A stretch of DNA of 45,356 nucleotides from a virus (IMGVR_UViG_3300040735_000029:1-45356); one strand, 5' to 3'. Shown: positions 1 to 45,356, counted from the stretch's first letter. Program-made: numbers and translations. The notes: generated from the sequence alone by a model not told the origin.

Positions 1-30
1 GAATTGGGCTGACCTGACTAAGGCCAACTT
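1..30. repeat. 30-bp terminal overlap identical to 45327-45356 (circular assembly junction)
   Basis: gaattgggctgacctgactaaggccaactt occurs at both ends; removing one copy gives an in-frame gene across the junction. Confidence 0.9.
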
Positions 31-379
31 GACTAAGGCCAACTTGAATTGGGCTAAACTGACTGGGGCCAACCTGACTGAGGCCAACTTGACTGGAGTC
101 CAACTGAGTGGAATTCATCTGTATGAGACGAAACTGGATGGGGCTTTTTATAATGGAGAGCAAATTAAGAGGTACTTGATAATAGACAATGTTGGCTCCA
201 GATGTGACACTCTGATCACATTCATCACAGGAAGCAACATATTTTGCAAAACAGGGTGCTTTACTGGGACCCTTTGTCAGCTTATCAATGCTGTGGACCC
301 TTCTATTAAAGGTCAAACTGATTACTTGGCCATGGAAGGCTTCATCAGGGCAATAGCAAATATGGAGGCACAGGACTGA
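1..379 (+). CDS. C-terminal part of pentapeptide-repeat protein (starts at 45163, ~180 aa after circularisation)
   Basis: A(N/D)Lxx repeats (ANLNW AKLTG ANLTE) followed by a GSRxDT...TGCFxGT domain typical of phage pentapeptide proteins. Confidence 0.85.
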   Translation, partial: NWADLTKANLTKANLNWAKLTGANLTEANLTGVQLSGIHLYETKLDGAFYNGEQIKRYLIIDNVGSRCDTLITFITGSNIFCKTGCFTGTLCQLINAVDPSIKGQTDYLAMEGFIRAIANMEAQD

Positions 380-456
380 TGAAATATTACATCATAGCAG
401 GGATGGGATTCCTGGCCCTTGGGTTGCTAAACTGGCTTGTTTCCTGGCCAGGATAG
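379..456 (+). CDS. putative 25-aa membrane micro-peptide MKYYIIAGMGFLALGLLNWLVSWPG
   Basis: TGATG overlap with the upstream stop codon; hydrophobic sequence; translated by hand. Confidence 0.5.
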   Translation: MKYYIIAGMGFLALGLLNWLVSWPG

Positions 457-469
457 GGTGGTGATCAGA

Positions 470-529
470 ATGGCACTATTCACCATTGTTATTATTGTCT
501 GGATCATCTGGATTTGGAAATATGAATAA
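470..529 (+). CDS. putative 19-aa membrane micro-peptide MALFTIVIIVWIIWIWKYE
   Basis: GGGTGG upstream; hydrophobic; ends just before a terminator. Confidence 0.4.
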   Translation: MALFTIVIIVWIIWIWKYE

Positions 530-536
530 GAACAAC

Positions 537-566
537 GAGGGGTGCCAGACAGCACCCCTCTTTTTT
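537..566 (+). terminator. Rho-independent terminator of the early operon
   Basis: gaggggtgc-cagaca-gcacccctc followed by T6, where the + and - operons converge. Confidence 0.8.
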
Positions 567-667
567 CAACCTTTCCCCTCGTTTTACCCCTCGTTTTCCC
601 CTAAATGTGGCCACATGATAGCCCACAGGGCTGTTTTCATTCTCCTACCCTATACCCTACTATACCC

Positions 668-1066
668 CTATTCTAGGTGTAAATTCTGTATATAGGTTTT
701 AAGGGTCTGGAGTATGGCTTCTGCCTCTGTTGGATCAGAATAATACCCTCTGTCCATGTTCTTCTGTATCAACATTATTGCCATCTGAGCATACTTCAAT
801 ATCCCATACCGCAGGATGAATATGCCTTTGAGTGTCTCTGCTGCCTGAATGATATCCATCACTTCCAGCAAGAATTCAGTCTCACGCTCATAGCAGAATT
901 CTGCTATGGCTTCAAAGCACTCTTGCTCAATGTGGTCTACCTGGGCACTCAGCTTCAATTCAGCAACAAATGTAGTAACAGGGAAGTCATACTTCACAAT
1001 ATCATCAACTGCTATTGGTGTTGGGCCCATTTCCTTGTTCACTCTGCCTCCTTGGTTGTTATCCAA
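668..1066 (-). CDS. MazG-like nucleotide pyrophosphohydrolase-fold protein
   Basis: HIEQECFE...LEVMDIIQAAET acidic helical pattern and KNxxRGYY; directly downstream of the polymerase. Confidence 0.5.
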   Translation of the reverse strand: MDNNQGGRVNKEMGPTPIAVDDIVKYDFPVTTFVAELKLSAQVDHIEQECFEAIAEFCYERETEFLLEVMDIIQAAETLKGIFILRYGILKYAQMAIMLIQKNMDRGYYSDPTEAEAILQTLKTYIQNLHLE

Positions 1067-3854
1067 GCTTTCTGATTTGGGTGATGTTCACAAGCCTCCA
1101 GTCCTTCTGGGTGGTTCCTTTTATCAGGTAAAAATCACCAATCTTCCCTGTCTCAACAATTTGTTTCCCCAGTTTATTGTACTGGTAACGGCCAATCTTT
1201 GCAATTATCTTATCAGTATCATCCTCAACAGTCATATTGAGGAACAGATTGTTCTCTGTTATGACCTTACCTCCCCTCTTATTGAGTGATTCATACTCAT
1301 TCATATCACGCAAGTTTTTGACCATCAGCTTGCCTATGAATATCCAGGTGCCTTCCCCATCAATCTTATCAATGGTTGTTAAGGGCTGAGAAATGATACC
1401 ATACTTCTCAGGATTGATGAAGTAATCTTTGAATCTATCAGTCACCTCAAATATCCTGTCAAATGGTGTAACAGCATTATCCAGCAGTTTCCTCTGCCCA
1501 GGAAGCAGCTCCAGGCCCATTTTTCTCCTGGCCAGGATGGCTCTTGCTTTGGATTCTCCACATCCATGTATTCCTGTGAGGCCCCCCAGTAGCTCTCCAT
1601 CCTTAATGCTCCAGTGGATATCAGACTTGTTTACATCTACTGGAGTGAATTTATACCCCTCTTGAACCAGTTCCCTGAGCATCTTCACTGTGCTATCAGG
1701 GTCTTTTTCATTATTCAGGCAGGCAAGGGCATACTCCAGAGGATGGTGAGCCTTGAGATAAAGGCACCAGTAAGACAGCAGACCATAGGCAACAGCGTGG
1801 CTCTTGTTGAAGCCATAGGACCCAAAGGTCTGCATATTGTCCCAGATGGTCTTTGCTTCCCTCTCTGTGAGGCCATTTTCCTTGGCTCCTGCCCAGAATT
1901 TCACCCAATACTGGCCAAAGAATTCATCCCCATAGCTCTTGGACATGGCTTTTCTGAGGATTGAAATATCCTCCCAGCACATCTTGCCAACAGCAGCAGA
2001 TATTTGCATTATTTGTTCTTGGTAAACAATGATGCCATATGTCTCTTTCAGATAGGGGGCAACTGATGGATGGTCATATTCAATCTCTTTCTTTCCAGTC
2101 CTGCGCTCAACATACATCGATGCCCCACCACAATGCAAAGGGCCAGGACGGGCCAGAGATGTGATAGCAACAATATCATCAAACTTTTCAATCCTCATCT
2201 GCTTAGCAAGGGACTGTAGGGCATAGCCTTCAAGCTGGAAAATGCCGCTGAACCGTCTGTTATTGGCTAATTCAAAGGATGCCTTATCATCAAGAGGCAA
2301 GGTGTATAATTCCTTTGGGTCTTTGCCTATGTACTCCATACACAAGTTCAAGACACTCAGGGTGCGGAGTCCTAGGGCATCAATCTTGAGCATGTTCAGT
2401 TCTTCAGCATCCTTCTTGTCTATTTGAGAAACATGGTCCCTTCCAACAGTGCAGCACCTCCTGATATTGTGATTACATACCAGAATCCCTGCGGCATGGC
2501 AACCACTGTGTCTAGCATGATTCTCAATCTTCCCAACATTCATCATTGAAGGGTATTTCTTGACAAAGTCCTTGCCAACATCAAGAGATTCAAAGGTATC
2601 TGTTATACAAAAGGCTGCACGGGCATCACCTGATGACCTTTCAAGGATCGCATCCTTCACATCCTTTGTCTCATAGGCTGGGATGCCATACTTCTTTGCA
2701 ACATCTCCTATGGCTGATTTTGGCTTGTACCTGCTGACCGTTCCTATTTTTGAGACACATTCTTCCCCATACTTAGCCTGGAGATACTCATAAACCATGT
2801 CTCTCTTACTATCAGGGAAGTCCAGATCAATATCAGGCAGGTCAGAACGGGTGATGTCTATGAATCTTTCAAACAGCAGTCCATGAGGAATAGGGTCAAT
2901 CTCTGTTATATACAGAAGATAGCAGACCAAAGACCCTGCGGCAGACCCCCTTGCAGGGCCTACCAACATATGTTTCTTTGCATAGTCACACAAGTCAGCA
3001 ACAAGGTAGAAATAGTCATCAAACTTTTTGAGGGTGATAAGGTCAATTTCCCTCCTGAGCCTTGCCTCATATTCCTCAGTCCACTCCAGCTTTCTGGAAG
3101 AAATGTTATCCCTGCACATCTCTTCAATAGATTTATCCCAGTCAGAGTGAACCATTTCTGCCTGCGGGAGTGGGTATTCATCACACATATCCACAATGAG
3201 GGCTGTGTTTTCAATAGCCTCCATATGGTATCCCAGGGCTATTGCTTCTGTTTCTGATAGTATATGCTGGGGAGTTGTTTTCTGCTCAGGCCGATCATCA
3301 AGCATTTCATAGGCAATAGCATCATCAGCCTTCACATAGTATACATCGCTGGTTACCACAGCCTTGTTCCTATCTGCTGACTTTGAAAGGATGTTATTGT
3401 AGAAATTGAACCCTGGATTGAACTCAAAGAAATGGATTGGAGGCCTCATGTTCTGGGGTGGATTCTCCCCCAGTAACACAATCACATTCTCTGATAAGGA
3501 GTTTACTTGATGGATGGTTATCCTGGGGAAGTAATAGAACTGTTCATATGATTCACTATTCAGTTCATATAGCTCCTGTAAACCAGCAGGATTGCGAGCA
3601 AATACTGTAATCCCCCATGTTTTCTGTCCTCTCTCCTTATCCAGATTCTCGACTACCACCATCTGAACACCAAGTATTGGCTTGATTCCTGCCTTTTTAC
3701 AGGCCTTGTGGAACTGGGCGTGCCCCCAGGTGCTATTGTTGTCTGCTATTCCAAGGGCTTTGGCCCCTCCTGCTGATTTTATTATCTCAGGAATGGGGCC
3801 AAAGCATTTCTTGAAGCTGTATTCAGTTCTGATTTTCAGGTTTATGAAAGACAT
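1059..3854 (-). CDS. dnaE: DNA polymerase III alpha subunit (family C)
   Basis: PHP-like N-terminus (TEYS, GIKPILG), GPARGSAAGSLV, PDIDLDF, HAAG, KIDALGL, YQEQIM, FNKSHAVAY. Confidence 0.97.
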   Translation of the reverse strand: MSFINLKIRTEYSFKKCFGPIPEIIKSAGGAKALGIADNNSTWGHAQFHKACKKAGIKPILGVQMVVVENLDKERGQKTWGITVFARNPAGLQELYELNSESYEQFYYFPRITIHQVNSLSENVIVLLGENPPQNMRPPIHFFEFNPGFNFYNNILSKSADRNKAVVTSDVYYVKADDAIAYEMLDDRPEQKTTPQHILSETEAIALGYHMEAIENTALIVDMCDEYPLPQAEMVHSDWDKSIEEMCRDNISSRKLEWTEEYEARLRREIDLITLKKFDDYFYLVADLCDYAKKHMLVGPARGSAAGSLVCYLLYITEIDPIPHGLLFERFIDITRSDLPDIDLDFPDSKRDMVYEYLQAKYGEECVSKIGTVSRYKPKSAIGDVAKKYGIPAYETKDVKDAILERSSGDARAAFCITDTFESLDVGKDFVKKYPSMMNVGKIENHARHSGCHAAGILVCNHNIRRCCTVGRDHVSQIDKKDAEELNMLKIDALGLRTLSVLNLCMEYIGKDPKELYTLPLDDKASFELANNRRFSGIFQLEGYALQSLAKQMRIEKFDDIVAITSLARPGPLHCGGASMYVERRTGKKEIEYDHPSVAPYLKETYGIIVYQEQIMQISAAVGKMCWEDISILRKAMSKSYGDEFFGQYWVKFWAGAKENGLTEREAKTIWDNMQTFGSYGFNKSHAVAYGLLSYWCLYLKAHHPLEYALACLNNEKDPDSTVKMLRELVQEGYKFTPVDVNKSDIHWSIKDGELLGGLTGIHGCGESKARAILARRKMGLELLPGQRKLLDNAVTPFDRIFEVTDRFKDYFINPEKYGIISQPLTTIDKIDGEGTWIFIGKLMVKNLRDMNEYESLNKRGGKVITENNLFLNMTVEDDTDKIIAKIGRYQYNKLGKQIVETGKIGDFYLIKGTTQKDWRLVNITQIRKLG

Positions 3855-4387
3855 ATGATTCCTTTCCTGAACAATATCTCCGCCAGTTCCCTGAGCATCT
3901 CCACATCCCCCATAGCTCTGTGGCTATTAACTTGTGGTTTTCCAGTGAAGTGTGTAAATGCTTTCCCAAGGTTCATACGCTTGTTGCTGATGTGCTTTGT
4001 ATGTTCAACTGTACAGATGTATTTTACCCCCCAGTTAATACAGTCAAGTGCACCTGCCCTATCCATATCATTCCTGAGCATATTGATATCAAACATCACA
4101 TTGTGAGCTATGATATGTGTACAGTCAGCAAAAAACTCCTTCAATTCATCAACATACCAGTTGAAAGGTTTTGCAGAGCAGACATCAGAGTCCTTGATCC
4201 CTGTGATTTTTGTTATCTCTGGAGGCAGCTTGAATCCAGGATTACAGAAGAATTCAATCCTGTCTGCCTCCTTGAAATCATGATCTGTTTTGATGGCTGC
4301 AAATTCAATGATCCTGGGTTGGTTGCATAGTGGTGCTCCTTTTGGGAGCAACAGGCCTGTGGTTTCCGTATCAAATAGGATTATCAT
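3842..4387 (-). CDS. DEDDh 3'-5' exonuclease (DnaQ/epsilon-like)
   Basis: FDTETTG, AHNVMFD and HRAMGDV motifs. Confidence 0.93.
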   Translation of the reverse strand: MIILFDTETTGLLLPKGAPLCNQPRIIEFAAIKTDHDFKEADRIEFFCNPGFKLPPEITKITGIKDSDVCSAKPFNWYVDELKEFFADCTHIIAHNVMFDINMLRNDMDRAGALDCINWGVKYICTVEHTKHISNKRMNLGKAFTHFTGKPQVNSHRAMGDVEMLRELAEILFRKGIICLS

Positions 4388-4658
4388 CAGTAACTCTCAG
4401 CCAGATTATAGCATTCACAGACATAGCAGCCATATCCTTGAACAAATCTTCAAGGGTTTCACCCTTAACATGATAGTGGCCATTCTTTGTGATATTATTA
4501 AGCCTTTGCATTTTGCGACCAAGGTCCATACAGACAGCTAGAAGGCCAAACTCATTATATGTTTCTATAAAAGAGTCCCCATAGTCTTTGTTTTTGGCTG
4601 CACGGAGTTGACTTATTTCATCCATGATTTTATCAAACTCTTCCTGGGTGTTTGACAT
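4371..4658 (-). CDS. DUF1599 / nucleotide-modification-associated domain 1 protein
   Basis: KNKDYGDSF...RL...ETLEDLFKDMA pattern. Confidence 0.75.
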   Translation of the reverse strand: MSNTQEEFDKIMDEISQLRAAKNKDYGDSFIETYNEFGLLAVCMDLGRKMQRLNNITKNGHYHVKGETLEDLFKDMAAMSVNAIIWLRVTDDNPI

Positions 4659-4729
4659 GTAACAGCTCCTTTATTTTGATTTGTGGATAGCAGAATTGAA
4701 CTTCAGTCAAAGTTGTGCATTTCAGCTAT

Positions 4730-5407
4730 TCACACTGCCTTATGGAGAGTTTTGCACATACCAGATCCATTGGCAAACCTTTTGCACATACAGTCAAGAG
4801 GCACTGTAAGAATAGGATTCACATCTCTCAAAGCATTTCTCATGCCTTCAGCAACATATCTCCATTCCTCCTGGGCAGCAACACAAAGCCTCTGCTTGAG
4901 CAGGCCTATCAAGGCGCGATATGTACAAGCAAATGTGATGGGGGATTGAACATTCAAAGGCAGCAGTCCACGGGCATCTTCCTGTGTTTCACCTCTGCTC
5001 AGGGCATCTCTGTATGACTGCTGAATCATGAGCATTTCTTTGTGGTACATCAGTTTGTCTTTGACAGATGCCGGCAAGTGGTATGCCCTGTTATCTGCAA
5101 ACTTGGCACATTCAACAACACGCAGGGACTGGATGCTATAGGAGAAGCCAACCCGATGTCTGGTCAGCTGCTGCTGGAAAGCCCTGGAGCAGTTCTCAAG
5201 CACCCATACAAGATTGACATACTCAAAAGGGGTCTGGTGGGGTTGTTTAAGTAGCCACATAAACTTTTCTATGAGCTGCTCTTCAGTCCAGTGGTCAGGG
5301 CTGGTAGGAATTTTCTCAGCATGCCACGCATCAATGCCAAGTGCAATGCACTCAAGAGGGTTACTTGTGATACTGAACAATGTGACTTTTGGGATCATAC
5401 TCTGCAT
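4730..5407 (-). CDS. thyX: flavin-dependent thymidylate synthase-like protein
   Basis: HQTPFE, RHRVGFSYSIQSLR, EDARGLLP and QRLCxxAQEEWR motifs. Confidence 0.88.
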   Translation of the reverse strand: MQSMIPKVTLFSITSNPLECIALGIDAWHAEKIPTSPDHWTEEQLIEKFMWLLKQPHQTPFEYVNLVWVLENCSRAFQQQLTRHRVGFSYSIQSLRVVECAKFADNRAYHLPASVKDKLMYHKEMLMIQQSYRDALSRGETQEDARGLLPLNVQSPITFACTYRALIGLLKQRLCVAAQEEWRYVAEGMRNALRDVNPILTVPLDCMCKRFANGSGMCKTLHKAV

Positions 5408-5426
5408 AATTTGGCTCCTTTTCTAG

Positions 5427-6380
5427 TTATTTTACATTACAGAGCACAGCACCTTTTTGGCCCAGTTCACTCTGCTTGATCAACTCGCACAAGAACTTGG
5501 TATCATCCCAGACATCATTGGCCACCTTAAATGACCAAGACCCATATCTGCCCAGGAACAGCATATTGTACTTGGCAGTCAGATGATAGAAAAGGTGCTT
5601 TCTTTGCTCTCTGTCTATTGGATCAAACCTTCCTGTCATTGTCATTTTGTTATCATCAGTAAGGCTTAACCCAAATATCTTGTGGAATACAATATAGTCC
5701 AGGGGATCATATGTTGAGCATTTTGATTCCACATATATCTTGTCATCTATCAAGGTCATTCTTGACACTTCACATTTCGGGCAGCAGTTGTATATCATCT
5801 GATACATACCAGTGCTGTAACCAATATTTACAACATTCATCTCATTCTTATATGTTGTAAACTTTATATCACAGTCAATACTGGACATCTTAAAAAATTT
5901 GGGCAGGGATATTGTGTTAATCAGATACCTGTATTTCACTAATTCAGAATTAAGATATATGCTGTGATCAGTTGGGTGGATGATATCTGCATGTGCTGTT
6001 ATAATATCTGCAGGGGATTTAAGGGCTTCACAGAGCACATCCTTGGATACTGGGTAAATGCTTTCTTGCTGCTGTTGGTGGAAGTTCAAGATATTGCTGG
6101 GCTTAAGCTTTCCATAAATTTTCTGTGCATACACATTGACATCCTTTGGGGTTATCTCCCCAGTAAGGATGTTGTCTGCATATATCCCCAGAAGAAATTT
6201 GGTAGCCTTCCACTCCAGATTCAACTCTGGGATGGGCCTGTGTAGGTGAAAAGGGTGCTCCCTATCCACAGAATCAGTTATGATGACCACTGATATATCA
6301 GGAAGCAGAAGTGATAACTGCTTTGCCATCATAAGACCAGATACGCCACCACCAAGGATGGCAATATCATAGATTTTCAT
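5427..6380 (-). CDS. FAD-dependent oxidoreductase (UDP-galactopyranose mutase/HemY-like fold)
   Basis: DIAILGGGVSGL Rossmann motif, INTISLP, C-terminal LGRYGSW; start reassigned to the ATG at 6380 with a GGAGG RBS. Confidence 0.8.
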   Translation of the reverse strand: MKIYDIAILGGGVSGLMMAKQLSLLLPDISVVIITDSVDREHPFHLHRPIPELNLEWKATKFLLGIYADNILTGEITPKDVNVYAQKIYGKLKPSNILNFHQQQQESIYPVSKDVLCEALKSPADIITAHADIIHPTDHSIYLNSELVKYRYLINTISLPKFFKMSSIDCDIKFTTYKNEMNVVNIGYSTGMYQMIYNCCPKCEVSRMTLIDDKIYVESKCSTYDPLDYIVFHKIFGLSLTDDNKMTMTGRFDPIDREQRKHLFYHLTAKYNMLFLGRYGSWSFKVANDVWDDTKFLCELIKQSELGQKGAVLCNVK

Positions 6381-6457
6381 ATGTCCTCCAATCAGTTCTA
6401 TTGAGCAGTTTATAGTCATGCTCAGGACCGATCATCAAAGATTACAGTGAGCAGATA

Positions 6458-6958
6458 TTACATCTGCTCAGGGGCTTCGGCCAGGGCTTGCTCCTGGGCC
6501 GGGGCTTCAGCCAGGACTGGTGCAGCAATGCTGGTTACAACTGCTTTTCCGTCAGCCACAAGGCTACGAATGTTACCAAGGGCAACAGTCTTGGTGATGC
6601 CGAGCTTCTCAGCAACTGCCTGGGCGCCAACCTCGCCAAGTTCCTTAAGAGCACCATAGACGGCAGTGCGAATGGAGTTGGGACGGTTGATCTTGTTCTC
6701 CAGAGCTTTGAAGATGGAATCAGGGTGGACATAGGCATGCTTGCCTTCCCCCTTCTTGGCATGTTTGCGTTCTTTCTTCTCAGCACCTTCAGTAGCTTCA
6801 GCACCAGCAGTGCCTTCAGCCAGAGTGGCTTCAGCACCAGCAGTGCCTTCAGCCAGAGTGGCTTCAGTAGCTTCAGTGGCTTCAGCCAGAGTGGCTTCAG
6901 TAGCTTCAGTGGCTTCATCCATTGTTTCAACCTCCAAAGTTTTCTGTTTTCTTACCAT
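6458..6958 (-). CDS. winged-HTH DNA-binding protein with acidic Ala/Glu/Thr repeats
   Basis: EATEATEATLA/EGTAGAEATLA repeats then RTAVYGALKELGEVGAQAVAEKLGITKTVALGNIRSLVADGK; AAAGGAG RBS before the ATG at 6958. Confidence 0.7.
   Translation of the reverse strand: MVRKQKTLEVETMDEATEATEATLAEATEATEATLAEGTAGAEATLAEGTAGAEATEGAEKKERKHAKKGEGKHAYVHPDSIFKALENKINRPNSIRTAVYGALKELGEVGAQAVAEKLGITKTVALGNIRSLVADGKAVVTSIAAPVLAEAPAQEQALAEAPEQM
6786..6917. repeat. coding tandem repeats (30-bp units)
   Basis: ttcagccagagtggcttcag recurs four times. Confidence 0.85.
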
Positions 6959-6995
6959 ATGCTCTCCTTTCACAGCAGTATGAAATAGTATAATC

Positions 6996-7024
6996 AATAT
7001 ATACCATTATACTCCACAAGTAAA
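6996..7024 (-). promoter_or_regulatory. sigma70-like promoter
   Basis: TTTACT-17-TATATT upstream of the 6958 gene. Confidence 0.55.
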
Positions 7025-7039
7025 TATTTATTATGCAGT

Positions 7040-8464
7040 TTATATGTTGTAACTGAATTTAGTCTTTGGCAGAATTATATGTAAAGATTTTGCGGCACGA
7101 GTTGCACCAACATACCAGACACGGTGCTCATGGTCAGGGAATCTCTCTTTTGTATAGTGGGTTTTTAGTGAAATATCAGTCACTAATGCAACATTATCAG
7201 CCTCTCCACCTTTAACTCCATGGATTGTGCTGATGTGAACTCTTGGCTCTTTTGTTATCTTTTCACCCCTTCTCAACAGGGATATGTAATAGTCCCTATC
7301 ATACTCAGGTATTCCAGTTAATACCTCGTGCCATATCTTATTGCTGGACCAGATATCATGGCAATTACGTGGCATGAATTGATCAGCAAATAGCATTTCC
7401 TCTGTGGTAATAGGGGTGCCCTTCCTATGAGCCTCCCATATCATTATTGCTTTCAGATGCTGCTTGTTTACAGATGAGCCTCCCCTGAATGAAAAATAAA
7501 CTCCTTGATCCCTGCAGACACGAGCCAGAGCAGAAAGCATATATCCATTCCTTGCCAGTAGAAGCCAGGAGCCAGATGAAAAGTCAACATCATCAGCCCT
7601 GTGATAAAAGTCAACAGACCCTTGTTCAGCCTTTGGATGATATACCTTGGGCATCCTCATGTTGATTCTTTCTGCTATCTCCATAGCAAGAGTATGGATC
7701 TTGCGCGGAATCCTATGAGATTGGGATAACACCCTTCTCTCACCCTCCATATTGAGAAAGTGCTTTACATCTGCTCCTGCCCAGGTATAGATTGCTTGAT
7801 CATCATCCCCTGCAATATACATCCTCTCAGCAGTCCTGAACAGGGATGCAGCCAGCTTCCATTGGGCAGTTGAAAGGTCTTGGGCCTCATCTATGATTGC
7901 CACTTTTACTGGGATGGCAGTATCATGAACAAATAGCATATCACAAAAGTCTATCAGGCCATTATCATTCTTGTATTCAGTAACTGTATTAACATACCTC
8001 TTGAATTCAAACCAATCAAGGGTGTCTTCATCCCTGAGCATATCCCAGACTGTTTCAAATGTCAGGCCCCTTGCCCTGGCAAAGTTGTACATATAATTGT
8101 AATAGTCACCTTTGTGCCTTGTGGATAGAGCACCCTCCATTATATCAGACATGGTATCCCTGGAGAATTCAATGCCCAGCATCTTACCAATTTCATCATA
8201 ATGATTTGAGGCCATCACTTGGTCTCTGTGACAACCTCTTACCTGATAGGCAATACTATGGAATGTTCTGATCCAGGGGAAGTCTTTGGGGGCAAGTCTG
8301 AATGTATCAATTACCCTTTGCATTGCCTCTTGTGTTGCCTTCTTGGTAAATGAGACAAAAGCTATTTCCTCAGGTTCAACACCATTCTCCATCTCCTTTT
8401 CCATGATGTCAATCAAGGTTGTGGTTTTGCCAGTCCCTGGTGGCCCAGCTATTATCTGTATCAT
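7040..8464 (-). CDS. UvrD/Rep-like SF1 helicase
   Basis: GPPGTGKT, VSFT, DEAQD, GDDDQAIY, QSHR, TIHGVKGGEAD, YVGATRA. Confidence 0.95.
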   Translation of the reverse strand: MIQIIAGPPGTGKTTTLIDIMEKEMENGVEPEEIAFVSFTKKATQEAMQRVIDTFRLAPKDFPWIRTFHSIAYQVRGCHRDQVMASNHYDEIGKMLGIEFSRDTMSDIMEGALSTRHKGDYYNYMYNFARARGLTFETVWDMLRDEDTLDWFEFKRYVNTVTEYKNDNGLIDFCDMLFVHDTAIPVKVAIIDEAQDLSTAQWKLAASLFRTAERMYIAGDDDQAIYTWAGADVKHFLNMEGERRVLSQSHRIPRKIHTLAMEIAERINMRMPKVYHPKAEQGSVDFYHRADDVDFSSGSWLLLARNGYMLSALARVCRDQGVYFSFRGGSSVNKQHLKAIMIWEAHRKGTPITTEEMLFADQFMPRNCHDIWSSNKIWHEVLTGIPEYDRDYYISLLRRGEKITKEPRVHISTIHGVKGGEADNVALVTDISLKTHYTKERFPDHEHRVWYVGATRAAKSLHIILPKTKFSYNI

Positions 8465-10011
8465 TAGAATTCCTCCGGCAATGGTTCTGGGGGATCAAAA
8501 TCCTGGTCTTGCCTCTTAAATGCAGGTATAGACCAGCATGAAACACAGGCACCTTTGATCATAAATTTGTGATGTTCAGCACCCCTCCTTCTCAGGATAG
8601 CATAGATTTCACGTTCTTTGAACTCCTTGAACCTGTTGGTATCAAGGTATCTTGTGAACTCTGTTGACCTGAAGTATACCCTATCATTATTTGTCCACGG
8701 CTTGCCAAGTTTCAATTCATCCTGTGTTCTTGCCTGTACCCTCCCTGTACAGTAGTTTTCAAGGTGGATCCAAAGCTGCCCTTCAGGGCCTGCATCTCCA
8801 GCAAGTTCATAAGTATCAGCAGATGATAAAAGCTCATTCATCTTATTGGCCCATCTGTTTTCATCTACAGGCAGGTTCACCCTTTTGAACATTTTCAGGA
8901 ACTGCCTGTTAAACTTTATTTGGCTAGTGACCATATCAATAGTCACATCAAACTCTGTTCCATTGATATTGAATACCCAGTATGGCTCATCAGAACTTCC
9001 GATAGCAGGTTCATAGCACTTGACAGGTTTTTCAACTTCATCAAGGATGCAAGGCCGAGTCACCTTCTGGGTGGCTCCACTTTTGTAGCTGCCAGACTCA
9101 CTGATCAGCCCATACTTTCTGGTAAAGCAAAGAGCTTTGTTACAGTATCCACAGATTGGTGGCTCTTGACATCTGTAAACATACTTCTTCTTGTCCAGAC
9201 TTTTGATTACCTGCTGGACTTCTTGAGCTGACCCTGGGCCAAGGAATCTCTTATTGTAATCATAAAGTTTCACGTGCCAGTCTTCTGGGAACTTCATCCT
9301 TGCATATACCCCCAGGTCAAACAAGGCATTGTTCATGCTGCCCCCTGGGAATCCCTGGGCAACAAGTATTTCCAAGCAAGGAGGGGCATCGCTGAATTCA
9401 GCTTCAGGAATCACAATCTCAGGTAGATCAGATTCCAACACCCTTATGGAATTGGCAAAATCAAGAAAGCCAACTGCACACAGACGTTCACCCTTGCTAA
9501 TACAGAATCTGTCTGTATCATCTACATTAAAGTAAGGCATATTGATCCAGTTGCCAATATCCCTCTTTGGATCAATAGTGTCTTGTTTAGGGAAAATCTC
9601 AGCAGCAGGGTGACCAAGTGATACTGCTATTTCTTTGAGCTTGCTGCGGATAATGCTGGAGGGTATTGGTTCTGCGGTAAATATGAATATGTGTGCTCCA
9701 CCAGACTTGCTTCTACAAACTGCTAGTGGCCAAGAGTGCCTCTCAATTGTTTCTGTGAGAGATATGATATCAAAGTTATCATAGTTATCAATATCAATAG
9801 CACCAAATGATACTGTGCTATCCTCTTTTATGGGCACTATGCCCAAGCCCTTGATTCCGCTGAGATGTAGCTCCCAGTTCAGGGCAGTGACTTGTTTCTT
9901 TACAGTCTTTGCTTTGCCTTTTGCCTTCTTGCCAGCCTCCACTTTTGGGGCATCATATTCTCCATAGGCTAATGACAGACCTGAAAATAATTCCATGAAT
10001 TTGTTGACCAT
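8464..10011 (-). CDS. archaeo-eukaryotic-type primase (AEP) with Cys-rich C-terminal region
   Basis: AIDID, RSKSGGAH, EIFPKQ, GNWINMPY, PPCL, C-x5-C-x2-C-x4-C; start reassigned to the ATG at 10011 (GGAGG RBS). Confidence 0.85.
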   Translation of the reverse strand: MVNKFMELFSGLSLAYGEYDAPKVEAGKKAKGKAKTVKKQVTALNWELHLSGIKGLGIVPIKEDSTVSFGAIDIDNYDNFDIISLTETIERHSWPLAVCRSKSGGAHIFIFTAEPIPSSIIRSKLKEIAVSLGHPAAEIFPKQDTIDPKRDIGNWINMPYFNVDDTDRFCISKGERLCAVGFLDFANSIRVLESDLPEIVIPEAEFSDAPPCLEILVAQGFPGGSMNNALFDLGVYARMKFPEDWHVKLYDYNKRFLGPGSAQEVQQVIKSLDKKKYVYRCQEPPICGYCNKALCFTRKYGLISESGSYKSGATQKVTRPCILDEVEKPVKCYEPAIGSSDEPYWVFNINGTEFDVTIDMVTSQIKFNRQFLKMFKRVNLPVDENRWANKMNELLSSADTYELAGDAGPEGQLWIHLENYCTGRVQARTQDELKLGKPWTNNDRVYFRSTEFTRYLDTNRFKEFKEREIYAILRRRGAEHHKFMIKGACVSCWSIPAFKRQDQDFDPPEPLPEEF

Positions 10012-10033
10012 TAAACCCCTCCCCAGAACAAGC

Positions 10034-10062
10034 AAAAATAGGGGGCCATTTCTGGCCCCCTA
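10034..10062 (-). terminator. Rho-independent terminator after the putative SSB gene
   Basis: 10-bp stem tagggggcca/tggcccccta with a U-tract on the - strand. Confidence 0.75.
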
Positions 10063-10076
10063 CAGGCACTGACCTG

Positions 10077-10865
10077 CTAGAAGTTATCTTCTGCCCCAGC
10101 CCCATCATCAGAAGCAGACACTTTACCAGCCTTGATAAGGGCCATAAACGCTTTTGCCATATCATACTGGCTACGGTCCTGAATCTGGGAAACGTGCTCA
10201 ATCTTCCATCCCATCCAGGTTCCCTTGTCATTGGGAGGGTCAGCAACAACAGTCAGCCGGTATATCTGGCTGAACATAGGCAGAGTCTGCCCTTTTGTCT
10301 TGATATTGGTCATCATGGACATCCATTTCTTTGACTTCTTGATCTGGGTGCTTGACATGCTAATCAGTGCAGGTTCAAGTGCCCCATCATCCTTGATGAC
10401 CAGAACGTAATGCTGGCGAGCATCAGATATAACATTCCCATTGGCATCAACTTCAACAGTCTGCCCCTTATCATTGGTAACATTCCGCTTCCGGCAGCAA
10501 GTATACTCTGCAATGCTGAGCCTTCCCCTCAGACCAGCCCTGCCAGGCGCCCAGAGCAGATAGATATGCTCATATGAGCAGGGGATGACCAAGATGCCTT
10601 TGGTGCCATCAATGATTTCCTCAGTAACGGTGTTGAAGATGTGCCCCTCTTCAGCCCCTTTGATGTAGCCAGCATCAGACTTCTTGACCTGGGGGGACAT
10701 TGCCTGGAGGATACGCAGGAAAGGTATAGCATAGCTGTCAGAATCAGCATTCTCAAAGCCAGCACCCATATCCTCAGCAAAGTCAACAACAACAGGAGGG
10801 GGAGCAGGTTCAGTTGTAATAACATCCTTCTCAGTCACAACTTTCTCTTCAGCAGCTTTTGCCAT
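10077..10865 (-). CDS. putative single-stranded DNA-binding/annealing protein
   Basis: IPFLRILQxxSPQ and MSSTQIKKSKKW, acidic tail ending in F; position in the replication block. Confidence 0.6.
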   Translation of the reverse strand: MAKAAEEKVVTEKDVITTEPAPPPVVVDFAEDMGAGFENADSDSYAIPFLRILQAMSPQVKKSDAGYIKGAEEGHIFNTVTEEIIDGTKGILVIPCSYEHIYLLWAPGRAGLRGRLSIAEYTCCRKRNVTNDKGQTVEVDANGNVISDARQHYVLVIKDDGALEPALISMSSTQIKKSKKWMSMMTNIKTKGQTLPMFSQIYRLTVVADPPNDKGTWMGWKIEHVSQIQDRSQYDMAKAFMALIKAGKVSASDDGAGAEDNF

Positions 10866-10877
10866 GGGTAATCTCCT

Positions 10878-11432
10878 TTACTTGATTATTGCTTTTTTGT
10901 ACTGGTGGATATTGAAAATATCCTCAGGAAACTCATTGCCTTTTGACAACCCCTCTTTGATTGTTGCCTTCAGGGTCTGTGGATGGACAGAAAGATTCTC
11001 CACAGCATCATATCCACAGTTCTTGCAAACCTCCAGAAGGGCAGCAGCCTTGTCCCTATCCCCTTTGCCAAATTTGACTTCCACCTTTGGCTTGATAATG
11101 CCACTATAACCATGGCATTCAAACCATTCAAGGGCAGCTTCTGATTTATTAGCCTTGATGCTGGCAGCAACATCATCCTTGATCTCAATCTTGGAACCAC
11201 TTATCAACTTGAAAGATTTGACTCCTGCCTGGGCCATTGCTTCAGGGAGCAGGTATTCCTGAATGTTGCGGAGCTTTTCTTTGGCTGATAAGAGCTTTTC
11301 TTCCATCTGCTGGATATGCTTCTGCCATTCAAGCTGGGCCATTGCCAGGGCTGAAATATCTCTTACATCATTAGTGCTGACCTCTATATTAGTATCAGCA
11401 GCATCAGAAAGCATCAGATCAGCAAGTTCCAT
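10878..11432 (-). CDS. conserved phage replication-module protein (coiled coil, LPEAM...VHPQTLKA)
   Basis: family pattern seen next to SSB in related podoviruses; AAGGAG RBS before the ATG at 11432. Confidence 0.65.
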   Translation of the reverse strand: MELADLMLSDAADTNIEVSTNDVRDISALAMAQLEWQKHIQQMEEKLLSAKEKLRNIQEYLLPEAMAQAGVKSFKLISGSKIEIKDDVAASIKANKSEAALEWFECHGYSGIIKPKVEVKFGKGDRDKAAALLEVCKNCGYDAVENLSVHPQTLKATIKEGLSKGNEFPEDIFNIHQYKKAIIK

Positions 11433-11676
11433 CAGCTTTCTCCTTGCTATACATTGGTAAGATTCTATTACTATCAGCAATGATCATCACATCACACTCA
11501 CCATCAACAGGCAGGTAGTCATATTTACACATCTTGCCATTAAAAGAGGCTTCAATCGGTTGGGAACCAATAAGGACACTTGCAATGTATCCAGCACACT
11601 TTGGATCCAGGGGTTTAGTCATAAATTGGGCCAAATGATTATGACTCTTGAAAAGAATACGCACTTTTTCACTCAT
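11419..11676 (-). CDS. hypothetical protein
   Basis: ORF coupled to both neighbours. Confidence 0.6.
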   Translation of the reverse strand: MSEKVRILFKSHNHLAQFMTKPLDPKCAGYIASVLIGSQPIEASFNGKMCKYDYLPVDGECDVMIIADSNRILPMYSKEKADGTC

Positions 11677-12029
11677 TCTTCAGTTCTCCTTTTGGCACAG
11701 TTAAGGTCAACTTGCACTTCGATGTAACGCTTGGCATCTCTGTCCCACTTCAGTAGCTTGCACCTCCCATTGTTTATTTCAGAGACAACCATTGCTGCGA
11801 TGAATATGGCAGAAGGGTCACCAACTGATACCATATAGTCATCATCTGTGAAATTGCGCAATTGATACTTGAGAGCTGAAACTGTCGGCCCTGGGGCAAG
11901 AGATACCCTGCCATGAGGCAAACAGACCACAGGATCACCATACTCAAGCACCTTCCGAAAGTCCATAACAGGGGCTAAAACATTGCCTTCCCTGCGCATG
12001 GGTTCCTGAATGATATAGCACTTTGGCAT
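11673..12029 (-). CDS. conserved phage hypothetical protein
   Basis: AAAGGA RBS and upstream promoter; DDYMVSVGDP...LKWDR pattern. Confidence 0.7.
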   Translation of the reverse strand: MPKCYIIQEPMRREGNVLAPVMDFRKVLEYGDPVVCLPHGRVSLAPGPTVSALKYQLRNFTDDDYMVSVGDPSAIFIAAMVVSEINNGRCKLLKWDRDAKRYIEVQVDLNCAKRRTEE

Positions 12030-12058
12030 CTTTTTGTCCTTTCAGTTCTAGTCCAGAG

Positions 12059-12087
12059 AGTATATCTTTGGGAAAAATTAAAGTAAA
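12059..12087 (-). promoter_or_regulatory. sigma70-like promoter
   Basis: TTTACT-17-TATACT. Confidence 0.65.
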
Positions 12088-12108
12088 GAGGGATTTTAAA
12101 TCAGCTAT

Positions 12109-13617
12109 TTAAAGCCAGCTGTCTAATGGATCATCACCAGTAATGACATCTGCAATGTTACGTTTGTTGCGAAGAACAGTTACAATTGTCTCATCAATAG
12201 TGTCAGATGCTATCATGTCAACATACAGGACACTCTTGGTCTGTCCAATGCGATGTGCCCTATCTTCTGACTGTAACCTATTCTCCAGAGAAAAATCATT
12301 GCTGTAATAAATGACTGTGTTGGCTGCGTGAAGGGTCAAACCCTTCCCACCAGCCTGGACATGGCCTATGAAATACTTGACTGCAGGGTCTTTCTGGAAC
12401 TTTTCAATGTTGAGAACCCTGGTTGAAGGGTCCACTCCTCCATGGTATTCAACAATTGATTGAAAACCATACTTCTGGCCTATTGCTAAGGCAATAGATT
12501 CAATCTCAGCACGAAACCTGGCCCAGATGATAACTTTTCCCTGGGTATCTTCAAGAAAGTCCATCAGAGACTGCACTCTTGAATTAACAAGATCAATAGG
12601 CTCTGGCCTGTGAACAATTTGTGGAGCTTCAGGCATATCACCAAGTTGATCAAAGTCAATGTCCAAGTCAACCAACTCCTGATCCTGGACAAAGAATCCA
12701 CCAACAATCTGCTGGAGGCGCAGGATTTTTGTCAGCCCCATTGTAGCAGACATGAACTTGCCATTGAACTCTGCAATAATGCTCTTTTTCAAGTCAGTGT
12801 ATATTCTTTTCTGACTTGGAGATAGTTCAACATACAGCTTTGTGTATACCTTTTCAGGCAGATCAAGGCACTCATCCTTTGTCACCCTAAATGAATGAGG
12901 TGATATAAGAGATTGCAGTTCATCAAGGTTAACATAGCTCTGGACAGTTTGGAATGTCCGACCATTGGATTTGACCTCCTTCATGACTGCATACCTGCCC
13001 CTGAAGGCATAATAGCTTTGAGTCTGCAGAATGTAAGGGTCAAGGAACTGGAACTGCGAGAATACATCCAAGGGGCCTTGTGTAACTGGAGTCCCTGTGA
13101 GAATCCTTCTGTATCTAGCTTGTTTGGCAATCTTTAACAGGGCCTTTGTCCTGATTGCCTTGTGGTTCTTGATTATGGTGCTTTCATCAACAACAATCAT
13201 GCTTCTCATTGAGTTGACCAGGTTGCCTATGATTGTTTGGCCCTTCTTGGTGGCCAAGGCTTCAATGTTGAAAGCCAATACCTTGAGGCCAAATTTGGAG
13301 TTGAGAACAGCATTGATCTTAGCCTCTTCAGCCTTTGTCATGCTGCTACGGTAGATTGCTGCTTGAACACAGTAATGCTCAGGAGCATGGGTTGGTATCT
13401 CATTAACTACCCAGTTGGTGTGAACTCCATTAGGGGCAATAACAATGAGAAGATCAATCTCTCCCTTGCCAAACAGCCAGCATGCAGTGTCTATGGCTAC
13501 CTTTGTCTTACCAGTCCCTTGCTCCATGAACAAGGCAAAACTGTCTCTGTCCCTGGACAGCAGGAATGCCTGCTCCTGATGCTTAAATGGGGTTGTCTTG
13601 TAAACATATTCAGTCAT
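12109..13617 (-). CDS. SNF2-family helicase
   Basis: EQGTGKT, DEST, LTGTP, LRLQQI, GKGLTL, QSEDRAHRIGQ. Confidence 0.95.
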   Translation of the reverse strand: MTEYVYKTTPFKHQEQAFLLSRDRDSFALFMEQGTGKTKVAIDTACWLFGKGEIDLLIVIAPNGVHTNWVVNEIPTHAPEHYCVQAAIYRSSMTKAEEAKINAVLNSKFGLKVLAFNIEALATKKGQTIIGNLVNSMRSMIVVDESTIIKNHKAIRTKALLKIAKQARYRRILTGTPVTQGPLDVFSQFQFLDPYILQTQSYYAFRGRYAVMKEVKSNGRTFQTVQSYVNLDELQSLISPHSFRVTKDECLDLPEKVYTKLYVELSPSQKRIYTDLKKSIIAEFNGKFMSATMGLTKILRLQQIVGGFFVQDQELVDLDIDFDQLGDMPEAPQIVHRPEPIDLVNSRVQSLMDFLEDTQGKVIIWARFRAEIESIALAIGQKYGFQSIVEYHGGVDPSTRVLNIEKFQKDPAVKYFIGHVQAGGKGLTLHAANTVIYYSNDFSLENRLQSEDRAHRIGQTKSVLYVDMIASDTIDETIVTVLRNKRNIADVITGDDPLDSWL

Positions 13618-13913
13618 TATTCAGCCTCTTCATCAACAGCATTGGAAAGTCTGTTAATGTCTCTCTGGATAAGGATTTCTGCCCTGGCAAGAATATTGGC
13701 AGTCTGTTCCTCCAGAATCTGCTTCTGGGCAAGTAGGACATACTCTGCCCTGAACTCAGCATCATCACTGGAATCACTTGCACCTCCAGTTACAAGCCTA
13801 CCATCTGTATGACCATTGGCTTCAGCAACAGCTGCCTTTGCTTCTTTCAGCTTTTCCACCAGTGCCTTACAGCTGATTTTCCTGAAACTGCCCTTGCTCT
13901 TGATGTATATCAT
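13617..13913 (-). CDS. hypothetical protein
   Basis: AAGGAG RBS; coupled to the helicase start. Confidence 0.65.
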   Translation of the reverse strand: MIYIKSKGSFRKISCKALVEKLKEAKAAVAEANGHTDGRLVTGGASDSSDDAEFRAEYVLLAQKQILEEQTANILARAEILIQRDINRLSNAVDEEAE

Positions 13914-13922
13914 ATCATCTCC

Positions 13923-14030
13923 TTACTGGCAAGGGGAATAACCACAGCTGGAACAGAACCAGCATCCACTTGCAAATGTCATTCTTGCTCCACAGTCAGG
14001 ACACAATCCATCCCTCGGCTTAATTCCCAT
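13923..14030 (-). CDS. 35-aa zinc-ribbon protein MGIKPRDGLCPDCGARMTFASGCWFCSSCGYSPCQ
   Basis: translated by hand; AAAGGA RBS; fills the operon gap; CxxC...GCxxCxxCGYSxC. Confidence 0.7.
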   Translation of the reverse strand: MGIKPRDGLCPDCGARMTFASGCWFCSSCGYSPCQ

Positions 14031-14505
14031 GATGTTTTCCTTTCAGTTCAGATTCACCTTTGGCAAATTGATTTGGAAATTGATTCTGGCTCAGGATATC
14101 AAACAGTTCCCTGAACTCAATCTTTTTCTCCCAGTGCTTAAACTTGTACCATTCAGCTTTTGGCAGTCCTTGAAATGTCTGGATCACTTGTTTGTAGTCA
14201 AGAATGAAGAATGTATCAGCAATCCTGACTAAAACCCAAACTCCACCAGCAATGGCCCCTCTTCCCATAATCCAAATCTTCTGTTCCTGTCTCAGGGGGA
14301 GTTTGATAAGAGTGTCTTCTTTCTTTGGCCATTCAGGAATATATTTCAACTCCATGAAGCCATGTCTTGAATTCCTCTTGAGGACACTTGGCAGAGTGAA
14401 TACAACATCAGGTATGCCATTCCCTGCACTGGACTCTATCCTGGAGGCAAGCCAGAAGCTCTTCATACCCTCCTTAATGTATTTCCAGACTCCAGCTTCA
14501 TTCAT
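14020..14505 (-). CDS. PD-(D/E)XK nuclease (VRR-NUC/Holliday junction resolvase-like)
   Basis: RIE...GIPDV...FMELK...LRQEQKIW. Confidence 0.8.
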   Translation of the reverse strand: MNEAGVWKYIKEGMKSFWLASRIESSAGNGIPDVVFTLPSVLKRNSRHGFMELKYIPEWPKKEDTLIKLPLRQEQKIWIMGRGAIAGGVWVLVRIADTFFILDYKQVIQTFQGLPKAEWYKFKHWEKKIEFRELFDILSQNQFPNQFAKGESELKGKHHGN

Positions 14506-14876
14506 CGTTGGTCCCCCGTCAACTCCCTGTAGTATCTTGTGAACTTTTCCTGGGAGCCAGGCTTGATGCCCATGGACTTAACAATCTTGTAGAATGACAA
14601 TCCACCACCCCTCAATGATTTTATGGTATCAGTGTATTTGACAACAAATTGATACAGAGGGATTTTCGCACCATCAGTTGATATGTCAGCTACATCAACA
14701 GTAATAGCTCTCTTGGCCTCAGCCAGATTGATCATGGCCTTGGGTTGGAATGAAGGGTTCAGCTCTCTCCAGTATCCACAGAGGGTACAAGAGATGCCTG
14801 ATATTGGCTCTGACTCAGAATGAATCCTTTGCTTACAGATATAAGCAAACTGATTATGACATTTTGGGCATTCCAT
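14502..14876 (-). CDS. zinc-finger protein, possibly DNA-binding
   Basis: CPKC...CTLCG with a helical C-terminus. Confidence 0.6.
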   Translation of the reverse strand: MECPKCHNQFAYICKQRIHSESEPISGISCTLCGYWRELNPSFQPKAMINLAEAKRAITVDVADISTDGAKIPLYQFVVKYTDTIKSLRGGGLSFYKIVKSMGIKPGSQEKFTRYYRELTGDQR

Positions 14877-15033
14877 TGAAATCCCCCACCACAGGTTTTG
14901 TATTTACAGTTCTATACAACTGGATTGCAGCAAGTAAGCCAATGCCAACAATTGCAATGATTATAATGAATAACGTAACATTGATCATCCTGTCAGAATA
15001 CTTATCATCAAGAATAGGTCTATTGATATCCAT
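14854..15033 (-). CDS. small membrane protein
   Basis: one hydrophobic segment; GGAGG RBS before the ATG at 15033. Confidence 0.55.
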   Translation of the reverse strand: MDINRPILDDKYSDRMINVTLFIIIIAIVGIGLLAAIQLYRTVNTKPVVGDFNGMPKMS

Positions 15034-15149
15034 TAGTAAACCACCTCCAATCGGCAAAGCCTGCAAAAGAACAAATCTCCATCTGCTGTGCATCTTAAAT
15101 GGATCCATTCATGCTCACAGTTCTGCTGCTCAAGTGTAAGTAAACACAT
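15033..15149 (-). CDS. 38-aa Cys/His-rich protein MCLLTLEQQNCEHEWIHLRCTADGDLFFCRLCRLEVVY
   Basis: translated by hand; GGAGGTG RBS; TAATG overlap with the next gene; CxHxW...CxxC. Confidence 0.6.
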   Translation of the reverse strand: MCLLTLEQQNCEHEWIHLRCTADGDLFFCRLCRLEVVY

Positions 15150-15247
15150 CCTGAACACCTCCTCTTATGTGGTATATAGTTCTGAAAGGAGTATACCCTA
15201 TCAGGACTGAAAGGAGAAGTGTTTTTTTACTGGGAAAGGAAAAACCA

Positions 15248-15319
15248 AGAATCCGAAAATACCCCTATATAGGAACGAAAAAAAAATTTTTCGAAAATTT
15301 CTTGACCTGCAGTGTATTT
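15248..15319. repeat. inverted-repeat copy A (partner at 42001-42075)
   Basis: its reverse complement aligns with 42001-42075 with small indels and one short mismatched stretch. Confidence 0.9.
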
Positions 15320-15417
15320 TACGTATTTACGTATTTTACTGGGAGATATTCTTTCTAGGGGGCGGAGCATTTAAAAACTAAATTATTGAAATTACTAAAA
15401 ATTTTTCCTATATAAGC

Positions 15418-15517
15418 CCAGGGAACCCCACCCCTCATTAGAATACACACTCGAATATTTAAAAATCTTTTACGTATTTTCTGCTCTATTTTTTCCAGGG
15501 AACCCCACCCCTCATTA
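15418..15517. repeat. 23-bp direct repeat ccagggaaccccacccctcatta x2
   Basis: exact copies at 15418-15440 and 15495-15517. Confidence 0.9.
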
Positions 15518-15709
15518 TAGACTATAGTTTACACCTAAAAGTAGGGTAGGGGATACTATACCCCTACCCTTTGAAACCAGTCCTAGGCATAGATGCTTTC
15601 GCCTAGCACCCCCTTTTTCCTCCCCTTTTTCCTCCCCTTTTAGGGGCCGGAGCGATAACTTTTCCCAGTCCTGCTGGCTTGATTGTCTTTTTCATGTTTC
15701 CTCCAGTAA

Positions 15710-16375
15710 TTATCTGTCCTTTTCCATCGGGATCATCCCCAGGCCAAGTCCCACACCATACAGGCCACCATCTTTGGCTCTGCCCCTGACCTTTGTTTTC
15801 TTTGGTTCAAGTTGGATTATTTCCTTTGCACCTTTCACTCCATCAACATCCTCAATTATGAGATGGGTGATACCTTTTCCCTTTAACATCTCAGTAACAG
15901 ATGTTTTACTTGGTGCCCACATCTCTGTAAAGTGCTGCAGGTCACTCTCCTTGATTGAAACAACTTTGGAGTCAGGAGTTGGTCTGCCATATGACACATC
16001 AGAATGGTCTTTAAAATTCTCACCAGCATCAAGTATTTCATTCTCCATTCTTTCTTTGACTTTTTTGTTTCTGCCTGCTGCTTTGTCATATAGAGGGTCT
16101 AATGCATATGTGCTGAGCACAGCAGAATCATGGGCATTTGTTGAATAGTATTTCCCTTGTGGTTTCCAAATCTCACTATCAACAGCAGCATTTTGTGATT
16201 TAGAAAACCCAGCAGCATCCTTTAGTGAGTGTTTAACATTATCAACTCTGACAAGTCTTAATTTTCTCACTTCTTCTGGAGACAGCTCCTTGAAATTTGC
16301 TTTGAATGCAGATTCAAAAGCAGGACAGATGGAATCTTGGATGTTGAATACTCTATTTTTGTATTTTTTTTGCAA
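15710..16375 (-). CDS. ADP-ribosyltransferase-like domain, probably the frameshifted C-terminus of the upstream ejection protein
   Basis: no convincing start or RBS; LVR...GKYYST...GITHLII...KEII resembles R-S-E ART folds; A8 run at the overlap. Confidence 0.5.
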   Translation of the reverse strand: MQKKYKNRVFNIQDSICPAFESAFKANFKELSPEEVRKLRLVRVDNVKHSLKDAAGFSKSQNAAVDSEIWKPQGKYYSTNAHDSAVLSTYALDPLYDKAAGRNKKVKERMENEILDAGENFKDHSDVSYGRPTPDSKVVSIKESDLQHFTEMWAPSKTSVTEMLKGKGITHLIIEDVDGVKGAKEIIQLEPKKTKVRGRAKDGGLYGVGLGLGMIPMEKDR

Positions 16376-18986
16376 CTTCAGCAGGAAAAATTAATCCTGC
16401 AAGCAGAGGGATACCAAGCATCTTTTTCTTAGTCTCATCATCTGCTATAGCATACAGACTTGTTAATGCTGCTGCAGCACCCAATTTGCCTGTTGATGAT
16501 TTCAGGTATTTATCAATTGTCTTTTCATCAAAGCCAAATGACCTGAGTTTTGCTCTGACAGCATTGAGATTGATGTTGGACTTAGACTGGGGAGATACAT
16601 CTGGTGGAGATACTGCCCTGCCCCCAGGACTACCTGCAGGAGTGGGAGTCTCAGTTTTTGCTTTTGGAATGCCAATATTCAGCTGCTTGAGCCTGGAATC
16701 AAGGCCAGACATATCTTCCAGGTCTACAGGCTTCCCATCTGCCCCAGCAGGACTCCTGAGCTCAATATCACCATAGCCACCCATATCAAGGGTGCTATCC
16801 TTCCCAAAAACATTGTAAAGTTGCCTGATACGGGCCTGTATCTGCCCTTCAGGGACTCCCCTCTGTCTCAGGAATGCAATATCTGCCTCTATACTGGCAA
16901 GGTCATGCCTGTTGATATCAGGGGAGTCAAGCCTTGTGCTTTCCTCCATCTCAGGGATAACCTTAGCAGCAGGATCAATGTCCTTCGCTGGCTCATAATC
17001 AAATAAGGGTTTGCTGGGCTCAGGAGTTGCATTTCCTTCAATTACAGGAGGTACTTCAGTCTCAGGAACAGGGTTTACTGTAGCAGCATTGTATTCAGGA
17101 CGAATGTCAAATTCTGTTGGTCTGACAGGAGGTGTTTTGTTGCCTTCCAGAGGAATATCACCAGTAACAGGCTCAGGAGCAGGCTTAATGTCATATACAG
17201 GCCGCAGTTCCACATCACCATAACTTTGTTCCACAGGGTGCTCTGCTGCTTTTCCATGCTCAACACCTCCAAAACTGGTCCCAGGTTCAGCTGCATTTGG
17301 CTCAAAATCATCAGGATATACAGTTGTTCTTATCTTTTCAGGGATATCATCAACCATCTTTCTAACTTGAGCAGTAGTAAATCTCCCTTTGTTGGCCTTG
17401 TGAATTGCAATAGCCAGCCTTGACTTGAAACTGGGATTATCAAAGATGGCAGACATAAGGCTTACAACAGCATACTTGGGTGCAGCTACGCCCATCAGCA
17501 TTGCCAACCTTGTTCTCATACCAAGGACATCAGTGTTTTCAATCCTGCTTGTTGCTCTTTCAAGGTACTTCTGCAGGTTAAGATATTCACCAAGTTTCTT
17601 GTTGAGTGGCCCTATTTCAGGCACAGCCTCTTCAATGGATTGCATGAGAACATTGGCCATGCCCTTTGCAGCAGTTCCCTTACCAGAAAGCACCTGACCA
17701 ATATCATAAGCCCCGCCTTTTCTCAAGTCTTTATACAACCTGCGTTTGATGGTATTGGTTGTTTGTACTGGGACAGAATCAGTTGCAGCATCATATTTTG
17801 GATGCTCTCTAAGCATCCTGATATATTTGTCTGCAACACTATGGATAATATCGCGATGGTTCAGGTCATCAAATGCAGCTTTCCTAACACCATCCATGCT
17901 CCTATCCATTGCCTCAACATTAACTGTATTGGTTACAGGATCAAGCACTCCATTTACCTGGTCCTCAAGGGCCTCCACTCTTTCATATGTCTTTTGCAGG
18001 CCCTTCCCTTTGCGGTTGATTACAGCACCTGTTTCAAGACCAGTATTAATTGCCTTATCAACTTCTGCTGCTTTGCCTTCTTTGATTGTAGGCTTCATTG
18101 CTGATCTGTAAAGATTGCTTGCAGACTTCTCATCAGTCATTGCCCTTACAGTTGCCCTTGCACCCCCCTTTATGGCTTCTTTGCCCAGTCTAGGGGCATG
18201 GGAACCAATCTTGATGCCCATTGCAAGGCCAAGAGGGTCATTCTCTGCCATGTACTGGAGCTCACGCATCTGGAAGTCCATAGGCTGAGTGCCCTTGAAC
18301 TTCTGCCACAGGTCTTTGAGTCCCATAGCAGTAGCAGGATATTCAAGCAAGCCAAGCCCTGCGTGGGCAGCAGCAGACCCAGCACCACCAAAATCACCTT
18401 CCAGAACAGGGGTGGTAATTGACTTGGTTATCTCATATGGAGCAGCGGCCAGGTTTTCACCACTTCTCATAAGAACATGTGGTTTCAAACCTTCCCTGAC
18501 AAGGCCCTTCAGAACATTAGGTTGTTTCAACACTCTCTTTTCTTCAGAGGGTGGAATCTGTTTTTCAGGATCAGGGCCATATACCAGATTGCCAAGAACA
18601 TCACCAACACCCCATCCAATACCAGCCCCACCAAGGCCACCAGCCCCCATAGCACCACCCATAGTGGGGACTCCAGTAGCAATAGCACCAATAACAGCAC
18701 CCAGGCCAGCACCACCATAACGCAAGGATCTTCTTACTGTGGACTTCCATGATGCTCTTTCATCTGATGCCCTGGCAATAATCTTTGCCTTAGCAATTTC
18801 AGCCTTGCTCAGCTTCCTGATGGGCTGGTTGTGAGGGTCTTTTGGATTAGTGCCTGCTTGAAAGCCCTTGGGCAGGGGAGGGATATCAGCCTTGGCAGTT
18901 TCCTCCTGCTCAGGTTCTCCATATACAGGACCAGTTATGCGGAATCCATCAGGTATTTCTGGGAGCACAAAATTATCAGAAGCCAT
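16353..18986 (-). CDS. large internal virion/DNA-ejection protein
   Basis: last of three large helical proteins after the tail genes (P22 gp7/gp20/gp16-like order); Gly-rich hydrophobic segment and Pro/Glu linker. Confidence 0.65.
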   Translation of the reverse strand: MASDNFVLPEIPDGFRITGPVYGEPEQEETAKADIPPLPKGFQAGTNPKDPHNQPIRKLSKAEIAKAKIIARASDERASWKSTVRRSLRYGGAGLGAVIGAIATGVPTMGGAMGAGGLGGAGIGWGVGDVLGNLVYGPDPEKQIPPSEEKRVLKQPNVLKGLVREGLKPHVLMRSGENLAAAPYEITKSITTPVLEGDFGGAGSAAAHAGLGLLEYPATAMGLKDLWQKFKGTQPMDFQMRELQYMAENDPLGLAMGIKIGSHAPRLGKEAIKGGARATVRAMTDEKSASNLYRSAMKPTIKEGKAAEVDKAINTGLETGAVINRKGKGLQKTYERVEALEDQVNGVLDPVTNTVNVEAMDRSMDGVRKAAFDDLNHRDIIHSVADKYIRMLREHPKYDAATDSVPVQTTNTIKRRLYKDLRKGGAYDIGQVLSGKGTAAKGMANVLMQSIEEAVPEIGPLNKKLGEYLNLQKYLERATSRIENTDVLGMRTRLAMLMGVAAPKYAVVSLMSAIFDNPSFKSRLAIAIHKANKGRFTTAQVRKMVDDIPEKIRTTVYPDDFEPNAAEPGTSFGGVEHGKAAEHPVEQSYGDVELRPVYDIKPAPEPVTGDIPLEGNKTPPVRPTEFDIRPEYNAATVNPVPETEVPPVIEGNATPEPSKPLFDYEPAKDIDPAAKVIPEMEESTRLDSPDINRHDLASIEADIAFLRQRGVPEGQIQARIRQLYNVFGKDSTLDMGGYGDIELRSPAGADGKPVDLEDMSGLDSRLKQLNIGIPKAKTETPTPAGSPGGRAVSPPDVSPQSKSNINLNAVRAKLRSFGFDEKTIDKYLKSSTGKLGAAAALTSLYAIADDETKKKMLGIPLLAGLIFPAEVAKKIQK

Positions 18987-18995
18987 ATCAACTCC

Positions 18996-20366
18996 TTACT
19001 TCACAGGTTTGCCAGTACGATCAACCCACCCAGTTCTATCCTTGTTCAGATAGATAGTCTCACCAGTCTTTGGGTTGTATGCTGTTGTGGCCTCTGGATT
19101 GCTCTTGGGTAATGCTTTCTGTGGTGCTTTCCTGCCTGTCCCAGTATAGGGGATTGTTGCAGGGGCAGCTCTACCAACTGATGCCTGTCTGCGTTCAAAT
19201 GTCTTGATAACAGTCTGGTTCTTTCTGCGGATATTACGCAATGCCTGCTGGATACTGGCAAGACTTGTGTCTCCAGCACCAGACAGGTTGAACATCAAGG
19301 TAGCATCAGAGTTGGATATCTGGGGGCCAAGGAGCTTTTTGAAAGCCTCCATATTGTTCATCATGAGACGCTCAAACACCTTGCGGTCACCAGAGTTGAG
19401 GACATCCTCAAACAAGGGGTCAATGGAGCCGAGCCACCCTCTGAACTTTGCAGTAACCCCACCAATGTTCCTGGGATTCTTCTTAATGAGAGCTTCAGCC
19501 TCGTCAACAATCTCCATGGAATCCTGGGCATTGTAGTAGTCATCCTTGCCCTTTATGAGAGCTTCACTCTCCTGCTTGCCTGCTGCCTTAGATGATTCCA
19601 ACTCTGCCTGGAGCCTTGGATTGAGCCTTGCCCACCCTTGTTGGATACGTTCATTACTCTGATTAATGCGTTGGGTCTCATTGCTGACCCTCTGCTGCTT
19701 TGTAGTATCAACAACATGAACAGTGACCATCCCATTGGGTTGAGTAACCATGATTGCCTTCTGGCCACCACCTATGTCCTGGGTGATAAGGTCACCAGCA
19801 GCATTAACATCAATGGTATCAATGGTTCTGGGGTCAATAATCTGTTGCCCATTGAGCCTATTCAGATTATCTGCCTGTATCTGAAGTGCCTGTTTGATGG
19901 AAGCTGTATCAAAGCCTGCTTTCCTCATATCAGAGACGCTCTTCATCACATTGGTGAGCATAGTCTGTGAGCGTTGGTCAATCTTTGAAGATACATCTAT
20001 GGCATTGCCAAAATTCTTCAAGCCCTCCCAGTCTCCACGGCTTGCAAGATAGTCTGCTACCTTGCTTTGAATATCCTGTTGAGTATATGCAGGGACTTGC
20101 TTATTTGATATGGAGAAATCAGTATTAATCCTTGATGGATCTGCAGAGGGCACAGTGGATGCTGTAATATCAGGGACAGTCTTGGTCTGGTTCCCTGAGG
20201 CATATATAGCTGCAAGCCCCCTCTTTGTCTCTGCATCCTCTGCAGCAGCATCCATCTGGAGCTTTAAGGCAGCATCTCTGTTCCTCTGCTGGCTGAGAGT
20301 ATCAACAGCATTCCCAACCTGATTCATCCCTTCAACAAGTCCACCCCAAGGGTTTATAACATCCAT
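18996..20366 (-). CDS. internal virion/DNA-ejection protein
   Basis: position; Q/A-rich helical; ISNSD motif and C-terminal TAYNPKTGE. Confidence 0.6.
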   Translation of the reverse strand: MDVINPWGGLVEGMNQVGNAVDTLSQQRNRDAALKLQMDAAAEDAETKRGLAAIYASGNQTKTVPDITASTVPSADPSRINTDFSISNKQVPAYTQQDIQSKVADYLASRGDWEGLKNFGNAIDVSSKIDQRSQTMLTNVMKSVSDMRKAGFDTASIKQALQIQADNLNRLNGQQIIDPRTIDTIDVNAAGDLITQDIGGGQKAIMVTQPNGMVTVHVVDTTKQQRVSNETQRINQSNERIQQGWARLNPRLQAELESSKAAGKQESEALIKGKDDYYNAQDSMEIVDEAEALIKKNPRNIGGVTAKFRGWLGSIDPLFEDVLNSGDRKVFERLMMNNMEAFKKLLGPQISNSDATLMFNLSGAGDTSLASIQQALRNIRRKNQTVIKTFERRQASVGRAAPATIPYTGTGRKAPQKALPKSNPEATTAYNPKTGETIYLNKDRTGWVDRTGKPVK

Positions 20367-20377
20367 ATCAAGCTCCT

Positions 20378-21379
20378 TTACAGGCCAAACAGTGTGGCAT
20401 AGGTGCCCAGGTCGCTAGTGGCTGCGCTAGCTACAGCCGCATCAGCTGCTGCTGCCTCACCAAGACCAGCAGCAGCACTCCCAGACCCCCACCACCCAGC
20501 CTTCTGTCCATAGTCTGCCAACTTGAGGCCATTGGAAAATGCACTCCCTGAAACATTGCCCAGGCCTGACCAAAGAGCAGCTTCAGCAGCTCCTGACTGG
20601 GCCTGGGCATTGCCAAGTTGGTTCATAGCATTCTGATAGGCACTTGTGTAGTTATTGCTTGCCTGCCCAGCACTACCAGAGGCATTCTGACCAATCTTAA
20701 CAGCATCCAGAAGGGTGTTGTATTGGTTCTGGTTGATGTCCCTTTTCTGGGCAAACTCAGCCTGTAGTGCCTTATACCTATCAGTCAACTGTGCTTTGTA
20801 ATCAGAGTAACCAGTCTGGTCATACTTCTGATTAAGCTCAGCAAGTCTTGAAGACATTGTCCCTGGGGAATAGGATATGCCAAACTTCTGGGCCTGTTTA
20901 TTAAGAGCAGCTTTCCCAAGGGAACGCATGGCTGCTGTCCCAGGATCATCCTCATAATTTCCAAGCTCATTGGTGACCACATCATCATATTCAGGGGCTT
21001 GCATCTTCTTACCTGTCCACGGATCAGCAAGCAGGTCAAAAGGAGTCCCATCACCTTTTACAGTCTTGGTGTTTCCTGCAAAGTAATTGCCTTTATCATC
21101 TTTGTACCAGAGCTTGTTCTTGTCAAGTTTTTTCCTCTTGACTTCATCCCCAGTCATCAGAGTCAGGTATGGGTCTTCATAGGTCACATCCTGGCCATAC
21201 AGCTGGCCAAGCCCATAGTACCCTGCCTGTTGATATGGGTAGAATATTCTTCGGTTGATATCATATTGACGCTGTGCCTCATCAACCTGGGCCATAGCAG
21301 CATCTTTCTGCTTCTTTGCAGCACTTTTCTGGGCATTGCTACCCATGATTGCCCCTACAGTTCCTGAGACAATACTCAT
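20378..21379 (-). CDS. DNA transfer/pilot protein (P22 gp7-like)
   Basis: GAIMGSNAQKSAAKKQ, PYQQAG, GQNAS...GNAQAQS pattern. Confidence 0.75.
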   Translation of the reverse strand: MSIVSGTVGAIMGSNAQKSAAKKQKDAAMAQVDEAQRQYDINRRIFYPYQQAGYYGLGQLYGQDVTYEDPYLTLMTGDEVKRKKLDKNKLWYKDDKGNYFAGNTKTVKGDGTPFDLLADPWTGKKMQAPEYDDVVTNELGNYEDDPGTAAMRSLGKAALNKQAQKFGISYSPGTMSSRLAELNQKYDQTGYSDYKAQLTDRYKALQAEFAQKRDINQNQYNTLLDAVKIGQNASGSAGQASNNYTSAYQNAMNQLGNAQAQSGAAEAALWSGLGNVSGSAFSNGLKLADYGQKAGWWGSGSAAAGLGEAAAADAAVASAATSDLGTYATLFGL

Positions 21380-21825
21380 GGCTGTATCTCCTTCACATAG
21401 TGCTTTTCAACAAGACAATACCCTCTGCGGGCATATATCTTTTCCAGTACATCAGGGAATGAATCTGAGAGGTGTATCAAAGCCACCTTCTCACATTCCT
21501 GGTCCTTGGCCCATTCTTCAAAAACTCCAAGCAGCTTTATGCCATGACCTCTGTATTCTTTATCAACAAACCAGAATGTCTCAACTGCCACCATAATCCC
21601 TGAGTGAATATCAGGATATGCAACTCCTGCTATTCCTCCAACTACCTTGCCATCAATCTTCAGGGCAAACATACAGCCAAGCCCAGATTCAATGAATGAT
21701 GTGTAATTCTTTATGCAAATAGCCACATCAACAATGACGTGTTTGGAATACTCAAGCTGATATGCCCTGCCTAAATGGCATAGCTTAATGACTTCTTCAT
21801 TGGTAGCAGGAGTTATCTCAATCAT
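21376..21825 (-). CDS. GNAT acetyltransferase
   Basis: WFVDKEYRGHGIKLL...FEEWAK...IYARRGY. Confidence 0.88.
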   Translation of the reverse strand: MIEITPATNEEVIKLCHLGRAYQLEYSKHVIVDVAICIKNYTSFIESGLGCMFALKIDGKVVGGIAGVAYPDIHSGIMVAVETFWFVDKEYRGHGIKLLGVFEEWAKDQECEKVALIHLSDSFPDVLEKIYARRGYCLVEKHYVKEIQP

Positions 21826-22873
21826 TGTTTGCCTCAGGAAAGCAATACATGCCCCTCTGTTTTATGTAATCTGTGAACTCAACAACCAATGGCTGATTCT
21901 TTACAGGATTGGCATTTACCCCACAGAATTTCTGGAGATATACTGGGAACACATTCCAGGGACGGGCCTTCAGGTCTTCAAATTCAGCAGCTACATCAGA
22001 TTCAGTTTCACCCTCAAATCCCACGATAACATTGCCATGGTATCCAACATCATTGGCTTCAAGAATTGATAAGCCATTCTCAATCTGTTCCACTGTAATG
22101 TTCTTATTCATCTTGTCCAGCTTTTCCTGGGAGAAGGATTCAATCCCAACAATACAATAGACAAGGCCGGACCTTTTGGCCAACTTGATAACAGAATCTG
22201 TAATATTATCAAGTCTCAGGGCACAGGTCCAGGCAACACCTTTGTTAAGCATCATCCTACATATGGCTTCAAATCTATTTAAATTTGCATTGAGAGTATT
22301 GTCATTGAATACAATCATGTCAAGCTGGTATCTGCTTATGTAATAATCAATCTCTTGCTCAACAGCAAGCAAATTTCTCACCCTAAAAGGGGAGATACTA
22401 GAGCAGAAGGAACAACTGTGAGGACAGCCTCTTGATGTAAGGACTCCCATGTATTTACATGGGTGCCTTCTATGATATTCAGATATGCCAAAGCCAACAT
22501 AATCAGGCCAAGGGATATTGTCAATAGGCAGGTAGCCATCAAACTCCCCACCATAAAGGCAGTTGATATGGTTAACCATCTTTTCAGGAGTATATGTTGC
22601 CAGTCCTCCACCAAGGTGGGTGCAGATGCCCTTTTCCCTGCAGATACTGGCAACTCTCTTAATCTCAGATTCAAACTCGCCATATCCTGTGAAGAAGACA
22701 TTGGAGACACCAACAAGCTCTTTCTCCAAGTCATAGTCAAACAGATTACAGTTGAGCACTTTGACTTTGTGACCATATTCTTTGAGAGCTGCAGAAACAT
22801 ACATAAACCCAAGTGGATAGCAGCAAGGGTCATCAAGTGATACATCATATTTGGGAAGATATAACAGGACCAC
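21818..22873 (-). CDS. cobalamin-binding radical SAM enzyme (class B methyltransferase-like)
   Basis: YPLGFMYVSAALKEYGHKV B12-domain start, GGGLAT, TSRGCPHSCSFC, FNDNT, GIES, VGFEGET. Confidence 0.9.
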   Translation of the reverse strand: MVLLYLPKYDVSLDDPCCYPLGFMYVSAALKEYGHKVKVLNCNLFDYDLEKELVGVSNVFFTGYGEFESEIKRVASICREKGICTHLGGGLATYTPEKMVNHINCLYGGEFDGYLPIDNIPWPDYVGFGISEYHRRHPCKYMGVLTSRGCPHSCSFCSSISPFRVRNLLAVEQEIDYYISRYQLDMIVFNDNTLNANLNRFEAICRMMLNKGVAWTCALRLDNITDSVIKLAKRSGLVYCIVGIESFSQEKLDKMNKNITVEQIENGLSILEANDVGYHGNVIVGFEGETESDVAAEFEDLKARPWNVFPVYLQKFCGVNANPVKNQPLVVEFTDYIKQRGMYCFPEANND

Positions 22874-22881
22874 ATCAACTC

Positions 22882-23991
22882 CTATGCAGGCTCAAATATT
22901 TCATACGCCACAACAGAAGTGTCTGTTGCATCTGAACTTGTTATTGTGAAACTTGTACCTGCCACTCTTGCTGTTACAGCTATTGCTTTGGGTGATGCCA
23001 CCGTTCCTAATGATTGCACTGTCAGGAATATTCGACTGCTGGCAGTAGCAGCTGTGTTGCTCACCGTCACAGTACCCGCCACCAACGTTGCAGTACCTTG
23101 TTTGCAATTGGTCCCCTCCTTTACCCGGAGGCCATACCCTGCTGTTATAACACCTATTGAGCCACCAGATACAGTCAGTTTGTATGTTGTTGTTATGCTG
23201 CCAAGTCCAACATTACCATATGTGCCAAGGATTGTTGTTCCATTCCGTCTGAGATAAAGAGCTGCACTTATTGTTACAGTATTACCATTTATGTGAATGA
23301 GTCTAGCTGATCCTGTGGAAGTTTCAACATCCAGAACAGCCCTATCAATGTTTCCTGCTCCTGATTGGTCAAGCCTCCTGACACAATGTGAGGCATATGT
23401 TGTTGAAGTGTCAGTGCCTGCGTAACAGTTTCCCCAGACAACATTTGCTGTTGTGTGTATGCTCTGTGGCAGAGAAAGAACAGGATTCCCAGAAACTCCA
23501 TCTCCATCTGATACAATTACCTGGTTGTCAGTTCCTGTTATTGTTCTCCCAGTAAAAGTGTTCTCTGCAGTCTGCGTCATGAGCCCATTGGTATTATAGT
23601 GAGCAAAGGCTTGCAGAGTATCATTAACCACAAGAGGATCAGCAACAGTTCCCTTCCCCTCCAGGGTATCATCATGAGCAACTGAGTTAAGATATATCCC
23701 ATCAAAGTATGACTTGAGAGTTGCCTTTACATTTAACCAGGCAATCTTGTGTACAATGCCACTGGTGGATACTGGGAGGGTATTTACATCATCAACAGTG
23801 GTAATTGCATCAGGACTATCAATATCCAGGCCAAAAGGCTTAGATATAGTGCCATCCCCTTTTAAGGTGTTGTCGTGGCTTAGGAATATGGCCTTGACAC
23901 CATTGAACATTTCACAGATTTGATAGAACCATCTGTAAAGTTCATTCTGGTTTCCTGATGTGGGAGGCTTTGATAGCACAGGGAAATTCAT
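22882..23991 (-). CDS. tail fibre/needle-like structural protein
   Basis: repeated HDxTLxGxGT motif, DGVSGNP, C-terminal GTATLVAGTVTVSNT domain. Confidence 0.7.
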   Translation of the reverse strand: MNFPVLSKPPTSGNQNELYRWFYQICEMFNGVKAIFLSHDNTLKGDGTISKPFGLDIDSPDAITTVDDVNTLPVSTSGIVHKIAWLNVKATLKSYFDGIYLNSVAHDDTLEGKGTVADPLVVNDTLQAFAHYNTNGLMTQTAENTFTGRTITGTDNQVIVSDGDGVSGNPVLSLPQSIHTTANVVWGNCYAGTDTSTTYASHCVRRLDQSGAGNIDRAVLDVETSTGSARLIHINGNTVTISAALYLRRNGTTILGTYGNVGLGSITTTYKLTVSGGSIGVITAGYGLRVKEGTNCKQGTATLVAGTVTVSNTAATASSRIFLTVQSLGTVASPKAIAVTARVAGTSFTITSSDATDTSVVAYEIFEPA

Positions 23992-25439
23992 CAGTTCCTC
24001 AGCTTCAATACTTCTTCTTCCATACCCATGAGAGCCATATCAGCAGCATCAGTCATTATGAACTCATACTGCCTTGACCTGTATACCCCCATCCTTTTCA
24101 GGATGGCATAGTGGCTGTTCTGGCTACCTGATTGAATTGGGAGTTCAGCAGCTGATGACCATTCAGGTCTTCCATCATCTCTCCATCTTACAAGTATGGT
24201 AGCTGCAGAAGGATTGTAGCCTTTGAGCTTTATGATCAATTGATCACTTCGCTTCCTGTTATAGGTGCCATGGTCGATCCAGCCTGTAATGACTGAAGAC
24301 CTTATGGGGTTTCCATCATCTGTATATGCTGATCTTGATACTTCATACAGATTGCCTGACTGGGAAAGTGATACGTACTTCCCCCAGGACTTGGCAAAGG
24401 TGTGGAATGTTCCGCTGAACAGCTTATGTCTTGCATTTGATAAATCCCAGGAACTCCACTTGCTCCAGATATCATTCTTGAAGTCATAGACCAGGGTCAG
24501 GTCTGATGCTGGGAATGATATTATGTACAAGTTTAAGCCACCAGCAAAGCAGAGTGAACCAATAGCATCATCAACAGTATGGATACCCTGGATGATGTTG
24601 GCTATTGGCTCAGATACAATGCTTGGATTCCGATTGCTTATGGTGATTATTGCCCTTTTGCCAGACATATCACCAATAGCATACACTGTATTGTTTGCCA
24701 TGACAACAGAGTATGGAGAGCAGCACCCAGCCTCAATAGAGCTACCAATCAGTGGTGATATGGGGTTGATGCCATCTTCTTGCCAGACCTCACATAGCTG
24801 TGATCCCCAAATGTATATCTCATTCCATCCAGTGTAGATGCCTGTGATAGGGTCAGCCTTCTGAGTTGCTCTGAAAGGGTTGGCACTTGAAGACCAGTAA
24901 GTGGCATCAAGAACTTCAACAGCAGGATCAGGGTTGTAATCAGTGATCAGGAAGTCTTGGTCATGTAAAATATCATTGGCTATAAACCTATTGTTTAAGC
25001 TAGCAATGAAGGTGGACTGTGGAGTTGTTAAATCAGCTGGAGTGCTGATAGTATCGGCATTTGCATTGATCAGACGTAGTTTCCCACCACTAGCTGCATA
25101 TATTACTGGGGTCAAGTCTATGAGCTGACCTTCAGCAAATACTGCAGGTAGGACATTGCCAGGGATTGCTCCTATGAGTTTTGATGTTGCTGTAGCAGAA
25201 GTCTTGACATACAGCTTTCCATTCAAAGCATAATACAGGCCTTTCTTTCTATCTGACCAGTACAGGCCTTGGCCAACATACTCATTGTGCTTTTCAATGG
25301 CTGTAAGCCCAGGTCTGCGCCTTATTGCATATCCACCTGTAGGGATTGCTTCAAAGCAGACATTGAAAGCATCTACCAGGGACACAGTATTTGCTGCCTG
25401 GTCTCCATTGTAGTATGGCTTTGTAAAGAGTATATCCAT
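23991..25439 (-). CDS. tail hub / DNA stabilisation protein (P22 gp10-like)
   Basis: beta-rich; RRPGL, EVW, TLVYD...W, WRDDG...WS, MGVYRSR. Confidence 0.8.
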   Translation of the reverse strand: MDILFTKPYYNGDQAANTVSLVDAFNVCFEAIPTGGYAIRRRPGLTAIEKHNEYVGQGLYWSDRKKGLYYALNGKLYVKTSATATSKLIGAIPGNVLPAVFAEGQLIDLTPVIYAASGGKLRLINANADTISTPADLTTPQSTFIASLNNRFIANDILHDQDFLITDYNPDPAVEVLDATYWSSSANPFRATQKADPITGIYTGWNEIYIWGSQLCEVWQEDGINPISPLIGSSIEAGCCSPYSVVMANNTVYAIGDMSGKRAIITISNRNPSIVSEPIANIIQGIHTVDDAIGSLCFAGGLNLYIISFPASDLTLVYDFKNDIWSKWSSWDLSNARHKLFSGTFHTFAKSWGKYVSLSQSGNLYEVSRSAYTDDGNPIRSSVITGWIDHGTYNRKRSDQLIIKLKGYNPSAATILVRWRDDGRPEWSSAAELPIQSGSQNSHYAILKRMGVYRSRQYEFIMTDAADMALMGMEEEVLKLRN

Positions 25440-28108
25440 TACATTATCTCATAGTTGTAAACTTCAGTTCCAACAAAGTTGCCATCCGTAGTGGTTACAG
25501 TAAAGCTAGTGCCTACAACAACAGAAGTAACAGCCACTTTTCTGGATATGGCAGTTGAGTTCCCAAACCATACCTTGATATTGGTTATTCCCCTGGAATT
25601 GTTGTTATTGACTGTGAATGTTGATGCTCCTGCTGCTGGTGTAAATGTTCCCTGGAGAGAATCAGTTCCATACTTATTCCCATTGGATGAATAGGCAGGA
25701 GTTGATGTAGTCCTCAGAGAGTTGGTCTTATTAGTGAACATCAGGTTATCATTCACAACATTGCTTGTTCCTCCTGCTAACCAGATGCCACTTTCTTGAA
25801 CACCTCCAGCACCAAGATCATCATAGCATTGGTTGCCAAATACACAGCAGCTTGTACATCCAGATATCAACATACCACAGGAGTTAGCAGATGTTACAAC
25901 ACCATTATTGGTGCATAGATTGTTGGAGGCAGATGAGTTGGTACAGTATTCAAGCATAATCCCAGGGCCAGAATTGTTACCAGTGCAGTTGTTTGAATAT
26001 ATGAGATTGCCATCACCAGAAGCAAATATGCCACCAGAGCCATTGAGTGTACAGGTATTCTCTGCAACTACATATCCACCAGAAGCCTCAGATGATACAA
26101 ATGCCCATGAGACAGTGCCATCAGAAGCAGTCCCAGCAGTATGGACTGGAGGGGAAGCCCCAGTGGTAAGAGGCCACGTTGATCCTGTGGATATGTATAC
26201 ATTCTTCAGATGCCGCCTATATGTTCCAGCAGCAGCTATTGAAGCCCCTGTTGACCAAGCAGTATAGCCACAGCTGATGCCTGTTCTCTTGCTGGTACCA
26301 TTGCCATTATTGTAGCAGTTATTGCCCTTGATTATCTGGCCTCTGCCAACAACAGCATATATGCCCTCCAGGGTATTATCATAACAGATGTTCTCTGTTA
26401 TAATGGAATAATTCCCAGAGAGTGCTCCATCGCCACTTGCAATCCCTGCCCCAGTATTGCCTGAGCAGATATTTCCACTTATCAGGGACCTTGTTCCTGT
26501 TCCATTCAGTCCAGTATATGATGCAGACAGGACATTGGTGCCATTGTTGTAGCACCTGTTTCCTATGTACTTGTTGTCTGTATTGCCTGAGCCAGTAATG
26601 CCACTTCCATCATTGCTATAGCAGGCATTCCCTATGAAGCTGCACCTTGTACTATTCAGTACGACAATGCCAGTCCTATCATGATCATATACGGTGCACT
26701 TGCTAACAAACACATCAGAGCATTGGTCAAGGTATATGCCCCCTCCAGTCTCATTGTTGACTGTCCCTTTAACAGTTACAGATTCAATAACATTGTTCCC
26801 TGTAACCTTGGTGAACTTTATGCCGCTGAATCTATCTCCAGCATTTTCAGCAGCCAGAGAGAGCTTATTCCCATCAATGGTGATGCCTATGATCTTGATG
26901 TTTACATTGCCTGCGACAGCATCAGAGTTGGTAATGAAATCATGGATAGCAGCAGCTGTATCCCTGGAGATGGTTCCAGTTCCAAATATTTCAGTATTGC
27001 TAGGTATCAGGACTGTACTGGAAGATGTAAATGCTCCTGTTAGGTTTACACACTTAAAGGCATTGACTGCCAGTTGAAGGCCAGCAGATGTAGCCCCCCA
27101 CCATTCAGCATTGACATACAGCTGGTTGGGAGAGGCAAAGGTAACAGTTCCTGTCCCTGTGAACACCTTATTGGGTTTGCCATATCCTACACCATTGATG
27201 GTGAGATTCTGATCCAGATTGATCCCACCATTCTTTTCAAACTTGATATCAGCATTATCAGGCAGGGACAAAGGAGAACCACCACCAACTGATATCTGAC
27301 TATCAACAACAATAGTAACAGGCAGGTCAGTTGATATCTGGGCAGCAAGTTCAGTCAGATTGTTGAAGCCTGAGGTCTGACAAAATCCCTGCTGGACAAC
27401 AGCAAGGCTTCCAGAGTAATCATAGAACAGGCCAAATGAATACATCTTCCCTGCAACCAGCCATGTGAACTTAATCTTCAGGGTGTTAAATTCACCAGGG
27501 ATATAGCCATCAGATGGCACAGCATCCCAGTTGGCCTCATTATCTGTTGAGTATTCAGCAGACACAGTTCCAGTGGTATCAGCCTGCATATACAGCCAGG
27601 CTCCATAATAGGTATTTCCATCAACAAGCTCACCTGTTATTGCTGTGCTTCCAGGGAGGCCATAGTATGAGAAGTCAAATGAGCTGTACTGAGGAAGGGT
27701 GCTTCCACCCAAGGACAGAGTATCAACTTCAGCAAATATGTCATAGTAGCACTTGAGGAACTGAATCCTGTCCAGGGTATTCTGGTAAAACAAATCCCTT
27801 TCATTGATGGTTTGGGAGTTGAGCAGGTCACTATTATCAACAAATGATACATCATCATAATCATAGATAGTAACAAATGATGCATTCTTTATAACAATTC
27901 GATAAAGGCCATCTCCAAACAGCTCAGCAGTCCCATCAGCTGATAGCTGGTATGGATTTGCAGCTATGGAGGAAAGCTCCCTGTCCAGGTATATGTTCTT
28001 GGGGTTGGTTGTCCCTGCAGAATAGAAATATACCCAACCACCAGCAAGGTCTGCCAGGGCATGTCTTATCTGATTGAAGAGAAAATCAACTGACTTGCCG
28101 TAACTCAT
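25439..28108 (-). CDS. tail spike with parallel beta-helix (pectate-lyase-like)
   Basis: N-terminal anchor (YFYSAGTTNP...NPYQLSADG), EWWGA, many GNxCYxN repeats. Confidence 0.85.
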   Translation of the reverse strand: MSYGKSVDFLFNQIRHALADLAGGWVYFYSAGTTNPKNIYLDRELSSIAANPYQLSADGTAELFGDGLYRIVIKNASFVTIYDYDDVSFVDNSDLLNSQTINERDLFYQNTLDRIQFLKCYYDIFAEVDTLSLGGSTLPQYSSFDFSYYGLPGSTAITGELVDGNTYYGAWLYMQADTTGTVSAEYSTDNEANWDAVPSDGYIPGEFNTLKIKFTWLVAGKMYSFGLFYDYSGSLAVVQQGFCQTSGFNNLTELAAQISTDLPVTIVVDSQISVGGGSPLSLPDNADIKFEKNGGINLDQNLTINGVGYGKPNKVFTGTGTVTFASPNQLYVNAEWWGATSAGLQLAVNAFKCVNLTGAFTSSSTVLIPSNTEIFGTGTISRDTAAAIHDFITNSDAVAGNVNIKIIGITIDGNKLSLAAENAGDRFSGIKFTKVTGNNVIESVTVKGTVNNETGGGIYLDQCSDVFVSKCTVYDHDRTGIVVLNSTRCSFIGNACYSNDGSGITGSGNTDNKYIGNRCYNNGTNVLSASYTGLNGTGTRSLISGNICSGNTGAGIASGDGALSGNYSIITENICYDNTLEGIYAVVGRGQIIKGNNCYNNGNGTSKRTGISCGYTAWSTGASIAAAGTYRRHLKNVYISTGSTWPLTTGASPPVHTAGTASDGTVSWAFVSSEASGGYVVAENTCTLNGSGGIFASGDGNLIYSNNCTGNNSGPGIMLEYCTNSSASNNLCTNNGVVTSANSCGMLISGCTSCCVFGNQCYDDLGAGGVQESGIWLAGGTSNVVNDNLMFTNKTNSLRTTSTPAYSSNGNKYGTDSLQGTFTPAAGASTFTVNNNNSRGITNIKVWFGNSTAISRKVAVTSVVVGTSFTVTTTDGNFVGTEVYNYEIM

Positions 28109-28800
28109 TTTCTCACCTCAAAATAAACAGATGATGTATCCCTGTCATCAGTAGATGCCTTTGCCAAGGCTGAAGATGCCTCATCAACCAGCATCTTTCT
28201 TTCCGTGATAGGCACAGCATATTCAGGGGCAAGACGGGCAGCCAGTCCATATACAATGGCCTCATACCAGCTGGGAGGGAAGTCATATGTATTAAGGCTA
28301 TCCACCATGATATCAAGCTGCCTATCAACATCAAGGACAAGTTTGCCAGTCAGCCCTGGACTAGGGGTTGGCCACACATATATGATTCCATTGGTCTGCT
28401 GGGAGTCATAGTAGAACTGGACAGGAGTGCCCTTGGATGCCTTGGATGGTATGGCCATCCAGTCAGACCTTGAAATTGGCTCCATAATCACTTCATTGCC
28501 TGAAGCATTTTGGAAATTAGCACCAAATATATGGCAAGGTCGATCCATTGGGACAGTACTGGCAGGACCAAGCTGATAACTGTTTGTCCCAGGGATTATG
28601 TCTATGGTTACAAATTGCCTAAGCCAGAGAAAACCCTCAGCAGACCATGATTTAAGCATCATGTTGAGAGCAGTTATTGCATCCAGAAGCTGATCAGGCT
28701 TGGGGGCATCCATTGAGGAATAAGCCCCTACCATCCTGAGTGCCCTTCTGGAAATGCTATCTCTTGCAACAGGGTAAGAGTCAGTTCCAGATGTTGTCAT
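28105..28800 (-). CDS. head-tail adaptor protein
   Basis: ALNMMLKSW, GTPVQFY, VWPTP, YEAIVYGLAARLAPEY. Confidence 0.75.
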   Translation of the reverse strand: MTTSGTDSYPVARDSISRRALRMVGAYSSMDAPKPDQLLDAITALNMMLKSWSAEGFLWLRQFVTIDIIPGTNSYQLGPASTVPMDRPCHIFGANFQNASGNEVIMEPISRSDWMAIPSKASKGTPVQFYYDSQQTNGIIYVWPTPSPGLTGKLVLDVDRQLDIMVDSLNTYDFPPSWYEAIVYGLAARLAPEYAVPITERKMLVDEASSALAKASTDDRDTSSVYFEVRK

Positions 28801-28807
28801 ACATCAC

Positions 28808-29068
28808 CTACAATGAATCAGGGTCTATTGGAGCTGGGGTGACGAAAGTGTCGGTGGGTTCTGGGCGAGACCAAGGAACAGCCTGTCTATCAGGCCTGAT
28901 CTTGATTAAATCTTGAGGGTGTCTTTCTTCATAGTCAAGTAAACAGACCATCATTCCATCCCATCTGCGTCTGAGTTCACTTGCTTTAAATTTGAATCCA
29001 CAGACGTCACAGATGGCATTGTAGTCACCAAAATTGTGTCCATCTGTTGATCCAAGTGGGAGAGACAT
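28808..29068 (-). CDS. conserved small Cys-containing phage protein
   Basis: AICDVCGFKF...WDGMMVC...HPQD...RPE. Confidence 0.75.
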   Translation of the reverse strand: MSLPLGSTDGHNFGDYNAICDVCGFKFKASELRRRWDGMMVCLLDYEERHPQDLIKIRPDRQAVPWSRPEPTDTFVTPAPIDPDSL

Positions 29069-29460
29069 TAGTGATAGCCTTTGATGATTATGGTGCCCCT
29101 ATCTCCAGATACACCAAGGCCACTGGTGACAAGGAGCAGCTTCCCAGTAACCCCTGTACCAGCATCATTGATGAGGGGAGCATCGCACTGTTTCAGGAAG
29201 TTGATATGGCCATCACCATAGTCAGTAAGGGCAAAGGCATACTTGTCAGTATCAGCATCCCAGATCAGCACAGCTGTAAATGTAGCAAGCTGCCAACTGA
29301 TCTCAGAGATTTTGAACTTGGAAGGAGTGCCTGTGAGATTAGCAGGATCAATGATGACAGCACCAGTTTCATCACCAGAACCATCAGCCACAATATCAAC
29401 CTTGGCTGTGAAGTTCCTTGTGCCATTCATCAGGTATGTAGTGGTAATAGTGTTTGCCAT
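29068..29460 (-). CDS. putative virion structural protein
   Basis: beta-rich ORF in the structural operon. Confidence 0.6.
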   Translation of the reverse strand: MANTITTTYLMNGTRNFTAKVDIVADGSGDETGAVIIDPANLTGTPSKFKISEISWQLATFTAVLIWDADTDKYAFALTDYGDGHINFLKQCDAPLINDAGTGVTGKLLLVTSGLGVSGDRGTIIIKGYH

Positions 29461-29470
29461 CTGTTACCCC

Positions 29471-29845
29471 TTAGAGATACTCAACCATGAACGTCCATTC
29501 ACCACCAACAGTAGCAGCACCAGATTCACTATATGCTGCGGTGATGTGAACAGGCAGAGCAGTCCTGGAAAAGGCAATGCCAGTCATGGAAGCAGCGTCA
29601 TTTTGGCCATTGACGGTGTTCTTTGCATCAACAGTAGCAAAAGTGGCTGCAGCAGCAGAACCATCAACAGGACGGGATTTGAAGGTGAGGGTTGCTGATG
29701 TTGCCGAGTCAGAGTTGGCTCCTATCACCCTGACGCCAATCACCATGGCATTTGCCGGAAGCATGAAGCAGTACTTGTCGGAAGTATTTGTTCTTGCTAC
29801 TGTGCCAACTTTAGCCTGAACTACGTTGCCATTTTTAATTCCCAT
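29471..29845 (-). CDS. putative capsid decoration/structural protein
   Basis: LPANA...ending VEYL; strong RBS. Confidence 0.6.
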   Translation of the reverse strand: MGIKNGNVVQAKVGTVARTNTSDKYCFMLPANAMVIGVRVIGANSDSATSATLTFKSRPVDGSAAAATFATVDAKNTVNGQNDAASMTGIAFSRTALPVHITAAYSESGAATVGGEWTFMVEYL

Positions 29846-29899
29846 GATAATTTCTCCTCAGTGGATTGTGCTGTTATAACAGCTTCTTATCGTGGCCAG

Positions 29900-29929
29900 A
29901 TTATAACCTGTATATTATTGGAAGGTAAA
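29900..29929 (-). promoter_or_regulatory. sigma70-like promoter for the tail genes
   Basis: TTTACC-18-TATAAT. Confidence 0.55.
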
Positions 29930-29932
29930 GAG

Positions 29933-30604
29933 TTATTTCCATACATCATATGGAGGCCCATGTTTCTGGTAATGCTGGGTTGTTTCATAGATGCCTTCCA
30001 GGTTCTCACCAGGCCATTTTATGAGCAGCTCAAGGTGGCCAATGACGAGCCTGGGGGCAACATATAACTGTAAGCCACAGTTTTTGAAGTTGTCCCAGAA
30101 ATATATGTCATCATCCAGCTTATTTCCAACCCTCTTCCACTCTCCATCTTCATCAGGTCTTGACCAGAACCAGGGCTTTTTCAGCTGTTTAAGCACAGAG
30201 GCCCTGAAAATTGTAAGGCCAAAATGTCCAGTAGCCACAGGAACCAAGGCATTGTTCTTCAACTCATTGTATGACAGAGTTCCTTTTTCAGTAGTCAACA
30301 ACAAGCCAGAGAAACGCCCCATCTGCATACAGCAGATAGCATCAGCATGTTCATTCTGATCCATCAGGCGGATTAACTGGGCAACAGTCTCACCAGTGAA
30401 AATGCTATCATAGTCAGTGGTTATGATATACTCATATCCATCATCCAGTGCCCCTTGGATGCCTCCTGTGAGTGACTGGGACCAGAACACACCATACAGG
30501 TTCCGATAATCAATCTTGTTCACAGCAAAGGCAGCAATGGATTGTCCCATGAAGTCCATGTATCCAAGTCTTGGGCAGGAGCAGAGAGCAACAGTCTTTT
30601 TCAT
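29933..30604 (-). CDS. GT-A fold (family 2-like) glycosyltransferase
   Basis: TTDYD DxD motif, GHFG...KPWF, DDIYF, IGH. Confidence 0.8.
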   Translation of the reverse strand: MKKTVALCSCPRLGYMDFMGQSIAAFAVNKIDYRNLYGVFWSQSLTGGIQGALDDGYEYIITTDYDSIFTGETVAQLIRLMDQNEHADAICCMQMGRFSGLLLTTEKGTLSYNELKNNALVPVATGHFGLTIFRASVLKQLKKPWFWSRPDEDGEWKRVGNKLDDDIYFWDNFKNCGLQLYVAPRLVIGHLELLIKWPGENLEGIYETTQHYQKHGPPYDVWK

Positions 30605-31056
30605 TTCTTGTACCCCATCAGGTTAAGTGAGAAGTTATATGATGCACAATCAGCAATTTCACTCTGCCAGGTTCTGATGCCATACAACCCAATGGACTCC
30701 ATGATGAACCTGAGCTTGTTACAGCTCCAGAGGGACTTGTGGTAATCATACTTATCAGTCTGACCTCCAAACAGGATACATTCATAATTGAGAGGTTCAC
30801 CTGCCTGGTATCTCCTAATGAGATCATCAAAATCAGGGACGGCAATTTTGATCACCCCACCAGGAACGAGACAGTCCACCCAGTTGAGCAGGACCTGAAC
30901 TGATTCTTCATGCCCAAAGTGTTCCAGCACGTGAGATGCCCTTATCTCATCAACACAGCCCTTGTACTCAAGGGGATAGATGGATAACCCATCAAGAGCA
31001 TCCATGTTGATATAACCTTCAAGCTTGTTCTGACCACAGCCAAGATTAAGTTTCAT
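30601..31056 (-). CDS. class I SAM-dependent methyltransferase
   Basis: KLNLGCG, ASHVLEH, LVPGG...VPD; start reassigned to the ATG at 31056 (GGAGG RBS). Confidence 0.88.
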   Translation of the reverse strand: MKLNLGCGQNKLEGYINMDALDGLSIYPLEYKGCVDEIRASHVLEHFGHEESVQVLLNWVDCLVPGGVIKIAVPDFDDLIRRYQAGEPLNYECILFGGQTDKYDYHKSLWSCNKLRFIMESIGLYGIRTWQSEIADCASYNFSLNLMGYKK

Positions 31057-31076
31057 GTCACCTCCAATAGACATTT

Positions 31077-31105
31077 AAAAAGGGGCAGGGGTTTTCCCTG
31101 CCCCT
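31077..31105 (-). terminator. Rho-independent terminator after the major capsid gene
   Basis: 10-bp stem aggggcaggg/ccctgcccct with U4 on the - strand. Confidence 0.8.
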
Positions 31106-31132
31106 CTTATCTGGGAACAGTCCTATGGCATG

Positions 31133-32071
31133 CTAGGCGCCAGGACTACCGTAAATTCCGCGCTTATCCGTTACCCCGAAGGAGCAGCGGAAACGTGCCC
31201 TGAACTTGGCATTGGTGGTGTCGAAGTCATCATCCATGCCGAACTGGGTGTCCACGCGGTTGAAGTGCTTCATGCCTTCCGGGCAGTTGGTCCTGATGAA
31301 CCAGGCATCAGGGTCAGTCAGGTAATGGTTGACCTTGGCACCATTGCTGAACATGCCAGAGCTGCGGAGTGCATTGATGGCATTGTTTGCCGTATCATTC
31401 TGCTGAACAGACTTGAGAATGCGCTCAGCCTCAAAGACCAGTTCCTTGGGGATGATCAGGGTTTTGGGTTTGATGCTGATCTTCAGGCCACGATCATTGG
31501 TGAAGCCGGCAATGTCGATGCAAGCCTGCTCCAGAGCAGCTTCACTCAGGTCAGCATTGACTGCCGGACCGTTGGTATAGGTGCCGCCCACCTTGGTGGG
31601 ATGGGTGGTAGAGCCACCACCATTGGCACAGGCGATCAGGGTGGTGCCGTCACCATAGGTATAGCTGGTATTGAAGGCACGGTTGTAGATGTTTGCGGCG
31701 ATGATTTCCTTGGTCTGACGCATGGAGAATGCCAGGCTCTTTGCCTGCTTTTTGCCGATGATTCCCAGGTCATACTGGTTGTCTTCAATGACCTCCTGGG
31801 TGATGATGAAGCCCAGGGCAAAGGTCTTGTTGACATACCGCATGACGTAGCTCTGGGAAGCCTCATCATAGAGGATGCCGTCAGACTCAGCCTTCTCAGC
31901 AGCCAGGCCAAAGCCAGAGATGCCAACATCTTCTTCATAGGCTTTGGATGAACTTTCAGTGTCGAAAAGGATGGGAAACTCTTCAGCCCACTCATTGTAA
32001 GTCTGCCCGAACCACTTGTTGATTCCAGGAAGAAGGGCTTTTGCAAAATTGCCAGTGTTAATGACACCCAT
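31133..32071 (-). CDS. major capsid protein
   Basis: NFAKALLPGI, ALGFIITQE, NHYLTDPDAWF, DFDTTNAKF, GIYGSPGA; biased codon use; downstream terminator. Confidence 0.9.
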   Translation of the reverse strand: MGVINTGNFAKALLPGINKWFGQTYNEWAEEFPILFDTESSSKAYEEDVGISGFGLAAEKAESDGILYDEASQSYVMRYVNKTFALGFIITQEVIEDNQYDLGIIGKKQAKSLAFSMRQTKEIIAANIYNRAFNTSYTYGDGTTLIACANGGGSTTHPTKVGGTYTNGPAVNADLSEAALEQACIDIAGFTNDRGLKISIKPKTLIIPKELVFEAERILKSVQQNDTANNAINALRSSGMFSNGAKVNHYLTDPDAWFIRTNCPEGMKHFNRVDTQFGMDDDFDTTNAKFRARFRCSFGVTDKRGIYGSPGA

Positions 32072-32093
32072 TGATCAGTCTCCTTTCCTGGGA

Positions 32094-32684
32094 TTAAATG
32101 CCAGCAGTGCCGGCACGGAACTGGTGGTTATTGATGACAACCAGGTACTTAGCATAGTCACCAACTGCATTGCCAACCTTGGGGGAAAGCCCCAGGATTT
32201 TGACGTTCAGGGTAGTGGTGGTGCCGATGGTAGTCCCCAAGACAGTACGGCCATTGCCGGTGGTAGTATCGACAGTGCCCATGGCCAGGGTATTGTTGTT
32301 GCCGATATCGGTGATGGCGATGCAGGTGGTCTGGGCAGTCGATGAATCTGCAATCTCATAGATGGTGTTCGGATCAGTATCAACCAGCACCTTGGTGTTG
32401 GTGGAACCTTTGCGATAATTGACATTGAGATCAGCAGGGTTGGGAACAACACCCACAACAGCACCTACAATGGCAGTGGTGCCGGCCTGGGTAAGACGTG
32501 TTACAACAGGGGTGCCGTCAGCATCACCAGTGCCGGACATGATGACAGGGTCACCAATGCCAATGGCGGTGGTGTCTGAGGTGCTGGTGGCATAGGTCTT
32601 GAGCTTACCAGCATAAATGCCACTGCCCAAGGTGCCAACAGGGCGCAGCCCCATGGGGGTATTTGCATTGCCTACGTTTGCCAT
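32094..32684 (-). CDS. capsid-associated (decoration/cement) protein
   Basis: PMGLRPV...IGDPV...DPNTIYEI...INNH; directly upstream of the capsid gene. Confidence 0.65.
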   Translation of the reverse strand: MANVGNANTPMGLRPVGTLGSGIYAGKLKTYATSTSDTTAIGIGDPVIMSGTGDADGTPVVTRLTQAGTTAIVGAVVGVVPNPADLNVNYRKGSTNTKVLVDTDPNTIYEIADSSTAQTTCIAITDIGNNNTLAMGTVDTTTGNGRTVLGTTIGTTTTLNVKILGLSPKVGNAVGDYAKYLVVINNHQFRAGTAGI

Positions 32685-32697
32685 AGGTCATAGCTCC

Positions 32698-33129
32698 TTA
32701 TGAGTTGGTCAGACCTTCCCCATACTCACCCTTTTTCGTCTTGGGCTTCAAGGCAAGCTCTGACTCATCAACCAGCCTGTTTTTCAAGGCCTGGTCTTCA
32801 TTGTAATATTCACGCGGAATCCTCATGAGGAAACCACGTTTTCCATTGCCGACAGGTTTGGACACTCTGGTGTCAATTGCTCCACCTTCACCAGCACGCT
32901 CATCACCCAGTTTATCATCAGACTCAACAAATGCATATCCTGCTTCGATGGCCTGGGAGATGCGTTCGCCATCATCATTGACAAGCCGGTATACAAAGTT
33001 GGGGTCCTGCTTGGTGAAAGTAATCCTGTTCCGAACTCCAAGTGGAGTCCGTTTAGGTCTTGCAACAGGCTTGGGGGTAGCAGGTTTAGGATCAGCCTTC
33101 TGGACTTCAGGCTTTTGTGCTTCAGTCAT
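32698..33129 (-). CDS. conserved head-module hypothetical protein
   Basis: YRLVND...GY.FV...LMRIP.E.Y.ED pattern. Confidence 0.7.
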   Translation of the reverse strand: MTEAQKPEVQKADPKPATPKPVARPKRTPLGVRNRITFTKQDPNFVYRLVNDDGERISQAIEAGYAFVESDDKLGDERAGEGGAIDTRVSKPVGNGKRGFLMRIPREYYNEDQALKNRLVDESELALKPKTKKGEYGEGLTNS

Positions 33130-33131
33130 TG

Positions 33132-33980
33132 CTATGCCTCCAGGAATCCAGCCTCTTCCAGGCCTTTGAAATACTCATCATGGGTGAGTTGCTTGCTGCG
33201 CTTAACAAGATGCTCATAGACAATCTTCTGCTCAGTGCTTAACCTAGAAACAGAATATTTGTTCTGGCTCTTGTTTCCGCCAACATTTCCACCACCATCG
33301 ACTGCCGGAGGCAATGTCTTTTTCTGATTAGCAAAACGGTCAGGGAAGGCATTCTTAACAGCCTTGAGTGTTTTGGCAAGACTTTCTTCCAGCTTGCCAG
33401 GATTGCTTCTGAGATAATTCTCATTGAAGGCAACTGCAAAGGCTGTCATTTCATTGTCCACTTGGAACCAGGCCTTGTTATCTTCCATGAATTGGATGAT
33501 TTCATCAGGCAGAACATGGTCTTTTGGTGGCTCAGGGGCCTGGATTGAGTTTATTTCCTCAATCTCAGAATCAAGCTGCTCAACTTCATCAGCCTCCCCA
33601 AGCTCAATGGCACCTTTGCGCCTCAGCTTCAACTCTGCAATGGCCTTTTCTTTGGCCTTTTCAAGGTTAACTTTGTAATGCTTGCTAAGAGCATCAACGG
33701 CTTTCTCAAGCTCCTTCATCCGTTTGGATTGCTTTCTAATCCTGTCGATAAAGGGTTGCCTCTTGATGAACTCTTCAGCATCTACCCAAGCATCAGCATC
33801 ACCATCATATTCTTCCTTGGGCTTCCAGCCTTTGCTTGATGCCATGGAGACATAGTCAGGTGCCTGATTCTGCTGGTCTTTTCCAGCATCATCTTGGCTC
33901 TGATGATAAGTATCAGCAGGATATTGATTCTGCTGGTCTTTTCCAGCAGCATCTTTGTTTACATCAGAATTGGGGTCCAT
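33132..33980 (-). CDS. capsid scaffolding protein
   Basis: GWKPKEEY...WVDAEEF, coiled coil, N.WF; duplicated GKDQQNQ motif; start probably the ATG at 33980. Confidence 0.7.
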   Translation of the reverse strand: MDPNSDVNKDAAGKDQQNQYPADTYHQSQDDAGKDQQNQAPDYVSMASSKGWKPKEEYDGDADAWVDAEEFIKRQPFIDRIRKQSKRMKELEKAVDALSKHYKVNLEKAKEKAIAELKLRRKGAIELGEADEVEQLDSEIEEINSIQAPEPPKDHVLPDEIIQFMEDNKAWFQVDNEMTAFAVAFNENYLRSNPGKLEESLAKTLKAVKNAFPDRFANQKKTLPPAVDGGGNVGGNKSQNKYSVSRLSTEQKIVYEHLVKRSKQLTHDEYFKGLEEAGFLEA

Positions 33981-33997
33981 GTTATCCTCTCTGGATA

Positions 33998-34297
33998 TTA
34001 TTTTATGATACAAGTGATGTCTTCATCATTGAGCAGACGGAAAACCTCTTTGGTCTCAGGGTCTTCAATGACAAAACCACCATATTTTGCAAAAGCAACC
34101 TTATCACCAACTTCAGCCCAGGCTTCACCATCATCAAATGCCTTCCAGGCATTAGGGCCAACAGCTACCAGAGTGCCAAAAATATTGGCCTCAGTCTGTT
34201 TTTCAGCAATTGTTTTGGGGATGTAAATACCACCAGCAGTCTGGCTTTCAACTTCATCAACTTTCACCAGGACTCTATGACCTGCAGGCTTAAGCAT
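33998..34297 (-). CDS. groES: co-chaperonin GroES (Cpn10)
   Basis: LKPAGHRVLV, TAGGIYIP, VAVGP, VGDKVAFAKYGG, LLNDEDI. Confidence 0.93.
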   Translation of the reverse strand: MLKPAGHRVLVKVDEVESQTAGGIYIPKTIAEKQTEANIFGTLVAVGPNAWKAFDDGEAWAEVGDKVAFAKYGGFVIEDPETKEVFRLLNDEDITCIIK

Positions 34298-34359
34298 GGT
34301 TGGCTCCTTTAATTGGATTTTCAGTTATTATTACTACAGTATAAGGATTCCGTAAACAA

Positions 34360-34533
34360 TTATTTACCTGTTACGTTAAAATCCTTGACTATGAGGCCAG
34401 CAGCAACCATGAGAGCCATTCTTGCCCAGTCCCTCCAGGTAATAGTGCCATTTACCATAAGGCTACCAGTACCCTCCATTACAGCACCAACAATGCCAAG
34501 TGTGGTTGATCTCCAACTCTTTGGGGCTTTCAC
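34360..34533 (-). CDS. putative holin (57 aa)
   Basis: translated by hand: MKAPKSWRSTTLGIVGAV...AAGLIVKDFNVTGK; GTG start with AAAGGAG RBS; follows the endolysin. Confidence 0.6.
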   Translation of the reverse strand: MKAPKSWRSTTLGIVGAVMEGTGSLMVNGTITWRDWARMALMVAAGLIVKDFNVTGK

Positions 34534-34544
34534 AGTAGCTCCTT

Positions 34545-34937
34545 TCAGTCTACAAGCTCAAAATGGCCAAGGTCGTTGAATGCCTGATCAGACAGGTCAC
34601 CATCTCTGTCCCAATCCCCTCCCCATCTGATCTTTATGCCCATATCAGCAGCCATTCCAACTACAAATCCTGCAAAGAATCTCATCTGATTGGAATCTTT
34701 ATAGTTGATAGGATATGGAAGAACATCAACAGCCTTGGATGGCTTCTTGTTGTGTTCACCATTGGGCCAATGCTTCTTGGAATTTCCTGTCCTGAAGGCT
34801 TCTTCCTGGGCAGCCTTATCCCTGAAGCCACAGAGTACAGTGCAGTCAAGATGCTTGATGACTTTGTTGAAAACAAGTTGCAGGTTGATATCACAAGTTT
34901 CAAGACGCTGTTTTGATAAACTTGAAAATACAGGCAC
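34545..34937 (-). CDS. endolysin, M15-family L-Ala-D-Glu peptidase
   Basis: GFRD..Q, H...SKAVD, RWGGDW, DLGHFEL. Confidence 0.9.
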   Translation of the reverse strand: MPVFSSLSKQRLETCDINLQLVFNKVIKHLDCTVLCGFRDKAAQEEAFRTGNSKKHWPNGEHNKKPSKAVDVLPYPINYKDSNQMRFFAGFVVGMAADMGIKIRWGGDWDRDGDLSDQAFNDLGHFELVD

Positions 34938-35209
34938 TAGCAACTCCTTTTTTGTCTATTGTGTTCCCCAGTCAGAACATCCAAATTGTGACAAATATCC
35001 TTATCCTGATCAAAAAGTTTATCATGAATTTTATCATCATCATCTATATGTTTTGTAAGAGCATCTTCAAGCTTGTCAAGGCCCTTTTCCATTTTCCTCC
35101 AAGCCCAGACAATAAGGGCTGTAATACAAGCAATCAAAGGACCAATAATTTGAAAAACAGATAACAGATTGTCAACAAATTCAGGGGCTGGGATGTTGGG
35201 TTGTGACAC
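34937..35209 (-). CDS. membrane protein with coiled coil (holin/antiholin-like)
   Basis: one TM segment; upstream of the endolysin. Confidence 0.55.
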   Translation of the reverse strand: MSQPNIPAPEFVDNLLSVFQIIGPLIACITALIVWAWRKMEKGLDKLEDALTKHIDDDDKIHDKLFDQDKDICHNLDVLTGEHNRQKRSC

Positions 35210-35411
35210 GCTGTATTCTCCTGAGTTGAAGTTTTTGAAGTCTTTGCTCTCTTTGTCTACAGCGTCTGATAATGCTTATTATGAGAACAACACAGGTTAA
35301 ACAGACAAGTGCTGATGTAACAGATAAGGCAACAGCATATTGTAATGGCAATGCCACTTCAACACAACTCCCTGGGACTTTTACTTGAATGGATGATTCC
35401 ATAGCCACCAC
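35181..35411 (-). CDS. small membrane protein in the lysis cassette
   Basis: TM segment followed by a basic tail. Confidence 0.5.
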   Translation of the reverse strand: MVAMESSIQVKVPGSCVEVALPLQYAVALSVTSALVCLTCVVLIISIIRRCRQREQRLQKLQLRRIQRVTTQHPSP

Positions 35412-37238
35412 CTAAATTGCCTGACCTGTTAGGATGACGCTTCCCCTCCATTTTGTACCATCATAATCAAACCCAAGGGTGGTTACTGTATTGGCAGTTG
35501 TTGTTATGCTGCCAGTTAAGACCATGTTTGCCCCCAGGGTCATTGTTCTACCACCAGTTGCATCCTGGACAAGACGTATTCTGATTGATTGTCCTTGGAC
35601 TCCATTAACAGGTGTTGCCAAGGTAATATTACCAGTCAGGCTACCAATAAGGTGGTAATCTGCCATAGACGCATCAACAGCAACACTGGCAGCATAAGAA
35701 ACAGACTTCTGCCTGATAGGAACAAGGAACTTTGGATCACAGGTATTGCCTGTGTAGTTGCTATATGATACTGTGCTATAATTTTGAACCAGAGGATCAC
35801 CAGTTGTAGCAGCAGCAATTGTAGCAGCATTAAAGTTCACCTTGTTGTTTGTGAATGAAAATGCTGATATTACTGATGCAGGCAGGGATACAATGTATCT
35901 CTGGGTGGGTGCTCTGTGGGCAAGGAGACAGTCTGTAAATACATTGTTATCAATATTGACATTGGATGATGTTGTTATAAGAGAGATAACATTCTGGGAG
36001 CAGCGTTTTACAACATTGTTGGAAAAGTTGAAGCCATTGGCAGAATTGGCAGCAACAATATTGATCATCTCTTTTGTTGTGCCATAGCCATTATCATCCA
36101 TACCACAGATAACATTGAAAGCAACATTGGAATTGTTAATGGAAAATGGACTTGGGACATAAATCAAGGCCCCAGTAGTCATACCATTATTGAGGATAAC
36201 ATTATTACAGATTGATCCCAGATTTAATGTGCCCCTCCAGATACCTGTTGTTGTATCCATGTAATTGTTATTAATCTGTATGCCCCAAATTTTATCAGCA
36301 TTGGCTTTTGTATTGTAAAACAGCCAGGCATTACCACCAGAGTGGACTCTGTTATTGGTGAATGATATTGTTCTGAAGCCACTATTTGTCTTCTGGTCAG
36401 AATTGCCACCTTCAGTCAGACCTGAAAAATCAAGGTCTATACCCTCAAGGAATGCAACAACAGCACTATTGTATATCGTCAGCCCTCTACCATTGAGATA
36501 GCCAATCTTGTATGAATTTCCAATTATGCAGTTATCAAATATGAGGTCAATATCCTGGATGTGATCAGTTCTGTTTGCATTGAATATCTGCATGGCAGCA
36601 TCACCTGTCCCATTACCATACAAGCAGACAGACTGGAACTTGATCCCATCAGCAAGGATATTGAACATTGTTATGTTTGACGTTGTTCTTATCTTTGCCT
36701 TACCATCAATGTATCTTGAAGATTCACCACAAATCAGCTGCCCTTGCCTGGTAAGATTAATGGCAGATGATGTTAGGTATGAGTCTGTAAGATCAACAAT
36801 ATCATAAGAGTCAAAACATTTCTGTAAAGCATCATGGGAATCAACAGAATCATTGGCGCCAAACCATTCAGGGTAAACTTTAGACACAGACCCTTCTGAG
36901 AATACAATAGAGCCTGTACCTGTCCAGTAAAAGCAGGCTGTCTTGGGGGATAAGAATTTCCCAACAAATGTAAGTGTTTTCCCATCAGCAACATGTATCC
37001 CTGCCTGGGCACATCGGGTTATTGAAACATTGTCAGGAACAGTTGTATCAGCAGTTACAGAGCAGTCAACATCAACAATCAGGGTGGCTTCTGTTGCCCC
37101 AATGTATGATATAGCTGACTGGAAATTCTGGAAATGGCTGACACAGAATGTATTCCTGACAACATTCAAGATGCCTTGCATCTCAGGAGCAACCAGAACT
37201 TTCCTGAGTTGATGGAGATTTTTATATATGACTGACAT
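35412..37238 (-). CDS. second beta-helix spike/depolymerase-like protein
   Basis: YPEWFGA...DALQKCFD, Asn-rich NN repeats, C-terminal QDATGGRT domain. Confidence 0.8.
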   Translation of the reverse strand: MSVIYKNLHQLRKVLVAPEMQGILNVVRNTFCVSHFQNFQSAISYIGATEATLIVDVDCSVTADTTVPDNVSITRCAQAGIHVADGKTLTFVGKFLSPKTACFYWTGTGSIVFSEGSVSKVYPEWFGANDSVDSHDALQKCFDSYDIVDLTDSYLTSSAINLTRQGQLICGESSRYIDGKAKIRTTSNITMFNILADGIKFQSVCLYGNGTGDAAMQIFNANRTDHIQDIDLIFDNCIIGNSYKIGYLNGRGLTIYNSAVVAFLEGIDLDFSGLTEGGNSDQKTNSGFRTISFTNNRVHSGGNAWLFYNTKANADKIWGIQINNNYMDTTTGIWRGTLNLGSICNNVILNNGMTTGALIYVPSPFSINNSNVAFNVICGMDDNGYGTTKEMINIVAANSANGFNFSNNVVKRCSQNVISLITTSSNVNIDNNVFTDCLLAHRAPTQRYIVSLPASVISAFSFTNNKVNFNAATIAAATTGDPLVQNYSTVSYSNYTGNTCDPKFLVPIRQKSVSYAASVAVDASMADYHLIGSLTGNITLATPVNGVQGQSIRIRLVQDATGGRTMTLGANMVLTGSITTTANTVTTLGFDYDGTKWRGSVILTGQAI

Positions 37239-37240
37239 GA

Positions 37241-37471
37241 TTACTCCTCATCAATTTCAAGTTCCAGAATTAAATTGATTCCTGATATCTTGCCCAAGAC
37301 CAGTGTAGTCTGCAGTGCCGTCTGCTCCACTGAGCTGAGATTCAATTGACTCCCCGACAGGAGGCTGTCCTGCAGCTTTTGCCGCTGGTTGTTTAATTCC
37401 TTGAACACCAGCTTTGTTGTTGGGTGGTGAAGCCACTGAAGCATCTGTTCCTTTGTTATTTGATCTTCCAT
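37241..37471 (-). CDS. small conserved protein downstream of (and overlapping) the portal gene
   Basis: GGAGGAG RBS; W..HP.T pattern; helical. Confidence 0.65.
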   Translation of the reverse strand: MEDQITKEQMLQWLHHPTTKLVFKELNNQRQKLQDSLLSGSQLNLSSVEQTALQTTLVLGKISGINLILELEIDEE

Positions 37472-39428
37472 TGGCTCCTCCATCTGCTGCTTGGTTTAAT
37501 TTGGCAACTTCCCGTTCATGCTGTCTTTCAGCTGCAAGGTCTGATGCAATAGCCTTGTACTGTTCAAGCTGAGCACCAGGCTCAACAGCCTCAGCATCTG
37601 CTATGGTCTTGAGGGTCTGTGCCCTGAGCAGATCAATCTCAGCATTGGCCCTTTCCAGGTTGGCTTCTGCCTGTCGAGTCCTTATTTCAGCATCCCTGAG
37701 TTTGATATCCATATCATCCTTTGCCTTCTGTGTTTCCAGCTGGAATTTCAGCACATCAGGGGAGGGAGCAGGGTTATTGAGCATTGCTTCAATCTTATCC
37801 CTGGGCAAGAGCTTATCAATATTTTTGGCAGATATTGACTCATAGTACTGTCTGAGGATTTCAATCTTGCCTTCAGGGGTGGGATTGGCTTCCAGAGTCT
37901 GCATCAGAGCATTAGACTGGGCAAGACGTTGTGCCTCAGAAGCCATGGTGGGATCAGCAACAGGAACAACATTGAAATTATTGACCTGATAGTCATTCTT
38001 GAATACTGCTGCCTGTTCCTGTGAGTCAATTATGTTGAAATACTCAACTTCATCCAGATACAGGCTATTGAGTCTGTATGCCTTCTTGAATTCTTCTTTC
38101 AGTGCCCTGTAGATGCGTTTGTAAATGCCAGAGAACACCTTCAGGCCCTGTTCAATAAGGGCAAGAGTGGTGGTTGCAGGGGTATTCTGGGAGGGAGTTT
38201 CACCCATCATGGCATCATTAACAGAGGCCATCTTGTTCCCAGTCTCAATGAGCAAGCCAAGAAGCTGGAAAAGGACATTGGATGGCTCCTTGATTGGGAG
38301 GGGCATGATGCTATCCTTAAGGCTCATCCCAGTACAGTCCACAGGCTTCCATTCTCCCAAGGAAAATGAGAGGTGTCCACCCTTCCAGCGCAGACCTTTG
38401 CTTATAAAACCCCCACCAGTATTGGACAGGGCACCAGCATCCAGCAGCAGATTGATGGTAGTTGAGATGGATTCATTGATGGGACCAAGGAGATGGGCAA
38501 ATCCAAGGTCATAAAACTCACCATCAGGGGAGGGAATGAAGGAAAACTTGGTGAAATACTGGATAGGAGTGATCCGAACAACCTTATTACCATTTGTTTC
38601 AAGTGTGGACTCATCATAATTGGCCACTATCCTGGCAATAGACTCACTCTCATAGTGGATTGTTATGATATATGGCTCTTCATAGCCATCACCATCCAGG
38701 TCATACCAGCAATGCTGCTCAATGAAAAGCTCCTGCTCATCTTCACAGCCATCTGTGTAGTCAAACTTCTCAGATACACCACCAGTAAACAGACCCTTGT
38801 TTTCTCTTTCCAACACCTCATTCTTGTACAGCATGATCCTATGGCTGATCCTGCGGCAAGTATCAATGCCCCCTTTGTGCTTAAGATTAACAACCAGCTC
38901 AAAGGGGGTGAGGCTGATGGATTTGTTCCTGGCCAGGAGGCTGTCAAAGTATGTTTTCTTGAAATAGGTTCCCATGACAGGGAGGCCATGGAGCAGCTGA
39001 TCCAGGTCAGACTCCCACTCAGTCATCTGTTCCAGGAACTGAAAGCTCATGTGCTGGGAAACACGCTTGGCTTGAGACTGCTTCTGGCCAGAGGTGTCTT
39101 CTCCAATCACTGCTACCTTTACAACATCAGGGCTTTTGACTATCTGGGGATAGCATCGGGCAGCAAACTGGATGCTTGAGATAACAATCAGAGGGTACTT
39201 GACATTGGCAGCCCCCTTCCAAGGGAATGTCTTTGTCTCTGTGATCTGCTTGGCTATCTTGAGGCCCTCTTCAGTCCTCCTGTACCAGTCAACCCTTGAA
39301 TTCTCATCAAGGTCATACCCAGCCTTGACCCTGGCAGCAACCTTTTTGACAGTGTCCTCATCCAGGGAGTCCACAAGGTTGGGCACATCAATATTGTCAA
39401 GCAGCCATTGCAAATTCTTCTTGGCCAT
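37257..39428 (-). CDS. portal protein
   Basis: follows the terminase; PWKGAANV.YP, FKKTYFD, GF, PS.VLFQLLG, P.TTTLALIEQG, PVADP. Confidence 0.9.
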   Translation of the reverse strand: MAKKNLQWLLDNIDVPNLVDSLDEDTVKKVAARVKAGYDLDENSRVDWYRRTEEGLKIAKQITETKTFPWKGAANVKYPLIVISSIQFAARCYPQIVKSPDVVKVAVIGEDTSGQKQSQAKRVSQHMSFQFLEQMTEWESDLDQLLHGLPVMGTYFKKTYFDSLLARNKSISLTPFELVVNLKHKGGIDTCRRISHRIMLYKNEVLERENKGLFTGGVSEKFDYTDGCEDEQELFIEQHCWYDLDGDGYEEPYIITIHYESESIARIVANYDESTLETNGNKVVRITPIQYFTKFSFIPSPDGEFYDLGFAHLLGPINESISTTINLLLDAGALSNTGGGFISKGLRWKGGHLSFSLGEWKPVDCTGMSLKDSIMPLPIKEPSNVLFQLLGLLIETGNKMASVNDAMMGETPSQNTPATTTLALIEQGLKVFSGIYKRIYRALKEEFKKAYRLNSLYLDEVEYFNIIDSQEQAAVFKNDYQVNNFNVVPVADPTMASEAQRLAQSNALMQTLEANPTPEGKIEILRQYYESISAKNIDKLLPRDKIEAMLNNPAPSPDVLKFQLETQKAKDDMDIKLRDAEIRTRQAEANLERANAEIDLLRAQTLKTIADAEAVEPGAQLEQYKAIASDLAAERQHEREVAKLNQAADGGANGRSNNKGTDASVASPPNNKAGVQGIKQPAAKAAGQPPVGESIESQLSGADGTADYTGLGQDIRNQFNSGT

Positions 39429-40813
39429 CAGTAACCTCCAATTGCACTTCTGCCAGACCTGGTATCATAATTACTCTGATAAAATGCATCATCCTCATCA
39501 AAGTAATCATCAGCAACATCCTGGGCACGTACAGCTTCATTTGTAATGAATATTCTGGAACAGAGATACTGGAGGGCATCTTGTGAGTCCGCATATCCTG
39601 ATGATTTGTCTGCCCTTTTCAAGAACACACCAGGCATACCAACCATCTCCTTGAAGGCATAGGCCCCCATGAATCCCTGGATCAAGTTATCACAGGAGGG
39701 ATCAATCAAGAAGGCAGGTTCACCATTGAAGACCCTTGTCAGACGTCCACGTACAGATGACCACCTGATATCAGGATTCTGGATGCCATCCTGGAGATTG
39801 ATATCCATCCCCATCTCTCTGGCTTTGATTGTTATGTATGTCTTGGCAGACATCTTGATGCTGTCCCTGTTTTTACCTGCAGGGTCACTGTAATCAGAGT
39901 ATGTACATCTGGGATGCAGGTTTGTCTGGCACCAGAGGACAACAGCCTCAGTGGCATCCCTGATATCAACATCATGGAAGACAAACTCCCTGAACACTCT
40001 CAACTGCTGAACATTCATGTAGGTCAGAACAACAGCAGGAGATAGGCCAGTATTATCCCAGCCCCTGATAATGTGTACAGGCTCTGCAGGAATGAGAGAT
40101 TCCTTGGCAACATGCACGTGCATATTGAACTCAGGGTATATCTTTTTCCCAGCAACACTATCAAAGGAGCACTCATACTCCCTGTCATATTTCTCTTGAG
40201 TGCGGCATCTGATTCTGGCTTTTCTTAGCTGTTCAGGGGTCAGGATGCCAGATCTGGAGGCAGGCAGGACAAGGGTAAATGCTGCTTTCTCCTGCCTCAG
40301 TTCAACAAGCTTGTGATACAGGGCATTGCGCCCATTGGGAGTCCCTGAGAATACAACCCAACCATTCCTATCCATGAGAGCAGGTGAGAGGATGGACTCA
40401 TACACATCAGGATCAATCTGGGCAAATTCATCAAGAACAGCACCATCCAGGTACACACCACGCAGAGCTTCAGGATTATCAGCACCATAAAGGCCAATCC
40501 TGGAACCATTGGGCAGGGTAACTGTGAGTTCAGATTCACTGATTGTGCAGTTGGGAATGGGTTTGGTGTACTTCTTGAGATATTTCCAGGCAATACGCTT
40601 GGCTTGCTTCAGGAAGGGGGCACAGTAGGCAAATTCACCATCATCCCTGGGGAAGGTGATAGCTTTGCGGATGATGTGGTTAAGCAGGAGTACAGTTTTC
40701 CCTGCACGTCGATGCAGAACCAGACAGGCTTCTTCACACCTATCTAGCTCTTTGTGTACAAACGCCAGCTGGGGTCTGGGGGTGTACGGTATCTTTATGA
40801 CCTGGGCAGCCAT
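39428..40813 (-). CDS. terL: terminase large subunit
   Basis: HRRAGKT, LRG..LD.AVLDEFA, GTPNG.N, REYECSF, RNase H-like GWD...DPAG...DALQY. Confidence 0.93.
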   Translation of the reverse strand: MAAQVIKIPYTPRPQLAFVHKELDRCEEACLVLHRRAGKTVLLLNHIIRKAITFPRDDGEFAYCAPFLKQAKRIAWKYLKKYTKPIPNCTISESELTVTLPNGSRIGLYGADNPEALRGVYLDGAVLDEFAQIDPDVYESILSPALMDRNGWVVFSGTPNGRNALYHKLVELRQEKAAFTLVLPASRSGILTPEQLRKARIRCRTQEKYDREYECSFDSVAGKKIYPEFNMHVHVAKESLIPAEPVHIIRGWDNTGLSPAVVLTYMNVQQLRVFREFVFHDVDIRDATEAVVLWCQTNLHPRCTYSDYSDPAGKNRDSIKMSAKTYITIKAREMGMDINLQDGIQNPDIRWSSVRGRLTRVFNGEPAFLIDPSCDNLIQGFMGAYAFKEMVGMPGVFLKRADKSSGYADSQDALQYLCSRIFITNEAVRAQDVADDYFDEDDAFYQSNYDTRSGRSAIGGY

Positions 40814-41136
40814 CAGTCAGTATCATCAGCAGTTATAGCATTCATGATACCAGTAGCAGCAGCACCAAGGGGAGGTGACGGGTCTTCATCCTCCCAGGTA
40901 ATGACCATGCGCAGAGGCTCTTTGGAGCTGCCGGTGATGGTCTGCTTCATTTCCCTGGGAATGAGTCGGGGCAGGATGTCCTTGTAGAAGATACGCCTGT
41001 TCACAGTGGATTGTTCAACCCAGTCTTGCAGGCCAGCCTCTCCACCAAGATTGTAATAGACATCCTCAACACTTTCCCTGAGTGCTTTCCTGACAGGCTT
41101 TCCAGCTAATGGATTTGTTGAGTTATTGTCATTCAT
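40813..41136 (-). CDS. putative terminase small subunit
   Basis: directly upstream of terL; LGG...W...FY...RLIP pattern. Confidence 0.65.
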   Translation of the reverse strand: MNDNNSTNPLAGKPVRKALRESVEDVYYNLGGEAGLQDWVEQSTVNRRIFYKDILPRLIPREMKQTITGSSKEPLRMVITWEDEDPSPPLGAAATGIMNAITADDTD

Positions 41137-41142
41137 GGCTGT

Positions 41143-41172
41143 ATTATAGACCTGTAGTATAGTATAAGTAAA
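41143..41172 (-). promoter_or_regulatory. promoter of the packaging operon, possibly giving a leaderless mRNA
   Basis: TTTACT-18-TATAAT ending 6 nt before the ATG at 41136. Confidence 0.6.
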
Positions 41173-41450
41173 GTAAGAAAATTCTAATATAACATTATCA
41201 TGATAAAAATCAAATGGATAGGTGGCAATAATTGATACTGGGCAGGTGTGGATGGGGGGGGTTGAATATTATTGAGTGTCAATTGCAGGTGGGGGTTTGA
41301 ACTGTGTCTAGGGAAATTGAAAAATTTATGATGGTGGTATATAGCTTTAGTAAGCAATAGGGGGTGGGGGAGGGGTGCCATCCACCACTCGACACCAGCC
41401 ATCTGACAGTCATCCACCACCAGGAGCTAAGAGGCCAGCAGCCAGGGTTC

Positions 41451-41660
41451 ATTAACACTCATTAACTAACAGTGGCTAATTAATATCAGAAGATTAACAT
41501 TTGGCTAATTAACTCAGGACTAATTAGCAATGTACTAATTAACTCAGGACTAATTATGAGTGTCTATGGGCCATTGCCATAATTATGATTGCACTTATTA
41601 ATCACTCATTAATAATGGTTGTTTTAATCATGGGGAGTTAAGTTTGATTTGGTTAATTAA
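41451..41660. repeat. ~15-bp-periodic TAATTA/TTAA array including a 22-bp direct repeat
   Basis: ctaattaactcaggactaatta at 41505 and 41535; TAATTA at 41477, 41506, 41521, 41536, 41551 and 41580. Confidence 0.8.
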
Positions 41661-41699
41661 CCATCCACGATGGGCGATGGGCCTGGGGTGGTTGCCGGC

Positions 41700-42350
41700 G
41701 GGCGGTTGATACTGGGGGCAAAATACGCGTTACCCGAATCCCCTATATAGGAAAAAAAAAAAAAAAAAAAAAAATTTTTTAATTTTCAACTCGCGGCGGA
41801 TACATAATTTTATTCAAACTTTTATCCAATCAACATCTTCCTTTTTCTTCCTTCGAACTCCCCCAGTACCCCCCACCCATCATCAACCTACAATCAACCA
41901 CCACCTAACTACCTGAAATCATTAACTAAATACACAGAATACACACTTTCCTCCCCTAAAATATCACCTAAATACCTGGAATTATTAAAGAAAATCCACT
42001 AAATACACACGAAAACAAGAAATTTTTCGAAATTTTTTTTTTCGTTCCCTATATAGGAGCGTATTTTCGGATTCTCCCCTTGGTAAAAAATCCACTCCTT
42101 GCCACTTATCATGCCACTAGACTGCTTGCTATAAAAACCCAACTTACCCTATAGGCCACTGCAATAGAACCAAGTTTTAAAATATCCCCACCTGGATTCT
42201 CCCCCAGTAACCTTCCTGAAAAAATATATCATATGATAAAATTTTTGTATCTTTTCTCGGATGATTCAGGCATAATTAAATAAAAACGCTTCAATTAGAT
42301 GTTGGTGGGCAGGCCACCCTTTGGCCCCTTAGAACTATAGAAAAGGAGAA
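41700..42350. other. non-coding region B, candidate origin and divergent control region
   Basis: two opposed CCTATATAGG/A-tract units, AATAC repeats, A23 run, switch in coding strand. Confidence 0.55.
42001..42075. repeat. inverted-repeat copy B (partner at 15248-15319)
   Basis: caagaaatttttcgaaattttttttttcgttccctatatagg...gtattttcggattct. Confidence 0.9.
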
Positions 42351-42355
42351 TCACC

Positions 42356-43135
42356 ATGGCTAGAAAATCATCAAAAAAATCTGCTACCGTTGCTGCCCCT
42401 GCCACCCTCCCCTTGTTTCCCTTTGATGATCCACAAGAGTGGCTGGACCAAATCGAACACCCCCTACCTGAATGGGATCTGCTTCTACCCGTTGCCCCGG
42501 TCGCGCCTATCTCCACAGTAATACCCACGCCGGCGGAGCCTCCCCAGGAGCTGGTCTTATGCTCACTTTGCGGCCGTTCGGTTTTGAAATCCTCCACATT
42601 CTGCCTCCCCTCCAGTGATGGTGGGACCAGATACTATTGCAAAAAAGATCCCCTCTGCAAGACCAGTGGAAAGGGCAAAAAGGCCCCTGCCCCTGAGAAG
42701 ATGGCCAAGGATATCCAGGAAGCCACAAAGGCAGCCAAACAGGCTCAGACCCAAAGAACTGCCCCTGCTAAGAAAGTTGGAGAGTCTGCCCCTAAAAAGG
42801 GCGGGATGTTTGATACCTGCCAGTTGTTTCCCCTGGAGAATAAACGTTCCAGTAGTGAGTCCGTTCGCACCGCCATCTATAAGGAGATTGAGAAGAATCC
42901 TGGGACCACCATCCTTGAACTCGCAGAATCTGGTGCGGCTACCATCGCGGTGATCAGGGACTGCGTTCGCAAACTCTTTGCAGACCTCAAAATCCAGATT
43001 GATGGGTGGAAAGTTTTGACCCCCCGCACGTTTGACTTCGAAAAGGTTGAAAAAGACTATGATGATCCCATGGCCTGGGATCATCTCTTGATCCTGGCCC
43101 CCAAGCCTGCCTGGGACTATATGATTGAAGAGTAA
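42356..43135 (+). CDS. early protein with Cys cluster, Lys/Ala/Pro linker and winged-HTH domain
   Basis: AAAGGAG RBS; CSLC...YYC...C; RTAIYKEIEKNPGTTILELAE. Confidence 0.7.
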   Translation: MARKSSKKSATVAAPATLPLFPFDDPQEWLDQIEHPLPEWDLLLPVAPVAPISTVIPTPAEPPQELVLCSLCGRSVLKSSTFCLPSSDGGTRYYCKKDPLCKTSGKGKKAPAPEKMAKDIQEATKAAKQAQTQRTAPAKKVGESAPKKGGMFDTCQLFPLENKRSSSESVRTAIYKEIEKNPGTTILELAESGAATIAVIRDCVRKLFADLKIQIDGWKVLTPRTFDFEKVEKDYDDPMAWDHLLILAPKPAWDYMIEE

Positions 43136-43208
43136 AACCTTAATCCAAAGGAGGGGTGAGTGTTCACCCCTCCCCTATCCACCAACATCAAACACAAAGG
43201 AGTAAGTC

Positions 43209-44246
43209 ATGGCTCATGAACTTTCGTTTATCAATGGCGTCGCAGAATTTGCATTCCTGCAGGGAACTCCCGTATGGCACGGATTTGGCCAGATGGTTCC
43301 CCTGGACCAGGCCAACAACATTGATGCCTGGCTCTACCAGTCGAATATGGGGATGTGGACTATCAAGTCAGCCCCCACCCTCTGCTATGATGATGAGAGG
43401 GGAACTGTCATCACCCTCCCCTCCAAAAAGATCCTGTACCGCTCTGATACATTGGCACCATTGGCTGATGTTGGGGTTGGCTATAATGTTGTCCAGCCAC
43501 GTGAGATTGTCCAGTTTTTTGAGGATCTGATCCATACTATGGGATTCCAGATGGTTACCTGCGGCGTTTTGTTTGGGGGCCGTAGGTTCTGGGCCCAGGC
43601 AGACATTGGCCAGGACATATCCATCCTGGGCCAGGAAAGTGTAAAGGGTAAGTTGCTTATCGCAACATCCTGTGACCTGTCGATGAAGACTCGTGCCCAG
43701 TATACCACAACCTGTGTCGTCTGCAACAATACCCTGCGCATGGCCACCGCGTCTGATAAGAACTATGTGGAGATAGCACATGGCTCCAAGTTTGATGCAG
43801 ATGGAGTAAAGCAGGCCTTGGAACTCCAGCCTGATGCAATGCTCCGTTGGAAAAAGCTGGCAGAGGCCATGTCATCCATCAAGCTTGAACGCCAGAAGGC
43901 AGAGCTGTTCTTTGACTGTGTCTTCAATGGCCCCCTCCCCCAGTTGGAGAACATAGACCAGTTCCCTGCTACTGCTGAGCAACTCCAGGGCATCCAGCTG
44001 AAGCTGGCTGAGGAACGTAGCTCCAAGCACATCGAACGGTGCTTGGAGCTGTGGGATGGCCAGGGCCTGGGGATGGAACTTGACTGCCGGCACCATACCC
44101 TTTGGGGTGCGGTCAATTCTGTTACGGAATACATTGACCACCACCGTGCCACCCGCACGATGGATGCCAGGATTGACCGTGCTTGGTTTGGTGATGGGGC
44201 ATCCTACAAGAACACTGCCTGGGAACAGGCAGTTGAGATGCTGTAA
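43209..44246 (+). CDS. DUF932-family phage/plasmid protein
   Basis: MAHEL...PVWHGFG, YRSDT...VG..Y.VVQP, G.L.GG...W, VVCNNT, TLWGAVNSVTEY.DH, WFG.GA..K. Confidence 0.9.
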   Translation: MAHELSFINGVAEFAFLQGTPVWHGFGQMVPLDQANNIDAWLYQSNMGMWTIKSAPTLCYDDERGTVITLPSKKILYRSDTLAPLADVGVGYNVVQPREIVQFFEDLIHTMGFQMVTCGVLFGGRRFWAQADIGQDISILGQESVKGKLLIATSCDLSMKTRAQYTTTCVVCNNTLRMATASDKNYVEIAHGSKFDADGVKQALELQPDAMLRWKKLAEAMSSIKLERQKAELFFDCVFNGPLPQLENIDQFPATAEQLQGIQLKLAEERSSKHIERCLELWDGQGLGMELDCRHHTLWGAVNSVTEYIDHHRATRTMDARIDRAWFGDGASYKNTAWEQAVEML

Positions 44247-44300
44247 CACTATCCCAGAGGGGCCAGAGATGGCCCCTCGCAACCTAGAACTGGAGGATTT

Positions 44301-44495
44301 ATGGTCAAGACAAGCAACAAGGTCATATCCATGCTAACAGGTGTTGTGGTTCGCCCCAACTCTGACCTGCGGGGCAAACGTGCTGAAAAGCAAGCCATAG
44401 CAGCCAAAGGGGAAAACTGGACCCTATTCATCAACTATTTTTACAACAAGTTCATAGACCTGGTACCTGTGCCCATAAAACAGTGTCAACATTAA
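44301..44495 (+). CDS. hypothetical protein
   Basis: GGAGG RBS; flanked by hairpins. Confidence 0.6.
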   Translation: MVKTSNKVISMLTGVVVRPNSDLRGKRAEKQAIAAKGENWTLFINYFYNKFIDLVPVPIKQCQH

Positions 44496-44531
44496 CAGCC
44501 CTGGCCAGGAGTCCCAGCCAGGGCACTACCT

Positions 44532-45131
44532 ATGGAGGAAACAATGGAAACCAAATTCTTGATCCAAGCCATTCTGAGACTGATGGAAGTTAGTGGTAAA
44601 TCAGTAGCCAAGAACAACATTGTTGATGATTCTGACCCTACATCCATAACCAGCATCATTGCTTATGCCTATATCCCAGAGGGGGCATTCTCTGATTCCA
44701 CAGAGATATGTGACCACTCCTTGACCTGTAACAGACAGATGTTCGGCAGCTATGCTCCTGAAATCAATGATGTGTGTCGGCATTGCTTGTTGTACAATCA
44801 CAACAAAGCTATGGATTGCCTTGCCTTTGAACAAAACTGTGGTCAGCTCCATATCCCTTCACCCCCACGTGTAATCCAGATCAGAATTGTTGCTTGCTGG
44901 GGATATGACATTAGCATATATGACTGTGCTGATAATTCTGAAATCATGTCCTGCTACTGGGACAAAGAATTCACCCCCAGGGAATCATACCTTGAACCTG
45001 AAAAGACTCTGATGGCTATCTTCCAGCATGCTGAGTTCCTTTCCTCAAAGCAGGTTGTGAATATTATGGCTGAACTGTCAGATGGTGAGAGTGTTGTTGA
45101 TGCCTATTACAAGGCAATGGCTCAATATTAA
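44532..45131 (+). CDS. hypothetical protein (start may be 44544)
   Basis: 199-aa ORF in the early operon; GGAGG RBS before METKF. Confidence 0.65.
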   Translation: MEETMETKFLIQAILRLMEVSGKSVAKNNIVDDSDPTSITSIIAYAYIPEGAFSDSTEICDHSLTCNRQMFGSYAPEINDVCRHCLLYNHNKAMDCLAFEQNCGQLHIPSPPRVIQIRIVACWGYDISIYDCADNSEIMSCYWDKEFTPRESYLEPEKTLMAIFQHAEFLSSKQVVNIMAELSDGESVVDAYYKAMAQY

Positions 45132-45162
45132 TCTAAACACTTAATGACTCAAGGAGACTGAT

Positions 45163-45356
45163 ATGGAAATATGGAACAGATTCACCAATGAAGTAATACT
45201 TACCCTTGATTTGGGAACAACTATCAAGGCAACCCTGGCTGGTATCAACCTGGAGGGGGCTGACCTGGCTGGGGCTAACCTGACTGAGGCTGACTTGAAT
45301 TGGGCTGACCTGACTGGGGCCAACTTGAATTGGGCTGACCTGACTAAGGCCAACTT
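45163..45356 (+). CDS. N-terminal part of pentapeptide-repeat protein (continues at position 31)
   Basis: AAGGAG RBS; MEIWNRFTNEVI...INLEG ADLAG ANLTE ADLNW; open to the window end. Confidence 0.85.
   Translation, partial: MEIWNRFTNEVILTLDLGTTIKATLAGINLEGADLAGANLTEADLNWADLTGANLNWADLTKAN

Follow-up and report, generated by a model that had tools for sequence, protein, structure and literature searches.

A UGM-like flavoprotein, a Tyr91-less ThyX and a family-C polymerase in a candidate phage cassette for sugar-bearing thymidine

The window analysed here, that is, the whole stretch of 45,356 nt of uncultured phage DNA, carries six consecutive co-oriented ORFs on its minus strand between positions 668 and 6380. 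This arrangement, described in the initial annotation, was confirmed by the minus-strand ORFs and their domain matches. The features of the block and of the replication module upstream of it are the following:

5427..6380, minus strand: UGM-like FAD protein of 317 aa, phrog_4828 family (ATG at 6380, GxGxxG)
4730..5407, minus strand: ThyX-fold flavoprotein of the Tyr91-less subfamily, 225 aa (Thy1 PF02511, E 4.5e-32)
4371..4658, minus strand: DUF1599/Nmad1 small helical protein (PF07659, E 1.4e-5, just over the cut-off)
3842..4387, minus strand: DnaQ-like DEDDh proofreading exonuclease (PF00929, E 2e-26; phrog_192)
1059..3854, minus strand: DnaE, family-C DNA polymerase (PF07733, PF17657, PF02811, PF14579)
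668..1030 (ORF 668..1066), minus strand: orphan all-alpha protein with a MazG-like pattern (120 aa from ATG 1030)
7040..14505, minus strand: upstream replication module (UvrD helicase, AEP primase, Pam3 gp34/33/32-like, SNF2 helicase, phrog_2165 protein)

The gp33, gp34 and SNF2 genes of the upstream module are common to Pbunavirus, Myosmarvirus and Carpasinavirus. The virion genes of the window are of podovirus type (Hc3 closure, Ad3 adaptor and ejection protein), so the podovirus setting pointed out initially is real, but it is not a novelty because the cultured podoviruses Ss1 and VA-RY-3 already have the block. Over the whole window, the odds ratios were 0.18 for CpG and 1.42 for TpG. TG enrichment was considered as a signature of the cassette and proved not to be general, with a TpG ratio of 1.42 in the window versus 0.99 in the phages F8 and 14-1.

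Comparison by profile and by predicted structure identifies the flavoprotein encoded at 5427-6380 as a UDP-galactopyranose mutase (UGM) homologue. UGM accounted for the top 14 matches of its profile against the PDB (best E 2.3e-12). When the fold check suggested in the initial annotation was run on this product, UGM was also the best Foldseek match of the AF2 model (pLDDT 91; E 2.6e-11), and structural comparison gave a VIA Z of 19.3 versus 17.2 for the next family. The UGM fold, the FAD-binding GxGxxG and the C-terminal GR(F/Y)GxW are all present. Residue R207, invariant in alignments A1 and A3, aligns with PFYR and with R327 of A. fumigatus UGM, which we take to be the arginine of the substrate diphosphate; the R327A UGM structure scored lower against the flavoprotein profile (44.1 vs 49.9 bits). 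The flavoprotein is much shorter, and the region of the UGM uridine/galactose-binding domain and flaps stayed unaligned in the profile search. Wifcevirus Mansfield gp072 is annotated as UGM by HHpred. A C-terminal dUTPase-like domain is fused to 12 of the 38 aligned UGM-like proteins, and Pfam dUTPase_2 was recovered in two of the four tested. When the flavoprotein alone was used as query against viral contigs, no matches were returned. Since the flavoprotein is UGM-like, its chemistry points to a sugar, and its predicted role would be to activate an NDP-sugar.

Both a Thy1 domain and the ThyX fold are present in the 4730-5407 product, whose motif reads RHRVGFSYSIQSLRV (RHR-x8-S, with SLRV in place of SxRY). 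Relative to T. maritima ThyX, it keeps H53, E58, Q75, R78-H79-R80, S88, R90, R147, R165 and R174, including the dUMP and FAD residues R78, R80, S88, R90, R147 and R174, and it changes Y91 to V97 and E86 to I92. Tyr91 was missing in all 117 relatives parsed from 120 listed, a set collected by similarity to the window ThyX. SxRY was found in all 28 cellular ThyX that were parsed correctly (from 30 loci) and in all four parsed phage ThyX (from 8 loci), and the x8 spacing accompanied SxRY in two of the four parsed control phage ThyX. Of the motif initially called atypical, SLRV and the loss of the tyrosine therefore stand, and RHR-x8-S was discarded as an oddity. A single exception, locus L016, keeps the tyrosine (SMRY) beside a UGM-like gene. 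According to the available parts of two studies of T. maritima ThyX, changes of Y91 make the methylation step 100-1000-fold slower and R174 activates dUMP (PMC8316439, PMC11940539). The equivalent of R174 (R173) was invariant in 42/42 aligned relatives. Since this uracil-activating arginine is kept, residue conservation suggests that the modified base would most likely be an analogue of T. The initial proposal of two flavoenzymes making a non-canonical pyrimidine can thus be refined to a putative sugar, handled by the UGM-like enzyme, on a T analogue.

Across 27 aligned relatives of the DUF1599 protein (4371-4658), conserved positions were limited to G27, K49, R52 and D75, with R52 and D75 invariant and K49 nearly so. 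MazG-like pyrophosphatases carry the metal motif EExxE ... ExxD, and the ExxE cluster is absent from this alignment. The Pbunavirus 'PNK' has a homologous domain at its C-terminus. Its slot is taken in three loci (Ss1, VA-RY-3 and L032) by DUF3310, a T7 gp1.7-family domain that was found near ordinary ThyX too. Because this domain displaces DUF1599, the latter is, by analogy, more likely a candidate kinase for the modified nucleotide than a dNTP-purging enzyme. The missing ExxE and the occupant of the slot at these three loci speak against the earlier idea of a canonical dNTP being removed by the two all-alpha proteins, which found no support. Homology between DUF1599 and gp1.7 was tried separately and found no profile support: hhalign gave a probability of 0.05% against a 5-sequence DUF3310 alignment, with K-x-x-R alone lining up.

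The exonuclease (3842-4387) carries the DTETTG and HRAMGD motifs. DnaE has PHP, NTPase, finger and HhH domains (PHP-palm-fingers-HhH architecture) and intact catalytic aspartates (PDIDLD at 340, DALGL at 492); KIRTEYS replaces HxHxxYS in its PHP domain, which has lost the HxH motif and is likely inactive. ORF 668 shows coding-like codon use and probably starts at ATG 1030, giving 120 aa. It matched no Pfam or PHROG family, and its homologue search returned itself alone, with none in the fetched related loci. The pattern QECFE...EVMD...KNxxRGYY has Q in place of one E of the MazG metal motif. By tblastn, the ORF has a weak match (E 6, 19.8 bits) to a domain from an Eggerthella phage, and this domain is in turn weakly similar (E 0.03) to a 'MazG-like pyrophosphatase' of a Bacillus phage; the Atlas model of the ORF had a pLDDT of 0.53. 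The MazG-like call made at first thus retains its motif pattern and this two-step match, and is weakly supported. ORF 668 is accessory and lies outside the cassette core.

The gene-neighbourhood co-occurrence check covered 42 non-redundant loci of the ThyX subfamily with at least 4 kb upstream. The UGM-like gene was near ThyX in 34 of them, plus two weak cases, and a DUF1599-like domain and DnaE were each found in 33/42. No UGM-like gene was seen in six (L025, L059, L061, L065, L093 and L108), some with short flanks. Two canonical ThyX clusters had neither the UGM-like gene nor DnaE, and a whole-genome control recovered the UGM-like gene in 0/8 control ThyX phages and 3/3 positives. Neighbours in related cassettes comprised dUTPase with 5'-nucleotidase, dCMP deaminase, YfbR, HAD, SDR and glyoxalase, as well as methyl-, sulfo- and glycosyltransferases, some with GT2, GT9 or TAGT. 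Shared descent of the replication module in tailed phages can be an alternative source of co-occurrence; the linkage holds across unrelated phage types and differing flanking replication genes.

Within Pbunavirus the cassette belongs to the core genes, and it is complete in both F8 and 14-1. The window likewise has the Pbunavirus-type combination of UGM-like gene, Tyr-less ThyX, DUF1599-like domain and DnaQ/DnaE in one operon, at 17% identity to F8/14-1 for the UGM-like protein and 27% for ThyX. In the available text of a preprint, F8 and 14-1 are reported to contain sugar-bearing T derivatives (362 and 390 Da, respectively) in TG context, with about a quarter of T replaced, and homologues of known modification genes would, according to its authors, miss these bases (bioRxiv 10.1101/2025.03.31.646159). 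With only about a quarter replaced, purging of dTTP cannot be complete in these two phages, which also counts against the purge idea. T before G makes up 27-28% of T in the parts of F8 and 14-1 that were fetched. Both masses fit dU with a C-linked sugar and, equally, hmdU-O-sugar. F8 and 14-1 are 97% identical in the UGM-like protein and 94% in ThyX; the most divergent block enzyme is the HAD+DUF1599-like protein (84.6%), and small ORFs range from 78 to 96%. Since the core proteins are near-identical and the products differ, the gap of 28 Da is not readily accounted for by the core alone. A difference in gene content was also sought behind the two masses, and F8 and 14-1 have the same block genes. 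Among the papers listed by our literature search, none links a cassette gene to base modification. Co-occurrence, the dUTPase fusions and the modified thymidine of the Pbunavirus relatives together support the original proposal that base modification is coupled to a family-C polymerase of the phage.

In our view, the block represents a conserved cassette of phages in its minimal form, consisting of a UGM-like gene, a Tyr91-less ThyX, a DUF1599-like domain and DnaE/DnaQ. As judged from sequence, its product is likely a sugar-bearing thymidine analogue, made at the nucleotide level and placed at part of the T positions. That the cassette would make a C5-sugar derivative of dUMP before replication, which DnaE then incorporates, seems to us slightly better than an even bet. 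Estimates for individual steps are rough and conditional on this best reading. Quite probably, the reduced FAD of the UGM-like enzyme would attack a host NDP-sugar and drive out NDP, so that either a furanose donor or a sugar adduct at flavin N5 is formed. ThyX would still use dUMP as substrate; without Tyr91, reductive methylation would stay unfinished and the sugar would be joined to C5, the chances being equal for a direct C-C bond at C5 and for a C5-methylene trapped by a sugar hydroxyl. Whether DUF1599 would phosphorylate the bulky dNMP, like T7 gp1.7, we rate as evenly balanced. Incorporation by DnaE, possibly only before G, falls somewhat short of even, and trimming of dUTP by ORF 668 is doubtful. 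The purpose of the modified base is likely protection from restriction enzymes. A bolder version, which we hold to be a long shot, is a folate-free 'sugar-alkylating thymidylate synthase': a flavoenzyme relay via flavin-N5 adducts would form the C-C bond at C5 of dUMP, DUF1599 would be a new dNMP kinase, and DnaE would read the next template base, accepting bulky T only before G.

Several observations weigh against the best reading. The relation to F8 and 14-1 is distant, L016 retains the tyrosine and six loci show no UGM-like gene; a TG context, moreover, is more in keeping with a transferase acting on DNA than with a polymerase fed from a nucleotide pool. ThyX could instead make 5-hydroxymethyl-dUMP (or T otherwise activated) and the UGM-like enzyme an NDP-furanose, with a DNA-acting transferase glycosylating TG sites after replication. 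We consider this unlikely. The TG context in F8, the retention of H53 (folate stacking) in ThyX and the GT2, GT9 and TAGT genes of some related cassettes agree with it, as does phage RL38JI, whose UGM feeds DNA glycosylation according to the available part of its description (PMC13326640). However, the conserved cassette core is without any transferase, and both the fusions to dUTPase and the slot with a kinase-family domain suggest that the chemistry takes place on nucleotides. The window does have a GT-A-like gene (29933-30604; PF00535 E 0.0014, below the cut-off), but it sits among capsid genes and has no homologue in the related loci searched. Nor is an hmdU peak reported for F8 or 14-1 in the available preprint text (bioRxiv 10.1101/2025.03.31.646159). 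It appears rather improbable that ThyX, as a somewhat unusual synthase, supplies the phage replisome with dTMP and that the UGM-like protein acts on a non-DNA sugar or is a passenger of the module. Surface glycans are a possible target of phage UGMs, the window genome has no second ThyX-family thymidylate synthase, and L016 has the tyrosine. Although most catalytic and binding residues of ThyX are also kept, the tyrosine is lost throughout the subfamily, UGM-dUTPase fusions exist, the cassette is linked across unrelated phage types with different flanking replication genes, and modified T is reported in the cultured members tested, as far as the available preprint text goes (bioRxiv 10.1101/2025.03.31.646159). 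Finally, modification of cytosine (dCMP) rather than uracil in the window phage, which would match its extreme CpG depletion (0.18, with TpG at 1.42) and the methyltransferases of some related cassettes, is very improbable given the invariant R174 equivalent (42/42), the dCMP deaminase of some related cassettes and the CpG ratios above 1.1 in F8, 14-1, Mansfield and MTx, which have the cassette.

Pbunaviruses rank among the most used therapy phages, and their sugar-bearing thymidine determines how sensitive they are to END nucleases and restriction enzymes. The best candidate cassette is at its smallest in the window, with three genes in about 2 kb ahead of the polymerase. If nucleotide-level sugar addition is true, it would give ThyX its first role outside dTMP synthesis and DUF1599 a function. 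A new family of T hypermodifications would then be expected in many environmental phages, its members differing according to the SDR and the methyl-, sulfo- or glycosyltransferases that accompany the core. A sugar-alkylating ThyX, if true, would explain the Pbunavirus bases and suggest a route to the ribose-derived pentyl chain of SP-15.

Among known systems, the long-linker thymidines (DHPU) of SP-15, YerA41 and Carin-5 have a carbon chain on uracil C5, as proposed for the cassette, and the mass of the F8 modified nucleoside equals the DHPU nucleoside plus two O. The SP-15 base is reportedly made before DNA synthesis, according to the available part of the source (PMC5977210). SP-15 gp130 and YerA41 gp081 share a divergent ThyX (25% identity, E 1e-19), and an SDR adjoins the ThyX gene in SP-15. 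Unlike the window, these systems have a family-A polymerase with UDG, a different, longer ThyX and further glycosylation. A search of limited sensitivity found no UGM-like gene in SP-15 or YerA41, and SP-15 gp131 was ruled out as UGM-like. In RL38JI, the phage UGM makes UDP-galactofuranose for DNA glycosylation; this phage differs from the window in that its UGM is conventional and is accompanied by a cytosine hydroxylase of the ThyA type and by recognisable glycosyltransferases, as the available part of the source has it (PMC13326640). With eukaryote-type UGM (PDB 4dsg, 3ute), the window protein has in common the fold, the FAD motif, the R327-aligned arginine and GR(F/Y)GxW, but it is ~150-190 residues shorter and 10-13% identical. 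T. maritima TM0449 has in common with the window ThyX the fold, the RHR motif, S88, R90, R147, R174 and H53, and differs from it in Y91 (V in the window), E86 (I) and the UGM-like neighbour gene. The podoviruses Cronobacter phage Ss1 and Vibrio phage VA-RY-3 (40-42 kb) have the UGM-like gene, ThyX, DnaQ and DnaE in the window's order; unlike the window, they carry HAD+DUF3310 in the DUF1599 slot and another helicase/primase set, and VA-RY-3 has an extra sulfotransferase. Pbunavirus and the window have in common the four core components in one order, SNF2, gp33, gp34 and a ThyX without Tyr91, the F8 counterparts being gp065 (UGM-like), gp059 (ThyX), gp057 (HAD + DUF1599-like) and gp056/055 (DnaQ/DnaE). 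The window differs in its stand-alone DUF1599, in having no HAD, SDR or glyoxalase, and in its podovirus-type virion genes. Its ThyX also keeps H53, H79 and S88, lost in Pbunavirus ThyX, and may therefore be closer to the normal enzyme.

The window, a complete virus record of 45,356 bases with direct terminal repeats at its ends, carries virion genes of podovirus type. The six consecutive co-oriented genes proposed in the initial annotation as a base-modification pathway were found at 668-6380:

5427-6380, minus strand: first gene, 317-aa GxGxxG protein
4730-5407, minus strand: second gene, ThyX (PF02511)
4371-4658, minus strand: third gene, DUF1599
3842-4387, minus strand: fourth gene, DEDDh exonuclease (DnaQ)
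1059-3854, minus strand: fifth gene, DnaE
668-1030, minus strand: sixth gene, small ORF (ORF 668), no family hit

Upstream of the block lie genes for a UvrD helicase, an AEP primase, Pam3 gp32-34-like products and an SNF2 helicase. Just before the first gene, 6458-6958 encodes an acidic Ala/Glu/Thr repeat protein with an HTH-like C-terminal part; a homologue occupies the equivalent place in L006, the closest related locus (ThyX 81% identical), and other low-complexity proteins (F8 gp066) do so in Pbunavirus. Elsewhere, a GT-A-like glycosyltransferase and a methyltransferase immediately follow the major capsid gene (29933-31074) and possibly serve virion glycosylation, a B12-binding radical SAM gene adjoins a GNAT acetyltransferase gene amid tail/ejection genes (21818-22873), and a phage-borne GroES co-chaperonin is encoded close to the capsid/scaffold genes (33998-34297). 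CpG was extremely depleted (odds ratio 0.18; 0.11-0.35 across 5-kb blocks), TpG/CpA was in excess (1.42) and TGCA, CATG and GATC were also under-used, a pattern pointing to CpG methylation or CG-targeting restriction in the host. Several related environmental loci shared the CpG depletion (L031, 0.08; L063, 0.12; L058, 0.13); Pbunavirus did not.

Pfam recognised only an FAD motif in the 317-aa protein. UDP-galactopyranose mutases (UGMs) ranked first in a PDB search with a profile of 27 close sequences, query included (E 2.5e-5), and filled the first 14 entries with a wider 38-sequence profile (best E 2.3e-12; next family 1.9e-5). The structure model (pLDDT 91) likewise had a UGM as best Foldseek match and in VIA-align (Z 19.3, rmsd 4.0, 299 aligned; next family Z 17.2), so that the flavoenzyme assigned initially as an FAD oxidoreductase was confirmed and narrowed. 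Its invariant R207 lines up with the UGM PFYR arginine. Since it is far shorter than eukaryote-type UGM, we call it UGM-like. A dUTPase-like tail was present in 12 of the 38 aligned members. Homologues, present in 362 phage records, are core genes in Pbunavirus, Wifcevirus, Myosmarvirus, Carpasinavirus, some Rhizobium phages and the podoviruses Ss1 and VA-RY-3. Both UGM and ThyX are described as acting via flavin-N5 carbon adducts.

Relative to T. maritima ThyX, the window enzyme retains H53, E58, Q75, RHR, S88, R90, R147, R165 and R174 and carries I for E86 and V for Y91. Tyr91 was absent from all 117 parsed relatives (134 found, 120 listed, three of those unparsed). SxRY was present in 28 of 30 control cellular loci (the others being one unparsed and one spurious match) and in four of eight control phage loci, the other four being unparsed. 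The missing Tyr (SLRV instead of SxRY) is therefore atypical, as first noted; the RHR-x8-S spacing is not, since two of the four parsed SxRY control phages share it. Y91 is described as aiding water loss from the flavin carbinolamine, its mutation slowing this step 100-1000-fold, and R174 as activating dUMP (PMC8316439, PMC11940539). Pbunavirus ThyX is more altered than that of the window, having lost H53, H79, S88 and Y91. We infer that the window ThyX still acts on dUMP but that normal methylation is not its main task.

The DUF1599-like domain conserves K49, R52 and D75, and no ExxE cluster was found among its conserved positions. DUF3310, with no detectable homology to DUF1599, fills its slot in Ss1, VA-RY-3 (HAD-fused in both) and the related locus L032; it has been implicated in the nucleotide kinase activity of T7 gp1.7 (PMC10700055). 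Because of this replacement and because the scan of window proteins turned up no other dNMP kinase, a candidate kinase role is favoured over the purging of a canonical dNTP suggested initially. The Pbunavirus 'polynucleotide kinase/phosphorylase' (L010:20772-21836, L011:20940-21956) gave no P-loop kinase match; by iterated profile it joins an HAD phosphatase to a DUF1599-like domain, which places the latter domain in the cassette core, and no other enzyme of the block differs as much between F8 and 14-1. ORF 668 is coding-like, had no relative in the protein collection searched and is linked to MazG by a pattern plus a weak chain of matches and nothing else; it is accessory, not core.

ThyX-alignment scans gave at least 109 loci (27 viral, 80 listed of 113 metagenomic and two genomic) forming 89 clusters at 90% identity, of which the 44 with at least 4 kb upstream were counted and the other 45 left out. 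Two had canonical ThyX, without UGM-like gene or DnaE. In the other 42 loci, the UGM-like gene was strongly matched in 34, weakly in two and not seen in six, and the DUF1599-like domain and DnaE were each present in 33, which upholds the proposed gene association; since these very loci served to iterate the UGM-like and DUF1599-like profiles, the E-values of both profiles are partly circular. The six loci without visible UGM-like gene and L016, a locus retaining the Tyr, count against the cassette reading. Whole-record searches found the UGM-like gene in three of three positive phages (all belonging to the query alignment) and in none of eight control ThyX phages, SP-15 or YerA41. Accessory genes in related cassettes (147 selected proteins scanned) encode dUTPase plus nucleotidase, dCMP deaminase, YfbR, HAD, SDR, glyoxalase and methyl-, sulfo- and glycosyltransferases; the window block contains none of them and is thus a minimal form.

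Sulfotransferase genes within the cassettes of VA-RY-3 (L002:21766-22521) and L032 (11013-11804) suggest a sulfated base. Between its UGM-like and ThyX genes, the locus L099 (4087-8014) has a TAGT-like glycosyltransferase, a Gfo/Idh/MocA oxidoreductase, a hexapeptide acyltransferase and a DegT aminotransferase, putatively for amino-sugar synthesis. In L006 (12627-15241), DnaQ/DnaE are encoded on the other strand between two DUF1599-like copies, and an HNH gene separates the UGM-like and ThyX genes. L121, a cassette-bearing 45.5-kb contig listed under a Woesearchaeota MAG, seems to be a phage binned with it.

The cassette-bearing Pbunavirus phages F8 and 14-1 contain thymidine derivatives of 362 and 390 Da, respectively, which take the place of roughly a quarter of T, in TG context; the text consulted interprets them as a tetritol and a cyclic pentose derivative and assigns no genes (bioRxiv 2025.03.31.646159). 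T before G makes up 27-28% of T in the fetched F8 and 14-1 stretches, and almost every TG site may therefore carry the modification. Both formulas are compatible with hmdU-O-sugar and just as well with dU bearing a C-linked pentitol (362) or hexose (390). Wifcevirus isolates are reported to withstand most restriction systems without known protection (PMC11990801, section 16); PMC13307970, PMC7824862 and PMC9931769, as far as consulted, hold nothing further on modification in relatives.

On balance, we lean slightly towards a cassette that, as a whole, places sugar-bearing T in phage DNA: the UGM-like enzyme would activate a host NDP-sugar, the Tyr-less ThyX would link the sugar to C5 of dUMP, DUF1599 would phosphorylate the product and DnaE/DnaQ would insert it at some of the T positions. 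The main difficulty for this nucleotide-level route is the TG context, which favours sugar transfer onto DNA after replication; the cassette core holds no transferase, and we consider such transfer unlikely, if the foremost alternative. Next below it, and likewise improbable, comes an ordinary dTMP synthase beside an unrelated mutase. Cytosine chemistry is very improbable.

The 362 formula equals the dihydroxypentyl-dU of SP-15 plus two oxygens. SP-15 is described as having two ThyX genes and making its base before replication (PMC5977210), and ribose label enters this base according to a title in the same reference list. SP-15 and YerA41, phages with long C5-linker thymidines, encode homologous divergent ThyX proteins (gp130, L124:45026-46911, adjoining the SDR gp129; gp081, L126:13236-14399; PMC12686479, PMC13697223), which are candidates for linker attachment. 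No link between gene block and modified base was found in the literature searched; the block was already known from sequenced phages and the base from two of those phages.
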